NCBI GenBank assembly: GCA_026981825.1 | Contig: JALSID010000163.1 | Coordinates: 6,936 to 70,935 of the forward strand | Length of the DNA: 64,000 bases | Source of the DNA: Planctomycetota bacterium | GTDB lineage: Bacteria; Planctomycetota; Planctomycetia; JALXBF01 | Direction of reading: 5' to 3' | In this document: positions 1-64,000 of the stretch, piece after piece | How the letters are laid out: each line of letters opens with the position of its first letter | Position numbering within the stretch: position 1 is the first letter of the stretch | The notes under the pieces: model-generated | What the model was told of the DNA's origin: nothing | Database searches by the model: none | The model's input: only the letters and a program-made list of their open reading frames with translations | Position numbers and translations under genes: made by a program

Positions 1-830
1 GGGACCATCTCCCAGAGCTCGAGGTAATCCTCGGTCGGATCGGGGGCAAGACTGGTCACCTCGTCATCGATCTGGCGGATGAAGATGCCTGGGGTTCCTG
101 GAGGCGGTGCAGGACCATCCAAATCGGCGGGCATGATGTGGTTCCTCGGCCAGTTAGGACGATCCGTGGTCGTGGAGCGCACAAACCCAGCCGGTAGGCC
201 GTCCAGCATGGCATTCCGGTCCAGCGCGTAGACCGGGTTGTCGCTCTCGTTCGTACCCACGAAATAGGCGTCTGGCCAGACCGTGATCTTGGGATAATCC
301 GGGAAATTGGGCGTTTCGAAGTCATAGGCGTACCAGTCGTCGGGATCGGTAGAGGGGGTACCGTTCACGGAGACGTATACGCACAGGTGGTTCCCCTGGT
401 CATCGGAGTCCGCGAACTCGGCCAGCACCCAGCGGTCGGCCAGATGATCGTAGAGGACAATGGGATCGCCCCTGCCGTCACCGCACGCAGTGGTGTCGGC
501 CAATGTGTCCATGGTCATGGTGTCCAGCAGGTTACCTGCCTTGTCGAAGATGGCCACCCTCGCCCCGTCGCCGGCGTTTACCGCCTGCACGTAGTGGTTC
601 GGGCCCACGTCCCCGATCGTGTCGGGCGGGGCCACTCCGGTGAAAGCGATACCGTCAAAATTCAGGAGAGGGTTTGCAAACGACAGCAGCAGCCGCTGCT
701 CGAGCTGCTCCAGTCGCGGCCGCCAGCTCTGCTTGGGCCGCTGCCGGCCGCGGTGCTGTACCGTTGTGCCTCGGGCGACCGTGTGACGGGAGGAGGAACC
801 ACCACGCCCAAGGGATCGATTTCTATCCAT
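1..830 (-). CDS. secreted/cell-surface protein, N-terminal part only (gene runs off the window start); planctomycete-type pre-signal motif
   Basis: Minus-strand frame is open from ATG (rc of cat 828-830) to nt 1 with no stop. Translation MDRNRSLGRGGSSSRHTVARGTTVQHRGRQRPKQSWRPRLEQLEQRLLLSFANPLL... has an Arg-rich N-terminus followed by 'RLEQLEQRLLLS', resembling the LE(D/Q)R-LLS motif seen at N-termini of many planctomycetal secreted proteins. GC3-rich. Absent from ORF track only because no in-window stop. Confidence 0.6.
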   Translation of the reverse strand, partial: MDRNRSLGRGGSSSRHTVARGTTVQHRGRQRPKQSWRPRLEQLEQRLLLSFANPLLNFDGIAFTGVAPPDTIGDVGPNHYVQAVNAGDGARVAIFDKAGNLLDTMTMDTLADTTACGDGRGDPIVLYDHLADRWVLAEFADSDDQGNHLCVYVSVNGTPSTDPDDWYAYDFETPNFPDYPKITVWPDAYFVGTNESDNPVYALDRNAMLDGLPAGFVRSTTTDRPNWPRNHIMPADLDGPAPPPGTPGIFIRQIDDEVTSLAPDPTEDYLELWEMV

Positions 831-1649
831 CGCTGACCGTCCTTTCTGTCTGCTCTGGCTGGATTCTCGCTGCACGCCGCAGCGAAACACGGGGGCATCC
901 CGCGGCACAGGGAAGGCGGCTGCACGAGCTTTCCCGGCAACAGTGCAGGCGCGTCCACGCTGCTCACAAGCCCGGCCCATCGCAGATCGGCGCCGACGGA
1001 ACGATCCTCGGCAGGACAAAGACGAAGCTATCGTGGGCCAGGCGCACTGCTAGCCGCTTGCGCAGCACATCCAAGAACGCGGCTCGGACATGAGGGGGTT
1101 GGCAGGCGTAGCGCCGCAGGAAGAGCCATCGCGGCGATACCAGGAAACCGGCTCCCCATTCTGGGGAAACCACGCTGAACTGCTATCGCGCTGACCGTCC
1201 CCGGTCGATCACGGCTTGCGCACCCGGTTACGTCCCGAACCGTCTCCCGTTCCTAGACTCTGCTCGACCGTAAACGTGACGCGGCGATCCCCACGCCCCC
1301 TGGCAGCGGATGAGGAACGGCTACGCCACGATCCCCAGCCTAGCAGAATTTCCCCCGCTCGTCAACCGATTAGTCGAGGCTACCAATCAGCTTACAGGCG
1401 CTGCCCCCGTCGCACACGGAACGAACATGCACGTCCGGGTTGCCCAACCATCTCGTGCACGGGGAGCCGCGGCGCGCTGCTCGCGCAGACCGAACAGACG
1501 TGGTGCCGTCGCGACGGTGGGCGACAAAACCGGCTAACCTGTAAGCAGCCGCTATCGCTTGGGCCGTGCCCCGGTCGGAGGGTGGACGCACTCAGGGGTA
1601 GGAGGTGCGTGCGTCGTCGTGTCCCGCAGCGCAAGCAGCGAGGTCACCG

Positions 1650-3818
1650 ATGGGAACGTTGCTCTTTCAACTCGGCCGACTTGATGCCGCTATGCTCACG
1701 CGGCTTCGCTTCGTATACCTTCAGCAGGAAGCGGATGCGACGCTGAGCAGCCTGGCGCTTCAGCAGATTCTTTCCAGGACCGATGGCCCGGCCTGGTGCC
1801 ATTTGTTCTTCCCCGTTAGTCTGCCGTTCAACAGCTCGCTCGCAAAGCTCGTGCGTTCCCGCGTGACCGCTCGATCTGTGGGAGAGCGAGACGCAGCTAC
1901 TCGGGCAGAGCAGGAGTCCCACCTCGCTGCATGGGAGCCACACGCCGCGTTTCTCGACAAGATCGAGGAGGTCTGGGCCGATCCCGAGGCCTACCTGAAA
2001 GATCCGGCCCCCCTCTTTGAGGAACACCCGCATGTCAGAAGGATCCATGAGCTTAGTGCAGCCGCCTCATCGACCTCGTTCACCGTCTTACCATCGTTCG
2101 GCAGCTACAGCTACCGTGATGCAAGCGGTGCGGCGAAGAGCGCGGAGTTCCGAGCCCATCCGATGGATGTCCAGCTCGCCATGTTGGCAGCGATCCTCCA
2201 CGCGTACTTTCAGCTCAGGAAGGGCGGAGCGCAGGTGGACGTCGTCGCGATCGATACGTCGTGCGGGCTGAACGTGTATGTCGGTCTCTTGTGGGCCGCC
2301 TTCCGATTCGCAGCCGCTTGTATGCGGCTTTACCACGTGGGCGCCGACAGCCCCCGCTTTGCCGTATTCGCAACAGATCCCGTTGTGGCCGGGTCTGAGG
2401 GGCAAAGAACGCACGTGCACGAGCTGCCTCTGGAAGTGAAGGCGTTCTTCGATTACCCCCCTTCGGCGCGTCCACAAGTGGATGATTCAGGCCGCTTGAC
2501 GGTAGCCGCCGCTGCGCATGTGTTCGACAGCCAGGACCAAAGCGGCGCCCTCGAAAAGCAGCTCATCGATGGTGCCTACACCTGGGCCGCCGCAGCGTAC
2601 GGGTTGCCGCTCTACCTGGCATCCCGTTTTGACCCCGGCAAGCCGGCGCAGATAGACAACTGCCTGGAGGATGTGCTCTCGCACACCTTGGCTCGGATCT
2701 GCACCTCCAGTGGCCTGGTTGGCACGAAGGTTCGTTCCCTACAAGAGCACGCGGCTGCTATTCGCGATGTTGTGATCGCCCTATGCCTGCAACGAGGGCT
2801 CGTGGTCAGTTTGAACGAGGCCGTGGAAAACGTGTTGAATGGAGTGGACGTTACCGCAGAGTTTGTGAGCGCAAGGGGGCTTTACGACTTTTATCGGCGC
2901 ATGGCGGACATGTGCCAACTGCCCGTAGCGCGCACCTTCGTCCGCCGTGAACTAGAGAGGTTGGGCGGGACCAAGAAGAAGGGTTCATCGCCGACTGGGC
3001 GGCACCGAAACCGCAACTTTTTCGCCCACTGTGGCTTGCTTGACGAACTTTTCGAGAAGAGACGCGATCCTCAGGAACGACGATGGTTCCTCCGCTTGCC
3101 AAAAGACCGAGTTGGCCAGGTCCAATCCATAATCGCAGAGGTCCTCTTCACAGCAAAGCCAGAAAGAGAGAGCCCGAGAAAGGCCGGGCCAGGAGCGTCT
3201 TCGGGTACCGTCACCAAGGCGGCGAAGCGGACCAAGGCCCGCCCCTTCAAGAAAGTCAAGTGGCAAAACTTGCTGCAAAACCTCTGGGAGGAGATAGCGG
3301 AAGTAATCCAGACGGAGGGAGCGAGCATGGTGGAGTTGGGCTCCGTGCTGCAAAATGAGCGATTGCGAGCCCGAGCAAGCGAGCTGATTGAGTCGATGCG
3401 CACCCACGGCCTCTACGGCCCCTGCCTTTACTGGGCGGAGCGATTCGGCATTGCGCACGGGCTGAACGAGGAACAGGTGCAGGAAGCTCTGCGCGACATC
3501 CCCATCGGCTCGCCGCACTGGAAACCATCGCGCGATACCGTCAGGAAGATCGAGGATGCAAACTTCGCTCTCGCCTGCGGCGAAAGTGTCCCACACGACG
3601 CGCTAGCCGAACTCCAGGGGGTCGCTCATGCGCCGCGCCCGACGGGCGTTTGGATTCGTGTACCCGGACTGAGAGATTTCTTCGCACCCCAGCAGGAGCT
3701 TCCCGCATCTCCTGAGTCTCTAATTGGAAAGACCATGGCTTTCACCGTCCGCGCGCAACCGCACTCCCAGGCAAATCGGACGGTGTTGAATGCCGCCAGT
3801 GTCCGTGTGCTGGAATAG
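1650..3818 (+). CDS. hypothetical protein (722 aa), no recognisable domain
   Basis: Long GC3-rich ORF (track 1605..3818). ATG at 1650 preceded by GAGGT 7 nt upstream; the GTG at 1605 overlaps the AGGAGG box. No motif I can assign to a known family. Confidence 0.6.
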   Translation: MGTLLFQLGRLDAAMLTRLRFVYLQQEADATLSSLALQQILSRTDGPAWCHLFFPVSLPFNSSLAKLVRSRVTARSVGERDAATRAEQESHLAAWEPHAAFLDKIEEVWADPEAYLKDPAPLFEEHPHVRRIHELSAAASSTSFTVLPSFGSYSYRDASGAAKSAEFRAHPMDVQLAMLAAILHAYFQLRKGGAQVDVVAIDTSCGLNVYVGLLWAAFRFAAACMRLYHVGADSPRFAVFATDPVVAGSEGQRTHVHELPLEVKAFFDYPPSARPQVDDSGRLTVAAAAHVFDSQDQSGALEKQLIDGAYTWAAAAYGLPLYLASRFDPGKPAQIDNCLEDVLSHTLARICTSSGLVGTKVRSLQEHAAAIRDVVIALCLQRGLVVSLNEAVENVLNGVDVTAEFVSARGLYDFYRRMADMCQLPVARTFVRRELERLGGTKKKGSSPTGRHRNRNFFAHCGLLDELFEKRRDPQERRWFLRLPKDRVGQVQSIIAEVLFTAKPERESPRKAGPGASSGTVTKAAKRTKARPFKKVKWQNLLQNLWEEIAEVIQTEGASMVELGSVLQNERLRARASELIESMRTHGLYGPCLYWAERFGIAHGLNEEQVQEALRDIPIGSPHWKPSRDTVRKIEDANFALACGESVPHDALAELQGVAHAPRPTGVWIRVPGLRDFFAPQQELPASPESLIGKTMAFTVRAQPHSQANRTVLNAASVRVLE

Positions 3819-4210
3819 GCGCATGTGAACTTACGACGCGCGCGGGCCCGCTGCTACGTGGCTCCATGAGCGGAATTGTGGACCCGATCGGACCAGCGCG
3901 CTTGTGCTGCAGTGCACCCGCGCCCTCGGGGAGGCCTTTGTCGCGCACGGTGGCGGAAACCGAGCTTCGGCTAGACAACACGAACCTGGCCCGGGGTGGC
4001 AAAGCCGCGAAGCTGCACCCGAACTGAGCGGTTCTAGGCCTAGACGCAGGAGGGATCCAACAAAGGCGACCGCAGACCGATCGTCTACTCGTGCCTCGAT
4101 TGCGGACGCCGGCTAGTCATGCCCGAGTGGCCCGCTAGGGAAAGTGCAGCGGAAGAGCGGGGTGGAGCAGCCTCTCCGGACAATGCGGAACCAACGACAG
4201 TTCTAACCAG

Positions 4211-4510
4211 CTATTTGGAAACCGCCGACGAATCCGCCGTGGCTCCCTGTTGCTTTTCGATCTCCTCAAGCTCCTCGTCAGGAAGCTCGAACTTGGGAGC
4301 CTTCGGCTCTTCCCGAGTTGGGGTCTGCTCCACATACCGCGGCGTGGATTCGGCGTATGTCCCCTCGTTCCACTCATTCAATCCCTTCTTGAACTCGCTA
4401 ATCCCCTTCCCGATAGACCTGGCCACTTCCGGCAGCCGCTTCCCGAACAGAAGCACTGCCAGGAACATAATGATGAGCATCTCCCATGGACCAGGACTGA
4501 ACCCGAACAT
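4211..4510 (-). CDS. tatA: twin-arginine translocase subunit TatA/E
   Basis: MFGFSPGPWEMLIIMFLAVLLFGKRLPEVARSIGKGISEFKKG: TM helix, FG hinge and amphipathic helix diagnostic of TatA. GGAG SD 8 nt upstream of ATG. Confidence 0.85.
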   Translation of the reverse strand: MFGFSPGPWEMLIIMFLAVLLFGKRLPEVARSIGKGISEFKKGLNEWNEGTYAESTPRYVEQTPTREEPKAPKFELPDEELEEIEKQQGATADSSAVSK

Positions 4511-4548
4511 CGCTGTTCACTCCACAGGTGGATTGCGTGTGCGGAACT

Positions 4549-4779
4549 TTACCGGGTCGACGCGGAAGAGGTCGTTTTCTCTTCGATCTCCTTGCCCGCG
4601 TTTTCGATCTCCTCTTCGATTCCCTGCATTCCCTTCTTGAACTCGGTAACGCTTCGTCCCAGCGAACGCATCACGCCCGGCAAGCGGTTGCCGAAGAGAA
4701 GAAGGGCGATGAACGCAATGATCAGCAACTCGTAGTGGCCGGGCATCCCGAAGAACGCGAGCAGATTCGTAGCAAACAT
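4549..4779 (-). CDS. tatA: twin-arginine translocase subunit TatA/E (second tandem paralog)
   Basis: MFATNLLAFFGMPGHYELLIIAFIALLLFGNRLPGVMRSLGRSVTEFKKG; same TatA signature; 38 bp upstream of previous tatA. Confidence 0.8.
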   Translation of the reverse strand: MFATNLLAFFGMPGHYELLIIAFIALLLFGNRLPGVMRSLGRSVTEFKKGMQGIEEEIENAGKEIEEKTTSSASTR

Positions 4780-4819
4780 GGTGGATACTCCGCGGACTCG
4801 CCGTCAGGCCGTCGCTACC

Positions 4820-5047
4820 CTACGGCCGGCTATTTACCCTTATCCAATATACCAGAGCCAGCAGAACGACAATCGTAACTACCCCGATTCTCCGCCGATT
4901 GCGTTCGAACCAGGGCCTGTACTCCCGAAAGAACCACGTGTTCCGAAACAGGCGATACGCCAGAGGCCCGATGATGGGCAGCCGCTCACCGAACAACGCC
5001 AGGCCAAGCCCGATCACGATCAAGATTTCCCACTTGCCCGGCATCAT
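4820..5047 (-). CDS. TatA-like small membrane protein (atypical third tandem paralog)
   Basis: MMPGKWEILIVIGLGLALFGERLPIIGPL matches TatA TM + 'LFG-RLP' hinge. The amphipathic helix is replaced by a basic/aromatic segment and a second hydrophobic helix (IGVVTIVVLLALVYWI). Confidence 0.55.
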   Translation of the reverse strand: MMPGKWEILIVIGLGLALFGERLPIIGPLAYRLFRNTWFFREYRPWFERNRRRIGVVTIVVLLALVYWIRVNSRP

Positions 5048-5344
5048 GGCTGCGGCCGTCCTCGTGCATCAACGATCGCCAATCAATTCTATGGCTCGCG
5101 CGAAGGCGTCGTCCGGCGGCGTGGTCCAGCCGTGGACGCTGCCGCAACGAGCGTGCCGATTACGCGGCGAGGCGCGAACGTCGAACCCGCAGCAAGGGGC
5201 AACGCAACACGCATCTTGGGGGGAACTGGCGGATTGGGCCGCGGCCAACCGCCCACGGAAGCGGTTCGGCACCGGATGCACGGGATGAACGCGATCCACC
5301 CACGGGAGTGAGCCACCACCGGTTGCGACTGCAGTCGAGGGTGC

Positions 5345-7750
5345 TCAGCGGCGAGCCTCGGGCGCGTAGCGGTAGTAGACTTCGAGGCAGAGGGTGCTCA
5401 GGGCGGTCGTGTAGATTCGACCGCCGACCGTATCCCAAGCGACGTTGTACGCCGGGTCCCAGCTTCCGACGGCGTGCCCACTCCGCCGTTGTGTGCGCAG
5501 CAGGATGTCCTGCATCCGCTCGTTCCATCGCGCCCACACTTCCCCCCCGACCTGCGACAGCGACAGGGACGCATAGTACCAGTAGTAAACGTTCCGCACC
5601 CGATAGTCGGGCAAATTCTCCAGCAGGTACTGAACGGCCTCTTGGACGGCAGGATCCCTGACCGGTACGCCAAGGAACAGGCGGCACGCGAGAGCTTCAG
5701 CGGTCATGGGCGGGGTCGGGCCGTGCCGATCCATGGAGCGCTGCAGGTAAGAGGCAAGCCCGCCGGCTTTGCCCCAAGAAGCCAGTCGCAACCAGTTCTG
5801 CGCCCGCTCCCAGGTGGTGTCCGGAACCTGGATCCCCGCGATGCGTGCTCCACGCAATGCCAGGAGCTGCCAGCCGAAGACGCTGGTATCGCAAATCACC
5901 GCACGGGGCTGGTACCGCCAGCCGCCCGTCTGGGGGTTCTGAGCGTAGACGATGAACATGGCCGCTCGGTAAGCGGGCCCCCACAGTGCCTTGTCCCGGG
6001 TTAGGGCGTACGCTTCACACAGGGCCAATGTGGCGATAGCGTGGGCGTACATCCGCCCCGTTCCCCGCAGGTCCCCATCGGGTCGTTGCTGCTGGAGCAA
6101 CCAGCCGAGCCCTTTGCGGATGTTCGTCGCGTACGGCCCGCTCAGGTGCGTGTGGCCGGCACCGAGGAAGGCAAGTAGAGCCAGCCCGGTGATGGCCGTG
6201 TCTTCGTTGCGGAGCGTTCCCTCCCCCCCACAGGGGGCCACCTCCGGGCAAAGTCGGCCGAAGCCGTCGGCGTCCCACCGGCCGTCGGGACTCTGGTGCG
6301 CCGCCAACCAGGCCAGAGCCGCATCCACGGCTCGCTCGGTCTTCTCCGAGCCGCCACGTCGAAGGAGAATCTCGCTCCGCTCCGGACTTACCCGCAGGCG
6401 AAGCTCGGTAGGTACAGCAGCCAACTCGGCTCGATTGCGAACCGGCAGGGTTCCCGTATCGGCCCCGGTTGTGGTCCCGATGTGGGGCTGGGCGCCGATC
6501 AAGGCCCGGTCGGGCACGGCCAAGCCAGAGGTCGACGCGGTCGCTCGTCCGTGGTGGACTCTGGGCAGCGCGTCTGAGAAAGCTGTCTTCGGTGCGGCAA
6601 GGCCGGACGGAAGGGGCAGCCGACGCCGATCGGCTACACGGTGGGGAGGCTGTTCGGCGGGTTGCCGTGGCTGTACACCAGCCTCAGTCGGGGTATCCGC
6701 CTCCGCCGCCGGCGGAGGGATTCGACGTATTGCCCCCCGAGCAGTCTCTGCCACGTCGGAGTTTCCTTGCAACCGCGGCAGCGGCGCAGGGGCCAGGCTG
6801 GTTGCCGCCGACGCCATCGTCTGCTGGGCAATACCAGGCCGCCGCGTTTGGCGGGTCGGTTCACGCTCGATGGTCGCCGGTCGTTCGGGAAGTCTTGCTC
6901 GCACAAGCCCCCGGTCAAGCTGCGAGGCAGGCGGGGCAGATTCGGAGACGCGAGGCAGCTCTGGCTGCAGAGGGGTCTCCGAAGCAGCCGGCCCCCCTGC
7001 ATCCTGGGTGGCGTCTCGTCGCACAAGGGCCTCGCTCTCCTCGTGCGGCACCACGCGCAGCTCCGCCTCGGGAAGGGGCTCGCCCACGCCTTCGTCGAAC
7101 AACGCCGCCGAATCGCGCGTCAGACGCCTCCGCGGGGTTGGATCCTCCAGGGTCGGCGCGACGAGCTCACCGCTAAACTCCATCGAGCGTGGGACGACCC
7201 GCTCGGGCTCCAACACCGGTTCCTGCGGACTCAGTTCGCTCTCCGAGGCTCGCTGCAACGCCGGCTCTACGTCGCGTCGAGCGGTGGCCGGTTGTGGCTG
7301 CGGGGCCTCTGGACCGGGCACCGTGGGTAACGGTGCGTCGGGCGCCAGTTCCCGCTGGCCGCGCTCCAGAGCAGCGGGCATCGGGCCAGGAGAGGGTAGA
7401 TCCTGCACCGGATCATCCAGCTCAGGCGCTCCGAGCTCGCGTCCCGGCGAAAACCGGTCCCAGGGTTGATTCAGGGCGGCGAGTCCTCCAGCGCCTTCCG
7501 CCTCCCCTTCCGCCTCCGTTTCGATGCTCTCTAACCAGACCGTCTCCTCCGGTTCCTCGGCCGGTCGGATCCGCTCGGCCAGATCCAGCGTGCTGGCGAA
7601 CAGGAGGATGCAGGCGTGGAGCAAAAGGGAGAGCAAGAACGACTTGGCAAGCGGACGGTACTCCCCCCAGCGCGTCCAGAGCAACAGGCTCAGGCCGCTT
7701 ACTGTGGCGAGCAGCAGGATCCAGAGGATTGCGGCGCTCAGTCCGCCCAT
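5345..7750 (-). CDS. membrane-anchored Pro/Glu-rich protein with C-terminal prenyltransferase/squalene-oxidase (QW) repeat alpha/alpha-toroid domain; TonB/TolA-like topology
   Basis: N-terminal TM helix (LSAAILWILLLATVSGLSLLLW). About 450 aa low-complexity P/E/A-rich linker. C-terminal ~330 aa with repeated Q-x2-3-(D/T/S)G-x-W motifs (HQSPDGRWD, QQQRPDGDL, AQNPQTGGWRY, RTQRRSGHAVGSWD). Start ATG overlaps exbD stop (ATGA). Confidence 0.8.
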   Translation of the reverse strand: MGGLSAAILWILLLATVSGLSLLLWTRWGEYRPLAKSFLLSLLLHACILLFASTLDLAERIRPAEEPEETVWLESIETEAEGEAEGAGGLAALNQPWDRFSPGRELGAPELDDPVQDLPSPGPMPAALERGQRELAPDAPLPTVPGPEAPQPQPATARRDVEPALQRASESELSPQEPVLEPERVVPRSMEFSGELVAPTLEDPTPRRRLTRDSAALFDEGVGEPLPEAELRVVPHEESEALVRRDATQDAGGPAASETPLQPELPRVSESAPPASQLDRGLVRARLPERPATIEREPTRQTRRPGIAQQTMASAATSLAPAPLPRLQGNSDVAETARGAIRRIPPPAAEADTPTEAGVQPRQPAEQPPHRVADRRRLPLPSGLAAPKTAFSDALPRVHHGRATASTSGLAVPDRALIGAQPHIGTTTGADTGTLPVRNRAELAAVPTELRLRVSPERSEILLRRGGSEKTERAVDAALAWLAAHQSPDGRWDADGFGRLCPEVAPCGGEGTLRNEDTAITGLALLAFLGAGHTHLSGPYATNIRKGLGWLLQQQRPDGDLRGTGRMYAHAIATLALCEAYALTRDKALWGPAYRAAMFIVYAQNPQTGGWRYQPRAVICDTSVFGWQLLALRGARIAGIQVPDTTWERAQNWLRLASWGKAGGLASYLQRSMDRHGPTPPMTAEALACRLFLGVPVRDPAVQEAVQYLLENLPDYRVRNVYYWYYASLSLSQVGGEVWARWNERMQDILLRTQRRSGHAVGSWDPAYNVAWDTVGGRIYTTALSTLCLEVYYRYAPEARR

Positions 7751-8193
7751 CAGGGCTCCTCCTGCGACGCCGACTCGGACGTCCGCTTCCGCACACTCAC
7801 CGCCACATGGCGCACCCCCTGCTGGTTGCAGATACTGAGCACTTCTGCCACGTACTGGTAGGCAGCTCTCCCGTCCCCCCGGATAAGGACAGCTCGCTCC
7901 GGATCGTCCTCGAGCGCTTGTTTCAGTTGCTTGGCCAATTGGTCCAGTCCCACCTGGACCCCGTTGAGCCGCACAGCCCCATCCCGCGCCACCTCGATCA
8001 GAAGCTGGCGCGGGACGTGGACCATGGGCCGAGCCTCCGAGACGCGGGGGACTTCGAGGTCAAGCTTCTGTTCGTTCTCATACTCGTAGAATCGGGTGCC
8101 CACGAGAAAAAAGATGATGAGCAAGAACACCATGTCGATCAGCGGTGTCATGTTCAGAGCAGGGAGGTCTTCTTGCTGAGATCGCGGCAACAT
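7750..8193 (-). CDS. exbD: biopolymer transport protein ExbD/TolR
   Basis: NMTPLIDMVFLLIIFFLV... typical ExbD/TolR TM segment and periplasmic domain. 57 bp downstream of exbB. Confidence 0.85.
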   Translation of the reverse strand: MLPRSQQEDLPALNMTPLIDMVFLLIIFFLVGTRFYEYENEQKLDLEVPRVSEARPMVHVPRQLLIEVARDGAVRLNGVQVGLDQLAKQLKQALEDDPERAVLIRGDGRAAYQYVAEVLSICNQQGVRHVAVSVRKRTSESASQEEP

Positions 8194-8250
8194 CGTGCAC
8201 CTGCCCTATCTCGGTCGTTGCCTATCCGCTCCTGCAAACCCCCGCCGCCG

Positions 8251-9147
8251 TTAGGCCGACTGTCGCGTCACGGAGTGAACGGTCTTGGCTGTGCGTACCG
8301 TCGGTCGTCTGGGCTCGTGCACGGGGGCCGTGTGGCCGTTGTCCCGGTCGGGGCCGGTTCGGATCAGGCCGGCCGACGGCTCCGGCTCGGCAGCGACCAG
8401 GTCGATCACCTCCTGGGCAATCGATTCCATATCGGCCACCAAACGATCGACTCGCCCAAGGAAGTAGTAGTACGCGATCAGCGCCGGTATCGCCACGGTG
8501 AGCCCAAATGCCGTGGTATAAAGCGCCACATAGATACCTCCCGCCAGCGCCTCAGGCTTGCCCATAGCGTCACCGCTCGTTGCCACTTCACCGAAACAAC
8601 GGATCATGCCGATCACGGTGCCCAGCAATCCCAACAAGGGGGCAACGGTGGCGATCCCGTTAATCACACGTAGATTCCGACGAAGCTCGTAGACCTCGCG
8701 TTGCCCCCCCTCGGACACGGCCTGTTGCACCTCACCAATCGGCCGTCCCCACCGCCGGATTGCGTATTCGAGCACCCGCGCCAACGGACTGCCGTTGTTA
8801 CGGCACATGAGCAGAGCGGACTCACGGTCAAGGAGTCGATCGCGCAGATCGTTGAGCATACGTTGCGCGAAGGGCCCGGGGATCACGCGCGAGCGGCGCA
8901 GGGCCACGAGCCGCTCGACAATAACGGCCACCAGCACTACTGAGCACGCCAGGATGGGATACATGAGTATCCCGCCCTGCTGGAACAACTGGACGAGGAT
9001 GTTCGAGCCGATCCAGTCAGGCAACTGGGGCAACCGCACGGCTGAGTCCAAGCCGTCGGATTGGGCCACTGCCGGCCGAACCCCCCCGAGCCAGCTCACT
9101 GCCATTGCGATAATGCCCACAGACATTACTTGCCACAGACGTGACAT
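8251..9147 (-). CDS. exbB: MotA/TolQ/ExbB proton-channel family protein
   Basis: Three TM helices; ...LGLLGTVIGMI..F......G......L..GI..AL.TTAFGL.VAIPAL.AY.. matches the ExbB/TolQ core. Confidence 0.85.
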   Translation of the reverse strand: MSRLWQVMSVGIIAMAVSWLGGVRPAVAQSDGLDSAVRLPQLPDWIGSNILVQLFQQGGILMYPILACSVVLVAVIVERLVALRRSRVIPGPFAQRMLNDLRDRLLDRESALLMCRNNGSPLARVLEYAIRRWGRPIGEVQQAVSEGGQREVYELRRNLRVINGIATVAPLLGLLGTVIGMIRCFGEVATSGDAMGKPEALAGGIYVALYTTAFGLTVAIPALIAYYYFLGRVDRLVADMESIAQEVIDLVAAEPEPSAGLIRTGPDRDNGHTAPVHEPRRPTVRTAKTVHSVTRQSA

Positions 9148-9157
9148 CTCATCACCT

Positions 9158-12100
9158 CTACAAACGCGTGGATTTGCCGCTGCGGTCAGCGTTCTCTTTC
9201 GCTTCCAGCGTGCTCAGACGCTCCTTCGCTTCCCTGGCCACCTCGGCATCCGGGAACTCGCGCAGCACACGCCGGTACAGGTCGGCGGCCGCCTTGGGCT
9301 GGTTCAACTTCTCGTAGCACTTACCCGCCTCGACCAGGGCCGCAGCGCGCCAGCGCGGAATCTCGTACACCACATCCACCTTCAAGAACTCACGGATAGC
9401 TTCCTCATATGCCCCCCTCGCGAAATGAACCTCGCCGATCATGAATTGGGCACGCGCCGCGATCTCAGACGAGGGGGACTTCAAAGCCTGTTGAAACTCG
9501 TCGAGCGCCCGGTCCAACTGACCGACCCCCATGAGTGCTCGGCCCCGGTAGAAGTGCCCGAGAAAACGGAACTCGGGCGACGGCGCCGCTTCAACTAACC
9601 GGGACGCAGCCTGAACCGCGGCCTGCCAGTCCTGTTCGGCGATGAGCACCTGCACCTGGCGGAGCTGGACGTTCGGCCACCAGGCGGCCGTGGGGGGAGT
9701 CGAAGCCACCGCGTCTTGGACAACTTTGGCGAGCTCGCTTGATTTGCCCTGCTCGTACAACGCCTCTACAAGGATGTACAGTGCCTCGGATTGTTGTTCC
9801 TGTGCCGGCGAGGTATCGAGGAACTGCCGGGCGTAGCGTTCCGCGTCGGACCAGCGCTCCGCCGCAACAGATGCTCGGGCTAACAGAAGCAAGGCTCGCC
9901 CACGATGCGCCGCCGTGTTTGAGCGCTTGAGCACCCCGCTGAGCAGAGCGGTAGCTTCCTTTATGGAGGCGGCATCGCGCTGCTCGATGAGAAGCTGTGC
10001 TGCGTTTAACGCAGCCTCCGGGGCTTTTTCGCCCCCCCCGGCTGCACGGATCGCCAACCGGTACTCCTTTAAAGCTTCGTCACCCCGACCAGCCTTCCAA
10101 AGCACCCATGCGTATTCCTGCCGAATCGTCGCCTGGTCGAACGCCCCGACCGCTCGGGCTTGCTTGCCCGTGGAGTGGGCCTCCTCCCCTAACCGTTCCA
10201 GACAAGCTGCATAGGCAGCGGCCGCCTCCACGAACCTTTGGGCCTGCGTCAGAGTCCGCGCCAGCGCGAGCATCGCGTCGACCGCCAGGGGTGAATCCGG
10301 ATGCTCCTCGGTCACCCGACGAAACGCCGCGATCGCTTGCTCAAGCTGGCCGAGCTTCTTGGACGCGTATCCTTCCAGCAACAGCATCTCGGGCACGATC
10401 TCGCTCGATTTGTACTGCCCAAGGAATCGCGTCGCGTCCCGGAGAGCCTCTTCCGCTCGGTCGTTGTAGTACTTCGCCCAGGCGGCACCGGCAAGGGCGA
10501 AAGCAGCAGTCTCAGCAGGAACCGCCTCGCTCGCAGCCACCTCGTCGTAGAGCCGGGCGGCCACGTCATACGCTTCTATCCCGTAGAAGGCGTCGGCGCA
10601 CGCGAGTTTGGTCTGCACATAGAGCGTCGGGTTCGCCTTCTGCAACGTGTCGAGTTCCCGAAGCGCGTCGTCTGCCCGCCCCAGTTGCGCGTAGCAGATC
10701 GCCCGATACCCGCGAGCATACGCGCCCAGGTCGTGGTCAGTCCGCGCCTGGAGAAACACACTAAAGTTGCGCAGTGCCGTCTCGTAATCCTCTGTTCCGA
10801 ACGCACAGCGCCCCGCCAGGAAGTACGCCTCCGGTAAAAACGCCACGGTATCCGGCTCGTTCAGCAGCGACTCCAGTTCCTTGAGTGCTGCTCCCAGTTC
10901 ACGGCGGTCCGCTTTGAGGAGCGCGCTGTAGTACCGCGCCGTCGCCGCGACCCGTTTGTCGGCCGCCTTCAACGCATGGGGCAGCCATTGCTCGGCCTTG
11001 TCGGCTTCCCGCGCCGCCAGAGCTGCTCGAACAACAGCCAAAGCCACAGCCCCCTTGAGGTCCGAGTTCGGGTACAGCTCGAAAAAGTCGTTTGCCAGGG
11101 CAATACAGTCGTCCACATGGCCCAGATCGGAACGCAACTGAGCCGCGTGTACCATGGCATGCTCAGCCAGCTCATGCTCGGGCAGCTCACGCGGGATGCG
11201 CAGGTACGTCTCGATCGCCTTCTCGATTTCGCCCTGCTCGGCCTGTAACCGCGCCGCCTCGTTCCAGGCGCGAGCGGCGACATCGCCATCGGTGCGCACC
11301 GCCCGTTCCCCCACCGCCAGCAACTGCTCGATTGCCTCCGCGGCCTTCCCCTGAGCCGCCAGGGCTTTGCCCAGCCAGTAGCCCGCTTCAAGAGCAAGGG
11401 AGCTGTCTCCACCGAGGGATTGCACGAGCTGAAAATGAGTGGCCGCCTGCTGGTAGCCCTTCAACCGGTACAACGCAAGCCCGTTGTTGAAATGCGCCGT
11501 TTTCGCCAGAGGGCTGTCGGGAAACCGCTGCAGAAGGGTCTCAAACAATTGCCGTGCGTGCGCGTAACGGCCGCGATCGTACTCGATCGTCCCCGCCGCC
11601 AAAAGTGCATCGTCTGCCACCTCACTGTTGCCCTGACCCGCAGCCGTGTAGTACTGCAGGGCAAGCTCAATCTTGCCGCGGTTCTCTTCAATCTGAGCCA
11701 GAGCGTAGCGGTAATGGTCGGCCAGGGGAAGGCGTCCGTACAGCCGCAGAGCGGACTCTAACAGCTCGGCCGCCTCTTGCTCCTTACCGGCCCGTAACAA
11801 CGCCTCGCCGAGGTAGCGAAGCGCATAAGGACGCATCCGATGCTCAGGATGGTGGTCAAGGTACGCCCTCAGCAAGGGAATGGCGGTCTGCCAGCGTTGC
11901 GCAAGATAGGCGGCTTCGCCGGCGCGGAATCGAGCCCACGGAAAGTGCTGTTCTTGCGGGTAAGCTTCGATGTACCTCTGGTAGGCTTTCAGGGCCGCCT
12001 CGTACTGCTTCTGCTGCAGCAGCGACTCGGCCAGGAAGAACTGGGCCTCATGGGCTCTGGGGTGGTCCGGGAACTTTTGGAGGAATTCACGGTAGGTGTC

Positions 12101-12307
12101 GGCCGCAAAGCTGAACTGCCGACGCTGGAAAAAACGAACGGCTGCCTTGAGCAAGCGGGCCGCTTCGCGGTCTCGCTGCTGCTCTTGGTCGCGTGCAGCC
12201 GCGGACTTCGATTCCTGGCGTGGCGCGCTCCCGGCCAGGGCCGAACCGGCTCCGCCGACCGTCGTCGCGACGAGCAGCAGCAAGGCGGTTCTCACAATCG
12301 GCATCAT
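9158..12307 (-). CDS. large secreted tetratricopeptide-repeat protein (CpoB/YbgF-like TPR arrays)
   Basis: ATGATG at 12302-12307 with GGGAG SD. Signal peptide MMPIVRTALLLLVATTVGGAGSALA. More than 20 TPR-like helix pairs throughout (AxxxYxxAlxxY patterns). Ends 10 bp before exbB. Confidence 0.8.
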   Translation of the reverse strand: MMPIVRTALLLLVATTVGGAGSALAGSAPRQESKSAAARDQEQQRDREAARLLKAAVRFFQRRQFSFAADTYREFLQKFPDHPRAHEAQFFLAESLLQQKQYEAALKAYQRYIEAYPQEQHFPWARFRAGEAAYLAQRWQTAIPLLRAYLDHHPEHRMRPYALRYLGEALLRAGKEQEAAELLESALRLYGRLPLADHYRYALAQIEENRGKIELALQYYTAAGQGNSEVADDALLAAGTIEYDRGRYAHARQLFETLLQRFPDSPLAKTAHFNNGLALYRLKGYQQAATHFQLVQSLGGDSSLALEAGYWLGKALAAQGKAAEAIEQLLAVGERAVRTDGDVAARAWNEAARLQAEQGEIEKAIETYLRIPRELPEHELAEHAMVHAAQLRSDLGHVDDCIALANDFFELYPNSDLKGAVALAVVRAALAAREADKAEQWLPHALKAADKRVAATARYYSALLKADRRELGAALKELESLLNEPDTVAFLPEAYFLAGRCAFGTEDYETALRNFSVFLQARTDHDLGAYARGYRAICYAQLGRADDALRELDTLQKANPTLYVQTKLACADAFYGIEAYDVAARLYDEVAASEAVPAETAAFALAGAAWAKYYNDRAEEALRDATRFLGQYKSSEIVPEMLLLEGYASKKLGQLEQAIAAFRRVTEEHPDSPLAVDAMLALARTLTQAQRFVEAAAAYAACLERLGEEAHSTGKQARAVGAFDQATIRQEYAWVLWKAGRGDEALKEYRLAIRAAGGGEKAPEAALNAAQLLIEQRDAASIKEATALLSGVLKRSNTAAHRGRALLLLARASVAAERWSDAERYARQFLDTSPAQEQQSEALYILVEALYEQGKSSELAKVVQDAVASTPPTAAWWPNVQLRQVQVLIAEQDWQAAVQAASRLVEAAPSPEFRFLGHFYRGRALMGVGQLDRALDEFQQALKSPSSEIAARAQFMIGEVHFARGAYEEAIREFLKVDVVYEIPRWRAAALVEAGKCYEKLNQPKAAADLYRRVLREFPDAEVAREAKERLSTLEAKENADRSGKSTRL

Positions 12308-12664
12308 CTTCCACTCCCGAGATGCACTCTGGCGCAAGCCCGACGCCATCGGGCCCTGGCCGTACCCGGACCGTCTGCCTCTATCATCGGCTCGTTTCCG
12401 TTGCTCAGCCCATCTAATTGGATTATTGCCGACAACCATCAGGCGGCACAGGAGATGAAGCTCTCGTCTCGTCCCTTCATCCGGACGTGTGGTCCTACAA
12501 GTAGAAGCGCCAGCGGCGCCCGTTTCGAACCGTTGGTGAAGAGGTGTTCACGAGCACAGCCGTTTGCCTTCTGCGTCCCGTACTACCGCCGATGCGACTC
12601 GGAACGCAACGTCTGCGCCGTAGCATCCGGGCCGTACCACACCACTGCCGCCTACGCTTCGGAA

Positions 12665-12688
12665 AGGCCAGGGGGAAATCCCCCTGGC
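12665..12688 (-). terminator. GC-rich hairpin terminator downstream of mdh
   Basis: GGCCAGGGGG-AAAT-CCCCCTGGCC: perfect 10-bp stem with 4-nt loop, 30 bp after mdh stop. On the minus strand it is followed by TTTCC. A perfect 10-bp stem is unlikely by chance in 64 kb. Confidence 0.5.
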
Positions 12689-12717
12689 CGTCGATCGATC
12701 GAACCGGGTCAGACCGA

Positions 12718-13716
<999 letters not shown>

Positions 13717-14170
13717 TTACACCGAACTATGTGCACCCGACCGGTGCTCTCCGGCTCCATATGCGGTCCCAAGCCGATGAAGAGCAATGTGGCTTGCAAC
13801 CGCCGTGCCTCGCAGTGGGAACAAGCATTCTAACCCGCAGCGGTAAACCGTGCCGCACCCGAGCCGGTCGGTCCTTCCTCCCGCGGAACGATTGTTGGCC
13901 CCCTCCCACCGGCCGCCCCCGCCAGACGCAAACGATCCGCCGGCCCGGCCGGTCCCCGTCTCGGGCGTGTATGTTTGGCACTCGGGCGAGCGTGCGTGAA
14001 CCTGGTCACGTCTGCCGCCCTGAGCCGTGGGCCCGGCAACCTGTAGGATCAGTGGCCGGGCTATTGCCCCTACGTCCACCCAGCCGATGTACCGAATCGA
14101 CCGGGCAGCGATGTGCTACTGACGGGTGGTGGAAGCGACAGGCAGTGGGTACCGCGATCAGCCTTTGGCC

Positions 14171-14198
14171 TTAAGATTTTGCGAACGCACCCGATAAA
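14171..14198 (+). promoter_or_regulatory. candidate sigma70-like promoter (TTAAGA-17-GATAAA) for downstream TPR gene
   Basis: AT-rich patch in otherwise GC-rich intergenic DNA, 16 nt upstream of ATG 14214; hexamers 4/6 each. Confidence 0.25.
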
Positions 14199-14213
14199 TG
14201 GCCTGGAGAACAC

Positions 14214-17162
14214 ATGAGTCGCGGCTCGTATCTTGCTTGGCTAGTCGGTGCTGCCCTCTTGTTGGCGCCCATCCACTCCCCCCCGACGCGGGCCGAAGAG
14301 GACCGAGAAGCGTTTATCGAAGCTCTGCGCAATGCGGGCTACTACGACGTCGTAGTGGCGTATATCGAGCAGCAGTTGCGTGAGCGGTCCCTCGGCGCCG
14401 AGGAAAGAGAAGCTCTAACCTTCGAACTCGCTCAGGCCCTGCTTGACGCGGCCGCGCACGAACCTGACCTGCAGAAGCGCGCCGCTTTGCTGGATCGAAG
14501 CCAACGGGCGCTCCGCGAGTACTTGAACCGCTATCAGGAGGGGGTCTACGCGGCAAAAGCAGAATTTGAGCTCGCAAGGCTTCAGTTCGAGCGCGGTCGA
14601 CTCCTGGCGGCTCAGGCCGAGAAAGCGGACTCGCCGGCGCAGGTCCGGGCACGGTGGCACGAGGCACGGGAGGCGTTCCGCGAAGCACAAGAGCGGTTTC
14701 GACAGGCAGCGGCATTGTTCCAGAAACAGCTCCGCCAGTACCCACTGCACGTCGACCCGAATCGCACGGTTGAGATTGCAGGACGGCGGTTACCGGGGCG
14801 CGTAGCCGCTCGCCTGAGAAGCGAGGCCGAGGTGAACCGGATCCTCGCTCAGTTCCACGACGCGATGGTTGACTTCGAGTACGCGCACACCTTTCCGGAG
14901 GGTACTGCCGAGCGGCGTGCGAAGCTTGAAGAGGCCGAGAAGAAATTCGAGCGGATCTACCAGCTCTATCGCACGGTTTTGGCAGGTTTGCATGCGCGCA
15001 TGTGGATGGCGCGATGTCTGGACGAGTTGGGCGAGACGAGAAAGGCGCTGGGGCTGTACGAGGAACTGCTTCGCCACGACCCGGCGGACCAGCCCAACAG
15101 CGCGGCGCGAGCGGCGCTAACCGAACTGCAACGGCGTGTTCGTGCGTTCTGGATCGCCGCTCAGAACCGTCTGGGCAATTATCAGCTCGCCCTGGACGCT
15201 GCCCGAGAATGGCTGCGTCGCAACCGACGGCAGCGCTACTCGGAAACGGGTCAAACGATCCTTTGGGAACTCGCCCGGGCAGCACGCGGCCTGTACTCAA
15301 AGCTGCCGGACAATTCCCCCCAACGGCGTGCGTTACTCCGCGAGGCGATCGACGCTTGGGCCGAACTGGCCCGTCAGGATTCCCCCTACCGGCAGTTGGC
15401 CGTTGCGGAACTGCAACGTTGGGCCGGTGTAGAGCAGGTTTCGGGCCGGCGAGAACTGACCTTTGCGGCTGCAGTTTCGCTGGCCACACAGGCGTTAGAG
15501 GCGGAGAACTGGGCCGAGGCAGAACGGCTTTACGGCATTGCACTCACTCTACGGCACGAAGCGGACAACAGCTACCAGGTCAACGACGCTCGGCTACGGC
15601 GTGCCTACGCCCTCTATCGTCTGGGCAAGCAGCTCGAAGCGGCCGTGATCGCCGAGCACATAGTCTGGCGCTACCCAGGCTCCGGGCTGGCCAAAAGTGC
15701 CGCGTACCTGGCCCTCGTTTCGCTCTGGTCGGCGTACCGAGAGGCCCTGCAACAGAGGAACCCCGTGGTGAGCTCGGGCCTTCTCCCGCATATCGAACAG
15801 CTCGCCACCACGGTGGTCGATCGTTGGCCCACATCGCGAGAAGCGGACTTCGCGCGGTCGTTGCTCGGTCACATCGCGTGGAGGAACAAGGACTGGCGCG
15901 GCGCTGCGCGGTGGTACGAAGCCGTCAGCCCCAGCGCCGAGGGTTACGTAAAAAGCATGCTTCGGGCCGCTGAGGCGTGGTGGCAGGTGTACATCTCACA
16001 GGCAAGGGGGACAGCCGAAAGCGCCGAGATCCTTTCGCGGTGCCAGAAGGCTGCCGAGGCAGCTCGAACCGCCCATGGTGATCAGCTCAATAAGGACGCG
16101 AGCCAGCGCCCCCCGTCGCTTGTGCAGGCGGATCTTCTCCTGGCGCGGGTCATGCTGGAACAAGGGAACGTCGAAGAGGTGCGGCGGCTGATTGAGCCCT
16201 ATTTTGTCGTTGCTTTCGTCCGGGACGACCTGGGAGCACTGCGGGAACAGCTTCTAACCGTCCTCCTCCAGGCGCATCTGATGGCCGGGGACCTGGAGGC
16301 GGCGCAGCGTGTACTGGCCATGATGGAACGTTCCGACACAACTGGCCTGCGCCAACTTATGGCCCAGCTCGCCGACCGCCTCGCGGACGAAGCCGAGCGG
16401 CTCAAGCAAGCGGGCCAAGCGGACCTGGCCGAGGAGCGTGCCCAGGCGTTCGCACGTCTTGTCTACCAGCTTCTCGAAGACAGGGCCTTGCCTGCCGAGG
16501 TTCTCTTCGGCTTCGTCCCCAGCCTCAGTCAACTTGGTCAGCATGAAGCGGCAATTCGCGCGGCCCAGCAGCTTGTGCAGACAACCCGCTCAGACCGCAG
16601 GAAGAACCGTGCGGCCCGTCTGTTGCTTGCCCAGGCCCTCCGTGCGGCGGGCCGGTATCGGGACGCGGCAGGATTGTTACTCAGTGCCGACCGTCGTTCG
16701 GGGCTGCTTGCGGAAAACCCGCGTGCTGTGGACGCGATCATGGAGTATGGCCGGGTGCTTACCTGGTGGGGCCTGGAGGAAGCAAGCCGGCTCAAAGAAG
16801 CCTCTCGCCACTGGAACCGCTACACTCGCCTGCTATCGCTTGCTCGGCGGCGGCCGGACGAGTATTACCAAGCGTGGTGTTATCTGATCTTGACCGAGCT
16901 TGCCCGAGGCCAAAGAGGGGGGACGGGAAGCCGACAGCGTGCGCGCGCCCTGGCCCGCTACGGGTTGCAGACATCGCCCGCCGCCGATCTGGATCGCCGG
17001 ATCCAGGGCCCTGGCTGGGCAGACCTGCTGCGCCTGGCCGAAAAACTCGGCCTGCGCCGTCCACGTGAGCTGGACACGGTACGCGACGTGCTTGAATGGC
17101 TTCATGGACAGGCCGGTGGGCGACCGGGCGACTCGCCAGCGCCGACGGAAAGCCTACGGTGA
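14214..17162 (+). CDS. large secreted TPR/alpha-helical repeat protein
   Basis: Signal peptide MSRGSYLAWLVGAALLLAPIHS; 982 aa of TPR-like repeats. GGAGAA SD. Confidence 0.75.
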   Translation: MSRGSYLAWLVGAALLLAPIHSPPTRAEEDREAFIEALRNAGYYDVVVAYIEQQLRERSLGAEEREALTFELAQALLDAAAHEPDLQKRAALLDRSQRALREYLNRYQEGVYAAKAEFELARLQFERGRLLAAQAEKADSPAQVRARWHEAREAFREAQERFRQAAALFQKQLRQYPLHVDPNRTVEIAGRRLPGRVAARLRSEAEVNRILAQFHDAMVDFEYAHTFPEGTAERRAKLEEAEKKFERIYQLYRTVLAGLHARMWMARCLDELGETRKALGLYEELLRHDPADQPNSAARAALTELQRRVRAFWIAAQNRLGNYQLALDAAREWLRRNRRQRYSETGQTILWELARAARGLYSKLPDNSPQRRALLREAIDAWAELARQDSPYRQLAVAELQRWAGVEQVSGRRELTFAAAVSLATQALEAENWAEAERLYGIALTLRHEADNSYQVNDARLRRAYALYRLGKQLEAAVIAEHIVWRYPGSGLAKSAAYLALVSLWSAYREALQQRNPVVSSGLLPHIEQLATTVVDRWPTSREADFARSLLGHIAWRNKDWRGAARWYEAVSPSAEGYVKSMLRAAEAWWQVYISQARGTAESAEILSRCQKAAEAARTAHGDQLNKDASQRPPSLVQADLLLARVMLEQGNVEEVRRLIEPYFVVAFVRDDLGALREQLLTVLLQAHLMAGDLEAAQRVLAMMERSDTTGLRQLMAQLADRLADEAERLKQAGQADLAEERAQAFARLVYQLLEDRALPAEVLFGFVPSLSQLGQHEAAIRAAQQLVQTTRSDRRKNRAARLLLAQALRAAGRYRDAAGLLLSADRRSGLLAENPRAVDAIMEYGRVLTWWGLEEASRLKEASRHWNRYTRLLSLARRRPDEYYQAWCYLILTELARGQRGGTGSRQRARALARYGLQTSPAADLDRRIQGPGWADLLRLAEKLGLRRPRELDTVRDVLEWLHGQAGGRPGDSPAPTESLR

Positions 17163-17180
17163 GGGGGGCGTGGCGGCAAC

Positions 17181-17200
17181 TTATGCACGCGTTATCTACA
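17181..17200 (+). promoter_or_regulatory. pair of DnaA-box-like 9-mers upstream of dnaA
   Basis: TTATGCACG (17181-17189) and TTATCTACA (17192-17200) versus consensus TTATCCACA: 2 and 1 mismatches, 2-nt spacing, about 280 bp upstream of dnaA. Confidence 0.35.
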
Positions 17201-17475
17201 GGAAGCGCACGCCTGTCGTTTCCGAAAGAAGCCCGATTCCTTGCCGGGATGAAGGCTTAGGACGAACCGCTACGGGCGGCGTGGTCGATTCGCAAATCGC
17301 TGCTCGGGCCTTTCGCTTTCGATGCAGATCGCGGTACAATCGCTGCGCGTGATACCTTGCCTTGCATGCAACCGTGTGTTGTGCCCGCTACATGCCCGAT
17401 TCGCGGGACCAGATCGGGCGGTGCGGGGAAACGGATTGTGGCCCATGTGTCTCAGGACGCGCTGGGGGATTCATC

Positions 17476-18885
17476 GTGACGGTTTACGAGAGCGGTACGG
17501 CTACCGCTATCCGGCAGGAAGTTGCTGCACGTGTCGGCGAGACCCGGTACAAGCTCTGGTTTGCAGATAGTGCGAGGTTCGAACTGAATGAAACCGAAAA
17601 CGAACTGGTTGTCGGTGTTCCGAACCTGTTTTTCCAGGACTGGCTTGCGAACAACTTCCTCCCTCTACTGAAGGAGGTCGCCCAAAAGGTCGCCGGCCGT
17701 CCTCTGGCGGTACGGATTGTGGTGGACCCGGAGCTGTTCCACCGGATCCGTCGGAATGGGGAACCCCGGGAACGTCGGGCTGTTCTTCCCAGCGATTCCG
17801 CTTCCTCCTCAGAGGTAAACCAGCAGGCCCCCCGCTCGGAGGAGGCACCTCGCGACCGGTATACGTTCGACAATTTCGTGGTGGGACCGTGTAACGAGTT
17901 CGCCTTTTGTGCCTGCCGTGAAGTAGCACGGCGACCGGGAGCGGCCTTCAACCCCCTCGTCATATTTGGCCCCCTGGGGACAGGGAAGACTCACCTGCTC
18001 CGCGCGATCGCCAACGCCGTCAGCCAGGGCAAACGCCCCAGAAGGCCCCTTTACCTGACGAGCGAGACGTTCACCAACCGTTTCCTGGAAGCAATGGACA
18101 ATCGGCAGCTTGGTCGATTCCGCCGCGAGGTGCGCGGTGCCGACGTGCTCTTGCTGGACGACCTCCAATTCCTCACGCGAACGACTGCGACCCAGCGCGA
18201 GCTGCTCCATACGATCGACGAACTGGTCGGATCTCAAGCTCAGGTCGTCGTCGCCTCCGATCAGCACCCCTCCTATCTCACCTCGCTAAGCCCGTCGCTC
18301 CGCGAGCGGCTCATCACGGGAATGGCCTGTGAGCTTCATCTTCCTGATCGGGAAACTCGGGAGAAGGTTCTCCGCCTCAAGTCGGAGCGTCTGGGCTTGT
18401 CCCTCTCGGAACCGGTGCTGAACTTCGTGGTTGATAATGTGGCGGGCAGCATGCGGGAAGTAGAAGGCGCGTTGAACCGGCTGCTCGCGGTGGCTTCCCT
18501 CTCCGGTCGGAAACTCACCATCGACATCGCGCGTCAGGCGATTGCGGACCTGATCCGGCGGCAGCTGCGCCGGGTCACGATCCGCGACATCGAACGCAGC
18601 GTCTGCCAGCTCTTCCATCTGGACAGCAAGACGCTCCGGTCTCGTTCGCGGGCCAGCGGCGTGGTGTACCCCCGGCTCATCGCCATGTACCTGGCACGCA
18701 AACACACCGGCGCCTCCTATCAGGAAATCGGTCAGTACTTCGGCGGCCGGCTGCATACAACGGCCATCTCCGCCGAGAGACGGGTGCGAGAGCTGATCGA
18801 AAAGCACGCTGTCCTTCAGATTGGTGGTGCGCGCTGGTCGATTGATGACGTGGTAGCCGCGATCGAGCGTAGCCTAGGCGTCTGA
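17476..18885 (+). CDS. dnaA: chromosomal replication initiator protein DnaA
   Basis: N-terminal domain (YKLWFADSARFEL...LVVGVPNLFFQDWLANNF). AAA+ Walker A GPLGTGKTHLL, sensor and box motifs. C-terminal DNA-binding domain (...VYPRLIAMYLARKHTGASYQEIGQYFGGR.HTTAISAERRV). Start assigned to in-frame GTG 17476; alternatives are TTG 17362 or further upstream. Confidence 0.9.
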   Translation: MTVYESGTATAIRQEVAARVGETRYKLWFADSARFELNETENELVVGVPNLFFQDWLANNFLPLLKEVAQKVAGRPLAVRIVVDPELFHRIRRNGEPRERRAVLPSDSASSSEVNQQAPRSEEAPRDRYTFDNFVVGPCNEFAFCACREVARRPGAAFNPLVIFGPLGTGKTHLLRAIANAVSQGKRPRRPLYLTSETFTNRFLEAMDNRQLGRFRREVRGADVLLLDDLQFLTRTTATQRELLHTIDELVGSQAQVVVASDQHPSYLTSLSPSLRERLITGMACELHLPDRETREKVLRLKSERLGLSLSEPVLNFVVDNVAGSMREVEGALNRLLAVASLSGRKLTIDIARQAIADLIRRQLRRVTIRDIERSVCQLFHLDSKTLRSRSRASGVVYPRLIAMYLARKHTGASYQEIGQYFGGRLHTTAISAERRVRELIEKHAVLQIGGARWSIDDVVAAIERSLGV

Positions 18886-19121
18886 TCAGACGGCGAGTTC
18901 CGCCGCCTAGCAGCTACACCGGTCCAACCGGTTGCCCACACGGCATCTAAGCTACCGGGTGTCTGTCGACGGCAAACGCTCGCAGCGCAAAGGGCACAAC
19001 GGCCCCCCCTGGCGAAACGCACCGGCCGGCGGACGCCAGACGGCGCCAATGCGATCAGACAGATGCTCGGAGGGGTCTCGGTACTTGGCCGCCCACTACT
19101 TGGCGTTCGTACCCCCCGCGC

Positions 19122-20177
19122 TCATTCCTGGTCCTGCGTGCTACTGGCGAGCTGCCTAGCCCACTGGCTATTGGGGTACTCCTGGAGCAGAAGCTCTCGG
19201 GCTTGTCTCGCCCGGTCCGGCCTTCCGGCCCTGGCCCACAGGTCGGACAAACGTGCCAGGGCCTCGGCGCGATACTGAGCCGCCTCGGGGAGCATAAGGT
19301 CGACATACAGATAGGCGAGAATCGCATCCATCACCTTGTCGGCCCGCTCGTACACCCGGCCAAGGGTAAGGAAAGCACGTGCGTTGACGGTTTCATTCTC
19401 CGGAGGAGCAGAGTCGATGACCACTCGCAGCTCCTTCACCGCCTCCTCGACCTCGCCACGTGCCGCCTTCACCTCCGCCATAAGCAAGCGGATGCGGAGC
19501 TTCAGTTCGTCCGAAAGGTTCTCTTTCCCGGACAAATCTGCCAGGATGGCCGCTGCCTCGTCGACGTTACCGCCGCGCATGAGCAGCTCTGCGCGGGCCA
19601 AAGCGGCTTCGACCTGGAAACCAGCGACAGGCGACTGCTCCAGCTCGGCAAGTGTCTGCTGGGCCACGTCCGTTTTGCCCAACGCAAGCTGCACGCGATA
19701 CAGCCAGTTCAACGCGGGGTAGTAGTGCCGAGTGTTCCTATGTTGGGCGATGAACTGCTTCAGGGCCCCTTCTGCGTCCGTCGCCTTGGCCGGGTCGACC
19801 TGGGCCCATTTTGCCAGAGCCCGCGCCCGTGCGAACTCGGCTGCGATTCGTACGAACGACCCCTCCGGCGCTTGCCTCAACGCCCTTTCATAGCTCTGCA
19901 CAGCATCCTCGTAATTGCCCGCCCTCTCCTTGAACCAAGCCTGCGCCAGTACCGCTCCGGTCGGGCCGTCGTACTGGATGCGCTCCACTTGGTCGACGCT
20001 CAATCGACGCGTGGCCCCCTCGGCAGTCGTGATCACCACCTCCGTGGGCCCTTCAGAGCGAACACTGCCACGCACGCGCCGGCCCCCTTTGAGGTAGACC
20101 AGGTCGTCCGCGGCGGCCGGCATGGCCAGCAAACACAGCAGGCCAACGTAGCTACCAAACGCCACAACACGGTTCAT
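19122..20177 (-). CDS. secreted TPR-like repeat protein
   Basis: Signal peptide MNRVVAFGSYVGLLCLLAMPAAADD, then TPR-like helical repeats. Confidence 0.7.
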   Translation of the reverse strand: MNRVVAFGSYVGLLCLLAMPAAADDLVYLKGGRRVRGSVRSEGPTEVVITTAEGATRRLSVDQVERIQYDGPTGAVLAQAWFKERAGNYEDAVQSYERALRQAPEGSFVRIAAEFARARALAKWAQVDPAKATDAEGALKQFIAQHRNTRHYYPALNWLYRVQLALGKTDVAQQTLAELEQSPVAGFQVEAALARAELLMRGGNVDEAAAILADLSGKENLSDELKLRIRLLMAEVKAARGEVEEAVKELRVVIDSAPPENETVNARAFLTLGRVYERADKVMDAILAYLYVDLMLPEAAQYRAEALARLSDLWARAGRPDRARQARELLLQEYPNSQWARQLASSTQDQE

Positions 20178-20425
20178 ACTCACACAGCTCCTCCACGGGT
20201 GGACAGGCCTCACCTGCAATTCTGCACCGCCCTGAACCGATCTGCAAGAGCTTCGCAGAAGGATTCGCCGTGGACTGTGGGCGGGCGCCAGGGACTTGCG
20301 CGGGAAACGTCGCGCCTCACGAGTCGCCCACGGTCGTTCGTGTACACTGGTAGTAGCGGTAAGGGACGGCGCCGCCTGTCAACGGTTGGCCTACCTGGTG
20401 ACGTATATGGCGGAGAGACTGGCCA

Positions 20426-21073
20426 ATGGAGCGCGAGAGGCTTGAGCCTGAGGTCCGGCCCGGCGATGGTCCCGATCTAACCGCGCCGAGCGAACGGGAA
20501 GCCGGTCATGACGCGTGGTTGGTGGAGCAGGCGAGGCGAGGCGACCAAGCCGCTTTTGAAGAGATCGTGCATCGCTATGAGCGACGCTTGACAAAGGCCC
20601 TCTACCACCTGGTCGGTGACATCGAAGTTGCTCGGGACATCGCGCAGGAGAGCTTCTTGCGGTTTTATCAGGCTCTACACCGGTTCGATGCGTCGCGGAG
20701 AGTGGGCCCGTGGCTGTTCCGGATCGCGGTGAACCTGGCGACGGACTGGCGCCGCCGCGGACGACACCTCTCCACGCGCGCCCGCGCGCAACAGCGCGGT
20801 GTTGAACCAACTTCCCAAGTGGGTTATCCCGAAGCAGACGATCGGGCACTGGCCGAGGAAGTACGACACGTGCTCAACCAGTTACCCGAGCCGTATCGAC
20901 TGGTGTTGGTGCTCCGCGAACTCGAGGGTCTCCCGAACTCCGAGATCGCGGCGATTACGGGACGGAAGGAGGCCACGATCCGCTGGCGACTGGCACAGGC
21001 GCGCCAGATGTTCAAGGAACTGTGGCATGCGAGGCTGAACGGTCACATATCGCATCCGAAGGACGATTCCTAG
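20426..21073 (+). CDS. ECF-family RNA polymerase sigma factor (sigma-70 regions 2 and 4)
   Basis: ...FEEIVHRYERRLTKALYHLVGDIEVARDIAQESFLRFYQALHRFD... (region 2) and ...LPEPYRLVLVLRELEGLPNSEIAAITGRKEATIRWRLAQAR (region 4). Confidence 0.85.
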   Translation: MERERLEPEVRPGDGPDLTAPSEREAGHDAWLVEQARRGDQAAFEEIVHRYERRLTKALYHLVGDIEVARDIAQESFLRFYQALHRFDASRRVGPWLFRIAVNLATDWRRRGRHLSTRARAQQRGVEPTSQVGYPEADDRALAEEVRHVLNQLPEPYRLVLVLRELEGLPNSEIAAITGRKEATIRWRLAQARQMFKELWHARLNGHISHPKDDS

Positions 21074-21077
21074 CGCC

Positions 21078-21689
21078 ATGTTCTCCTTCTTTCGAACCCA
21101 ATGGACCTGCCGCCGCGTGCGGAGGCGACTCCCCCTGCTCGTCGGCGGCGACCTAACAGGTCGTGAGCAGCTTCAGGTGGAAGCGCACGTCGCCTCATGT
21201 GAGCGGTGCAGGCAGGAGCTCTGTCAGTTCGAGCAGTCGGCAGCGGCCCTGCAAGCCCTGGCAGAATCGGACGCCGCCCTTGCGATCCCAAGCGTGCTTC
21301 CGGAGTTGCGCCGGCGGTTGGCCACTCCCCGCCCGTCCTCTATCCGAAGGGAGCACAGTTTCTCGGCGGCCGCCCTCGCTCTACTCGGAAGCCTGTCCGT
21401 AACGGCGATCGTCGTGGGAACCATGTTGGTACAGTGGGCGCCACCCGGTCGTGGTAACGGTCCGTCAGCGGGCGCTGAAACCGGTGGTAAAGTAGCGGCG
21501 ACGCCGACCCAAGCGGTACAGTCGTCAACCCGCCAAGCGGTGGCCGCCCAGCTTGACATGGCCGTGCTTGCCTCGAACGGTTCTCCTACGTCAGACGAAA
21601 CGGCCGTGTCCGATCAAACCCAGTGCCGATACACACTCGACCTGGCGACACCTATGGACGCGTACGAACCTGCACTGGATGAGTACTGA
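21078..21689 (+). CDS. zinc-finger (ZAS-type) anti-sigma factor with TM segment
   Basis: Starts 5 nt after sigma gene. H-x3-C-x2-C motif (HVASCERC). Central TM helix (AAALALLGSLSVTAIVVGTMLV). Confidence 0.65.
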   Translation: MFSFFRTQWTCRRVRRRLPLLVGGDLTGREQLQVEAHVASCERCRQELCQFEQSAAALQALAESDAALAIPSVLPELRRRLATPRPSSIRREHSFSAAALALLGSLSVTAIVVGTMLVQWAPPGRGNGPSAGAETGGKVAATPTQAVQSSTRQAVAAQLDMAVLASNGSPTSDETAVSDQTQCRYTLDLATPMDAYEPALDEY

Positions 21690-21996
21690 CGGGGGTGCAG
21701 AGGGTTTTGGGCTTGCGGACGGCAATTCCACCGTGTCAAGCACCGCTTCTTTACTGAGTTATTGTCGCCGTCAGCACCGCGATTCCCCCCGCGTCCACTG
21801 GTAAATCCGACTGCGAGCGGGGCTCGCACCGGGGGGGCGTTATACGGCGGATTGGCTCCCGCCATACCGGATTGGCGTCCAAATGCAAGCAAATGACGCC
21901 TTTTCAGCGTACTCCTGACTGGACATGATGTCCGCCAGTCGTCAGGGTAGGCGGTCGGTTTTTCCACAGGGTGCGGACCAGGGGCAATAGGAAACG

Positions 21997-23148
21997 ATGC
22001 TCCACCGATCGAAGCACCTTCTAAGTTGGTCGGCTTTGTTCGCCGCTCTCGCCCTGGCCGGGCGGGTTTCGGAACACGACTGCGCAAGCTGCGGTGGGGT
22101 GTGGAGCGAGGTGTACGAACAGGCGAAGCGGAGTGTTGTCACGGTAGAGTGCTTGCTACCCAAAGACGAGGGATATCAGGAGGTTCTCAGCGGCGTTGCC
22201 GTCGACAAAGGAGTGATCGTCACGGTTGGCCTGCGACCGGCCGGCCGTTCGCCCGTCCTGTGCGTTCGAGATTCCTCGGGGGTAACCCACGCCGCTACCT
22301 GGGTCGGTCTGGACCGGGACACCGGAATCGCTGTGCTGACGACAGAACCGGATGCGGTGCCACCGATCCCCCTGGCTACCACTGCCCCCAGGATTGGCCA
22401 GCCCATCCTCGTGGTTGGCAATCCATATGGGCTCCGGCTGAGCGCGAAACCGGGGGCGATTGCAGGTCTGAACCGGATGATCAAACTAGGTGGCCGGGTG
22501 CAAAGCGGACTTGTGCAACTTTCCGCCCCCGTCCATCCGGGCGACAACGGAGCGCCTGTGTGCAACTGCAGGGGAGAGATGGTAGCACTGATTCGCTCAG
22601 GCCTATCGATCGCCGGTCCTGATGGCAGCTACGCACAAGCAGACGACATAGCATTTGCAACTCCTGCAACGTTGGTACGGCAGGCGATTGACCGCGTCTT
22701 ACGCAGCGGTCCGAACGACCTGGCCATCCAGGTGGACCAGGCCTATTTCGGTATCGTTCCGACCACCACGACCACAGCAGATCCGGAAGGGCTACGCGTC
22801 CTGAAAGTAACCCCGCGCTCGCCTGCTGCAGAAGCGGGCTTGCGTGCCGGCGATGTGATTACCAATGTAGGTGGACACCGCGTCCGAACACCCGCGGACC
22901 TGGCGGCTGTTCTGGAGAAACACCCGCCTGGCAGTCTGGTTGAGGTGCGCTTCCGGAGGGGATCCGAATGGCACACGGTTCGGGTCGTTCTGGGGCGGCG
23001 GCGCCGGCCGGCCGGACCGACGGCTGCTCCGCGCTTCTCCCCGAAACCCGACCGGCTAAGACACCTGGAACAAGAGGTGAACAGGCTGAGGGAAGAGATT
23101 CGGCGGTTGCGACAGGCCCTGCGGGCCGGCCAAGGGGCGGAGAGTTGA
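21997..23148 (+). CDS. HtrA/DegP-like trypsin-fold + PDZ protein, apparently catalytically inactive
   Basis: Signal peptide. PDZ motif (GLRVLKVTPRSPAAEAGLRAGDVIT). Protease core aligns to DegP but has GDNGAP instead of GNSGGP (Ser to Asn) and lacks the TNNHV His motif. Confidence 0.75.
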   Translation: MLHRSKHLLSWSALFAALALAGRVSEHDCASCGGVWSEVYEQAKRSVVTVECLLPKDEGYQEVLSGVAVDKGVIVTVGLRPAGRSPVLCVRDSSGVTHAATWVGLDRDTGIAVLTTEPDAVPPIPLATTAPRIGQPILVVGNPYGLRLSAKPGAIAGLNRMIKLGGRVQSGLVQLSAPVHPGDNGAPVCNCRGEMVALIRSGLSIAGPDGSYAQADDIAFATPATLVRQAIDRVLRSGPNDLAIQVDQAYFGIVPTTTTTADPEGLRVLKVTPRSPAAEAGLRAGDVITNVGGHRVRTPADLAAVLEKHPPGSLVEVRFRRGSEWHTVRVVLGRRRRPAGPTAAPRFSPKPDRLRHLEQEVNRLREEIRRLRQALRAGQGAES

Positions 23149-23193
23149 ACACGGAACGGAACGCTCCATCGGAGCCAAGCAGGTTGTCCCGGA

Positions 23194-23433
23194 TCATTCG
23201 CAGCACGGCTGACCCGTGAGTCGGCAACAATCGGGACCACAGGGGCCGGCGTCTTCGCGTGACGTAATCGGAAGCCTTCTTTGTCCTGCAGAACGGGCCG
23301 GCGCCGGTACGCTGAGCAGCTTTGTGACCGCGGTGCTGCGGCAGTCCGGACAGGCTGGGCGCTCATCGAATCGTCGGACGAGCGTCTCAAACTCTTTGCC
23401 ACACGCGTCGCAACGGAATTCGTAGATAGGCAT
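23194..23433 (-). CDS. FmdB-family zinc-ribbon regulatory protein
   Basis: MPIYEFRCDACGKEFE...CPDCRS: two CxxC pairs, classic FmdB N-terminus. Confidence 0.7.
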   Translation of the reverse strand: MPIYEFRCDACGKEFETLVRRFDERPACPDCRSTAVTKLLSVPAPARSAGQRRLPITSREDAGPCGPDCCRLTGQPCCE

Positions 23434-23545
23434 CGGTCACCCTCCAGACGACACCCCGATGTAGCCGTCGCTCGTACTTAAGTGTACGATTGCGAGCGTT
23501 GGATAGGGATCGGAGGGCGAACAACGGACTGACTGGACTGCGCAG

Positions 23546-24238
23546 ATGGGTCGGGAATTACCACCGCTTAGCCGTGATCAGATTCGAGAAATCGATCGTC
23601 GCACCATCGAGGACCTGGGTTTACCCGGTATCGCGCTCATGGAGAATGCGGGGCGCGGGTGTGCGATGTGGCTGCGTGAAATGGGGGCCGTTGGTCCGGT
23701 GGTCATCTGTTGCGGCAAGGGCAATAACGCGGGGGACGGCTTTGTTGTCGCCCGCCATCTTGATGCTTGGGACATTCCGGTACACGTGGTTTTGACAAGT
23801 GACCCGGGCGAGCTCCGTGGGGACGCGGCGACCAACTTCGCCGTTATCGATCGCGCGTCGATCCCCTGGAGCGGGCCGGATCCTCGCCTGGACTCGGAGG
23901 AAACGCGAGCCCTTCTACACGACGCCCAATGGGTGGTGGACGCCCTGCTCGGCACTGGCACCAGGGGAACCATTCGAGAGCCGGTGGCCACCGCAATCGA
24001 ACAGATCAATGCCTGCCCCGCTCGACGGTTCTCGATCGACATACCCAGCGGACTCGATTGCGATTCGGGCCGACCGCTCGGTCCTACGGTACAGGCCGAC
24101 TGCACGGCTACGTTCGTGGCTGTGAAGAAGGGGTTCGTGAACCCGGAGGCGCATCGCTATCTGGGCGAGGTCCGGGTAATCGACATCGGCGTCCCGCGGG
24201 TGATTCTGGAGTTCTACCTGGAGGGCCAACGAGGCTGA
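23546..24238 (+). CDS. nnrE: NAD(P)H-hydrate epimerase (YjeF N-terminal domain)
   Basis: ICCGKGNNAGDGFVVARHL matches the YjeF-N GxGNNGGDG motif. Confidence 0.85.
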   Translation: MGRELPPLSRDQIREIDRRTIEDLGLPGIALMENAGRGCAMWLREMGAVGPVVICCGKGNNAGDGFVVARHLDAWDIPVHVVLTSDPGELRGDAATNFAVIDRASIPWSGPDPRLDSEETRALLHDAQWVVDALLGTGTRGTIREPVATAIEQINACPARRFSIDIPSGLDCDSGRPLGPTVQADCTATFVAVKKGFVNPEAHRYLGEVRVIDIGVPRVILEFYLEGQRG

Positions 24239-24337
24239 GAGAGGTCCGGACCGGTGCGCGGCCCCCCCGGCGCCGGCGTGTCACGCACGGCTGGAATGTG
24301 GATCGCACAGAACCCCAGAGTGCTCCCGCCCCCCAAC

Positions 24338-26080
24338 TCAAGGTACCACACTCAGCCATAGGGCCCACCAGCCCACCGCGGCAGCGGTAGCTCCCCAATC
24401 CACTGGCGGCACAAACACGACAGGGGGTACCGGATCACCAGGCCGGTGCAGCCCTTCCGTGGAGATGGGCTGCCAGGGGGGAGTAAGCCAGGCGCGGTAA
24501 GGCAAGAGCACGAAATCCGCGTAGAACTTGCCGGCCGACAGGAACGGCTGAAAGATGCCCACGTGGTTGCCGTACCGCTCTGCTGATATGTCGTCGAAGT
24601 AGACGGGCAGATGCCAGTTCACAGGAGCGACGTACGAGGCGGTCATCGGCGACCAGTCACGTGGCTTGGCGGGGACAGAATCCGGCCAGATGCGGATGGT
24701 GGGATAGGTGTCCAACTGCTGTTTCCGGAACTCTTCAGCGCGTGTGATGGCCACATTCACGTCATCGGTTAAGCTCTGGCCGACCCCCTCCTGTTCGGGG
24801 AGCAATCGTTCCAACGCCAGCTCCACTCGGTGCCGGTCGATGGCCAGTGGCGCTTGTTGTCGGGCTTGCTTTAGTGCGATGACGAGACGATCGGCAGTCA
24901 GGACGAGGGTTTCAAGCTGTTCGATCGCCTGGGCAACCCGCTGTTGAGCAATCGCGCAGCTTTCCACCGGATCAGGCACACGCATCACGCGGGTATGCTC
25001 CCGGCCGCAGATTGGGCAGGGAACCTCTTCGGTCTTGGTGACGTGTCCCTTCAGCACCTGTTCCGCATCCCAGAGCAAGAGGAAGACCGTGTCGATCTGG
25101 GTCTCTGCGGTGGCCAGAATAGCCCATGCATCGCGTTCCGCGTCGGTTGCTGGAGTGTGCGTGTCCACCTTCTGCTGGACCGCTTGGACGTCGGCTGAGA
25201 GCTGGGGAATCCGCTCCGCAGCAGCGCGCACATCGCTGTGAAGCTGTTGGAGGAGCGGAATTGCGTCGAACGCCGCTTTAAAGAGGGCCTGAAGTCGTTC
25301 TCCCCCCTCCGTCGGTGCGCAGGGTTGGAACACTTCGGTCCGCAAGGTCTCGAGTTGCTGGACAATCATGGCGCACTGGGTGCGCAATTGGTCCAGACGT
25401 CCGGCTGTCTCACGAAGCTCCTGCACGGTCGCCGTCAGTGGCTGCACACGTGGATCGTCGTCAGGAAGATTAGCGATCGCCTGGGACAATTGTGCAGCCG
25501 CCGCGTCAAGCTGCTCCCCGGTCAGGTCGAGGAACCCCACCGTTCCCAGTCCGCGCTCTCGTCCAGGTGGCCCGAGGAGAAGAGCTGCGATGCGGATGAG
25601 CCGGTGGACGCGAAGCCAATCCGATGCATTCGGGCCGCCCTCTTGGGCCGCCTTTTGCAGCGTTTCCAGCAAACGGATCGCTTCGGACAGGGCAGCCTCG
25701 GCATCTCGAGCCCGCTGCAGGGCGTTGCCCTGCGGCGAAGGCTCACCCGAGTCTCCCAGGTAACGCACCGCATTCTCCAGGGCAAATGCGCCGGCCAGAC
25801 GAAGTAAGCGGCGGCTCGCCAGGATGCGTGAATTGGCCGAGCGGACACTGGCCCGAATGCTCTCCAGTTTTGACTCCCGTTCCAGACGCTCAAACAGGAC
25901 AGCCTCGGTCTCGAGCCGCGCGAACTGGAAAATGTCGCTGATCAGCTCTGGCGTCGGCTCCACCGGATACCGATACGCCTTGGACCGTGAACTGCTCGAT
26001 TCCTGCTGCGCGGGCGCCGTCTGCTGCGCAAGCAGGGCGAACGCGATCACAAGGCCGCCCAGTTCAATCCAGGTCGCCAT
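24338..26080 (-). CDS. secreted coiled-coil hypothetical protein with CPICG zinc-ribbon-like motif
   Basis: Signal peptide [20 protein letters not shown]; long Q/A/L/E-rich helical region; CPICGREH. Start overlaps 3' end of guaB by 17 nt. Confidence 0.6.
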
Positions 26081-27545
26081 CCGTGTACTCCGATACGGTT
26101 GTGTAGTTGGGCGCTTCCTGGGTAATCGCCACATCGTGGGGATGGCTCTCCACAACCCCCGCTGCCGTGACTTCCACAAACCGGCTCCGGCTGCGGAGCT
26201 CCTCGATATTGCGTGTACCCGCGTAGCCCATCCCTGCACGCAGGCCACCGACGAGCTGGTACACGATCTCGGCCAACGGCCCCTTGTACGGGACCCGCCC
26301 CTCTACCCCCTCGGGAACCAGCTTCTCCGGTCTCGTCCCGCTCTGGCGGTAGCGATCGCTCGAGCCGCTAACCATTGCGCCCAACGATCCCATGCCTCGG
26401 TACAGTTTGAAGCGGCGTCCCTTGTAGATGATCAGTCTTCCAGGGCTCTCGGCCGCCCCCGCGAACAAACCGCCCAGCATGACCGCGTGGGCCCCGGCAG
26501 CGATTGCCTTCGTGATATCGCCGGAGTACCGAATACCTCCGTCCGCGATGATGCGGACGCCGGTGCCCTGTACGGCCCGTGCCGCTTCGGCAATTGCCGT
26601 CAACTGCGGCACCCCAACGCCAGAGACCACCCGAGTCGTGCAAATCGAGCCCGGGCCGATGCCTACCTTAACTGCATCGGCACCGGCCTCTACCAGAGCT
26701 TTAGCGCCGTCGTAGGTGGCTACGTTGCCCGCTATGACCTCGCAGCCATACCGGTTCTTGATCTCTCGCACCGTCTCCAGCACATTGCGGGAATGGCCGT
26801 GCGCCGAGTCCACCACGATGACATCAACATCCGCCTCCAACAGTTTCTCAACTCGCTCGAAGTCGTAAACCCCAACTGCAGCCCCCACCCGCAGCCGGCC
26901 GCGATCGTCCTTGCTGGCATGGGGAAAGCGGTGCATCTTGTCGATGTCCTTGATCGTGATCAATCCCCTCAGCTTGTACTCTTCGTCCACCAGCAACAGC
27001 TTCTCGACCTTATTACGCATCAGGATCCGTTCTGCCTCTTCCAGGGTCGTCGTCTCCGGCGCAGTGACCAGGTTGTCCTTGGTCATCACCTGCTCGATGG
27101 GTGTATCGTCGGCTTCGTGGAACCGAAGGTCGCGCCGGGTGAGGATGCCGCGGAGCCGGTTGTCCTCATCCACAATCGGGACACCGCTGATGTTCTGCCG
27201 CTCCATCACCTCTCGGGCTTCCCGCACCGTCTGCCAGGGATGCAAAGTCACCGGATCCACGATAATGCCGCTCTCCGAACGTTTGACCTTGTACACCTCC
27301 TGCGCCTGCTCCTCGATCGACATGTTCTTGTGGATCACGCCCAGGCCACCCTCCTGAGCTAAAGCAATGGCAAGATCCGCTTCGGTGACGGTATCCATGG
27401 GGGCAGATAGCAGCGGAATGCGCAGACGGATGGTGGGTGTGATCCACGTGCTCGTGTCCGCATCACGCGGCAGGAAATCGCTGTAGCCCGGCAACAAGAA
27501 CACGTCGTCAAAGGTCACGCCGCGCAGCACGATTCGCTCACGCAT
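26064..27545 (-). CDS. guaB: inosine-5'-monophosphate dehydrogenase
   Basis: [20 protein letters not shown]-terminus; tandem CBS domains; catalytic loop [11 protein letters not shown]. Confidence 0.95.
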
Positions 27546-27682
27546 CGAGACGCCTCCGGTACCGGTCAACCCGTGTGTTTTGGCCAATCCTATAAAATGA
27601 CGGCAAGTCGGGCCGTACCATCCCGTGGCCGCGTGGTTGCTGCTGGGCGAACAACTCGCACCTCCTCCAAGCTGGGCAAACC

Positions 27683-28147
27683 ATGGCGTCGGAGCACCGT
27701 GAATGGCAAGCGACGGGCACTTACCGTGAGCGGTCGCGGCGGTGGATGCTGCTTGTGCTTGCCGGCGTATGGTTGAGTCCCCTGGTTATCGCCCAATGGT
27801 TGCACCCAGACCCCCGCGGCTATGGGACCCATGAACAGCTTGGGCTACCACCCTGCGGGTTCAAACTGGTCACCGGCTTAAATTGCCCTGGGTGTGGAGG
27901 CACCACGGCCTTCGTCCTCGCCGCCCACGGGCATGTCTGGAAGGCGCTCCGCTGCCACATCGTAGGAACAACGCTTGCCGTGCTCGCTGCCACCCTGACG
28001 GTCTACGACTTGTTTGGCGCACTCACGAACGCCAGACTGTGCGTGCGCCGCTACCTCGTCCCCGCTCTAGTGACCTTGACAGCAACGTTGGTTCACATCA
28101 TGCTCTGGAGCTGGCAAGTCGGCCTTCACCTGACGGCGGTGAAATAG
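27683..28147 (+). CDS. DUF2752 domain membrane protein
   Basis: [22 protein letters not shown] motif, then TM helices. Confidence 0.7.
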
Positions 28148-28185
28148 GACATGTCAGCGACGGAGAGAAGGGAGGAAACGCGGAA

Positions 28186-28842
28186 ATGGCCAGGATGGCC
28201 GGTGAACTGTTCAAGAATCGCTGGATTCTGCTGTGCACGCTGGCCGGCCTGACCACGACACTGGTTGGATGTCGGCCGGCAGCCCTCCTGTACTACCTGC
28301 TGCTTGCGCCGGAGCCGAAGATCCCGGCCGAATTCGACAGCCTCAAAGGATCAAAGACGGTCTTGCTGGTGCACGCGAGCACCAACGCCCAACTGGCTCA
28401 TCCTACGATCGAAACCGAGCTGCAGCGGCTCATCGCAAAGAGGTTGCTCGAAAACGTCGAGAAGATCCAGATTGCCGATCCCACCGAAGTTGCTAACTGG
28501 TGTGCCGAACACGAAGGCTACAGCCTAGAACAGCTCGGCAAGGCGTTCGACGCGGACTACGTCGTGCAGGTGGAACTCCATCGCTTCGCCATTGAGGATC
28601 CCAGTAGCCCCGAGCTTTACCAGGGACACGCCACGGCCACGATCCAGGTGGCCGACGTCGAAAAAGGGGGCGAGATCGTGTATGACGCCTACGTCGAGAG
28701 CACTTTCCCGGCCAGTCGGGCGGTGCCGTCCAGCGAAATCTCTGCTCTGCGGTTCCGCGATCTCTACGTCAAGCGGGTGGCCGATGAGATTGCCCGCCAT
28801 TTCCACGCCTACCGGCGGGAGGATACGTTCAGCTTGCACTAG
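28186..28842 (+). CDS. lipoprotein
   Basis: GGGAGG SD 12 nt upstream of ATG 28186. Signal peptide with lipobox LAGLTTTLVGC. Track ORF 27883.. has a spurious N-terminal extension overlapping the DUF2752 gene. Confidence 0.6.
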   Translation: MARMAGELFKNRWILLCTLAGLTTTLVGCRPAALLYYLLLAPEPKIPAEFDSLKGSKTVLLVHASTNAQLAHPTIETELQRLIAKRLLENVEKIQIADPTEVANWCAEHEGYSLEQLGKAFDADYVVQVELHRFAIEDPSSPELYQGHATATIQVADVEKGGEIVYDAYVESTFPASRAVPSSEISALRFRDLYVKRVADEIARHFHAYRREDTFSLH

Positions 28843-28989
28843 CCGCACGCAGAGGCGGGCAACCAACGGAGCAGCACGTGTGTGATGGAGCCGTGTCTCA
28901 CCAGGCAAACCGCACGCCACCACGCTTGACCATGCTCAGTATGTGGGCGAAGCAGGCCACCGCCCGGACCTTCCTCCCGACCGTAGCGC

Positions 28990-29886
28990 TCATGGCCCGG
29001 TCGTTTGAACGGCCTTCGTGGCGGCGGGAGCCCCCCCTTTGACGAGATCGGTGCAGAGCTCGCCATGGTACACACAGAGTGCGGGGCCGCTCAGGTAGAC
29101 ATGGTCGTCGCTGGCCCAAGTGATATCGAGCGTTCCCCCCGGCAGCTCGACCGCCACCTGCCGCGCAGTACGGTTGGTTAGCGCGCCGGCCACAACCACT
29201 GCGCACGCCCCCGTGCCACACGCCTGAGTCTCGCCGCACCCCCGCTCCCACACGCGCACTCGAACCCGCGACGGCGACAGCACGTTGACGAACTCCACGT
29301 TCGTCCGCTCAGGAAACTCATGCGAACACTCCAGCGCCAAACCATACTCCTGCACCGGGAACTTCTCCACGGGCTCCTTGAGAAAGACCACACAATGGGG
29401 GTTCCCCATGGACAGAACGCAAAGCTGGAGGACCCGATCCCGGACCACCTTCCGCACGTTCAGAGGAGGACGTCCGATCAAACTGGTGGGGATCTCCTGC
29501 GGTTCCAGCACAGGCCTGCCCATGTCGATCCGTACATTTAAGCCCCCTTCCGGTGCCTGCGACAAGACTTCCCCTTTCAGGACGCCAGCCGCGGTCTCGA
29601 CAGGGATCGCGGACGGGTTCGTGCCCAGCCTCTCATACAGGTAGCGCACGACGCAGCGCAGGCCGTTGCCGCACATCTCCGCTTCAGATCCGTCCGCGTT
29701 AAAGATGCGCATCCTGGCCACAGCCACGTCGGAAGGTAAGACCAGGATCAGCCCATCCGCCCCCACAGCGTGACGACGAGGGCACAAGCGGCGCGCAAGG
29801 GCGCCCGGATCCTGCGGCGCCGACTGGTCAAAACAGTCGACCACGATGAAGTCGTTCCCAGTTCCCTGCATCTTCACGAATCGCAT
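28990..29886 (-). CDS. dapF: diaminopimelate epimerase
   Basis: MRFVKMQGTGNDFIVVD... and catalytic Cys regions (CGNGLRC, ACGTGACA). Confidence 0.9.
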   Translation of the reverse strand: MRFVKMQGTGNDFIVVDCFDQSAPQDPGALARRLCPRRHAVGADGLILVLPSDVAVARMRIFNADGSEAEMCGNGLRCVVRYLYERLGTNPSAIPVETAAGVLKGEVLSQAPEGGLNVRIDMGRPVLEPQEIPTSLIGRPPLNVRKVVRDRVLQLCVLSMGNPHCVVFLKEPVEKFPVQEYGLALECSHEFPERTNVEFVNVLSPSRVRVRVWERGCGETQACGTGACAVVVAGALTNRTARQVAVELPGGTLDITWASDDHVYLSGPALCVYHGELCTDLVKGGAPAATKAVQTTGP

Positions 29887-30179
29887 GGCGATCGATCCTC
29901 AAGAGGGTCGCTGCGGGGATCACTTCGCGCGCAGCCCGATTCGCCTAGAATCAGCATGTCCCGAGGGTAAGGGCAACCGACGGTCGTGGGCCAAAACGAC
30001 GTCGGGGAACAGTTACCAGCGTGCGCTTCGCGGTCGCCCGAAAGCCCTGCACCGGTTCAGGACCGGCCTGCACGGGGGGTGGCAGGAAATCCGTGGCTGG
30101 AAAGCGGGGCCTGATCCCTGGGAGCCGAACAGCCGCGCTCACCCGGCGGCACCTCCAAGCGGCGCGGACTGCTCCCATG

Positions 30180-30572
30180 TTAAACAGACGCGATGAGATC
30201 CGCAACCGTCGTTATCAGCCCACACGTCTCACCGCCGCCAAGCATGCGCCGCGCCTGCTCCCAGCATGCCCGTGCCTTACGGCGTTGCCGACGCACCCCC
30301 ACGAACCGACCCGCACGCCGCTTCAGCTTTGCCACCGCCACGTGGATCAGGGCCTTGAGCAGATGGGCCTCCGGGGCAGCTACGCGGCGTGCTTCGTGCC
30401 AGAGAGCTTCGAGCACAACATGGCTCTCCCACGGTGCACCGCCACGAAGCCAGCCTAGAGCCTGTTGAAACGCCTTGCAGTGACACAAGTTCGAAACGCA
30501 CCGTGCCGGCCCTTCCGGGGGCAACGTCCTGTCCAGAAGGCCCTGTTCGTCCGGACGAGCCTGGGCCGGCAT
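30180..30572 (-). CDS. DUF309 domain protein
   Basis: FQQALGWLRGGAPWESHVVLEALWHEA...HLLKALIHVAVAKL matches the DUF309 F..G..LFN.G.YWEAHE.LE.LW...GLIQ.A.A core. Start uncertain; the ORF continues upstream to 30938 with a Cys-rich, low-complexity extension. Confidence 0.55.
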   Translation of the reverse strand: MPAQARPDEQGLLDRTLPPEGPARCVSNLCHCKAFQQALGWLRGGAPWESHVVLEALWHEARRVAAPEAHLLKALIHVAVAKLKRRAGRFVGVRRQRRKARACWEQARRMLGGGETCGLITTVADLIASV

Positions 30573-30925
30573 CGTGTCCGGCACGAACCCGCACCGGATC
30601 TGGACCGTGCTAATTTCGCAGTCGCACAGATCTGGGGCGGACTCGCTGTCGAGCTTGCACATCGGACCAGATGGCCTCACGCCACTCTCACCTGTCGGCC
30701 ACCGGCAGCCACCCTCATTATCGCGATCACGGCGGCAGCCTTCTTCATGCCGATCCACCACACGCCCTACGGATCTACGCGCACAACTACCGTATCCGAC
30801 TCCGGCACCGGCCCGTCCGTTGCAGGATGGTGCGACGGGGACAGCCACGCTAACATAAGCAGAACACCGACAACCGGGCGAGACGATTGGATCAAAGCCC
30901 TGGCACTCGCCCGCGGAGACCCGCG

Positions 30926-31753
30926 ATGAAATTCGCAATCTGCAACGAGCTGTTCGAGGACTGGCCCCACGATCGGGTCTGTGCGTTTCTGGCCCAATGC
31001 GGCTACGAAGGCGTCGAGATCGCCCCGTTTACGCTTGGCCCCCGTGCCGACCAGGTGCCGACGGAAAGTCGCGAGTACGTACGCCGCTGCACCGAGGACT
31101 ACGGACTGAGTGTGGTCGGGTTGCACTGGCTTCTAGCACGCACAGAAGGCCTGCACCTGACCTGTGCCGACGAGCATGTGCGGGCCAGCACGGCCGCTTA
31201 TCTCGCCGAGCTCGCGCGGTTGTGCTATGACCTGGGCGGACGGGTCCTCGTGTTCGGCTCCCCCCAACAAAGGAACCTCGAACCGGGAATAACCAAGCAG
31301 CAAGGGATGAAATGGGCCGCGGAAGTGTTTCAGTCACTGACGCCGGTGCTGGACCGCTACGACCTGGTTCTGGCCGTGGAACCCCTCTCGCCCCGTGAAA
31401 CGAACTTCCTGAACACATGCGCCGAAGCCTGGGAACTGATCGAAATGATCGGCCATCCACGGGTGAAGTTGCATCTGGACGTCAAAGCAATGAGTACGGA
31501 ATCGACGCCGATTCCCGCGCTGATTCGGCGGTGGGGACGGCACGCCGTTCACTTTCACGCCAACGACAGCAACCTTTCCGGACCAGGCTTCGGCGACATC
31601 GACTTCGTTCCGATATTCGACGCCCTGCTCGAGATTGGATACTCCGGCTGGGTATCAGTGGAGGTGTTCGATTTCAGGCCTGGACCGGAGGTCATCGCAC
31701 GACGAAGCCTCGAATACATGAAGGACTGCCTGCGCAAGCTTGGCGCGGAATGA
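30926..31753 (+). CDS. sugar phosphate isomerase/epimerase (xylose-isomerase-like TIM barrel)
   Basis: MKFAICNELFEDW...GYEGVEIAPF...HLDVKAM...VHFHANDSN pattern typical of the AP-endonuclease-2/xylose-isomerase-like TIM family. Confidence 0.85.
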   Translation: MKFAICNELFEDWPHDRVCAFLAQCGYEGVEIAPFTLGPRADQVPTESREYVRRCTEDYGLSVVGLHWLLARTEGLHLTCADEHVRASTAAYLAELARLCYDLGGRVLVFGSPQQRNLEPGITKQQGMKWAAEVFQSLTPVLDRYDLVLAVEPLSPRETNFLNTCAEAWELIEMIGHPRVKLHLDVKAMSTESTPIPALIRRWGRHAVHFHANDSNLSGPGFGDIDFVPIFDALLEIGYSGWVSVEVFDFRPGPEVIARRSLEYMKDCLRKLGAE

Positions 31754-32041
31754 GCCAAACCCGGCCGTCATCGCCACAGGGGCTCGTGCCCTTTGTCGGC
31801 TTCTACCGCGCCGCCGTGCGGCGGCGGAAAGAACGGCGCCCACGAGCGGCCAAGCGCATCGGTGCGCTGCCGTAGAGCCGCGCCAGCAGCGGCTCCCATC
31901 CGTGGTGCGAAAGAGAATGCGTTCCCCGAAAAGAAAGCGCATGAAATCGCGTCTTCGTCTTGATCACCGTGCGCGATCAAGCGTATCTACCCAGGCTCCA
32001 GGCCCAGGTTGTAGCGGCATCCGTGCGAGAAGGTAACCAGG

Positions 32042-34195
32042 ATGACTTACGGGAAGAATACCACGCTGACGGTCGCCCTGGCGTTGGCCTCGCTCATCGG
32101 CACCCTTCGGCCGGTGCTGGCGGATCAAGCCGGTAAGGAGCAGTCGCAGGTGGAACACGAAGCAGTGCGTGAAGTCGTCCATGGGACCGTGGTCACGGAC
32201 CCTTTTCGGTGGCTGGAGGACGGCGCTTCGCCCGCAGTCAAGGAGTGGGTACGACGCCAAAACAGCCACACCCGACGGGTCCTGGACAACCTCCCCTTCC
32301 GCGACCGGCTCCGAAAACGTCTGCTCGCTCTACATCGCATTTCCAGTTTGGGCACCCCCGTGCCTCGTCACCACAGGGTGTTCTACCTCTACCGCAGACC
32401 GGAACAGAACCAACCCGTCCTCTATGTCCGCGAAGGCGATGCCGCGCCCAGACCCCTGGTCGATCCGAATACACTGGCACCGGATGGAACGGTTTCCATC
32501 GACTGGTATTTCCCAGACCCGACCGGCTCCCTGGTAGTCTACGGCCTTTCCGAAGGGGGCAGCGAACGGAGTACTCTGTACATCGTTTCCGTCAACGACG
32601 GGACACGGCTGCCCGATGTCATTCCGAACACGCGAGCCTGCTCGGTCGCCTGGTTGCCCGACGCGACCGGGTTCTTCTACACCCGCTATCCGGATCCGGC
32701 CGCGGTTCCCCCTGGGGAGGAGAACTACCACCGTCACGTCTATTTCCACCGGCTGGGAACGGACCCCGCCAAGGACCCCAAGGTCTTCGGAGAAGGCCGC
32801 GCCAAAGAAGACTGGCCTACGCTCGATATCTCGCCTGATGGCCGCTGGCTCGCGGTCACCGTGCACCAGGGATGGGCGAAGAGTGAAGTCTACCTGGCCG
32901 ATCTCCGGACGACCCCTGTGCAGTTCAAGCCGGTTGCAACTGGGCTGGATGCCGTCTTCACTGCCATCGCGCTCAACGACCGCTTGTTCCTGCACACTAA
33001 CTGGTCGGCCCCCCGGTACCGCGTGCTGGAACTGGACCCGAAGCAGCCGGAGCTTGCCACCGCTCGGGAAGCTGTGCCTGAAACGGAGGACACCCTGGAG
33101 GATGTCGTCGTATCTGGGTCACACCTGGTCTTGCACTACCTGCACAACGTGAGTTCCCAGGTGCGGCTGGTGCCTCTAGCCCAGGGCGACGTGCGTGACG
33201 TGCAGCTTCCATCGATGGTTACTGTAGCCGGCCTGGGGACGTCCAAATCGGACACTCGCGTGTTCGTGCGGCTCCATTCGTTCGTTCGTCCGACAGAAGT
33301 TCACCTCGTGATGTCCGAGGGAGGAAAACAAGAGCTGTGGGACCGCGTCAACGCTCCGGTCGACCCGAATCGCTATGAAGTCCGTCAGGTGTGGTACCGG
33401 TCCAAGGACGGCACGAAGGTGCCGATGTTTCTGGTACACCGCAAGGACGTACGGCCTGATGGGCGGCGGCCCACGGTTCTGTATGGCTACGGGGGTTTCA
33501 ATATCAGCGTCACGCCGCGGTTCTGGAACGCATTGCCCGTCTGGCTCGACCTTGGCGGTGTCTTCGCCGTGGCGAATCTCCGCGGTGGGTCCGAATTCGG
33601 CGAAGAATGGCATCGAGCGGGAATGCTGCACAACAAGCAGAATGTTTTTGACGACTTCATCGCTGCAGCGGAATGGCTTATCGAAAACGGCTATACCAAC
33701 CCGAGCAAGCTGGCAGCGATGGGGCGATCCAACGGGGGGCTCCTTGTAGCTGCCGCCCTCACCCAACGTCCTCAGCTATGGCGTGCCATCGTCTGCGGCG
33801 TCCCCCTCACCGACATGGTGCGCTATCATAAGTTCCTGATCGCACGGTTGTGGATCCCGGAATATGGTGACCCCGACGATCCCAACGATTTCCGCTATCT
33901 CTACGCGTATTCCCCCTATCACCGAGTGCGCGATGGCGTAGCGTACCCTGCCGTTCTGATCACCACGGCGGAATCCGACACACGGGTCGACCCGGCCCAT
34001 GCGCGGAAGTTCGCCGCAAGGCTTCAAGAAGCCACGTCTTCGGCACGACCGGTGTTGCTCCGAGTGGAGGAAAAAGCCGGTCACGGGGCGGGCAAGCCGG
34101 TGCAGAAGATTGTGGACGAGGAGACGGACGTGTGGAGCTTCCTCATCTGGCAACTCGGCGTCGAGTTCCCCGGAGACGAGGGTAACGCAGAGTAG
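32042..34195 (+). CDS. prolyl oligopeptidase (S9A) family serine peptidase, secreted
   Basis: Signal peptide. N-terminal beta-propeller. C-terminal alpha/beta hydrolase with GRSNGGLL nucleophile elbow and Asp/His downstream. Confidence 0.9.
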   Translation: MTYGKNTTLTVALALASLIGTLRPVLADQAGKEQSQVEHEAVREVVHGTVVTDPFRWLEDGASPAVKEWVRRQNSHTRRVLDNLPFRDRLRKRLLALHRISSLGTPVPRHHRVFYLYRRPEQNQPVLYVREGDAAPRPLVDPNTLAPDGTVSIDWYFPDPTGSLVVYGLSEGGSERSTLYIVSVNDGTRLPDVIPNTRACSVAWLPDATGFFYTRYPDPAAVPPGEENYHRHVYFHRLGTDPAKDPKVFGEGRAKEDWPTLDISPDGRWLAVTVHQGWAKSEVYLADLRTTPVQFKPVATGLDAVFTAIALNDRLFLHTNWSAPRYRVLELDPKQPELATAREAVPETEDTLEDVVVSGSHLVLHYLHNVSSQVRLVPLAQGDVRDVQLPSMVTVAGLGTSKSDTRVFVRLHSFVRPTEVHLVMSEGGKQELWDRVNAPVDPNRYEVRQVWYRSKDGTKVPMFLVHRKDVRPDGRRPTVLYGYGGFNISVTPRFWNALPVWLDLGGVFAVANLRGGSEFGEEWHRAGMLHNKQNVFDDFIAAAEWLIENGYTNPSKLAAMGRSNGGLLVAAALTQRPQLWRAIVCGVPLTDMVRYHKFLIARLWIPEYGDPDDPNDFRYLYAYSPYHRVRDGVAYPAVLITTAESDTRVDPAHARKFAARLQEATSSARPVLLRVEEKAGHGAGKPVQKIVDEETDVWSFLIWQLGVEFPGDEGNAE

Positions 34196-34350
34196 CGCCC
34201 GTCTTCGCAGGTACGCTCTGGTGCGAACCGCCCCGACTCGATCGAGCATCCGCCTGGCTCTACTCGGAGGCAGGTCTGGCCCGGTGTCGGCGATGGAAGC
34301 CCAGAGAGCATCGTGGGTGGCAGAGGGTTCTGCAGCGACGGACTCGTCCG

Positions 34351-34671
34351 TTACTCAGCCGACGAGTTGATTCCCAGTTGCCGTTCCACGTCCGTTGCGA
34401 TCTCCAATTGGGAATCACGGCGTCCAGGGCAGAGCAGATAGATCCGTAGGGGACCGAGGGATTCTCCCGGCGCGAGCTTGCACCGCTCGTGTCGTAACCT
34501 CACTTCCCGGAACAGCTCGCCCACGTGGTCTGGGCAGGCCAGGCCATAGGGTTTCAGTTCGGTCAGCACGCCGTCTGTCCAGATAGCAGCGATCTTATAT
34601 GCCGCAGGGCGTTGGCAGTTCCACAGGTCGCAGGTCGGCACATAGCAGAAGTCCCCGGTTGACGATGGCAT
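34351..34671 (-). CDS. small Cys-rich hypothetical protein
   Basis: 106-aa ORF divergent from cobL; CYVPTCDLWNC...CPDH...C pattern. Coding status uncertain. Confidence 0.3.
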   Translation of the reverse strand: MPSSTGDFCYVPTCDLWNCQRPAAYKIAAIWTDGVLTELKPYGLACPDHVGELFREVRLRHERCKLAPGESLGPLRIYLLCPGRRDSQLEIATDVERQLGINSSAE

Positions 34672-34807
34672 GGTCAGTCTCCCGACGGTTCTGCGAGCTT
34701 GCTGTCTGTTCGGGGTCCGCCCCCCAAATCGAGGCTAAGCCGGTCCGAAGTCACGGTTGGTAGAATCACATCATGCTAGTGAAGCGGAAACTTTGCGGTG
34801 TAGGGTG

Positions 34808-36088
34808 ATGGAGATTCGCAAAGACAAGGCGTACGTGGTTGGGATCAGCGAAACTGGTCTTGCCGGCCTGGCGCCACCGGCGCGTGAGCTGGTCACCCAG
34901 GCCGACGTTCTCGTCGGTGACGCGGACGTTCTGAAGTTTGTGCCCGAATCGACCGCCGAACGGGTCGAGATAACGACGGACTGGTCCCGCGGGTGCGAAC
35001 GGATCGCGGGTGAGCTGGGCCAACGGTTGGTTGTTGTTCTCGCCACCGGCGATCCCCTTTTTTACGGCACGGCACGCTACCTGACGGAACGTCTCGGCAA
35101 AGAGAGGGTCGAAATCATCCCCCACGTAAGCACGATGCAGCTTGCGTTCGCAAGGGTGAAAGAAAGCTGGGAAAACGCCTATTTCGTCGATCTTGCTCGC
35201 CGCGACCTTGAGGACGTTCTGGATCGGATTCGCACTTCGGAAAAGGTGGGCATCTTCACAAGCGACGTTTGGCCCCCTTCGAAGATCGCTCAGACGCTTC
35301 TGGAATCGAAGATGGATTACTTCACCGCTTATGTGTGCGAGAACCTGGGTGCGCCGGATGAACGGGTAACCGCGGCGTCGCTTGATGAAATCACAGCGAT
35401 GACCTTTTCCCCGTTGAACGTCATGATTCTGATTCGGCGCCATCTTCCAGGCCCACCGGGTGCAGCACCGGCAGGTGTGCGGCGGTTCGGGAACCCGGAC
35501 GAATGGTATGCGCACTCACCGGAAAAGCTTGTTCTGCTCACCTTCGAAGAGGTACGCTCGATCGCCCTGGGCAAGCTCTCCCTGGGCGAAGCCGACACGG
35601 TTTGGGACATTGGGGCGGGCACCGGATCGGTTTCCATCGAAGCCGCCCTGCTTGCCCCCAAGGGGCGTGTGTACGCGGTGGAAAAGAACCCCGACGACTT
35701 CGCTCTACTCCAGGAGAACATCGAGCGGTTCGGCGTATCCAACGTGGTGCCAATCCACGGAACGGCGCCGGCGATTCTCCACGATCTTCCTGATCCGGAC
35801 GCGGTATTTGTGGGAGCGATCGCGCGCGAACTGGTGCCCGTACTGCATGAGGTCTATCAGCGGTTGAAGCAGGGCGGGCGTCTGGTCGTACACGTGGCTC
35901 CGGTGGATCAGCTCGTGCAAGCGCTGAATGAACTGCGCCAGGTTCCTGAAGAACCGGACGTCTGTCTTGTTCAGGTGTCGCGTGCGATCCACCAACTGGG
36001 CACGCTCCGGTTCGATCCGCTACCGCCGTCCTTCCTGCTCACGGTGCAGAAACTTGGGCGAGTTCAGAACGAGGGCCACGAGTCATGA
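34808..36088 (+). CDS. cobL: precorrin-6Y C5,15-methyltransferase (decarboxylating), CbiE/CbiT fusion
   Basis: N-terminal tetrapyrrole methylase domain (AYVVGISETGLAGLAP...VVVLATGDPLFYG). C-terminal class I SAM-MTase (DIGAGTGSVSIEAA). Confidence 0.85.
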   Translation: MEIRKDKAYVVGISETGLAGLAPPARELVTQADVLVGDADVLKFVPESTAERVEITTDWSRGCERIAGELGQRLVVVLATGDPLFYGTARYLTERLGKERVEIIPHVSTMQLAFARVKESWENAYFVDLARRDLEDVLDRIRTSEKVGIFTSDVWPPSKIAQTLLESKMDYFTAYVCENLGAPDERVTAASLDEITAMTFSPLNVMILIRRHLPGPPGAAPAGVRRFGNPDEWYAHSPEKLVLLTFEEVRSIALGKLSLGEADTVWDIGAGTGSVSIEAALLAPKGRVYAVEKNPDDFALLQENIERFGVSNVVPIHGTAPAILHDLPDPDAVFVGAIARELVPVLHEVYQRLKQGGRLVVHVAPVDQLVQALNELRQVPEEPDVCLVQVSRAIHQLGTLRFDPLPPSFLLTVQKLGRVQNEGHES

Positions 36089-37077
36089 CGAAGACCGAGC
36101 GGATCCGAGCCGTGGTGCGGGGCGAGCGGCCCGATTCTGCACCGCTCAGTTTCTGGGGACACCACCCGCGCCACGAAATCACCACCGACGGCCTCGTCGA
36201 CGTGACGCTCCAATTCCAGGCCACCTACGACTGGGACTTCGTGAAGATCAACCCGCGTGCCGAATACCACGCAGAAGCGTGGGGGAACCGGTACGCTCTG
36301 TACCTGGATGACCATCGCCGCCCGGAGCTGCTGGAGCATGTTGTGCGCGAGCCGACCGACTTCGAGAGGATCACCGAGCTGGATCCACGAGAAGGCGTTC
36401 TGGGCGAGCATCTTCGCGCCGTCCGCCTGATCCGCGAACGCCTCGGCGGCGAGGTTCCGGTCATCATGACCCTCTTCACCCCCCTCTCTGTTGCCGCCGA
36501 ACTGGCCGGACGGCGGCGGTCCAATCCGGCGGAGATCCTCGCCCACCCCGGCCCGCTCAAGCGTGCACTCGACGCTATTGCCCGCACCTTCCGGGAATTC
36601 GCCCGGCTTCTGATCGAAGCCGGGGCTGATGGGCTGTTCTACGCGACCACACGGTTGGGAACGAGAAAGTACCTCACGGACGACCAGTTCCGCGAGTTCA
36701 GCGTCCCGTACGACCTCTGCGTGCTCGAAGGCGCTTCCGCTGCTTGGTTCAACGTCCTCCATGTGTGTGGTCCTCGATGCATGCTTGATCTCACCAAGGA
36801 CTACCCGGTTGCTGCGTATAGCTGGGACATGTGTGACCCCACGAATCCGGGTCCGGAAACCGTCATCCACGACTGGGAGAAGACCGCAATTGGCGGTTTG
36901 CCGCAGGGTGAGTTGGATGATCGTAGCAAGCTCGGCACTCTGATCGAGCTGATGCATCGGCGCTGGGATCGCGCAGCGGGGCGCCGCCTTATCCTGGCAG
37001 GCGGATGCGTGATCCCAACCACAGCGGACTCGAGCCTGTTGCGGGAGCTGCGAGCGGAGGCGAGGAAGCTCCGCTAG
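36085..37077 (+). CDS. uroporphyrinogen decarboxylase (URO-D) family protein, MtaA/CmuA-like
   Basis: 4-nt ATGA overlap with cobL; URO-D-like fold pattern throughout. Assignment to a specific activity is not possible from sequence alone. Confidence 0.75.
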
Positions 37078-37219
37078 GCCAAGCGTGGGCGTTCGTCCTG
37101 CCCCTTGCGACCAGTACCGGGACGGTCGGTCGCGCCTTGCGGTGCTTGCCCCCTTGTCTTGCCCGGCAGCTCCCCCGGCTGGATCTGCTTCAACACGATC
37201 GATCCAGGGAGGTGACCCC

Positions 37220-37981
37220 TTGTCAGACACAAGCGAAAACAAGGGCATCGACACACTCGACGTTCTTGCGGTGGGCGCGCACCCAGATGATGTGGAAATC
37301 GCGTGCGGAGGCACGCTTGCTTCCCTGGCGGACCAGGGGTACCGGGTGGGAATCGTTGATCTTACCGACGGTGAACCGACGCCCCTATCACCTGGCCCTC
37401 ACGTGCGGTTGCAGGAGGCACACAAGGCGGCACAGATCCTTGGGGTGGCCGTGCGGGTCACCCTGGATCTGCCGAACCGAAAGCTTTTTGACACCTACGA
37501 AAACCGGCTCGCCCTGGCCAAGGTATTGCGACGGTACCGTCCGGCCATCGTTATCGGACCGGGCGGCGCCACACCGATGGCCTCGCCTGACCATTACCAG
37601 GCAACCTTGCTGACGGATGCGGCCATCTTCTATAGCCGTCTCACGAAATGGGATGACGAGTTCGATGGCCTCCCCCCGCATCGGGTGCTGCACCACGTCC
37701 AGTACTGGCTGGCTCTGCGCGGGCCCGATCCGCCGGTAAATGTGCCGTCGTTCGTGGTGGACGTTTCGTCCACGTTCGAACGGAAGCTGGAAGCGATCCG
37801 GGCCTATGAAACCCAGTTCCCGCCCGAGAAAAGTTTCGTGTTTGACGCTGTGGCCGCCATTAATCGAAGCATCGGACTACGGGCAGGATTTCAGTACGGG
37901 GAACTTTTTCTGACCCACAGGCTTCCGGGCACTGACGACTTGGTCGCCTTTTGCATGCACGGCAAACCGCCCCGACCATAG
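37220..37981 (+). CDS. PIG-L/LmbE family N-acetylglucosaminyl deacetylase
   Basis: TTG start 5 nt after GGGAGGTGA SD; [16 protein letters not shown] motif (AHPDDxE). Confidence 0.8.
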
Positions 37982-38260
37982 AGAAGGCCCGGCACAGGCG
38001 TGGCGACGCGCTCCCAACCCGGCAGTGATGCGGCAAAGTTGGTTCGGTTCTGAACGAACCGGGTATGCGGTCTGTACCGTATGGGTGCCGACGGCCAGAC
38101 CGGCCCACTGAGCGGCTGATGGGACGCGGTCGTCGCTCAACGAGGTCAACCCCAACATCGCGACCGGACTCTCGTGTACCATTGATGGGACACGTGTGGG
38201 GACTGCGCGGGGCGTTCAGCTCGATCTTTCGAGCTCAGGCAGGGACCACGGCGAAGCGAC

Positions 38261-39025
38261 ATGTACGCATTGGGCGTTGCAGCCAAGTCGGAAAAGGGGC
38301 CATATCGCCGGTGCAACGAAGATAATTACCGGCTTGAAACTGGTCCGTCGGGCTCCTGGCACCTGTGCGTCGTTGCCGACGGAATGGGCGGCCAACAGGC
38401 TGGGGAATGCGCGTCGCGGATCGCGGTGGAGCAGATCGCCGACCATGTTCGCCGCCACCTGCACGGCGTCCGAGGCGATGAAGCCATAGCGCGTGTGCTG
38501 CAAGAAGCCGCGGTGCGAGCGAATAACGAGATCCTCAGCCTCGCAGCGGTGGAGCCGTCCTATGCGGGCATGGGCACAACGGTTGTCTTCGTCCTGGTGA
38601 AGGGGGACCGCGCCTACGCCGGTGGAATCGGCGACAGCAGGTGCTACCACCTTCGAAACAACATACTGGAGCAGCTTACCGAAGACCACACCCTCGCCAG
38701 CGTCCTGGAGCGGATCGGTTCTGTGGAAATCGACCAGATGCACCAGGTGCGGTTCCGAAACACGCTGTACAAGTACCTGGGCAGCAAGGAGGCGGGCGTC
38801 GGGCCCGACATCAAGGTCCTTGCCCCTCGCGCCGGTGATCGTATGTTGCTCACGACCGATGGGCTGACCGGAGTGGTCAGCGACGAGAGAATCGCTTCCA
38901 TCCTGGGAGCCGCCGCCTCACCGCAGGAAGCCGTAGACCAACTTGTCAACGCTGCGTTGCGGGCGGATTCCAGGGACAACATCACCTGCGTGGCGATCTT
39001 CTTCGACCCTACGCGGTCCGATTGA
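38261..39025 (+). CDS. PP2C-family Ser/Thr protein phosphatase
   Basis: ...CVVADGMGGQQAGE..., ...TTVVF..., LLTTDGL..., DNITCV: PP2C metal-binding motifs. Confidence 0.85.
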   Translation: MYALGVAAKSEKGPYRRCNEDNYRLETGPSGSWHLCVVADGMGGQQAGECASRIAVEQIADHVRRHLHGVRGDEAIARVLQEAAVRANNEILSLAAVEPSYAGMGTTVVFVLVKGDRAYAGGIGDSRCYHLRNNILEQLTEDHTLASVLERIGSVEIDQMHQVRFRNTLYKYLGSKEAGVGPDIKVLAPRAGDRMLLTTDGLTGVVSDERIASILGAAASPQEAVDQLVNAALRADSRDNITCVAIFFDPTRSD

Positions 39026-39413
39026 ACCACGGCGGTGCATCCAATCGTCCTGCGACCGGCGCTATAAACCGCAAAAGAAGCAGAACCGGAGCGGAAAGAT
39101 CGCACGAAAAAGGGGCCAATTCTGCCCGGTCAAGTGTCAGACCCGAGGCTCCTCGTTAGCCCGTGTCCCCTTCGAACCCTGGGGGGCGTCGGACACGTGT
39201 CGCCCAGGCGGCTAAGCCGGCGGGCGAACGGTTTCGCGTCTGGCTCGAGAGGGCACGCGTAACGTTGGCGTTTTCCATCCCGGAGACACGTGCACTTCGC
39301 GAGGCACCCAAAGGCGCGGGCGTCTGGTAAGTGCCAGGCAACCCGCGCCACACCGGTTTGCGACCTATGTTTGTGTGGACTTCGGACGATCGTGGCAGGC
39401 ACAGGGGCACGTT

Positions 39414-40445
39414 ATGGCGACAACGACTCTGGTGAACGAGCTTCCACCTGGAGTGCGGAAAACGGCGACGCTGCTTTTCCTGCTTCCCGCTGAGGAGCGC
39501 CAGCGCGTTCTTGGAAAGCTAGACGAAGCCCACCGCCAGCAGTGCCTTAATCTTCTGGAATCCTTGCAGGAACTGCGTACGGAGGACCTATTGCAGCTTG
39601 CGATCGAAGAACTGGAAGCGGCGTTGGTTTCGCCTCACGCTGGTGACCGGAACCAAGAAGGTTTTGACCACAGCGAGCTCGAGACGCACGCGGAGCCCCC
39701 GGCTGCGACCGAATCCGGTGCGCAACCTCAGGAAACGGGAGGTTGCCCAGAATCCGCCGACGACAACGAGACCGATGATCCCCTGCGTGCGATCGCCGAA
39801 GCGGATCCCGACGTTCTCGCTGCCGCACTTGCCAACGAACCGCCTGGCCTGGCCGCGGTGGTTCTGCAGATGCTTCCGCCGGAGCAGGTTGCGGCAGTGA
39901 TGAGCCGCCTGCCCAACCCGGAGCAGGTCTTCCTGGCGCTCGTTAACCCGCCGCGGATCCCCCCCAGAAGCATCCAGGGACTCCTGGCGCGGCTTAGCGC
40001 GTCTCTCAGCAACGGTTCCGACGGCGGGGAAGATCCCCTACCGAACGGGCAACTGCAGCAACTGATCACGCTCGTGCGAGCGCTTCCGGCATCGGTGCGC
40101 ACGACCCTGCTTGCTCGGCTCAAAGAGGTGAATCCCGAGCTTGCGCAACAGGTTTCCGACAACCTCTACGTGTTCGAAGACCTCCTCCGCGTGGCCGACT
40201 CGTGCGTGCAAACGATGCTCGGCGAACTGGAGCTGCGGGTCGTCGCAACGGCTCTGTCCGGCGCGCCGCCGGAGCTGAAGAGCAAAATCGCACGGAACCT
40301 GAGCAAACGGGTGCGGGAGTCGTTGTTCGAAGAACTGGAGATGCTCGGCACCCTACCACCATCGAAAGTCAAGGAGGCACGGCAGCAATTCATCAAGAAG
40401 ATGCTGGAACTGGACGAGAAAGGCGAGCTGATCCTGTTGGAGTAG
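39414..40445 (+). CDS. FliG C-terminal-domain-like protein (standalone)
   Basis: C-terminal 120 aa (DNLYVFEDLLRVADSCVQTMLGELELRVVATALSGAPPELKSKIARNLSKRVRESLFEELEMLGTLPPSKVKEARQQFIKKM) match the FliG-C / MgtE-N helical fold motif. Acidic low-complexity middle. No flagellar neighbours. Confidence 0.65.
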   Translation: MATTTLVNELPPGVRKTATLLFLLPAEERQRVLGKLDEAHRQQCLNLLESLQELRTEDLLQLAIEELEAALVSPHAGDRNQEGFDHSELETHAEPPAATESGAQPQETGGCPESADDNETDDPLRAIAEADPDVLAAALANEPPGLAAVVLQMLPPEQVAAVMSRLPNPEQVFLALVNPPRIPPRSIQGLLARLSASLSNGSDGGEDPLPNGQLQQLITLVRALPASVRTTLLARLKEVNPELAQQVSDNLYVFEDLLRVADSCVQTMLGELELRVVATALSGAPPELKSKIARNLSKRVRESLFEELEMLGTLPPSKVKEARQQFIKKMLELDEKGELILLE

Positions 40446-40547
40446 CTCTCCGTCTCCGGGTATGCCGGCCGATAACCTCCGGACCATCCCCTGTTTTGTC
40501 GACGAGTTCGTTGCCCCGGTTGTCCGGAAGGCCTCCAGGGTTGGTTC

Positions 40548-41411
40548 TCACCCCCCGCGGTAGCAGCTCGTTTCGAGACAACCGATCGGATCGATTGTGA
40601 TCCGGATGGTATCCCCAGGTTCGAGCGTGAACCAGTCGGGCGGAACAATGCCTGTGCCGGTCATGAGAAACACCCCATAGGGGAACTCCTGGTCGCGAAA
40701 CAGCCACGATGCCAGTTCTTCCGGTGACCTGCGCAGGGCGTCCAGCCCGGTGGCACCAGAGAAAACCGGTTCGCCTCGCCGCAGAATCTCCAGTTCGACC
40801 TTGAGCTTGCGCCACTCGCCAATCTCGTCCGTGGTGAGTAGCACCGGGCCAAGCGCGCAGCAGTCCTTGAAAACCTTGGCCTGAGGAAGATAGAGGGGGT
40901 TCTCCCCCTCAATATCTCGGCAGGAGACGTCATTTCCGATCGTGCAGGCTGTAATCATCCCATCTGGACGGATAAAGACCGTGAACTCCGGCTCCGGCAC
41001 GCACCAGCGAGTGTCGGCGCGCAGCCGTACAGCACCGCCGTGCCCCACCGTCCTCCGCCTGTCTGCCTTGAAGAACAGCTCCGGCCGATCCGCACCGTAC
41101 ACCTTCTCATAGAAAGCCCCAGCTCCCTTCGATTCCTGTACCCGTGCCTCTTCGCTTCGCTTATAGGTCACGCCCGCAGCCCAGACCTCCTGCTCCTCAA
41201 GCGGGGGAAGAAACCTGATCTCTTCCACAGACAAAGGGGGAAAGTCGGGGTCGAGCAACCTCTGGGCTTCCCGAATCGGGTGATCAGCCAGGAGAACATC
41301 CGTCAGGGGGTGTGGTGTGGCACGGGTTACGCGAAACGCCCGTACACGATCCCCGCGGACAATCCCCGCCCGTTCCGTACCGAAGGGAGTCTCGAACCTG
41401 CAAAGCCTCAT
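40548..41411 (-). CDS. fumarylacetoacetate hydrolase (FAH) family protein
   Basis: ...GVTYKRSEEARVQ...KADRRRTVGHGGAVRL...EPEFTVFI...GNDVSCRDIEGENPLYL... typical FAH-fold metal-binding pattern. Confidence 0.85.
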   Translation of the reverse strand: MRLCRFETPFGTERAGIVRGDRVRAFRVTRATPHPLTDVLLADHPIREAQRLLDPDFPPLSVEEIRFLPPLEEQEVWAAGVTYKRSEEARVQESKGAGAFYEKVYGADRPELFFKADRRRTVGHGGAVRLRADTRWCVPEPEFTVFIRPDGMITACTIGNDVSCRDIEGENPLYLPQAKVFKDCCALGPVLLTTDEIGEWRKLKVELEILRRGEPVFSGATGLDALRRSPEELASWLFRDQEFPYGVFLMTGTGIVPPDWFTLEPGDTIRITIDPIGCLETSCYRGG

Positions 41412-41458
41412 TCGCGTGGCCCACCTGTTTCGTACGGGTTCCCAACTCGTTGCCGTCT

Positions 41459-42325
41459 CTAGTCGCCAGTTTCGGGCAGCTCCACTGCTCCGGGCTTCGC
41501 CAGTAAAACGCCGTACACGTGTTCCTCGGCGTGGACCAACCCGGTTGCCACACCAGAAAGCCTTCTCCAGAAGTAGACGTCCAGATCCTGCACACTTCGC
41601 GGAAACGTGATCCGCGCCTGCAACCGGTATTCTGGCCCCCCGAACCGCCCCCGAACCGCGTACTGCTGTCCGGTTTCTGCGGACACGAACATGCCCCGCA
41701 CAATGCCTTGATCCGAAACCTGCAGCTCAAGTGTCCCGCGGAACTCTCCGTCCGCGAATAGCTTGTACCGCCCCGAATATCGGGCCGGTCCCTGCTTCGG
41801 CGTACCTGCCTCGGACGGTTCCCGCCGAGGTAGACGGTCCACGATCCACAAGCGGGCATCCCCTCGCGTTACGACCGCACAGTCGTCCGGTCTATCCCCG
41901 GAGAATCCCAGGTCCCCCCCAAAGGCAGGTGGCACAACCTGGCCGATGTCACAGTCCAGCTCCAATCCAGCAAACCACTCGATCCTTTCTCGCGACACAG
42001 CTATCCCCCCAGTTGGTCGTACCAGGGCAAAGCGCCGCACGAAAACGACCGGGAAAACCCGGTCGGCCCGCTTTCGTGCGGCGAACTGGCATTCGAGTAC
42101 CCCCCAAGCCGATTGATCCGTCTGTACGAGGAGCAAAAGGCCGCGACCCGCACCGAACGGGCTGCGCCTCGATACGGCCTGTGCGAAACTGAGCCGCTTC
42201 AGTTCCCGCGCCCCCTGGAGAAGCTGTTTCACTACCGTGGAGTCGACGTTTTCCCAGAACCCGTCGGTCGCCTGAGCCGGAACGCCCCAAAGAGCAAGAA
42301 GCGTCAAGGCGAAGGTGCTGTACAT
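41459..42325 (-). CDS. secreted hypothetical protein
   Basis: Signal peptide MYSTFALTLLALWGVPAQA; no recognisable domain. Confidence 0.6.
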   Translation of the reverse strand: MYSTFALTLLALWGVPAQATDGFWENVDSTVVKQLLQGARELKRLSFAQAVSRRSPFGAGRGLLLLVQTDQSAWGVLECQFAARKRADRVFPVVFVRRFALVRPTGGIAVSRERIEWFAGLELDCDIGQVVPPAFGGDLGFSGDRPDDCAVVTRGDARLWIVDRLPRREPSEAGTPKQGPARYSGRYKLFADGEFRGTLELQVSDQGIVRGMFVSAETGQQYAVRGRFGGPEYRLQARITFPRSVQDLDVYFWRRLSGVATGLVHAEEHVYGVLLAKPGAVELPETGD

Positions 42326-42409
42326 CGATCCGTACCCGTGCAGTTCTGCGCCCTTATCTGAAACCGCGTAATCGTACCCACGAGTCCCGCACAGTGGTGT
42401 CCCCCTTAG

Positions 42410-44233
42410 TTACGATGTGTCCCCCCGACGCCCGTCCGGACCCGTCCAGCAGAGAAGGTATACCCCCAGAACCACCGGGAACCAGCCCCAGCCGCGTGCT
42501 GCCCGAAGAACGCCGAGTACCAGATTCGCCCGGTCGGTACCCAGATAGAGCACGGGCACAGGCTCCTTGTAGAAAACCCCGCCCGGACTGGTCCAGAACA
42601 GCTCATTAACCGCTACAGGAACAGCTAACCGGACGCGATGCTCGCCCACATCGAGCTGCGCGACGTAATCGGCCCAAGTGCCCCGAGGAACCGCCCGGAT
42701 CGTTCGACCGTCCACGGTCATTTGCGCAAGCTCTCCGGACGCCAGGCGCGGCAAATGGAACGTGTAGATCCCTCGAACGGGTGCGAACACGACCAGGGTG
42801 GCCGATCGCTGCGGGGGCGACGCAACAACTCCAGCAACCCCATCGAGAATGGTCCCCCACGCGATCCCGACGACAAGGAGCACTGCACCAGCCCCCTGCC
42901 AACCGGACCAGGGGCGTCTGACCTCAACCCCACCCTGGGATTTAAGCAATACCCGCGCAGGGTAAAGCAGGCAAAGGAGGCCGATCAAAACCAGCCCTCC
43001 GGCAAGTGCAGCGCGTGGTATACGACCGGCCGATTCCGCCCTGGAGGACAGCCACCACCAGTCCGCCACCTGTCGATGAGAAATCCAGAGCGGCGACAGG
43101 GAAGGAACGAAGATGTGCTCGCTTTCGGTCGCCAATCCCGACCTCGGGCCGACCCGCTCCTCGTACGGATGCATACCGCTCGCAAAGAGCTGCAAACAGC
43201 CCAGGCCCACCAGGAGCGCTGACCAGGTTTTTCGCATGGTAGGCGTGCTATCCCAGAGGAGGGCAAGACTCAGGTGAAGGACAGGCAAGACGGGCAAAAG
43301 CAACCGCGGCCCCCAGCAGTACCCCCCATGCCATGTCCACCACCCTGCAATCAGAAACATGTAAGCAAGAACGGCCCCCAGAAGAGGACGCCACCAGATG
43401 GGGCGATAGATCGTACCGGCCAACACTCCCAAAGCGCTCAGCGGAGAAAACAGAAGCAACCCTTTCCCCGCGGAGACGGACAGCCCATAGATGCCCCGCA
43501 AGACGTCGCCTACGAACCCCTCCTCGCCGTACGAACCGGCGAATAACGGATCGCCGCGCAGGAGATTCGTAGCTGCCCAGAGCACGACACCCGCAAGAGC
43601 GCCAAAGCCGTACGCAGCCCACGCTCGAACGGCCCTGCCGCGTGCTAGAGCTGCAAAGCAGGCGAACGCCGGCGTAAGCAAGAGCAGTTCCGCACGGCAC
43701 CAGATTGCAAGTGCCCAGCAGATCGCCAGAAGTGCGGTGCTAGTTCCGCAGGACAACACCATGCAACCTGCCACAAGCGCTGCAGCCAGTGGTTGGCTGT
43801 ACAGGCTACCGGCATACGGCGTCGCAAGACTGGCAAGGCCATAACTGAAGGCGACGAACACGGCAGCCGCACGGCTTGCCCCCAAACGTGCGGCAGCGAG
43901 CATCAGACAAACCGCCGCCGCGGCTGTGGTAACGGCGTTAAGCTGATAAGCCCACACCCGAGCCACCTCACTCCCGCCCAGGACGCGACCGGTTGCATAA
44001 AGAGCTGCGGCGAGAAGGGATGGCAGTGGGCTGTATCGGCTGTACCTCCGCTCGTTCAGCGGCTCCTCGAGCTGCCACGACCTACGCTCGACCAGCGCAC
44101 GGGCGGTCTCATAGACGTGCCCCTCGTCCACGCTCGTACCATGACCTCGACTGAATGCCACTAACCAGCACAGAATGCACAGGAAAGTGCACCCGATAAG
44201 TACTCGATTCGGACGCTCCTGCCGCGTCTCCAT
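42410..44233 (-). CDS. GT-C-fold membrane glycosyltransferase (ArnT/PMT-like, family 39/83-like)
   Basis: More than 10 predicted TM helices with a conserved acidic motif in the first periplasmic loop (SVDEGH). Start at ATG 44233. Confidence 0.65.
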   Translation of the reverse strand: METRQERPNRVLIGCTFLCILCWLVAFSRGHGTSVDEGHVYETARALVERRSWQLEEPLNERRYSRYSPLPSLLAAALYATGRVLGGSEVARVWAYQLNAVTTAAAAVCLMLAAARLGASRAAAVFVAFSYGLASLATPYAGSLYSQPLAAALVAGCMVLSCGTSTALLAICWALAIWCRAELLLLTPAFACFAALARGRAVRAWAAYGFGALAGVVLWAATNLLRGDPLFAGSYGEEGFVGDVLRGIYGLSVSAGKGLLLFSPLSALGVLAGTIYRPIWWRPLLGAVLAYMFLIAGWWTWHGGYCWGPRLLLPVLPVLHLSLALLWDSTPTMRKTWSALLVGLGCLQLFASGMHPYEERVGPRSGLATESEHIFVPSLSPLWISHRQVADWWWLSSRAESAGRIPRAALAGGLVLIGLLCLLYPARVLLKSQGGVEVRRPWSGWQGAGAVLLVVGIAWGTILDGVAGVVASPPQRSATLVVFAPVRGIYTFHLPRLASGELAQMTVDGRTIRAVPRGTWADYVAQLDVGEHRVRLAVPVAVNELFWTSPGGVFYKEPVPVLYLGTDRANLVLGVLRAARGWGWFPVVLGVYLLCWTGPDGRRGDTS

Positions 44234-44459
44234 CGGATGCTCCACAATAACGAGGTACGCTGCTCGTTCGCCCGGGCTTGCTACGAGTGTATCGCGTCGC
44301 CGTGCACACCTCGGCGACCGGCGAACATCCGGCCCCGGAACAAGGGGTCTGCACCACAATACTCTGAAAGTCCCGGCAACGGGCGCGGGCCCCAGACGAC
44401 CCTGTGTAGACCGAGTAGCTTATGCCAAAGGCAACGAAGACAAAGGCTGGGCAATTGTG

Positions 44460-45401
44460 ATGCCCCCTAAACAGGAGAAGCGTTCCAAGCGGACCTCCGC
44501 GCCAAACCGCATTCTGCTTGGCGCGCACATGTCTATTGCCGGAGGGCTACACAAAGCGGTCTACCGCGGCCACGCCATTGGCTGCAATACGGTCCAGCTC
44601 TTCACCAAAAGCAACGTGCAGTGGAGGGTCCGGCCACTCACCGACGACGATGTCCGAACGTTCCGCGAAGCGGTGCACGAGACCGGCATCCGGTGCCCCA
44701 CCGCGCACGCGTCCTACCTGATCAACCTGGCGAGCCCCCAGAAGAAGCTCTACGAACAGAGCATACGCTCACTCATCGAGGAGGTCCTGCGCTGTGACGC
44801 TCTGGGCATCCCTTATCTTGTCGTTCACCCCGGTGCCCACCAGGGCTACGGCGAAGACGCGGGGTTGCGGCGGGTCAGCCAGGCGCTGGAGCGAATCCTC
44901 TCAGCGACGGCGGACGCCAGCGTGACCGTGCTGTTGGAGACGACCGCTGGTCAAGGCACGGGGTTGGGGTACCGGTTCGAGCAGCTTGCCGAGCTGCTCG
45001 ACAGGGCAACCGACGGTACCCGGCTGGGCATTTGCCTGGATACGTGCCACATGTTTGCCGCGGGGTACCGGCTCGCACCACGCCGAGCCTACGAGGAGAC
45101 CTTGGCGGCACTGGATCAGACCATTGGCCTGGACCACGTGCGGGTGATCCACCTGAACGATTCGAAGCGACCGCTCGGCTCGCGCGTCGATCGGCACGCT
45201 CACATCGGCGAGGGAATGATCGGCCTGGAGGCTTTTCGCCTCCTCATCAACGACCCCCGTTTGAATCACGTACCCATGTACCTGGAAACGCCCAAGGAAA
45301 AGCGAGAGGGGCAGGATATGGACGTGATCAACCTCTCCACCCTGCGCAGCCTGGTGGGAAAACGCCGCCTCCCCACCAAGCATCGGCGGGCAAAACCGTG
45401 A
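44460..45401 (+). CDS. nfo: deoxyribonuclease IV (endonuclease IV)
   Basis: ILLGAHMSIAGGL...HPG...; His/Asp/Glu metal ligands (HLNDSK, HAHIGEG) of the Nfo TIM barrel. Confidence 0.9.
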   Translation: MPPKQEKRSKRTSAPNRILLGAHMSIAGGLHKAVYRGHAIGCNTVQLFTKSNVQWRVRPLTDDDVRTFREAVHETGIRCPTAHASYLINLASPQKKLYEQSIRSLIEEVLRCDALGIPYLVVHPGAHQGYGEDAGLRRVSQALERILSATADASVTVLLETTAGQGTGLGYRFEQLAELLDRATDGTRLGICLDTCHMFAAGYRLAPRRAYEETLAALDQTIGLDHVRVIHLNDSKRPLGSRVDRHAHIGEGMIGLEAFRLLINDPRLNHVPMYLETPKEKREGQDMDVINLSTLRSLVGKRRLPTKHRRAKP

Positions 45402-45565
45402 AATCCTCGGCCGCCGGCCCAAGCATGGCACGGCTGATCGACGATCAACGATTCGGCGACGCACCGTGCGTGGGTTAGGATCCCGCTGCTCCCCACCGCG
45501 GGGCTGCCGACGCGGACGAACGTCACGGCATGGTCGGCACGACAACCCCAGGTGCTGCGGTGGCT

Positions 45566-45574
45566 TGCTATACT
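45566..45574 (+). promoter_or_regulatory. candidate extended -10 promoter element (TGcTATACT)
   Basis: TG-n-TATACT, 47 nt upstream of ATG 45621 in an AT-richer patch; no convincing -35. Confidence 0.25.
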
Positions 45575-45620
45575 GCTGCATAAAGGCAGAGACATGTGTA
45601 GATTAGAGCGCTAACCCGAG

Positions 45621-48600
45621 ATGGCAGCAAGAAGCGGGCGGGCAGGACGGCAAATGATGGCGACCTCTGCCGGAAGGCTGTTTAGGGAGCTCCTGGTCTG
45701 GTTTGCAACGGTACTGGGTCTTGCCGTTTGCACGGCAGGCGGTGAGCCGGTTCAAGGAAGGTCGTCGATTGATTTTGGACGCGACGTTGCACCGATCCTG
45801 CAGCAAAGGTGTCTGCGCTGTCACGGTCCGCGGCTGCAGCAGAACGGTCTGCGGCTTGATGTGCCGGAGGGGGCGTTCAAGGGCGGTCGGAGCGGACCTG
45901 CGGTGGTACCGGGAGCGCCCGAAAGGAGCCCCCTGTACCGTCGAATAACCGCTCGCGACGAAAACGAACGGATGCCCCGCAACGGTCCACCGCTGTCGGC
46001 TGCCGAAATCGCCACCATACGGCGGTGGATTGAAGAGGGGGCGATTTGGCCGCCTGGCTATACGATCGAATGGAACCCCGCGGCGGAGCACTGGGCGTAC
46101 CGACCGATCGCAAAGCCGCGGGTACGGTTACCCCGTCGAAGCACGCGGGCCCGCTCCCCCATTGACGCGTTTGTCCTTGAACGGCTGGCCGAAGCCAACA
46201 TGGAGCTCTCCCAGCCTGCCCCCCAGCCCGTGCTCCTCAGGCGGGTTTTCCTCGATCTGATCGGCATTCCCCCGTCGCCGGAGTTCGCGGCAGAGTACCT
46301 GGCCGACCGGCGACCGGATAAGTTCGACCGTCTCGTGGACCGATTGCTTGCCTCGCCTGCATTCGGTGAAAAGTGGGCCCGGTCCTGGCTGGACGCAGCT
46401 CGCTACGCGGACAGCAACGGCTACCAGGCCGACCAATACCGGGAAGTGTGGCCGTACCGCGATTGGGTCATCCGTGCGATTAACCAGGATATGCCGTTCG
46501 ATCAATTCACCATCGAACAGCTCGCCGGAGACCTCCTGCCTTCTGCGACGATTGATCAGCGCGTGGCCACCGGCTTCTCCCGCTTGACGACCTGCAATGT
46601 CGAAGCAGGTGTCGACCCTGAGGAAAACCGAGTCGAGCAGGTGGTCGATCGGGTGAACACGGTGGCCACCGTATGGCTGGGCACAACGCTGGAATGCGCA
46701 CAGTGCCACGACCACAAGTACGACCCCTTCTCCATGCGGGACTACTACAGTCTTTTCGCTTTCTTCAACAACACCCCCCTGGAAGTCGAGGGGGACGGCG
46801 TGACTTACAACTTCGTCGGCCCGAAGATGGAGCTTCCTTTGCCCCCCGAAGTGGCCCGCCAACGCGCGACGCTCCTGAAACGCCTTAAGCAGCTCCGTGG
46901 AAAGCTAGACGACTCGGTCGCTACCGCGATCGACAAACTGCGCCAGGCGGTGACAACAAGGGCAGACCCCCCCTGGACGATACTCCGACCGGTGGAGTTC
47001 TCCTCAGCGTCTGGCGTGGACGCCAAGCTGCTGGATGACGGCTCCGTGTTGGTACTCGGCGAACCCGCTGACACGGACACGTACCGTGTGCGGTTCGAAC
47101 TCCAGGCCGGGCTCGTCGGAGCGATTCGCCTGGAGGCGCTCACCCACCCAGGCTTACCGGGAATGGGCCCTGGTTTGCACAGTTCCGAGCGACCCAATTT
47201 CGTGCTGAACGAAATCCGTGTTTGGCTTCTGGTCCATGATGAGCGCATCGAGCTTCCGCTGGCCGCCGCTTCAGCGGACTATGCCGCTCCGAACTACGGC
47301 CCGGCAAAGGCCATCGACGGGAACGGCCGCACCGGTTGGGCAATCCATCCCCAGTTCGCGAAGGACCACTGGATCGAGTTGCGCCTGGGTCGGCCGTATC
47401 CGGCGCAAGAGGGGGCCATACTGGAGTGCGAGTTGGTCCAGACCCATGGGGGTGGTCGGCTTCTTGGCCGCTTCCGCGTGCTAGCCGCCCCCGCGGCGCC
47501 CGTTCGAGTGCCAAAAGCTATTGAGAACGCGCTTCGCAAAGAACCCGATCAGCGCTCGAAGCAAGAGCAGAAGCAGCTCCGTGAGTATGCCGTTCAGAAA
47601 GATCCGGAACTGGCGGAGCTTGCCAGGGAAATCGAGGAGCTGGAGAAGGAGGTCACCAAGCTCCGGCCCCCAACAACGCTCGTCATGGTTGAGCTACCGA
47701 AGCCCAGGACGACGCACATCTTGATCCGAGGCGACTACCGCACGCCGGGCGACGTGGTCAAACCGGATGTGCCGGCGATTCTGCCCCCCATGAAGGCGGA
47801 ATATCCCCGCAATCGTCTGGGGCTGGCGTTCTGGTTAGTTGATGCCCGCAATCCGCTTGTTGCACGGGTCACGGTGAACCGGTGGTGGACGGAGCTGTTT
47901 GGCAGGGGCATTGTGCCGACGCCCGGCGATTTCGGCACGCAGGGCGAGCCACCATCGCACCCCAGGCTTCTGGATTGGTTGGCAAGCGAGCTTCGCCGGC
48001 ACGGTTGGTCCAGGAAGCGCCTGCTGCGAACGATCGTGACTTCCGCGGTCTACGGCCAGGACTCGAAGATCACGCCCGAGCACCTCCGGCGCGATCCCCA
48101 GAACCGTCTGCTGTCCCGGGCACCCCGGTACCGATTGCCCGCTGAAACCATCCGTGATCAAGCTCTGGAGGTAAGCGGGTTACTCACACGCGTGATGGGT
48201 GGCCCACCGGTATATCCCCCTCAGCCCGAAGGGATCTGGCGCCATGTGGGGCGGAATGCGCCCATGTACAAAACGTCGGTGGGGCGGGACCGGTTCCGCC
48301 GGGGCATCTATGTCATTTGGCGGCGTAGTGCCCCGTACCCCTCGTTCGTGAATTTCGACGCGCCGGATCGGACGAGTTGCGTCGTCCAGCGTCCGTTGAG
48401 CAACACCCCCCTACAAGCTCTAACCCTGATGAACGACCAACAGTACGCCGAGTTCGCCTTGGGGCTGGCGTTGCGAGCAGTGCAAGCGGTTCCGGAGCAT
48501 CGGGACGAGGCCCGGATTGAGTACGCATTCCGATGCTGTCTCGTGCGATCCCCCAGTGCGACGGAGAAGTACGTGTTGCTGGAGCTCTTACGGGAGGAAC

Positions 48601-48779
48601 GGAATCGGTTGCGGGCTCAACCGATAGATGCGTTTCAGCGGCTCGAACCCCTGCTGCCCTTCGTATGGCCAGGTCGTGATGCTAGTGACCTGACGGAGGA
48701 CGAGGCCGTAGAACTCGCTTCACTCTGGGCGGTAGGCAACGTGTTGCTGAACCTGGACGAAACGATCAACCGTGAGTGA
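45621..48779 (+). CDS. PSCyt1/DUF1549/DUF1553 (planctomycete cytochrome-c domain) protein
   Basis: Signal peptide. CLRCHGP heme-binding-like PSCyt motif near the N-terminus. Long DUF1549/DUF1553 body. The CAQCHDHKYDP motif is typical of the family. Confidence 0.9.
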   Translation: MAARSGRAGRQMMATSAGRLFRELLVWFATVLGLAVCTAGGEPVQGRSSIDFGRDVAPILQQRCLRCHGPRLQQNGLRLDVPEGAFKGGRSGPAVVPGAPERSPLYRRITARDENERMPRNGPPLSAAEIATIRRWIEEGAIWPPGYTIEWNPAAEHWAYRPIAKPRVRLPRRSTRARSPIDAFVLERLAEANMELSQPAPQPVLLRRVFLDLIGIPPSPEFAAEYLADRRPDKFDRLVDRLLASPAFGEKWARSWLDAARYADSNGYQADQYREVWPYRDWVIRAINQDMPFDQFTIEQLAGDLLPSATIDQRVATGFSRLTTCNVEAGVDPEENRVEQVVDRVNTVATVWLGTTLECAQCHDHKYDPFSMRDYYSLFAFFNNTPLEVEGDGVTYNFVGPKMELPLPPEVARQRATLLKRLKQLRGKLDDSVATAIDKLRQAVTTRADPPWTILRPVEFSSASGVDAKLLDDGSVLVLGEPADTDTYRVRFELQAGLVGAIRLEALTHPGLPGMGPGLHSSERPNFVLNEIRVWLLVHDERIELPLAAASADYAAPNYGPAKAIDGNGRTGWAIHPQFAKDHWIELRLGRPYPAQEGAILECELVQTHGGGRLLGRFRVLAAPAAPVRVPKAIENALRKEPDQRSKQEQKQLREYAVQKDPELAELAREIEELEKEVTKLRPPTTLVMVELPKPRTTHILIRGDYRTPGDVVKPDVPAILPPMKAEYPRNRLGLAFWLVDARNPLVARVTVNRWWTELFGRGIVPTPGDFGTQGEPPSHPRLLDWLASELRRHGWSRKRLLRTIVTSAVYGQDSKITPEHLRRDPQNRLLSRAPRYRLPAETIRDQALEVSGLLTRVMGGPPVYPPQPEGIWRHVGRNAPMYKTSVGRDRFRRGIYVIWRRSAPYPSFVNFDAPDRTSCVVQRPLSNTPLQALTLMNDQQYAEFALGLALRAVQAVPEHRDEARIEYAFRCCLVRSPSATEKYVLLELLREERNRLRAQPIDAFQRLEPLLPFVWPGRDASDLTEDEAVELASLWAVGNVLLNLDETINRE

Positions 48780-48788
48780 TCAGGTGCC

Positions 48789-50237
48789 ATGGGAAGCGGG
48801 CGTCGTTTTCAAGCTGATGCAGAGTTGCTCACCAGGCTAACCCGGCGCGAGCTGCTCGGGCGGGTTGGCATCGGCGTAGGTCCGGTGGCGCTCACCTGGC
48901 TATTGCATCGCGAGGCGGCCGCTGCGGGGCATGCGCATCGAACGGATCCCCTACGTGCACGGCCCGCTCCGTACAGGCCCCGGGTGCGGAGCGTGATCCA
49001 CTTGCATATGGTCGGGGCACCGTCACAGCTTGACTTGTTTGACCCGAAGCCGGTCCTGCGGAAGTACGATGGCGAGCCGTGTCCGAAGGAGTTCATCGAA
49101 GGGAAGAGGTTCGCGTTTCTGCGCGGACATCCGAAACTGCTGGGCTCGCCGTTCCGCTTCCGCCCCTGCGGGGAATCTGGCATCCCGCTCTCGGAACTGC
49201 TGCCCCACCTGGGCAGCGTGGTCGACCGACTTGCCTTCGTGAAGACGGTGCGAACCTCGGAGTTCAACCACGGCCCAGCTCAGCTCTTCCTCCACACGGG
49301 GTTCCCACGTTTTGGGCGTCCCAGCATGGGGGCCTGGGTGACGTACGGCCTGGGGACCGAAAATGAAAACCTCCCCGCCTACGTGGTAATGATCACGGGC
49401 CAGAAACCAGGAGCCGGAAACGCTCTGTGGGGAGCCGGGTTCCTGCCCAGCATCTACCAGGGGGTCGAATTCCGCAGTAAGGGCGATCCTGTGCTGTTCC
49501 TCTCCAACCCGGCCGGTGTGACCCGGCAAGATAGGCGACGGATCCTGGACGCCACGGTCCGCCTCAATCGGCAGCATCTCGCGCTGGTTGGAGACCCGGA
49601 GATCCAGACACGCATCGGTCAGTACGAGCTTGCGTTTCGCATGCAGACGGCGGTCCCGGACCTCATGGACATTCGACAGGAGCCCCTGCACATCTTGAAG
49701 ATGTACGGTGCCGATCCGGCCCGCCCGTCGTTCGCGAACAACTGTCTGCTGGCGCGGCGGCTGGTAGAGCGCGGTGTTCGGTTCGTGCAACTGTTCGACC
49801 AAGGCTGGGATCACCACAGCGGCTTGGCCAAGAACCTGCCCAACAAGTGCCGCCAGGTCGACCGTCCTGTTGCGGCGTTGATCCGTGACCTCGACCAGCG
49901 GGGGCTGCTTGACGAAACCCTCGTTGTATGGGCTGCCGAGTTCGGTCGCACCCCCATGCTGCAGGGAAGCGCGTCACGAAACGCGGGTCGGGACCATCAT
50001 CGGGAAGCGTTCACGGTGTGGTTCGCAGGAGGGGGCATCCGAGGCGGTACGGTTTACGGCCAAACGGACGACCTGGGCTACTACCCGGCGGAGAATCCGG
50101 TGGACATCCATGACCTGCACGCCACCATGTTGCATCTGCTGGGGATCGACCACACGAAGTTAACCTACCGGTTCCAGGGGCGGGAGTTCCGTCTGACGGA
50201 TATCGGCGGCCGGATCATCACAGGTATCCTCGTCTGA
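48789..50237 (+). CDS. DUF1501 (sulfatase-like) protein with twin-arginine signal
   Basis: [14 protein letters not shown] Tat motif. DUF1501 core; the classic partner gene follows the DUF1549/1553 gene 10 bp downstream. Confidence 0.9.
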
Positions 50238-50352
50238 CGCCCGACCTCCTTTGGCCGCTCCAGCCGCCCCAACCGGCGAAGAAGCCGCAGCCGGAGCGTC
50301 GTAGCGACCGGATCTCGCGATTCCAAAACAACCCGATGCAGTTTGAAAGACG

Positions 50353-51705
50353 ATGACCGAAGCTGATAGTTCGATTGCCCGCACACGCGCAGCATTGCTC
50401 GCCAATGAGGTGAGCTGTGCCGAACTGGTCGAGCGATGTCTGGAGAGAATCGCGGATACCGATCGGCACGTGCAAGCCTGGTCCTACCTGGCACCGGAGG
50501 CCGCGCGCCGAGAAGGACGACGTTTGGATGAGCGGCGTTTGGCGGGGGCGGACCCTGGGCCCCTCGCCGGGGTGCTCGTGGGGGTCAAGGATGTCGTTGA
50601 CGTGGAGGGGATGCCGACCGGATGTGGGTTCGGTCCCTGGACCAACCGGATTGCGACGCAGAATGCGTGGTTGGTGGCTTGTCTCTGCAGCGCAGGCGCC
50701 GTCGTTCCCGGCAAGACCGTAACAACTCAGTTCGCCGCATTCGACCCACCACCTACCAGGAACCCGTGGAATCCAGAGCGAACGCCGGGTGGCTCGTCGA
50801 GCGGCTCGGCTGTTGCCGTTGCCGTGGGGGCCTGTCCGGCCGCCATTGGGACCCAAACCGGGGGGTCCGTGCTGCGTCCCGCCGCCTACTGCGGGGTTGT
50901 GGGGATTAAGCCTACCTACGGCACGGTCAGCCGCCGGGGAGTGTTCCCGTTCGCGGCCAGTTTGGACCACATCGGCGTGTTCGCTCGCACGGTCTACGAC
51001 GCGGCGGTTGTGCTCAACGCTATCGCTACACGTGATCCACTCCGCCCTAAGGAAGGCAGGCCGCTTCGGGCCGATCTGACCGAGTGGCCCCCACGTTCCC
51101 GGCGTCCGCTCCGTGTTGGCGTGGTGGAAGCGTTCTACCGGAACCGCTGTACGGATGAGGCATGGGATACCGTAGCAACGTCGGTTCGTTGGTTGGAAGA
51201 GGGGCCGGCGACGGTTGAACCGGTGGCGTCGCTGAGGGAAGATGAGTTCACCGACATCCTGACCCACCACCGCGTCCTCATGACCGCCGAGGCGGCCTAT
51301 GTCCATCGCAAGCTGTACAGCGCGCGCCAAGCCGATTACGCCCCCGCCATCGCGAGCGTCATCGAAGAGGGTCTAAAGACCTCCGCTCTGCGCTATCAGG
51401 AAGCTCTGGCCGCACAGCGGCGTTATCGCAGGCATATCCGGCGACAGTTCGACCGCTTCGACGTGTTGCTCACCCCCGCGACCGCATCCACGGCGCCGGA
51501 CCGCTCGACCACAGGAGACCCCGCTTTCCAGTCTCCGTGGAGCTTTCTCGGTTTCCCCGCTGTAGCTGTGCCGGTGACAATGGGGGCCGATGGACTCCCC
51601 CTGGCCGTCCAGATCGTCGCCGGTTGGCGCCAGGAAGCCGTGCTCCTGGAAGCAGCCCACAGGATCGAGCTCGGGCGCGGGCGGTTCCCGGCACCGCCGT
51701 TGTAG
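50353..51705 (+). CDS. amidase-signature family amidase (GatA-like)
   Basis: GGSSSGSAVAVAVGACPAAIGTQTGGSVLRPAAYCGVVGIKPTYG matches the amidase signature. Confidence 0.85.
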   Translation: MTEADSSIARTRAALLANEVSCAELVERCLERIADTDRHVQAWSYLAPEAARREGRRLDERRLAGADPGPLAGVLVGVKDVVDVEGMPTGCGFGPWTNRIATQNAWLVACLCSAGAVVPGKTVTTQFAAFDPPPTRNPWNPERTPGGSSSGSAVAVAVGACPAAIGTQTGGSVLRPAAYCGVVGIKPTYGTVSRRGVFPFAASLDHIGVFARTVYDAAVVLNAIATRDPLRPKEGRPLRADLTEWPPRSRRPLRVGVVEAFYRNRCTDEAWDTVATSVRWLEEGPATVEPVASLREDEFTDILTHHRVLMTAEAAYVHRKLYSARQADYAPAIASVIEEGLKTSALRYQEALAAQRRYRRHIRRQFDRFDVLLTPATASTAPDRSTTGDPAFQSPWSFLGFPAVAVPVTMGADGLPLAVQIVAGWRQEAVLLEAAHRIELGRGRFPAPPL

Positions 51706-51797
51706 CGTCCCCTCCTTCCCTCCCGGTCGTCCCACTCCCCCCTTATCCCGGGAACCAGGCCAGGCTCGCGCTCGGCGGACCTGCGGTACGGGCCAGG

Positions 51798-53111
51798 TCA
51801 GGGGAGGAAGCCTTCCGGATCGGAATCGCGGATACGAAGGATCGCGTCCCGATCCCACGGTAGCAGATCGAGCGGAGTAAGCACCTCCGGGCCGTTTTCC
51901 GTACACAGGACCGTGTCCTCGAGCCTCAAGTGACGTCTATTCCGGCGGTCCAACCAGAGGGGTTCCACATTGAACACGACGCCCGGTTGGAAGGGCCGAT
52001 CGTACGAGCCAACGTCGTGCGCAGCCATGCCGGTGTAGTGGCCCGCAATCGGGAGCAGGCCCTCCAGCCCCACCTCCCGCGCTTTTCTCACCATGGCCGT
52101 GGCCACGTCGCGCGGGGTGTTGCCGGGCTTGACCGCAGCGATGCCGGCCCGGTGCACCTCCACCAGCTTGTCATAAATCCGATCAAACGGATCAGGAAAC
52201 GGGCCGGAACTAGGCCAGCAGCGGGTGACGTCGCTGGTGTAGTAATAATAGTCGGGGCCGGCGTCGAGAAGCAGCATCTCGTTTGGCTGCAACGTCCGGG
52301 AGTTTTGCATGTAATGGAACCGGACCATGTTTGGCCCAGAAGCCACGATCGGGGTCCACGCGCTGCACCGAGCACCTTCGCGACGAAAGACGTACTCGCA
52401 AATGCCGGCCAGCGCGGACTCGCGAATCCCTGGACGAGTGACCTGAATCGATAAGCGGATCGCTTCGGCAGCGATCCGGGCCGCTTCGCGCATCACGTCG
52501 ATTTCTCGGCTGCTCTTCACGCGACGCAATGGATCGGTGAGGAGTTCAGCCGGACGGACGCTAACCCCCTCGCCCAACACGTTGAGCACCGACGCACGGA
52601 ATGCCCGAGTGTCACGGGGCGGGGGGTAACCCGGCAACAAGCGAGGGATGGGCGAGAACGAGTCACGGGATTGCGCCTCGCCTTCGCCCGGAAATCGCTG
52701 CACGTAGAAGGTGACTCCGTCACCGGAGAGCGAACGAAGAGCATCGCGAACCGCCACACTCGGGCGGACACGGGCAATTCCTCGCTCCGCAAGGACACGC
52801 GTTGCCTTCGCGATCTGTCTGGCGGGCACGTACACGGTCACCGCATCGGTGCGGCCATCGGCGACCAATACGGCGTCCGGTCCCTCGTAGCCGGTGAAGT
52901 ACCAGAAGGTGTTGTACTGGCGAAAAGCCCGTTGGTTCTGTGGGGCGGGCGCCCCCTTCAAGATCAACACATCGTCGCCCAGGAGCTTGAACAGACGCGT
53001 CCAACGTTCACGGTATTCCTCCGGAGGAAAGACACTCTCCTGGGCACGTGCCGCTGTCGCGCTCCAGAAAACCCCCAGGAGAAGCACGGCGCAAACGTAG
53101 CGGCCTCGCAT
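51798..53111 (-). CDS. Xaa-Pro aminopeptidase (M24 family), secreted
   Basis: Signal peptide MRGRYVCAVLLLGVFWSATAARAQE; pita-bread fold metal ligands (...DAGPDYYYYTSDVTR..., ...HYTGMAAHDVG..., ...FNVEP...). Confidence 0.8.
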   Translation of the reverse strand: MRGRYVCAVLLLGVFWSATAARAQESVFPPEEYRERWTRLFKLLGDDVLILKGAPAPQNQRAFRQYNTFWYFTGYEGPDAVLVADGRTDAVTVYVPARQIAKATRVLAERGIARVRPSVAVRDALRSLSGDGVTFYVQRFPGEGEAQSRDSFSPIPRLLPGYPPPRDTRAFRASVLNVLGEGVSVRPAELLTDPLRRVKSSREIDVMREAARIAAEAIRLSIQVTRPGIRESALAGICEYVFRREGARCSAWTPIVASGPNMVRFHYMQNSRTLQPNEMLLLDAGPDYYYYTSDVTRCWPSSGPFPDPFDRIYDKLVEVHRAGIAAVKPGNTPRDVATAMVRKAREVGLEGLLPIAGHYTGMAAHDVGSYDRPFQPGVVFNVEPLWLDRRNRRHLRLEDTVLCTENGPEVLTPLDLLPWDRDAILRIRDSDPEGFLP

Positions 53112-53633
53112 TCTTGTACTCCACATTGTCAGTTTGGAACCATCCCACCTTTGTAGCTTAGCTGAACGGCCAGCGAGAGTGGGTTGCTTCCCCACAGAAA
53201 CACAGCACCCAAGGACAATGATGCCCATGGGCTCTGCCACAGCAGGCGACAGATTCGCTCCGCAGCCAGCGCCAATCCCCACTCGCTTCTCCTTGGGGCA
53301 GCGTCCCTCTTCTGCACACACTGCACGCGTCCTTAAGCCGACTCCTACCGGTTGGTCGCGCGATCAAGCCGTCCTCTTCGCGTTGTCGGCCGAGCCGGCT
53401 TGCCACAGAATGCAGAGGCGCGGTCCTGGCTCTCCGTGTGGCGGTGCAGTCCGTTCCGCGGATCGACCGAGCCGCGTTCCCGCGATCCAGGAGCCACTAA
53501 ACATGCGTTCACCAACAACGGACGTCTACCCAAGGAAGAAAGCCATTCCGCACTTGCGCATGGGCACGAACCTCGGTTAGAATGGACAGCGTAGCGGCAC
53601 GGTTGCCCGCTTTTAGGCATGGAGGTAGCAAGG

Positions 53634-54359
53634 ATGGGACGACCGTCACTGGACCTGTTCAAGGCAACGGTTGCTCGCGCGGAGCGCTTTGCAGATCTGG
53701 GTCTCTACGGTCAGGCCATTCCCCTCGCCAAGCATGTCGCTTCGGCTTCCCGTGCACCACGGGACGTCCGTGCGGCGGCGTTGAAGCTTCTGGGACGCAT
53801 CGCCCTGGAACAGGGGCTTTACGCGAAGAGCCGCCGGTACTTTCACGCAGCACTTACTCTGGAGCGCCGCTCGGCGTATACGGCTTTCGTGATCGGCCTC
53901 ACGTACGAATGGCAGGCCAAACCGGCCTTGGAACGAGCTTACCAGTACTACCGGCTGGCGTGTGAGTGGGACGAGTCCGAGCCACTTTATCGGGCGGCCT
54001 TCCACAGCGTGCGGGTGGAGCTCTTCGGGAGCAAGCATGTAAGACGCGATGCCCTGCGGGAGCTGGACCGCTGCTTCACCGAAGAACCGGACTCACCAGA
54101 AGTCGCCCTTTACTACCTGCGGGCCCTGCGAACAGCAGGCCGGCATGGAGCAGCCCGATGGTTGCAGACGCTTTGCCGCCGACGGTGGCCCACGTTGCCC
54201 GAGTTTGCAGCACCTGAGTCTCCGCTTCCCCAATCACGCAACTGGCCGCTGGCTGTTCGATCGAGACCCAAGGAAGCCACCCACCGTCGCCTCCGAAAGC
54301 CGCGTATCCTTCGTTTCTCGGCGCAGCAACCCTCAGCCGCGCGCCGGGCTGCTCGGTGA
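53634..54359 (+). CDS. TPR-like hypothetical protein
   Basis: GGAGG SD 9 nt upstream of ATG 53634; helical-repeat composition; basic C-terminal tail. Confidence 0.5.
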   Translation: MGRPSLDLFKATVARAERFADLGLYGQAIPLAKHVASASRAPRDVRAAALKLLGRIALEQGLYAKSRRYFHAALTLERRSAYTAFVIGLTYEWQAKPALERAYQYYRLACEWDESEPLYRAAFHSVRVELFGSKHVRRDALRELDRCFTEEPDSPEVALYYLRALRTAGRHGAARWLQTLCRRRWPTLPEFAAPESPLPQSRNWPLAVRSRPKEATHRRLRKPRILRFSAQQPSAARRAAR

Positions 54360-55061
54360 TGGCAACCGACGCCTGGAGTAACCTGCGCCCCCCGTCTTCT
54401 GCCCCCGCTGCCGGCGTGGGGCAAAGCGGTCCTTAACACGGAGCGTCTTCCTTAGCGTTTTCGGTCGCTGCGGCAAACGGCCCGGGCAGGCAGGGAATGG
54501 CTCTGACGCGGCGTGGTCGCGGGGCCGATGAGCGGTTTCCCGGCTGGTTTTTGCGGCAGGCCCGGTGTGCCCGAATACCGTAATGGGGTAAAGCCGTGCG
54601 ACGGTCGTCTGGCCGGTGACGACGGCCCCCGTCGAAAGATCGGGATTTCGCGGGGCGGCCTCGGAACACGGTACTGCACTCGTCCGCAAGATGTACAGAT
54701 GCAACTGGGTCGCTTCCGATGGCTACGCGCCGACGGCGATCGGAGCCGCGCACGCTGCCCATTGGTCGCTCGCATCGGGAGTGCATCCGAGAATCCGGGC
54801 CATGGCCCCCTGTATTTCCCCCTCACGCTCCGCCGTCTTCAGACGACGGTCGTGCGGGAGCGAGCAGCACGCGGCCGCAAGCCACTAATGTGACTGCTTT
54901 TCTGGCCAAAGGTTGGGCTCTAACAGGTGCACGAATGCAGACAGAGCACTTGCACAATGACGCGTGGCCGACTAGAATAAGCATCCCATGGCGAAGGCAA
55001 ACTCGCTCGGGCGCGAGCGTGGAACGTCCTCGAAGTGTCCTACCTACGGAGCGACTCCACA

Positions 55062-55334
55062 ATGGCGGTTTATCCTACCCGTTCCTTGATTGCAGCCCTT
55101 GCAATGGGGGCAGTTACCTTGGGCCTCGCTCTCACCCCCGGTTGCAGCAATAAGCCCGATCTTCCGGAGATGAGCGAGACCGACGCTGCGAAGCTTCGTG
55201 ATCTGAATGTACCCCCTATGGGTTCCCCCAAGGATCTCCCCTCCGGTGCAGAAGACACGACGTCTACCGATGGTTTCAACCCCCCGATCATGGCGCCGGG
55301 GAAAGGCGGCGATGCGGAGGCTCCAGAACAGTAA
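55062..55334 (+). CDS. small secreted lipoprotein
   Basis: MAVYPTRSLIAALAMGAVTLGLALTPGCSN: signal peptide plus lipobox. Immediately upstream of the DUF1559 gene. Confidence 0.45.
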   Translation: MAVYPTRSLIAALAMGAVTLGLALTPGCSNKPDLPEMSETDAAKLRDLNVPPMGSPKDLPSGAEDTTSTDGFNPPIMAPGKGGDAEAPEQ

Positions 55335-55380
55335 GCGGTAATTTTTCCGGGTTTTTTGTTCGGTTACGTGGAGGTGTGTG

Positions 55381-56358
55381 ATGCGGACCAGACGCCGTGG
55401 ATTTACGCTCATCGAGCTCCTGGTGGTCATTGCGATTATCGCCGTTCTGATCGCCTTGCTGCTGCCCGCGGTGCAGATGGCAAGGGAAGCGGCTCGTAAG
55501 GCGCAGTGTCAGAACAACCTGCATCAGCTTGCCATCGCAGCCCACAACTATCACAACGCGCACAACATGTTCCCCATGGGTTGCGACTGGCGCTGGTACC
55601 TGCCCCGGCCCGGCTGGGCAGTGACGAATACAAGCCCCTTCGTCCAAATGCTGCCTTACCTGGATGCTCTCCAGGTGTTCAACTCCTGGAACCAGGACCT
55701 GGCCATGTGGCGGCCGCACAACACCACGATCCACTCGACGATCATCGAGGCCCTGAACTGCCCCTCCGACATCCGGCCGCTCCGCGAAAGGGTCTGGTTT
55801 GGCTTGCCGTCCCCCTACTATCGCGGTGCCGTCCTCATGGCCTACAGCAGCTACGCGGGCAACGCTGGACTTCGCTGGTTCTACTTCTGGAGGAACAACT
55901 GGAACGACGGTGTCTTTTACTTCATCAGCCGGACGCGGTTCCGGGACATCATCGACGGTACTCAGAACACGTTCCTCTTTGGCGAGCGTGCGCACAGCCT
56001 GGCGCCCGAGCGTCAGCGCAGGTGGTGGCACTGGTGGACGTCCGGCAACTTCGGCGATACCACGTTCTCGGCTCGTTACCCCCTGAACATGCAGACCCGC
56101 ATCCGCGACCAGGCGTGGGATCCGACCACGGGGTGGAGCGCAATTCTGTTCGGCGCATCCAGCCTTCACCCCGGTGGGGCCAACTTCGCGATGTGTGATG
56201 GCAGCGTCAAGTTCATCTCGCAGGACATCGAGAGCTGGGATCTGACGCAGCGCGAGCTGGTCATGCTGCGGTGGTCCAGGACGTACCCCAAGCCTCGTGG
56301 CCTGTTCCAGGCGCTGTCCACACGCGCCGGTCGCGAACCGATCCCAGAGGAGTACTAA
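55381..56358 (+). CDS. DUF1559 protein with prepilin-type N-terminal cleavage/methylation domain
   Basis: RRGFTLIELLVVIAIIAVLIALLLPAVQMAREAARKAQCQNNLHQLAIAAHNYHNAH: canonical planctomycetal DUF1559 N-terminus. GGAGG SD. Confidence 0.9.
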   Translation: MRTRRRGFTLIELLVVIAIIAVLIALLLPAVQMAREAARKAQCQNNLHQLAIAAHNYHNAHNMFPMGCDWRWYLPRPGWAVTNTSPFVQMLPYLDALQVFNSWNQDLAMWRPHNTTIHSTIIEALNCPSDIRPLRERVWFGLPSPYYRGAVLMAYSSYAGNAGLRWFYFWRNNWNDGVFYFISRTRFRDIIDGTQNTFLFGERAHSLAPERQRRWWHWWTSGNFGDTTFSARYPLNMQTRIRDQAWDPTTGWSAILFGASSLHPGGANFAMCDGSVKFISQDIESWDLTQRELVMLRWSRTYPKPRGLFQALSTRAGREPIPEEY

Positions 56359-56403
56359 CGAACGTTTGGAATCCGACAGTTTCGTGAAATTGATCGCTAC
56401 CTC

Positions 56404-56425
56404 GTGTGCCCCTGGCGGGGCACAC
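56404..56425 (+). terminator. rho-independent terminator after DUF1559 gene
   Basis: GTGTGCCCC-TGGC-GGGGCACAC: 9-bp stem, then pyrimidine/T-rich tail (CTTCTGCTTCTATTTC), 46 bp after the stop. Confidence 0.5.
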
Positions 56426-56958
56426 GGGGTAGCTTCTGCTTCTATTTCGGCAGCGGAACTGTCGTAGTGGTGGCCGGTTTGCGGCACCGGCCATGACGAT
56501 GCCTTGAGGGAGTAAGGCACGTACCGGCAGCCTCTCTCCTAACTCCCTCAGCGCAGGGCTGGTACCCGCTCTGCTCCGTGTATGCGGGAAATCCGGCGGG
56601 GACGGATCGGGCCTCGAGTGGTCAGCGCCGGTTCCGCGTTTGCTCGTGCGCGAGGGCAGAACCAGCAGCAATCCACCCCTTGCCTTTAGCGGCGTCCCAT
56701 GTCTTGCAATCCGGTAGCCATGCCGGTAACGTCTATGTCGACAGTGGTTCGGTGGTAAGCACGACGTTGAACATCCCCGGACAGCCCACGAGGACGGGCC
56801 GAGCTCCACGGCCCAAGCATGGCTGCCAGCGGCGGATTGGCTTGAGCGCGGCGCAGGTGACGCCGACCGGCGTCGGCTAACGGCGACCAGAAACCCAGGC
56901 TCAGGATGTCGGCGGACAGGTGTGGCATTCGTCGCCCTGTTAGCGCGAGGGTTGGAAG

Positions 56959-57939
56959 ATGTCCCCCCAGTTCGTGTTCGTCCACGGGATCATGGGCGCG
57001 GAGAGCAAGCTGCCCTATGACGAACTGGCCCGGGCACTGGGGAAGAGACTACCCGAAGCTGGTCTTCATTTGGCGGACTGGCGAGAACTGGGGTTCACGA
57101 CGAAGCGACCGTTGTTGGACATCGACAGACCGTTCAACCCACCGTTGGAAACCGTGTTGCGCCAGGTGCAACCGCCGTTGTTATCGGAAAGAGCCTGTGT
57201 TTGGCTCGACATCCTGGAACGGGACGTGTGCAAGCAGCACCCCTTGTGGTTTCCGACCACGGCCATGTTCAAAGCGGAGCTCGCCGTACTGCGTTGGCTT
57301 CTGGACTATGTGGCGGACATCGAGGTCTACCTGCGGGACGATGAGCGGCGTGCTGCGATTCAGGAGTACGTGCGAAGGATCATCGCAAGGGCGGCCGAGT
57401 CTGGCCCGACCATCGTCGTCGCCCATAGTCTGGGCAGCGTGATTTGCCATGAAGTTATCCACGCCATGGCTCCGGACAGCGTATGCTTACTCGTCACTCT
57501 CGGTTCCCCCCTGCAATTCATGCTCTACCAGCTTCACGGCACGGGCCTCGTAACCTTCGGTCTGCTGCAACACCCGAAGCTGGACTGGCTCAACGTGCAC
57601 GACATCAAGGACGTGCTCGCATCCCCGCTCGTGCAGGACGACTTCGTTCCCCCTCGACGCGTTGACTTCTACGTGCACTGGAAACTCATCGAGGGTGAAG
57701 TTGGGTTCATCGCTTTCCAGGACGGCCGTGCCGTATCCTTCGAGGAGTTCTGGCAAGAGCATTGCCCCGGGACGGGCCTGCGTGCGAATGTCGCCATTAA
57801 TCGCTATTCCAGTGCGTTGCTGGCGCATCAAAGCTACTGGCAGGTCTCGGCCCGGTATCGTGCGCTGGTCGAAACACTCGTTGCCTACGCCACGCAACTC
57901 GGCTCCGCCCGGTCGCCCGAGACGCGGGGGGAACTTTGA
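56959..57939 (+). CDS. alpha/beta-hydrolase fold protein (putative lipase/esterase)
   Basis: FVFVHGIMG near N-terminus; GxSxG nucleophile elbow VVAHSLGSV; GAGGG-like SD. Confidence 0.65.
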   Translation: MSPQFVFVHGIMGAESKLPYDELARALGKRLPEAGLHLADWRELGFTTKRPLLDIDRPFNPPLETVLRQVQPPLLSERACVWLDILERDVCKQHPLWFPTTAMFKAELAVLRWLLDYVADIEVYLRDDERRAAIQEYVRRIIARAAESGPTIVVAHSLGSVICHEVIHAMAPDSVCLLVTLGSPLQFMLYQLHGTGLVTFGLLQHPKLDWLNVHDIKDVLASPLVQDDFVPPRRVDFYVHWKLIEGEVGFIAFQDGRAVSFEEFWQEHCPGTGLRANVAINRYSSALLAHQSYWQVSARYRALVETLVAYATQLGSARSPETRGEL

Positions 57940-58090
57940 GGATCGCGACCTGCACAACCCACCGCCACCACTTGACGGCCTGTGTCCGCGGCCACATTCG
58001 CCATCCAGCGGACCTGCTTGACGGGTCTTGAGACGACGTGTCGATACTCCCCCCTTTAAGTCCGTTTGCGGACTTCATCCTGATGGGGGT

Positions 58091-58315
58091 TCACCGTTGG
58101 TTGGCGGAGGGAAGCCGGAGCAAGACCCAAGTCGTTACGATCACGTAGGCAAGGGTCAAAGCAACGAGGGTATACCCAAGGTGCTCATGGGCGACGCGTG
58201 TCCCGATGTCAGCGGTTCCGGTGAGCAGCACGCGGCCCAGGATAAGCTGGGCAGCCGCCAGGGCACCGACGAGACCACCCATCACAACCAAGACCACGCG
58301 CACCCGTACGCTCAT
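58091..58315 (-). CDS. small two-TM membrane protein
   Basis: MSVRVRVVLVVMGGLVGALAAAQ...VALTLAYVIVTTWVLL. Start ATG shares its A with the tmk stop (TGATG), suggesting translational coupling. Confidence 0.45.
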   Translation of the reverse strand: MSVRVRVVLVVMGGLVGALAAAQLILGRVLLTGTADIGTRVAHEHLGYTLVALTLAYVIVTTWVLLRLPSANQR

Positions 58316-59061
58316 CACTTCACCTCGCTCTCTTGTTCCAACCGCGGAGACTGTTCGCCCCTCGAATCCGCATCCACGCACATGGGGTTCCCGGCCATCG
58401 CCATCACCGCTTGACGTATCTCTGCCTGCACTTCGTCAATCGTCCGCAGCCGCTGGTCTGTGGCAACGGGGATGCGGATCCAGCCTGGCTGTTGTTTCGC
58501 CAGTGACGCATAAACCAACCGAACCTGCTCCAGGTAACGACGATCGGCTTCGTGGAGATCGGCGGCGAGTGCGGTGTACCGCCGCGCCCCCTTGCGGCGG
58601 ACGAGCTGTTGCGCGATCTCGACGTCGATGTCGAGCCAGACAACGGCATCCGGACGGGGAACGCCGAAGACCTCGTATTCCACCCGCTCTAGCCATCGGC
58701 AAAACCCGCTCCGCCGATCCGGCGGCACTCGGGCGCCCTGATGCGCCAGGTTCGAAGGCACATACCGATCGCACACGACAAAGTCGCTGCTGGCCAGGGA
58801 ATCCAGCAGCAAGCCCCTTGATTCGAACCGCTCGCACGCGAACAGCAACGCGGAGAACTCTGGCGGTACGGCGTCGAGAGAGCCGAATTCACCGTTCAAA
58901 TACCGCGCAATCGTTGCGCCAAAGACGGTCTCACCGTAGCGCGGGAACGCAATCAGCGTCGCCGTCCGGGACCGGGTGCGAAGCCACTCTACCAACAAGC
59001 GGCTGTGCGTTCCCTTACCGGAACCGTCGATGCCTTCGATGACAACAAGACGACCGGGCAC
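58315..59061 (-). CDS. tmk: thymidylate kinase
   Basis: VVIEGIDGSGKGT P-loop and LID region (DRY...); GTG start. Confidence 0.85.
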   Translation of the reverse strand: MPGRLVVIEGIDGSGKGTHSRLLVEWLRTRSRTATLIAFPRYGETVFGATIARYLNGEFGSLDAVPPEFSALLFACERFESRGLLLDSLASSDFVVCDRYVPSNLAHQGARVPPDRRSGFCRWLERVEYEVFGVPRPDAVVWLDIDVEIAQQLVRRKGARRYTALAADLHEADRRYLEQVRLVYASLAKQQPGWIRIPVATDQRLRTIDEVQAEIRQAVMAMAGNPMCVDADSRGEQSPRLEQESEVK

Positions 59062-59072
59062 GCAATCACTCC

Positions 59073-60401
59073 TTATTCGGTCTTATCTTCCAGCGTATCT
59101 CGGGGACCGTGCTCCTGTTCGCCGGCATCCTCCAGCCGGCGCCCCCCCGAATCGGTACATGCCCCACCCGGTCCGCCCGGTTGCTCCGGTAAGAGGTGGC
59201 CAAGTTTCTCGCGCTTTGTCTGGAGATAACGGGCACGGGCGGGCTGATATGGTGCCACGATCGGAATCTGGTCGACGACCTCCAGGTCGAAACTCCGGTA
59301 CAGGAAGTTGATCGCCTCGATCTTCTTCGGGTTGTTCGTCAGCAACCGGATCCTGCGCAAGCCCAGATCCTTCAGGATCTGAGCCCCGATGCCGTAATCC
59401 CGCCGATCGGCCCGATAGCCCAGCGCTTGATTCGCCTCCACCGTGTCCAATCCCTGGCGTTGCAACTGGTACGCCCGGAGCTTCTCCGAGAGTTTTCCGA
59501 TCCCGCGCCCCTCTTGAGGTAGGTATACGAGAACACCCGCCCCCTCCTGGTGCATCATTTCGAGCGCCTGGAGGAGCTGGTCGCCGCAGTCGCACTGTAG
59601 CGAAGCCAACAGGTCACCCGTAAAGCAGGACGAGTGCATGCGAACCAGGGGCATTGGATGGGCCTCCGGATGGCCCACGATGATCGCCAGGGGCTCCTGC
59701 TCCTCATAGGCAACCCGGTAGCAGACCACCCGCACCCGGCCATAGCGGGTCTCCAGCGGGAGTTCCACGGTCCGCTCGACCAACCGTTCCGTCCGTCTGC
59801 GGAACCGGATGATATCCTCAATGGCAACCAGCGGAAGGCCGTGCTCTTTGGCGAATGCCTCCAATCGCGCCCCCCTCGCCGTATCGCCGGAGTCGTCCAG
59901 CACTTCACAGAGCACACCGCAGGGGCGCAAGCCTGCCATGCGACAGAGGTCGATGCTGGCTTCGGTATGACCTGCCCGACGGAGCACGCCGCCTTCTTTC
60001 GCGATCAGAGGAAACACGTGTCCGGGACGGACGAAATCCTGCGGCCCACTTTCGGGATCCGCAAGAGCCCGTATGGTTCGACACCGCTCGAACGCCGAGA
60101 TTCCTGTCCGGCAGCTCACGTGATCGACGCTCACCGTGAACGCCGTCCGCAACGGAGCGGTGTTTTCGTCGACCATCAGGCGAAGCTGAAGGCGGCGAGC
60201 GGTCTCAGGGAGAATGGAGACGCACAGTAAGCCGCGTCCCCGAGAGATCATGAAGTTCACCAGCTCCGGTGTAATCTTCTCGGCAGCACAGATCAGGTCT
60301 CCCTCGTTCTCCCGATCCTCCGCATCCACAACGATCACCAGCCTTCCCTGGGCGATGGTTTCGAGCGCGTCTTCAACGCGAACAAAGGCAGAGTCCGACA
60401 T
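59073..60401 (-). CDS. ribBA: bifunctional 3,4-dihydroxy-2-butanone-4-phosphate synthase / GTP cyclohydrolase II
   Basis: N-terminal DHBP synthase ([14 protein letters not shown]). C-terminal GTP cyclohydrolase II (zinc-binding CxxGxxxxSxxCDCG... present as [17 protein letters not shown]). Start at internal ATG 60401; the track ORF has an R-rich extension. Confidence 0.9.
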
Positions 60402-60474
60402 GGCGAGTCTCAGGATCTCCCGGTTCAAAAAACCCGACACCTGGCAGGATACGCTGCGAACCGATCTCACTCGG

Positions 60475-60480
60475 ATTATA
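60475..60480 (-). promoter_or_regulatory. perfect TATAAT -10 hexamer upstream of ribBA
   Basis: rc of attata 60475-60480; would give a ~67-nt leader containing a T6 run. No FMN-riboswitch consensus in the leader. Confidence 0.25.
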
Positions 60481-60711
60481 AGAAGCGGGCCCCTGGCGTC
60501 GTCCGCCGCCCGGACCCGGGCGACCGGATGAGGACGTCGGAAGCAGGAGTCGGATCGGATTTGCCCGCTCGACTGCCTGCACATTTCGGTTGCCTCGCCT
60601 CCTAACGCGATGCCGGTCGCTGTTACCGGAAGAAGGTCAACAGGCGAGCTCGGAGATGTTGCCAGGGTACAATGGACTGCAACCAGACCAACATTAGTTG
60701 GGGAGCAAAGG

Positions 60712-61296
60712 ATGGACGTTCATGAGAGAATCGCACGGTTCCGCCAGATGGTCGAGGCGGACCCGAACAACGATCTGGGACACTTCAGTCTGGGGCGGGC
60801 ACTTCTGGACGCCGGCCAGCTCGAAGAGGCCGTCACCGCATTGCGACGCGCCCTGGAACTCAACCCCCGTCTCTCCAAGGCTTACTACCTGCTTGGCTCA
60901 GCCCTGGCCGACCTTGGACGAACCGAAGAAGCGATCGGTGTCCTTCAGGAAGGCTACAGCGTAGCCACCGACCGGGGTGATGTGGGCCCTCGATCGGAAA
61001 TCGCAGAGAAACTTCGCAGCCTGGGGGTCGAGGTCTCCGAAGCGGCAGAAGAGCAGGCAGGCGAAACGGCGGCGTTCCGCTGCAGGCGGTGCGGCAGCCC
61101 TGGCCCCCGGCTCCAAGAGCCGCCCGCTTCCGACGAGCTTGGCCAGCGCATCTTCGAACAGATTTGCGCCAACTGCTGGCAGGAATGGCTCGCGATGGGG
61201 ATCAAGGTCATCAATGAACTGAGGCTAGATCTGAGTGACCGACGGGGCCAGGAGATCTTCGATCAGTACATGAAGGAGTTCCTCAACCTCTCCTGA
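60712..61296 (+). CDS. TPR-repeat / YggX-like (Fe(II)-trafficking) fusion protein
   Basis: N-terminal 3 TPR motifs. CRRCG. C-terminal ELGQRIFEQICANCWQEWLAMGIKVINELRLDLSDRRGQEIFDQYMKEFL aligns to E. coli YggX ([51 protein letters not shown]). GGGGAG SD. Confidence 0.75.
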   Translation: MDVHERIARFRQMVEADPNNDLGHFSLGRALLDAGQLEEAVTALRRALELNPRLSKAYYLLGSALADLGRTEEAIGVLQEGYSVATDRGDVGPRSEIAEKLRSLGVEVSEAAEEQAGETAAFRCRRCGSPGPRLQEPPASDELGQRIFEQICANCWQEWLAMGIKVINELRLDLSDRRGQEIFDQYMKEFLNLS

Positions 61297-61613
61297 GGGA
61301 CGCCGTCGACGACAGGCCCCCCCAGGGGCGAGCACGCCTTATCCGTTCCTCTCCGCTTCCGTGTTCGTCCTACGAGAGCGTCTGGGCGGGCGGCGGCGTT
61401 GGTTGCCTCTCATGCGACCTCCGCGGTCGGCTGGCGAAGCGGGGGAATCGGCACTCAAGCGCAGCTCCGTGCACTGTTCCGGCCGAAAAATCTGTCCGAT
61501 CGGATCGACGCGACGGTTTGTCTGCGCCTGCCACGTGAGGAACAGCCGCCCCCTGGTGATGCCCTCCCCGGCGGTGGATAAACCCGTGGGGCTCCGGAGC
61601 CGAAAGCCCATGG

Positions 61614-62492
61614 TCAGTCGATCACCTTGTTTAGCGGGAATTCGACGATGCCGCGTGCTCCCGCCTGCTTCAACCGAGGGATGATGTCCCGCACGGTGCT
61701 TTCGTCAACCACCGCCAGGACGTCGACCCACTGGGGATCGGAGAGGGCGGAAATCGTAGGCGTTTGCAGCGCCGGTAGAACGCTCAGAACGTCGTCAAGC
61801 TTGTCCTTGGGGACGTTCATCATCAGCCCCACCTTTGTTTCGGCACGGATAGCCGCCTGGAGCAAGAGCGCCAGGCTCTCGATTTTTGCCCTCTTCCACG
61901 GGTCCTGCCAGGCGCGCTCGTTGGCAATCAGCCGTGGGGTGCTGACGAGCACCGTATCGACGATCCGCAGGTTGTTGGCGCGCAACGAGCTGCCCGTTTC
62001 CGTCACCTCGACAATGGCATCGGCCAGGTCCGGGGGCTTGACTTCCGTGGCGCCCCATGAGAACTCGACCTCGGCCCGTACACCGTTTTGTTCCAGGTAC
62101 CGCCTGGTCAGGTTCACGGCTTCCGTAGCGATTCGCTTGCCTTCCAGATCGCGCACGCTTTGAATCGGTGAGTCCTGGGGCACGGCGAGCACCCACCGGA
62201 CCGGCCGCCGGCTGACTTTGGAAAAAACAAGCTCGCATACCTCGACAACGCGAGCGTTGTTCTCCACGATCCAGTCATAGCCCGTGAGGCCCGCGTCGAT
62301 TGCTCCCTGCTCCACATAGCGGGCCATCTCCTGAGCACGGATCAGAACACAGGAAAGCTCTGGGTCATCGACATGGGGGTAATAGCTCCTGGACTGGAAG
62401 GTGATCTTCCAGCCGGCTTTGCGAAACAGTTCGGCCGTCGCCTCTTGCAGGCTTCCGGCGGGAAGCCCCAGCTTCAGTACTCGCTCACTCAT
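61614..62492 (-). CDS. hisG: ATP phosphoribosyltransferase (long form)
   Basis: Full-length HisG-like pattern including the C-terminal regulatory domain; 4-nt overlap with hisI. Confidence 0.9.
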
Positions 62493-62869
62493 CGCCGTCC
62501 ATACACCTCATCTGGATCGAACACCCGCTCAGCCACAACCTTCAGCTCCCCGTTCTCGTATCGGCGGTAGAAGCAGCTCTTGTACCCCTTATGGCAGGCA
62601 GCCCCGCCAACCTGCCGGACGCGAAGGAGAACCGTGTCGGCGTCGCAGTCCAGATAGACCTCCTTGACCTCCTGCACATGTCCGCTCTCCTCGCCCTTGC
62701 GCCAGAGTTTGCCCCGACTGCGTGAGTAGTAGCACGCGCGACCGGTCCGCATGGTCTCGTCGAACGCTTCCTCGTTCATGTAGGCCAGCATGAGAACCTC
62801 GCCACTGGCTTCGTCCTGGACGATCACGGGGACCAGTCCCCCTTGTTTGGCGAAGTCCGGCTTTTCCAT
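62489..62869 (-). CDS. hisI: phosphoribosyl-AMP cyclohydrolase (monofunctional)
   Basis: ...GLVPVIVQD...[13 protein letters not shown]...YSRSR..LW.KGE.SG..Q.V....DCD.D..L..V.Q.GGAACH: HisI motifs with Zn-binding Cys. Confidence 0.9.
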
Positions 62870-62896
62870 TGCTTTGCCCCTTGCCTGGACGGGAAC

Positions 62897-63964
62897 CTAC
62901 CCAACAACTGCCGTATCCCCCTCGCCCTGGGCCAGATCCGTGCGGACAGATTGCCATGGCCGCCCATACCGCGCCAGTCGACGGGTTAGCAGGGGCGAGT
63001 GGGCAAACAAGGCGGGAGTTCCGCCGGTATGGATGAAGAGCACGTCCTCCTGCGGGGCGTAGACTCCCTTGCGAACATCATCCAGCAAGGCTGCGAACGC
63101 CTTGGCCGAGTAGATCGGATCGAGCAGGATCGCCTCCTTGCGCGCAAGCAGCTCTAACGCCTGCAAGCCTTCCTCAGACGCCATACCGTAAGCAGGCCCG
63201 ATGTAGTTGACGTCGACATCCACATCCTCGGCGCGCAGCCCTGGCTCCTCGCCAATCCGGAACGCCGCCCGGTTGGCCAGGTCGGCAATGTGTCGATCCA
63301 TCGGCCACGGCCACTCAATCGGAGCAATGATGCGGAGCCGGCCAGTCCATCCCATGAGGCGGAGGCCGGCCGCCAGCCCGGCCCCCGTAGCACCAGATGA
63401 CGACACGTAGATCGCTTTCGGACGAACGCATCGAACCCAGAGCTGCTTGAATAACTCGGCGGCAGCCACAATGTAGCTCACCGCCGCCAGCTCCTCGACA
63501 ACCGGATCCGCGGCGCAGAAGACAGGGCCACCGTGGAACTCCGCTTCCCTGGCCACGTCCCAGAGGAGCTGTCGAAACCGCGGACCGAGGGGGACATCAA
63601 CAAACTCAACCGTCGCGCCCAAGAGGTGGTCGAGCAACAGATTGCCCTGGGCAGCAGCGTACAGCGCGGTATCCGTTGTTTCGCCGTGGGCGGTCGTTAG
63701 CACGAGATGAAGCGGGAGCCCCAAGCGCGCGCAGGTCGCTGCTGTCTGGCGACAGTTGTTCGATTGAACCGACGCGCCCCAGACCACCCCGCGCACGCCG
63801 CGGCGCATCGCCTCCCCGAACACGAACTCGTTGTGCCGCGTCTTGTTCCCGCCGAACGCCAACCCGGTGCAGTCGTCCCGCTTGATCCAGAGCCGAACGC
63901 CCCCGACCTCGGCCGATAGCGCGGGCAGCGGCTCCAGCGGCGTCGGCAGATGGGCCAGCCGCAA
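62897..63964 (-). CDS. PLP-dependent ACC deaminase / D-cysteine desulfhydrase family protein
   Basis: LPTPLEPL...IKRDD.TG.AFGGNKTR (Lys-PLP motif). Listed start is TTG at 63964. The frame stays open to the window end, so the true start may lie beyond 64000. Confidence 0.8.
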   Translation of the reverse strand: MRLAHLPTPLEPLPALSAEVGGVRLWIKRDDCTGLAFGGNKTRHNEFVFGEAMRRGVRGVVWGASVQSNNCRQTAATCARLGLPLHLVLTTAHGETTDTALYAAAQGNLLLDHLLGATVEFVDVPLGPRFRQLLWDVAREAEFHGGPVFCAADPVVEELAAVSYIVAAAELFKQLWVRCVRPKAIYVSSSGATGAGLAAGLRLMGWTGRLRIIAPIEWPWPMDRHIADLANRAAFRIGEEPGLRAEDVDVDVNYIGPAYGMASEEGLQALELLARKEAILLDPIYSAKAFAALLDDVRKGVYAPQEDVLFIHTGGTPALFAHSPLLTRRLARYGRPWQSVRTDLAQGEGDTAVVG

Positions 63965-64000
63965 CCGCCTGAGCCTGTCCGCTGCGACCAGTCGCTCGAT

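Follow-up and report, generated by a model that had tools for sequence, protein, structure and literature searches.

The 64,000-nucleotide stretch of Planctomycetota DNA analysed here (the window) carries on its minus strand four genes that we consider, with a probability of about 0.6, to form one envelope module, in which the last product, an 801-aa protein, would be a force transducer driven by the proton motive force (PMF) and headed by a toroid. An ORF check confirmed the predicted extents of all four: a secreted giant TPR protein of 1049 aa (9158–12307), an ExbB/TolQ-family proton-channel subunit of 298 aa (8251–9147), an ExbD/TolR-family subunit of 147 aa (7750–8193), and the 801-aa protein, the predicted transducer (5345–7750). 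The tight packing claimed for these co-directional genes was verified in the window sequence: the exbB ATG follows the TPR stop after 10 nt, and exbD follows exbB after 57 nt. The junction of exbD with the 801-aa gene, however, is not the ATGA overlap originally described; it reads cTGATGg, and stop and start share 1 nt (TGATG). A Shine-Dalgarno-like AGGAGG lies 8 nt 5' of the ATG of the 801-aa gene. Between mdh (12718–13659) and the module there is, as predicted, a perfect 10-bp GC-rich hairpin (12666–12689, minus strand; GGCCAGGGGG-AUUU-CCCCCUGGCC), located about 30 nt past the mdh stop and separated from the TPR start by about 355 nt of non-coding DNA. For the 66-nt hairpin region the folding energy is -36.9 kcal/mol (z -3.55 relative to shuffled sequences). 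The U tract after the hairpin, UUUCC, is weak, and a consensus terminator scan left the hairpin unflagged because the T run is short.

The two motor proteins belong to the ExbB and ExbD families at the Pfam level, as was claimed for them (PF01618, E 3e-29; PF02472, E 4e-28), and in NCBIfam they are nearer to TolQ and TolR than to ExbB and ExbD. The best model for the ExbB-like protein is TolQ, at 84.7 bits against an equivalog cut-off of 221, with the ExbB models at 43–56 bits; the ExbD-like protein scores 60.3 bits with TolR (cut-off 127.3) versus 30–33 bits with the ExbD models, all below cut-off. In the TM helix motif of the ExbD-like protein, TPLIDMVFLLIIFF, the aspartate D20 corresponds in position to the essential residue D25 of ExbD and D23 of TolR. 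The ExbB-like protein has a signal-like extension at its N-terminus and reads GIYVAL where E. coli has GIAEAL, and therefore lacks a glutamate aligned to E176 of E. coli ExbB. PADLOC models, which include anti-phage defence motors such as Zorya, gave no match to any of the four proteins.

The TPR protein is counted from the ATG at 12307, in a frame that is open up to 12439, and the identical 1049-aa gene call was found in an independent assembly of the same sequence (L001). Its N-terminus, MMPIVRTALLLLVATTVGGAGSALA followed by GS, is signal peptide-like and has no lipobox cysteine. It matches multiple Pfam TPR families (TPR_16, E 4e-51) and, in NCBIfam, the tol_pal_ybgF model at 256.7 bits, which exceeds the cut-off of 90.1 but is summed over seven TPR stretches; with the full-length CpoB model PRK10803 it scores 90.7 against 383. 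Further NCBIfam matches, to BamD, PorW/SprE, GltC and CpoB, are partial. Judged by sequence, the C-terminal TPRs of the protein are probably CpoB/YbgF-like.

How might the 801-aa protein engage such a motor? The TonB/TolA topology originally assigned to it is supported, although hydropathy gives two hydrophobic segments in place of the single N-terminal anchor that was claimed: TM1 (aa 6–24) and TM2 (aa 37–55) form a membrane hairpin (7586–7750) around the basic loop TRWGEYRPLAK. By the positive-inside rule this loop would be cytoplasmic and the remainder of the protein periplasmic. The second segment carries S41-LLL-H45, the Ser-x-x-x-His (SHLS) signature of the TonB family. Of 78 orthologous ORFs, 68 were found by script to have S/A-x-x-x-H inside a hydrophobic segment, and four of the ten that the script missed show the motif by eye (L011, L012, L015 and L016); the sequence around it is poorly conserved among orthologues. 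A candidate strand, T70-VWLESIE-77 (7520–7543), lies 25 to 26 residues past His45, and an alternating hydrophobic pattern at a fixed offset (median His+26) is present in 33 of the 68 orthologues, versus 15% of background linker windows. The strands of E. coli TonB and TolA lie at His+25 and His+28. The concept of this 'motor box' strand in TonB and TolA is that of PMC12204202. The Pro-rich linker was correctly predicted in character and overestimated in length, being about 380 aa (aa 59–440; 6431–7576) rather than 450; it is of low complexity, rich in Pro, Ala, Glu and Arg (14.9, 14.1, 11.0 and 10.7%, respectively), variable in length between orthologues and impossible to align. Presumably it is extended and spans the periplasm.

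The C-terminal 368 aa (aa 434–801; 5345–6451) were modeled confidently by structure prediction as an all-helical (alpha/alpha)6 toroid with four QW-like motifs. Fold search matches agree, as does the phmmer alignment to squalene-hopene cyclase (SHC), in which toroid and QW repeats are also seen, and the alpha/alpha toroid of the original prediction therefore stands. It was also correct that the domain is neither TonB-C nor TolA-III: TonB_C (PF03544) and TolA are unmatched in Pfam and NCBIfam at E<=0.01, and vWA is unmatched in Pfam. At the same threshold the one Pfam match is PF13243 (SQHop_cyclase_C), whose 25.8 bits fall marginally short of the gathering score (26.1). The toroid domain alone matched 5213 protein clusters at E<=1e-30. 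Its DxDD acid is absent; D374-V-D376-D377 of SHC aligns by phmmer to V-I-C-D in the window, and homologues mostly have G-D. The toroid is proposed to be related to class II terpene cyclases but catalytically dead. The N-terminal ends of its inner helices hold a conserved pocket of Asp, Glu and Arg with many Trp and Tyr residues, which could equally mean an enzyme.

The gene neighborhood proved to be conserved in PVC genomes. In Planctomycetota, Verrucomicrobiota, Kiritimatiellia and Sumerlaeia, 62 loci had an upstream flank long enough to be tested; the order TPR-ExbB-(ExbD)-toroid is found in 52–56 of them, with ExbB upstream on the same strand in 56, TPR in 53 and ExbD in 42. Isosphaeraceae-type loci keep TPR-ExbB-toroid and have no ExbD gene at the locus, and there either ExbD is encoded elsewhere or the coupling is different. 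Among the neighborhoods of 80 loci there is no further conserved gene family beyond the module, tolB or pal adjoins it in none, and neither a Pal-like or outer-membrane partner gene nor a Glt, Gld or Por gene is linked to it; no TonB_C protein is encoded within the module. Several genomes have two or more paralogous modules (L007 and L082 in one MAG, and a tandem pair in L038), a situation closer to that of multiple TonB systems than to that of one housekeeping Tol-Pal. Many orthologues, including most of those outside the lineage of the window, carry a fused N-terminal TolB/PorE-like PD40 propeller with an extra TM helix as anchor, the best matches of the PD40 parts being PorE, OmpA-like integrity proteins and TolB propellers, and the 801-aa protein is a short form without PD40. 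In the arrangement TM0-PD40-TM1-TM2-linker-toroid both globular domains would be periplasmic, a topology that is self-consistent in the long and short architectures. In verrucomicrobial loci there is, in addition, a PD40-toroid paralogue that lacks S-x-x-x-H.

We found no description in the literature of an ExbB/ExbD-type motor paired with a toroid-headed transducer. Nearest to it among published systems are the force transducers with vWA heads from PVC bacteria, where TPR-tolQ-tolR genes accompany an SHLS transducer (Williams-Jones et al. 2025, Mol Biol Evol, PMC12204202); the words toroid, squalene and prenyl are all absent from the main text of that paper. Since a PVC system that pairs a TolQR-type motor with a transducer whose head is not that of TonB, encoded downstream of a TPR gene, was published in 2025, the idea is not categorically new, and of the candidate new energy-transduction system of the original prediction it is the toroid head for which we found no description, the concept having been published for vWA heads. 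The two systems share the TPR–tolQ-like–tolR-like synteny, the SHLS TM helix and the same phyla, but the head of the module is an (alpha/alpha)6 toroid rather than a vWA/Rossmann fold, there is one tolR-like gene instead of a heterologous pair, and a TM hairpin, in many cases with a PD40 propeller ahead of it, serves as anchor. With TonB systems the module has in common ExbB/ExbD-family motor genes, the Ser-x-x-x-His TM signature, several paralogous systems per genome, a Pro-rich periplasm-spanning region and a candidate strand about 25 residues past the His. Unlike TonB, it lacks the alpha-beta TonB_C domain of about 90 aa, which leaves no obvious route to TonB-box beta-augmentation, and has no linked TonB-dependent transporter; its protein has two TM segments, where TonB and TolA are single-pass, and a far longer linker.

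The 801-aa protein might instead be a periplasmic enzyme or binding protein anchored in the inner membrane and acting, for instance, on a glycan or an isoprenoid lipid; it would share the operon with ExbBD but transduce no force, and ExbBD would energise another, canonical TonB. The (alpha/alpha)6 barrels are mostly enzymes (GH76, epimerases, cyclases), the conserved polar and aromatic cluster of the toroid occupies the usual location of an active site, and the verrucomicrobial PD40-toroid paralogue has no S-x-x-x-H. We nevertheless think this unlikely: the Ser-x-x-x-His and fixed-offset strand are kept across phyla while the N-terminal remainder drifts, which is hard to reconcile with a passive anchor, synteny with ExbB is strict (56 of 62), the long Pro-rich spacer is typical of transducers, and the module encodes no TonB_C protein.

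Less probable again is an ordinary but divergent Tol-Pal operon (cpoB-tolQ-tolR-tolA) with a fast-evolving TolA as its last gene. In its favor, the top NCBIfam models are TolQ, TolR and YbgF/CpoB, an SHLS-like TM helix and a long linker are found in the last protein, and a TolB-like PD40 propeller is fused in orthologues; a role in outer-membrane integrity is plausible. However, the TolQ and TolR scores are far under the equivalog cut-offs, the C-terminal domain is a 360-aa all-helical toroid where the TolAIII/TonB-C fold has roughly 100 aa, and the module lacks TolAIII and, at all 80 loci, an adjacent free TolB or Pal gene, its propeller in long orthologues being fused and membrane-anchored. 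The TPR protein, of about 1000 aa compared with about 260 for CpoB, is encoded first, unlike in the canonical order, and genomes carry multiple paralogous modules. The PorE/CHU_0125-type TPR-propeller-OmpA proteins of Bacteroidota, proposed as a compact Tol-Pal analogue (PMC12204202), are the best match for the PD40 of the long orthologues and likewise combine TPR, propeller and an envelope-anchoring module. They are, however, outer-membrane lipoproteins with a peptidoglycan-binding OmpA_C domain and no motor-docking helix, whereas the propeller of the module is on an inner-membrane protein whose terminal module is a toroid.

The resemblance of the PD40 parts to PorE, together with the partial matches of the TPR protein to PorW/SprE and GltC, could also point to a motor for surface motility or secretion, comparable to Myxococcus Agl-Glt or the GldLM/PorLM of the T9SS, and the authors of the vWA study also speculated on gliding (PMC12204202). 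This seems very unlikely, as no Glt, Gld or Por gene is linked in any locus, the PorW and GltC matches are far below cut-off and explained by generic TPR similarity, and the module occurs in lineages not known for gliding. Finally, the (alpha/alpha)6 toroid with QW motifs is a feature of class II terpene cyclases, SHC and the single-domain cyclases (PDB 8paj; MstE, 6sbb) being the closest. The automatic name 'prenyltransferase/squalene oxidase repeat-containing protein' suggests a prenyltransferase or a class II terpene cyclase, squalene-hopene or other, for hopanoid or sterol synthesis, but this can hardly be right, given 34.6 bits with TIGR01507 (cut-off 431.1), identities of 16–18%, one toroid against the two-domain cyclase, a DxDD general acid replaced by Cys in the window and by Gly in most homologues, a predicted periplasmic site at the tip of a 380-aa tether, and a motor operon in which the partners are envelope proteins.

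In the force-transducer reading that we prefer, ExbB and ExbD would assemble in the inner membrane into a proton-driven 5:2 motor of the TolQR/ExbBD type, for which the 801-aa protein would be the force transducer. TM2, with its Ser-x-x-x-His, would dock outside the ExbB pentamer like TonB and TolA, the strand 26 residues past the His would serve as the motor box, and the linker of about 380 aa would bridge the periplasm. The motor would pull on a ligand or partner that the toroid grips at the outer membrane or the peptidoglycan, and the giant secreted TPR protein may act as a CpoB-like periplasmic scaffold or adaptor. Because PD40 is fused in most orthologues outside the window's lineage, the ancestral protein may have combined TolB-like and TolA-like parts, and the propeller would have been lost in the short form of the window. 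By analogy, the role would most likely be envelope maintenance or outer-membrane tethering, as a Tol-Pal analogue where canonical Tol-Pal is reduced, with TonB-like energised uptake as a second option. Tol-Pal is reported to be largely reduced in Planctomycetes (PMC8871954).

A bolder and rather doubtful extension is that the PVC superphylum has replaced Tol-Pal with this module of its own, in which TolB/PorE-like propeller, docking helix with linker, and toroid are united in a single inner-membrane polypeptide, and a toroid derived from terpene cyclases has been repurposed as a grip on an envelope ligand, for instance a glycan or an isoprenoid/hopanoid lipid of the outer membrane or peptidoglycan. 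If that were true, the PMF would power constriction, lipid homeostasis or the tethering of the outer membrane in bacteria without FtsZ-type division partners and without canonical TolA/TolB/Pal.

The module comprises four consecutive ORFs on the minus strand (5345-12439). The first, from an ATG at 12307, encodes a TPR protein of 1049 aa with a signal-peptide-like N-terminus (MMPIVRTALLLLVATTVGGAGSALA), and its length is the same in an independent gene call from a second assembly of identical sequence. It matches Pfam TPR_16 (E 4e-51) and many further TPR families; the NCBIfam model tol_pal_ybgF reaches 256.7 bits, spread over seven stretches, and BamD, PorW and CpoB are matched partially. The second gene encodes a 298 aa MotA/TolQ/ExbB protein (PF01618, E 3e-29) and the third a 147 aa ExbD/TolR protein (PF02472, E 4e-28). 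For both motor proteins the NCBIfam TolQ/TolR models outscore the ExbB/ExbD models, all of them far under equivalog cut-offs. The TM helix of the ExbD-like protein (TPLIDMVFLLIIFF) retains the Asp on which ExbD, TolR and MotB depend. The fourth gene (5345-7750, minus strand) encodes a toroid-headed protein of 801 aa, whose sole Pfam match, PF13243, is sub-threshold, and which is matched by neither TonB_C nor TolA in Pfam. The window's own four proteins are nameless in the sequence collection. The four-gene layout of the original prediction, with its TPR, ExbB and ExbD families now assigned by Pfam, is confirmed, apart from minor corrections: the 10 nt and 57 nt gaps are as described, the start/stop overlap read as ATGA is a 1 nt TGATG overlap preceded by AGGAGG, and the perfect 10-bp hairpin 3′ of the mdh stop is present, with a UUUCC tail. 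A consensus promoter and terminator scan of the module region gave nothing useful.

The last 368 residues of the 801 aa protein were modelled as twelve barrel helices (mean pLDDT 92.5, pTM 0.93, 27-sequence alignment), Foldseek agrees with the toroid model, and the QW-type repeats align with squalene-hopene cyclase in phmmer, so that the head domain is the QW-repeat toroid that had been proposed from the sequence. In the phmmer alignment, V-I-C-D-T-S of the window protein sits opposite D374-V-D376-D377-T-A of the cyclase, and most homologues have G-D-T-S at the DxDD position; the domain has therefore lost the class II cyclase general acid. In a comparison of 109 sequences, conservation is highest in two groups of residues, QW-type structural positions and positions at, or immediately ahead of, the N-termini of the inner helices (Y135, E146, W178-R179-Y180, D188, S190, W194, T250, Y289, Y292, Y293, G344-R345 and T349). 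By analogy with other (alpha/alpha)6 proteins, the N-termini of these helices would be the ligand site, and the toroid is likely to have a conserved pocket. Among the most conserved stretches is also the extreme C-terminus of the toroid, L-E-V-Y-Y-R-Y-x-P-L-Y, in which the E, Y, Y and R are 96-99% conserved; the window protein stops early, at YRYAPEARR (5345-5380, minus strand). This C-terminus could be a partner-binding tail.

At its N-terminus the 801 aa protein has two hydrophobic segments (residues 6-24 and 37-55), separated by a basic loop, TRWGEYRPLAK, and followed by an acidic stretch. By the positive-inside rule, the loop of this hairpin is predicted to be cytoplasmic and everything beyond residue 55 periplasmic. 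Residues 59-440 are of low complexity, rich in P (14.9%), A (14.1%), E (11.0%) and R (10.7%). The second hydrophobic segment contains S41-L-L-L-H45, and Ser-x-x-x-His in a single TM helix is the motor-engaging signature of TonB (S16/H20) and TolA (S18/H22) (PMC12204202). A scripted scan of ORFs of at least 560 aa found S/A-x-x-x-H within a hydrophobic segment in 68 of 78; of the ten that were missed, four show the motif by eye (LSIAAH and similar; loci L011, L012, L015 and L016), three more are 5′-truncated, and that of L049 has a different architecture. In the window protein an alternating hydrophobic stretch, TVWLESIE (residues 70-77), begins 25 residues past the His. Of the 68 orthologues, 33 match a strict beta-like pattern whose offset hardly varies (median His+26), compared with 15% of linker control windows. 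The corresponding strands of E. coli TonB and TolA begin at His+25 and His+28, respectively.

A word-indexed search returned 27 relatives. When 1.84 billion cluster representatives (clustered at 50% identity) were searched exhaustively by phmmer with the toroid domain, 5213 matched at E<=1e-30 and a total of 14212 at E<=1e-3. The domain is nearly always C-terminal, in proteins of 600-2000 aa, and homologues that have a name are called 'hypothetical protein' or 'prenyltransferase/squalene oxidase repeat-containing protein'. Scanning one genome per GTDB species with trimmed domain alignments as query confirmed at least 557 loci, the best 80 of which fall in Isosphaeraceae, Pirellulales, Planctomycetaceae, Gemmatales, Phycisphaerae, Akkermansiaceae (Roseibacillus and UBA5689), Opitutia, Puniceicoccaceae, Kiritimatiellia and Sumerlaeia. 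The expectation that the neighbourhood would be conserved was borne out decisively: in tblastn searches with the window proteins, covering the 62 loci in which the toroid ORF has an upstream flank of 4.5 kb or more, ExbB lies upstream on the same strand in 56, the TPR protein in 53, both together in 52 and ExbD in 42. Three distant homologues have the same gene order in precomputed gene calls. When 913 ORFs taken from 83 loci were clustered all-versus-all, only the four module families proved to be conserved, with no outer-membrane protein, Pal or TBDT; the clusters found in nine loci or fewer (DUF1501, aminotransferase, PrkA/DUF444, sulfatase and BamB-like) are all lineage-specific.

The transducer gene itself comes in two forms. 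The short form, as in the window, is TM1-TM2(SxxxH)-linker-toroid, and the long form (1050-1670 aa), found in Phycisphaerae, many Planctomycetaceae and every verrucomicrobial locus, has an extra N-terminal TM helix (TM0) and a PD40 beta-propeller ahead of the same hairpin. The best NCBIfam matches of the propeller are PorE, the CHU_0125 OmpA-like integrity protein and TolB; a phmmer search of the PD40 module against PDB sequences gave no match. The predicted topology of the long form (in-out, propeller, out-in, in-out) puts both propeller and toroid in the periplasm, and loss of TM0 and the propeller would explain why the short form has kept a seemingly superfluous first TM helix. In verrucomicrobial and Kiritimatiellia loci two tandem PD40-toroid genes follow exbD (L056, 3483-5891 and 5901-9056; L086, 3523-5892 and 5742-9017). 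The first encodes TM-PD40-toroid-PD40-like stretch-C-terminal TM, without an SxxxH helix, and the second is of the transducer type, an arrangement suggestive of partnerships between toroids, or between propeller and toroid. Some genomes have more than one copy of the module: in one Planctomycetota MAG, two complete TPR-ExbB-ExbD-(PD40-hairpin-toroid) modules lie head to tail (L038, 33-9020 and 9299-17002, the second transducer gene extending past the locus end) and the MAG DAIOWH01 has two separate loci (L007 and L082). Isosphaeraceae-type loci, those of cultured Isosphaeraceae included, keep TPR-ExbB-toroid, and exbD is absent from the locus. In the complete genome of Singulisphaera sp. Ch08 (L021, 5867-9197) the distance between exbB and the toroid gene is only 97 nt, and exbD is likewise absent from L008, L010, L013, L015, L019, L020, L022, L026, L028, L031, L041 and L080. 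TM1 of the Isosphaeraceae-type proteins has a conserved LRADxGxW, with an Asp that the window protein does not have. In Isosphaeraceae, either exbD is at another genomic site or coupling works differently.

What would such a set of genes do? The simplest reading that uses all the parts is a TonB/TolA-like force-transduction system, to which we give a probability of about 0.6. Proton flow through an ExbB5-ExbD2-type motor would be converted into motion, the toroid protein would dock on the motor through its SxxxH helix, the extended linker would transmit the pull to the toroid, and the toroid would grip something near the outer membrane or peptidoglycan, with the TPR protein as scaffold or regulator. 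Protein families, fold, motifs, gene order and breadth of distribution are observed directly; docking, topology, pulling and target are inferred. That the protein works like TonB or TolA is argued from its N-terminal features and from synteny, and on that footing the proposal stands. The main rival is that the 801 aa protein is a tethered periplasmic enzyme that merely shares the operon; this is weakened because the N-terminal features relevant to motor docking are exactly those conserved across phyla. A squalene-hopene cyclase or prenyltransferase enzyme is rejected on its tiny scores, the lost DxDD acid, the single domain and the predicted periplasmic topology. An anti-phage defence motor is rejected, since none of the four proteins has a match in a PADLOC search.

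For the force-transduction system, a role in envelope integrity or tethering is favoured by analogy, because the parts list is Tol-Pal-like (TolQ-like, TolR-like, CpoB-like and a TolB/PorE-like propeller) and because Tol-Pal is reported in Planctomycetes only in reduced form (PMC8871954). A TonB-like role in cargo-specific uptake stays alive because of the several paralogous modules per genome.

The nearest precedent is the family of vWA-headed transducers of PVC bacteria (Williams-Jones et al. 2025, PMC12204202). The present module has the same chassis, but its head is a toroid, it has a single tolR-like gene, and its transducer has a TM hairpin to which, in many cases, a propeller is fused. 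When membership was tested, the module fell outside TonB, TolA and the vWA family on its head domain, and outside the terpene cyclases on DxDD and score. The words toroid, squalene and prenyl are absent from the main text of PMC12204202, and full-text literature searches returned no paper tying a squalene-cyclase- or prenyltransferase-like domain to ExbB/ExbD/TolQR in PVC bacteria, in keeping with the original prediction, which knew of no pairing of a proton motor with a toroid. The module is real and widespread and, as a variant of a known machine type, apparently undescribed. The Akkermansia mucin utilisation locus MUL1 may likewise include TPR and motor genes. According to a later paper MUL1 is Sus-like and its synteny is missing from aquatic Akkermansiaceae; since the present module occurs in Roseibacillus and UBA5689, the two are probably different loci.

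Several neighbours in the window deserve mention. Directly downstream (4211-5047, minus strand) are a 75 aa ORF and two tatA/E paralogues (76 and 99 aa; PF02416); in the close relative L002 the tatA pair lies beside the module in the opposite orientation, which marks the association as local and tatA as no part of the module. Upstream of mdh and divergent from it, close to the module, is a secreted-looking helical protein of 982 aa, rich in Ala, Leu, Arg and Glu (14214-17162, plus strand), which has no Pfam match at E<=1e-4 and looks TPR- or solenoid-like by eye. The dnaA gene (17362-18885, plus strand; Bac_DnaA, E 1e-50) is about 5 kb from the module, and the window may therefore be near the replication origin; in the 20 kb of the window profiled, cumulative GC skew has minima near 13-14 kb and at about 19-20 kb. 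A PSCyt1-PSCyt2-PSD1 (DUF1549/DUF1553) protein followed by a DUF1501 protein (45621-50237, plus strand) is a pair typical of Planctomycetota, also found downstream of the module in L086 (Kiritimatiellia). Three large putative ORFs, at 1605-3818 (plus strand, 737 aa), 24338-26248 (minus strand, 636 aa) and 42410-44359 (minus strand, 649 aa), have no Pfam match at E<=1e-4.

To our knowledge, ExbBD/TolQR-type 5:2 motors are the sole known route for energy from the inner membrane to the outer envelope of diderms, and before 2025 every motor output known to us ended in a TonB-C/TolAIII-type head. The module, whose head is a dead terpene-cyclase toroid, would add a second class of non-canonical head and spans Planctomycetota, Verrucomicrobiota, Kiritimatiellia and Sumerlaeia. 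The envelope biology of the host phyla is unusual, with FtsZ-less division in Planctomycetes and uptake of macromolecules into an enlarged periplasm. The module is a candidate for one of the rare instances in which an enzyme fold has become the working end of a force transducer and, of relevance to research on Ton/Tol motors and the PVC envelope, a concrete and genetically testable candidate for energising outer-envelope processes in these bacteria.

What the first reader, a model, noticed from the sequence alone, without database searches (positions are those of the whole stretch)
20426..23148. ECF sigma / ZAS anti-sigma / catalytically dead HtrA-PDZ triad
The layout mirrors AlgU-MucA-...-MucD and RpoE-RseA-DegP envelope-stress modules. 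The HtrA homologue here has Asn in place of the nucleophilic Ser (GDNGAP vs GNSGGP) and lacks the His-containing TNNHV motif, while keeping the Asp region and an intact PDZ domain. It looks like a pseudo-protease that could act as a PDZ-based sensor or adaptor rather than a protease.
Basis: partly seen in the sequence, partly recalled or inferred. Interest (0 to 1): 0.55.

Follow-up and report, generated by a model that had tools for sequence, protein, structure and literature searches.

The report
Dead HtrA protease in sigma-factor operon
A three-gene stress-signalling operon of a planctomycete bacterium (a sigma factor, its membrane anti-sigma factor and a DegS/DegP-like protein that has lost its catalytic residues) belongs to a large uncharacterised family, and the anti-sigma factor ends in a conserved peptide that looks like a tethered ligand for the dead protease's PDZ domain.

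Summary
The three + strand genes are real: an RpoE/SigW-like ECF sigma (20426-21073), a single-pass ZAS anti-sigma (21078-21689) and a secreted HtrA-like protein with one PDZ domain (21997-23148).

It was wrong that the Asp is kept: the catalytic Asp is Gly110. The retained D106 is a non-catalytic Asp conserved in all HtrAs.

This is not a sequencing error. A 60%-identical relative has Asn from a different codon.

The protein belongs to a family of at least 74 clusters at 50% identity, the identifiable ones in Planctomycetota, many of them Isosphaeraceae. All of them lack His and have Gly for Asp. 85% keep the Ser; the rest have A, N, G, L or T.

In every locus with enough upstream DNA (about 28), the gene follows a ~50%-identical sigma and an anti-sigma. 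One conserved ECF-type promoter lies before the sigma.

New here: the anti-sigma's otherwise disordered periplasmic part ends in a conserved peptide (RYxxDLxxGTPMPP...KPxY-COOH). The last residue is aromatic in 27 of 28 loci and 49 of 51 database homologues.

Best reading: a non-catalytic DegS-derived partner that holds the anti-sigma tail. I rate it a new variant of a known kind. The function is inferred, not shown.

The parts
20378..20407 (+). ECF-type promoter: -35 GTCAACG (20378-20384), 17-nt spacer, -10 CGTATA (20402-20407), 19 nt before the sigma start codon
   Evidence: Dyad enrichment in 27 upstream regions: CCAAC/CAACG-N16-18-CGTA(T) occurs in 13-18 sequences against at most 7 in shuffles. 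The aligned motif is (A-tract)[TC]CAACG-N16-17-CGTATCATAAT. It occurs once per ~13-kb locus, always just upstream of the sigma. The window copy is the only one near the module.
20426..21073 (+). ECF (group IV) sigma factor, 215 aa, RpoE/AlgU/SigW-like
   Evidence: Pfam Sigma70_r2 and r4_2. NCBIfam sigma70-ECF superfamily, 84 bits against a cut-off of 42.9. Nearest solved structures are AlgU 6in7, SigW 5wuq and RpoE 1or7. Homologues 44-68% identical lie upstream of the pseudo-HtrA in all informative loci.
21078..21689 (+). Single-pass ZAS anti-sigma factor, 203 aa. Cytoplasmic anti-sigma domain is residues 1-85, with Zn ligands C11, H37, C41 and C44. TM helix is 97-120 (21366-21437). The periplasmic tether is disordered.
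   Evidence: zf-HC2 2.9e-10. C11/H37/C41/C44 are invariant in A5. Weak match to RsiW 5wuq_C. AF2: helices 2-82 with pLDDT above 90 for blocks 11-60, helix 97-120, and 121-203 with pLDDT around 45-55.
21624..21686 (+). Conserved C-terminal tail of the anti-sigma (CRYTLDLATPMDAYEPALDEY-COOH). Proposed tethered ligand for the pseudo-HtrA PDZ or cleft.
   Evidence: It is the only conserved periplasmic segment. D186, L187 and Y203 are nearly invariant. The terminal residue is Y or F in 27 of 28 loci and in 49 of 51 full-length database homologues.
21997..23148 (+). Secreted HtrA-family pseudo-protease, 383 aa. Signal peptide is about residues 1-21. Helix 29-44 carries H-D-C-x-S-C. The chymotrypsin-fold domain is about 47-237, the PDZ 248-335 and the C-terminal coiled coil 351-382.
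   Evidence: Pfam Trypsin_2 and PDZ. AF2 pLDDT 85.8. Foldseek top hits are Deg1, DegP, DegS, MucD and AlgW, E about 1e-25 to 1e-20.
22231..22236 (+). L79-R80: the position of the catalytic His (TNNHV in active HtrAs, TVGLRP here)
   Evidence: Alignments. The family has A, G, S, T, R, D or P here and never His.
22324..22326 (+). G110: the position of the catalytic Asp (DegS D126)
   Evidence: Gly in 100% of the family against Asp in 100% of 66 canonical HtrAs.
22546..22548 (+). N184 (AAC): the position of the nucleophilic Ser (DegS S201)
   Evidence: The family has S 63, A 4, N 3, G 2, L 1 and T 1 among 74 members.
22738..23001 (+). PDZ domain with an intact carboxylate-binding loop (Y250-F251-G252-I253)
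   Evidence: PDZ_2, PDZ_6 and PDZ hits. G252, G265, A277, G281, G285, D286 and R321 are conserved at the level of canonical HtrAs.
23047..23142 (+). C-terminal amphipathic helix with a 3-4 hydrophobic spacing (L355, L358, V362, L365, I369, L372, L376). Probable coiled coil.
   Evidence: AF2 helix 351-382. L371 is family-specific, 94% conserved. The element is present in P0002-P0006.

Best explanation
This is a conserved, probably autoregulated three-gene operon of Planctomycetota. An RpoE/SigW-like ECF sigma factor is held at the membrane by a single-pass zinc-finger (ZAS) anti-sigma factor. The third gene encodes a secreted protein derived from a DegS/DegP-type HtrA protease. It keeps the chymotrypsin fold, the oxyanion-hole loop, one PDZ domain and a C-terminal coiled coil, but it has lost the catalytic His and Asp in the whole family, and here also the Ser. 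It therefore cannot work as a serine protease.

The periplasmic part of the anti-sigma factor is a disordered tether. Its only conserved element is a roughly 20-residue C-terminal peptide ending in a free aromatic residue, which is the kind of ligand HtrA PDZ domains bind (compare OMP YxF with DegS).

Most likely mechanism (inferred): the pseudo-protease docks onto this tail through its PDZ domain, and possibly also through the dead substrate cleft. It would then act as a non-catalytic partner that gates regulated proteolysis of the anti-sigma factor, much as RseB/MucB do. A plausible trigger is competition from the exposed C-termini of unassembled envelope proteins.

Shown by computation: gene identities, loss of the triad, family-wide conservation, synteny, the promoter motif and conservation of the tail. 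Inferred: physical binding, the direction of control and the signal.
For: - Domains.
- Triad loss: L79/R80, G110 and N184 against DegP, DegQ and DegS.
- Model: HtrA fold at pLDDT 85.8, with DegS, DegP, Deg1, MucD and AlgW as the best structural matches.
- Family: 74 to 82 clusters (by how strictly the family is defined) at 50% identity with no His and Gly for Asp. The Ser position is S 63, A 4, N 3, G 2, L 1 and T 1. That pattern fits loss of catalytic constraint with structural retention.
- The Asn is real: AAC here, AAT in a 60%-identical relative, and an independent Logan assembly differs from the window at 1 of 7152 bases.
- Synteny: sigma, anti-sigma and pseudo-HtrA on one strand in all ~28 loci with upstream DNA, and in 0 of 8 canonical proteobacterial HtrA loci.
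- Promoter: a single conserved ECF-type motif before the sigma and none before the pseudo-HtrA.
- Anti-sigma: ZAS ligands invariant, periplasmic region disordered, and a conserved tail with an aromatic C-terminus in 27 of 28 loci and 49 of 51 homologues.
- PDZ: ligand-binding landmarks conserved as in active HtrAs.
Against: - There is no direct evidence of binding.
- 85% of the family keep the Ser and the GD-S-G loop. This could mean a residual chemical role rather than pure scaffolding.
- One relative (L006/P0005) has an anti-sigma without the terminal aromatic.
- In the window a 308-nt spacer with a weak terminator-like hairpin separates the anti-sigma and pseudo-HtrA genes, so co-transcription is not certain here.
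- The tail could instead be read by another PDZ protein, such as a Prc/Ctp-type protease or an RseP-type site-2 protease.
- Neither the site-1 nor the site-2 protease has been identified.
Confidence: 0.55

Rival explanations
1. Output, not input. The pseudo-HtrA is simply a member of the sigma regulon. It would serve as a protease-free periplasmic holdase or chaperone for envelope proteins, as DegP S210A does, with no contact to the anti-sigma factor.
For: DegP is a sigma-E regulon member and its Ser-to-Ala mutant keeps chaperone activity (established knowledge). The fold, the PDZ domain and probable oligomerisation elements are retained. The gene lies in the autoregulated operon.
Against: It does not explain why the only conserved periplasmic element of the co-encoded anti-sigma is a PDZ-type C-terminal peptide. 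It also does not explain why the linkage to this particular sigma and anti-sigma pair is kept in all ~28 loci across large divergence.
Confidence: 0.2
2. Adaptor for an active protease. The pseudo-HtrA binds the anti-sigma tail and presents it to an active HtrA paralogue, as a mixed oligomer, or to another protease. It would then be a positive regulator, as MamO promotes MamE-dependent proteolysis.
For: MamO, an HtrA pseudoprotease, is needed for MamE-dependent processing independently of its own triad (PMC4794232). Trimer-forming features and a coiled coil are retained. The tail evidence is the same as in the best explanation.
Against: No active HtrA gene lies in the module or in the window. 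The sign of regulation cannot be derived from sequence.
Confidence: 0.15
3. It is still a hydrolase that uses a non-canonical mechanism, for example a retained Ser with another base, or invariant S201/R200.
For: Ser is kept in 85% of the family. The GD-S-G-A loop and an invariant R200-S201-G202 motif are conserved.
Against: The family has no invariant His or Lys. Asp is replaced by Gly in 100% of members. The Ser itself is replaced by N, A, G, L or T in 11 of 74 members, including this one.
Confidence: 0.04
4. Artefact or decaying gene: a sequencing error at the Ser codon, or a pseudogene on its way out.
For: AAC (Asn) differs from AGC (Ser) by one base.
Against: The ORF is intact and the AF2 model is confident. 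An identical protein is recovered in an independent assembly. Asn is encoded by AAT in a 60% relative. The whole family is conserved with its partners.
Confidence: 0.01

Closest known systems
E. coli sigma-E / RseA / RseB / DegS (with DegP as regulon member)
   Same: An RpoE-like ECF sigma (1or7 among the best sequence matches). A single-pass anti-sigma factor. An HtrA-fold protein with one PDZ domain, for which DegS-peptide complexes are among the best structural matches. Recognition logic based on a free aromatic C-terminus.
   Different: DegS has an active triad and is encoded elsewhere. RseA is not a ZAS protein. The aromatic C-terminus belongs to OMPs, not to the anti-sigma itself. Here the HtrA homologue is catalytically dead and sits in the operon, so it resembles RseB in its likely role and DegS in ancestry. 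No RseB/MucB domain is present.
P. aeruginosa AlgU-MucA-MucB-MucC-MucD
   Same: The sigma is closest to AlgU (6in7, 7.4e-22). An HtrA-family gene lies in the same operon as the sigma and anti-sigma. MucD and AlgW are among the structural matches.
   Different: MucD is an active protease with two PDZ domains. MucB and MucC homologues are absent. MucA is not ZAS. The site-1 protease AlgW is unlinked.
B. subtilis SigW-RsiW
   Same: SigW is the third-best solved match to the sigma. RsiW is the only solved match to the anti-sigma. RsiW is a membrane-spanning ZAS-type anti-sigma removed by regulated intramembrane proteolysis (established knowledge).
   Different: No HtrA-like partner. Site-1 cleavage is by PrsW. 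The RsiW extracellular domain is unrelated to the tail described here.
M. tuberculosis sigE-rseA-htrA (Rv1221-Rv1223)
   Same: The gene order is the same: ECF sigma, ZAS anti-sigma, HtrA (own knowledge; not verified with the tools beyond Rv1223 being an essential HtrA-like protein). Mtb SigE and HtrA are among the sequence matches.
   Different: Rv1223 keeps its triad. RseA is cytoplasmic and is degraded by ClpC1P2 after phosphorylation (PMC3062566).
MamO (magnetotactic bacteria)
   Same: An HtrA-family pseudoprotease retained for a non-catalytic role. It is a precedent that dead HtrAs can promote or regulate another protein's processing (PMC4794232).
   Different: MamO is fused to a TauE transporter domain, binds metal through a di-His site, keeps His and Asp, and is unrelated to sigma-factor signalling.

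Membership tests
HtrA / MEROPS S1C serine protease (active enzyme) | His-Asp-Ser catalytic triad in register | tested here: not met
   L79/R80, G110 and N184 occupy the three positions. The family has no invariant His.
HtrA / MEROPS S1C serine protease (active enzyme) | Chymotrypsin-fold protease domain followed by at least one C-terminal PDZ domain | tested here: met
   Pfam Trypsin_2 and PDZ. AF2 pLDDT 85.8. Foldseek probability 1.00 to DegP, DegS, Deg1, MucD and AlgW. By homology it is a non-peptidase homologue of S1C.
ECF (group IV) sigma factor | Only regions sigma-2 and sigma-4, about 200 aa | tested here: met
   Sigma70_r2 at 48-113 and r4_2 at 144-194, with no r3 or r1 hit. TIGR02937 scores above its cut-off.
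ECF (group IV) sigma factor | Autoregulated promoter with an AAC-type -35 and a CGT-type -10 | tested here: met
   A conserved [TC]CAACG-N16-17-CGTAT lies upstream of the sigma in at least 18 loci. Use of this promoter by this sigma is not testable here.
ZAS (zinc-binding) anti-sigma factor | H-x3-C-x2-C plus an upstream Cys or His ligand in an N-terminal anti-sigma domain | tested here: met
   C11, H37, C41 and C44 are invariant in 22 to 24 sequences. zf-HC2 2.9e-10.
ZAS (zinc-binding) anti-sigma factor | Zinc binding and binding to the cognate sigma | not testable with these tools
   Needs biochemistry.
RpoE-RseA-DegS-RseP type regulated intramembrane proteolysis | Site-1 cleavage of the anti-sigma by an active PDZ-protease | tested here: not met
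   The only HtrA homologue in the module lacks the triad. No other protease gene adjoins it.
RpoE-RseA-DegS-RseP type regulated intramembrane proteolysis | Site-2 protease (RseP/RasP) in the genome | not tested
   None among the window ORFs scanned. The rest of the genome is not available.
AlgU-MucABCD operon | An RseB/MucB-family periplasmic binder encoded after the anti-sigma | tested here: not met
   No MucB_RseB domain. The gene after the anti-sigma is the pseudo-HtrA.
MamO-type pseudoprotease | A degenerate HtrA domain fused to TauE, with a surface di-His metal site | tested here: not met
   No TauE domain. The protein is 383 aa with a PDZ domain and a coiled coil. The di-His site was not examined.

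The most novel reading that the evidence does not exclude
A previously undescribed mode of ECF control. A DegS-derived pseudo-enzyme holds the anti-sigma factor by its own OMP-mimicking aromatic C-terminus. Envelope stress would be sensed by competitive displacement of that tethered tail by the C-termini of unassembled outer-membrane proteins, exposing the anti-sigma factor to proteolysis. In this picture the sensing half of DegS has been kept and the cutting half discarded.
Probability: 0.3. Interest if true: 0.75.

Novelty: new variant of a known kind. Interest (0 to 1): 0.6.

Why it matters
ECF sigma/anti-sigma pairs with an HtrA protease are the textbook model of envelope-stress signalling. 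In that model the HtrA protein (DegS, AlgW) is the enzyme that starts the cascade.

Here a whole phylum-wide family has kept the operon and the fold, the PDZ domain and the oxyanion loop of the HtrA protein, but has discarded the catalytic His and Asp. Its partner anti-sigma factor has acquired a conserved PDZ-type C-terminal tail.

If the two bind, this would be a clear bacterial case of a protease turned into a pseudo-enzyme regulator of a transcription pathway. It would also be an RseB-like function arrived at from a DegS-like ancestor.

The prediction is simple to test (peptide binding, tail deletion, reporter on the TCAACG-N17-CGTAT promoter). The module occurs in at least two named strains (Singulisphaera sp. 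PoT, Paludisphaera soli JC670). It also gives a handle on signal transduction in Planctomycetota, whose envelope biology is still debated.

Tried and rejected
- AF2 on a fusion of the pseudo-HtrA, a GS linker and the anti-sigma tail, with paired homologues (A4), to test docking. Binding therefore remains untested.
- A canonical RpoE-type promoter ([GT]GAAC-N15-19-CGT[ACT]) upstream of the sigma was not found consistently. An unbiased dyad count then gave the real motif.
- I looked for the same promoter before the pseudo-HtrA gene and elsewhere in the window. Only the copy before the sigma is credible. The loose pattern gives 9 matches against 5 expected, and none lies in the intergenic spacers of other loci.
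- The 308-nt spacer at 21690-21996 has no significant RNA structure (z = -1.0), no conservation with relatives and no Rfam family. There are no tRNAs in the window.
- I checked for an alternative catalytic His. H98 aligns with a buried Phe/Tyr/Leu of canonical HtrAs and is itself variable. H180 is H, Y or F across the family. Both were rejected.
- An anammox attribution was suggested by an HZS_alpha-domain gene in L003. I dropped it: the related genome record is labelled only Planctomycetota, and the window shows generic planctomycete markers.
- Literature searches for this family or for a dead HtrA in an ECF module found nothing specific. The ECF reclassification paper's supplement, Jogler 2012 and Wiegand 2020 are not held. 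I therefore could not check whether the ECF group and its Trypsin/PDZ neighbour are already catalogued.
- NCBIfam has no dedicated model. All HtrA hits are far below their cut-offs.
Full report
**What is there.** Three consecutive + strand ORFs occupy 20426-23148.
- The first (215 aa) has sigma-70 regions 2 and 4 only and passes the ECF superfamily model. Its nearest solved relatives are AlgU (6in7), SigW (5wuq), RpoE (1or7) and M. tuberculosis SigE.
- The second (203 aa) starts 4 nt after the first ends and has a zf-HC2 domain.
- The third (383 aa) follows a 308-nt spacer. It has a Trypsin_2 domain and one PDZ domain and matches DegP, DegQ, DegS, HhoA, MucD and HtrA2 chains at E = 1e-28 to 1e-11.
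- The window is planctomycetal: it carries a PSCyt1/PSCyt2/PSD1 plus DUF1501 gene pair and its relatives are Planctomycetota MAGs.

**The active site.** I took E. coli degP, degQ and degS from MG1655 and aligned them with the protein and its relatives.
- DegS H96/D126/S201 and DegP H131/D161/S236 (precursor numbering) fall in the same three columns.
- At the His column the window protein has L79/R80 (TVGLRP instead of TNNHV). There is no His anywhere in residues 54-97.
- At the Asp column it has G110 (DTGIAV instead of SDIAL).
- At the Ser column it has N184 (GDNGAP instead of GNSGG).
That is the non-catalytic Asp of the G-x-D motif, which every HtrA has.
- The AF2 model is confident (pLDDT 85.8). 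Its best structural matches are Deg1, DegP, DegS-peptide complexes, MucD and AlgW. The alignment therefore rests on a genuine HtrA fold.
- The Asn is not an error. The codon is AAC here and AAT in a 60%-identical relative from another sample. An independent assembly of the window's locus differs from it at 1 of 7152 bases.

**The family.** A word-indexed search gave five close relatives (60-38% identity) and then an abrupt drop to ordinary HtrAs.
- A profile of these six sequences, run against 1.8 billion cluster representatives, returned many more.
- After aligning the hits to a common HMM, 82 proteins have Gly at the Asp column and no His. Of these, 74 also have the GD-x-G loop.
- In those 74 the nucleophile position is S 63, A 4, N 3, G 2, L 1 and T 1.
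- So His and Asp are missing from every member, while the Ser has been lost only in scattered members. The window protein sits at the far end of this decay.
- Family-specific conserved positions include G110 (100% Gly against 100% Asp in 66 canonical HtrAs), D183, G157, G171, L172, E51 and L371 in the C-terminal helix.
- PDZ landmarks, including the carboxylate-binding L/F-G, are as conserved as in active enzymes.
- No His or Lys is invariant.

**Gene neighbourhood.** I examined contigs encoding four close relatives and 37 loci from species-representative genomes by tblastn with the window's proteins.
- Every locus with a family-type HtrA and enough upstream DNA has a 44-68% identical sigma 1.4-2.3 kb upstream on the same strand, with one ORF in between. 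This covers about 28 loci, mostly labelled Isosphaeraceae or Planctomycetaceae, including Singulisphaera sp. PoT and Paludisphaera soli.
- None of the eight canonical HtrA loci from Proteobacteria and Oligoflexia that the same scan picked up has it.
- An unbiased count of gapped dyads in 27 sigma-upstream regions found (A-tract)-[TC]CAACG-N16-17-CGTAT(CATAAT). This is a typical ECF architecture (AAC-type -35, CGT-type -10), present in 13-18 regions against at most 7 in shuffles.
- The motif occurs once per locus, always before the sigma and never before the pseudo-HtrA.
- The window copy is GTCAACG-N17-CGTATA at 20378-20407.
- The three genes therefore look like one autoregulated operon. In the window itself, however, the 308-nt spacer, which is unstructured and not conserved, leaves room for doubt.

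**The anti-sigma factor.** In 22 to 24 aligned homologues, C11, H37, C41 and C44 are invariant. These are the RsrA-type ZAS ligand positions. The only solved match is the membrane ZAS protein RsiW.
- AF2 gives a helical cytoplasmic domain (pLDDT above 90), a TM helix at 97-120 and a disordered periplasmic part at 121-203.
- Within that variable, low-complexity periplasmic part only the last ~20 residues are conserved. In Isosphaeraceae they read R-Y-D-F-D-L-E-H-G-T-P-M-P-P-E-T-R-x-x-K-P-x-Y-COOH. In the window they read C-R-Y-T-L-D-L-A-T-P-M-D-A-Y-E-P-A-L-D-E-Y-COOH.
- The final residue is Tyr, or Phe in one lineage, in 27 of 28 loci. The exception is L006. It is Y or F in 49 of 51 full-length homologues from the 5.8-billion-protein collection.
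- A conserved, disordered peptide with a free aromatic C-terminus is the kind of ligand that HtrA PDZ domains read (established knowledge: OMP Y-x-F for DegS, W-V-F of MucE for AlgW).

**Mechanism.** What is shown: a secreted HtrA-fold protein that cannot be a His-Asp-Ser protease is inherited together with an RpoE/SigW-like sigma and a membrane ZAS anti-sigma whose only conserved extracytoplasmic feature is a PDZ-type tail.
- What I infer: the pseudo-protease binds that tail and so controls access of the real proteases to the anti-sigma factor. This would be an RseB/MucB-like role evolved from a DegS-like ancestor. Displacement by the C-termini of unassembled envelope proteins is an attractive trigger. 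My confidence in this reading is about 0.55.
- Rivals:
  - a protease-free chaperone that is merely a regulon member (0.2);
  - an adaptor that hands the anti-sigma factor to an active HtrA or another protease, as MamO assists MamE (0.15; PMC4794232);
  - a non-canonical hydrolase (0.04);
  - an artefact (0.01).
- The retained Ser in 85% of members and the invariant R200-S201-G202 strand suggest that the peptide-binding cleft, not chemistry, is what selection preserves. This is not proven.

**Comparison with known systems.** The module works like the RpoE-RseA-RseB-DegS and AlgU-MucA-MucB-MucD systems in its parts list. It shares gene order with M. tuberculosis sigE-rseA-htrA (own knowledge). 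It fails the defining test of each:
- there is no active site-1 HtrA;
- there is no RseB/MucB domain;
- the anti-sigma is ZAS-type, as in SigW-RsiW.

It is a non-peptidase homologue of MEROPS S1C, not an HtrA protease. The one characterised bacterial HtrA pseudoprotease I found, MamO, differs in architecture, retained residues and biology.

**Novelty.** I found no paper on this family, and neither Pfam nor NCBIfam has a dedicated model. I could not consult the ECF Hub group descriptions, which may already list the neighbourhood. I rate it a new variant of a known kind, with moderate to good interest. It gives a crisp, testable hypothesis for a pseudo-enzyme in sigma-factor signalling that spans a whole phylum.

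Noticed in passing
window 22081-22092, 22150-22152, 22261-22263, 22588-22596 (pseudo-HtrA residues C29, C32, C52, C89, C198, C200): The window's sub-clade (P0001-P0005) shares six cysteines that the Isosphaeraceae members lack. They are H-D/E-C-x-S-C-G-G at the N-terminus of helix 29-44 (a CxxC placed as in thiol-redox proteins), VTVEC, LC(V/I)R, and VCNC right after the dead active-site loop. They could be disulfides, a metal site or a redox site in a periplasmic protein.
   Followed up: partly
window 19122-20219 (-): A TPR protein next to the sigma gene is 52-53% identical to the gene in the same position in L003 and L004. There it is on the same strand as the sigma; here it is divergent. 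This points to a local inversion around a conserved neighbour.
   Followed up: partly
window 23194-23433 (-) and 23546-24238 (+): A divergent pair, an FmdB-type Zn-ribbon protein and a YjeF_N (NAD(P)HX epimerase) protein, follows the module here and lies within a few kb of it in many Isosphaeraceae loci as well (L010, L013, L016, L019, L023, L030, L037, L039, L041).
   Followed up: partly
window 17362-18885 (+): dnaA lies 1.5 kb upstream of the module, as it also does in L004. The module may therefore sit close to the replication origin. The 2-kb GC-skew profile shows no clear switch.
   Followed up: no
L009 and L021 (both contigs of MAG CAWCPP01): One genome carries two paralogous sigma / anti-sigma / pseudo-HtrA modules, each with the conserved anti-sigma tail.
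   Followed up: no
P0098, P0113, P0124, P0157, P0164, P0170, P0181, P0210: The profile search surfaced a second group of degenerate HtrA homologues. They are long multi-PDZ proteins (640-850 aa) with G-S-F-G-G-P (Phe for the nucleophilic Ser) and no His/Asp pair. This would be another apparent pseudo-protease family, of unknown taxonomy.
   Followed up: no
L006 1824-2597 (anti-sigma of the P0005 relative): This is the only anti-sigma without the aromatic C-terminus (it ends ...STAHDTKAQ) although it keeps the RYRLD start of the tail. Its partner's PDZ helix motif is also atypical (SEAEGCALEPGD instead of SPAAxAGLRAGD).
   Followed up: partly
L013, L019, L024, L027 (N-termini of pseudo-HtrA homologues): Several Isosphaeraceae members begin their mature part with a lipobox-like ...[AS]-C-G. 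They may be lipoproteins rather than soluble periplasmic proteins like the window's (A-L-A/G signal-peptidase I site).
   Followed up: no
window 24338-26248 (-): A 636-aa ORF with no Pfam match is conserved in position in the closest relative (L005, 580 aa, also no Pfam hit).
   Followed up: no
window 45621-50237 (+): A typical planctomycete PSCyt1/PSCyt2/PSD1 (DUF1549/DUF1553) plus DUF1501 gene pair. It is useful as a taxonomic marker for the window.
   Followed up: yes
L003 12794-13110 and 8892-10790: The contig of relative P0004 carries a 937-aa protein with an HZS_alpha (hydrazine synthase alpha-like) domain and a NapC/NirT plus multihaem cytochrome pair a few kb downstream of the module. 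This is not enough to call the lineage anammox.
   Followed up: no
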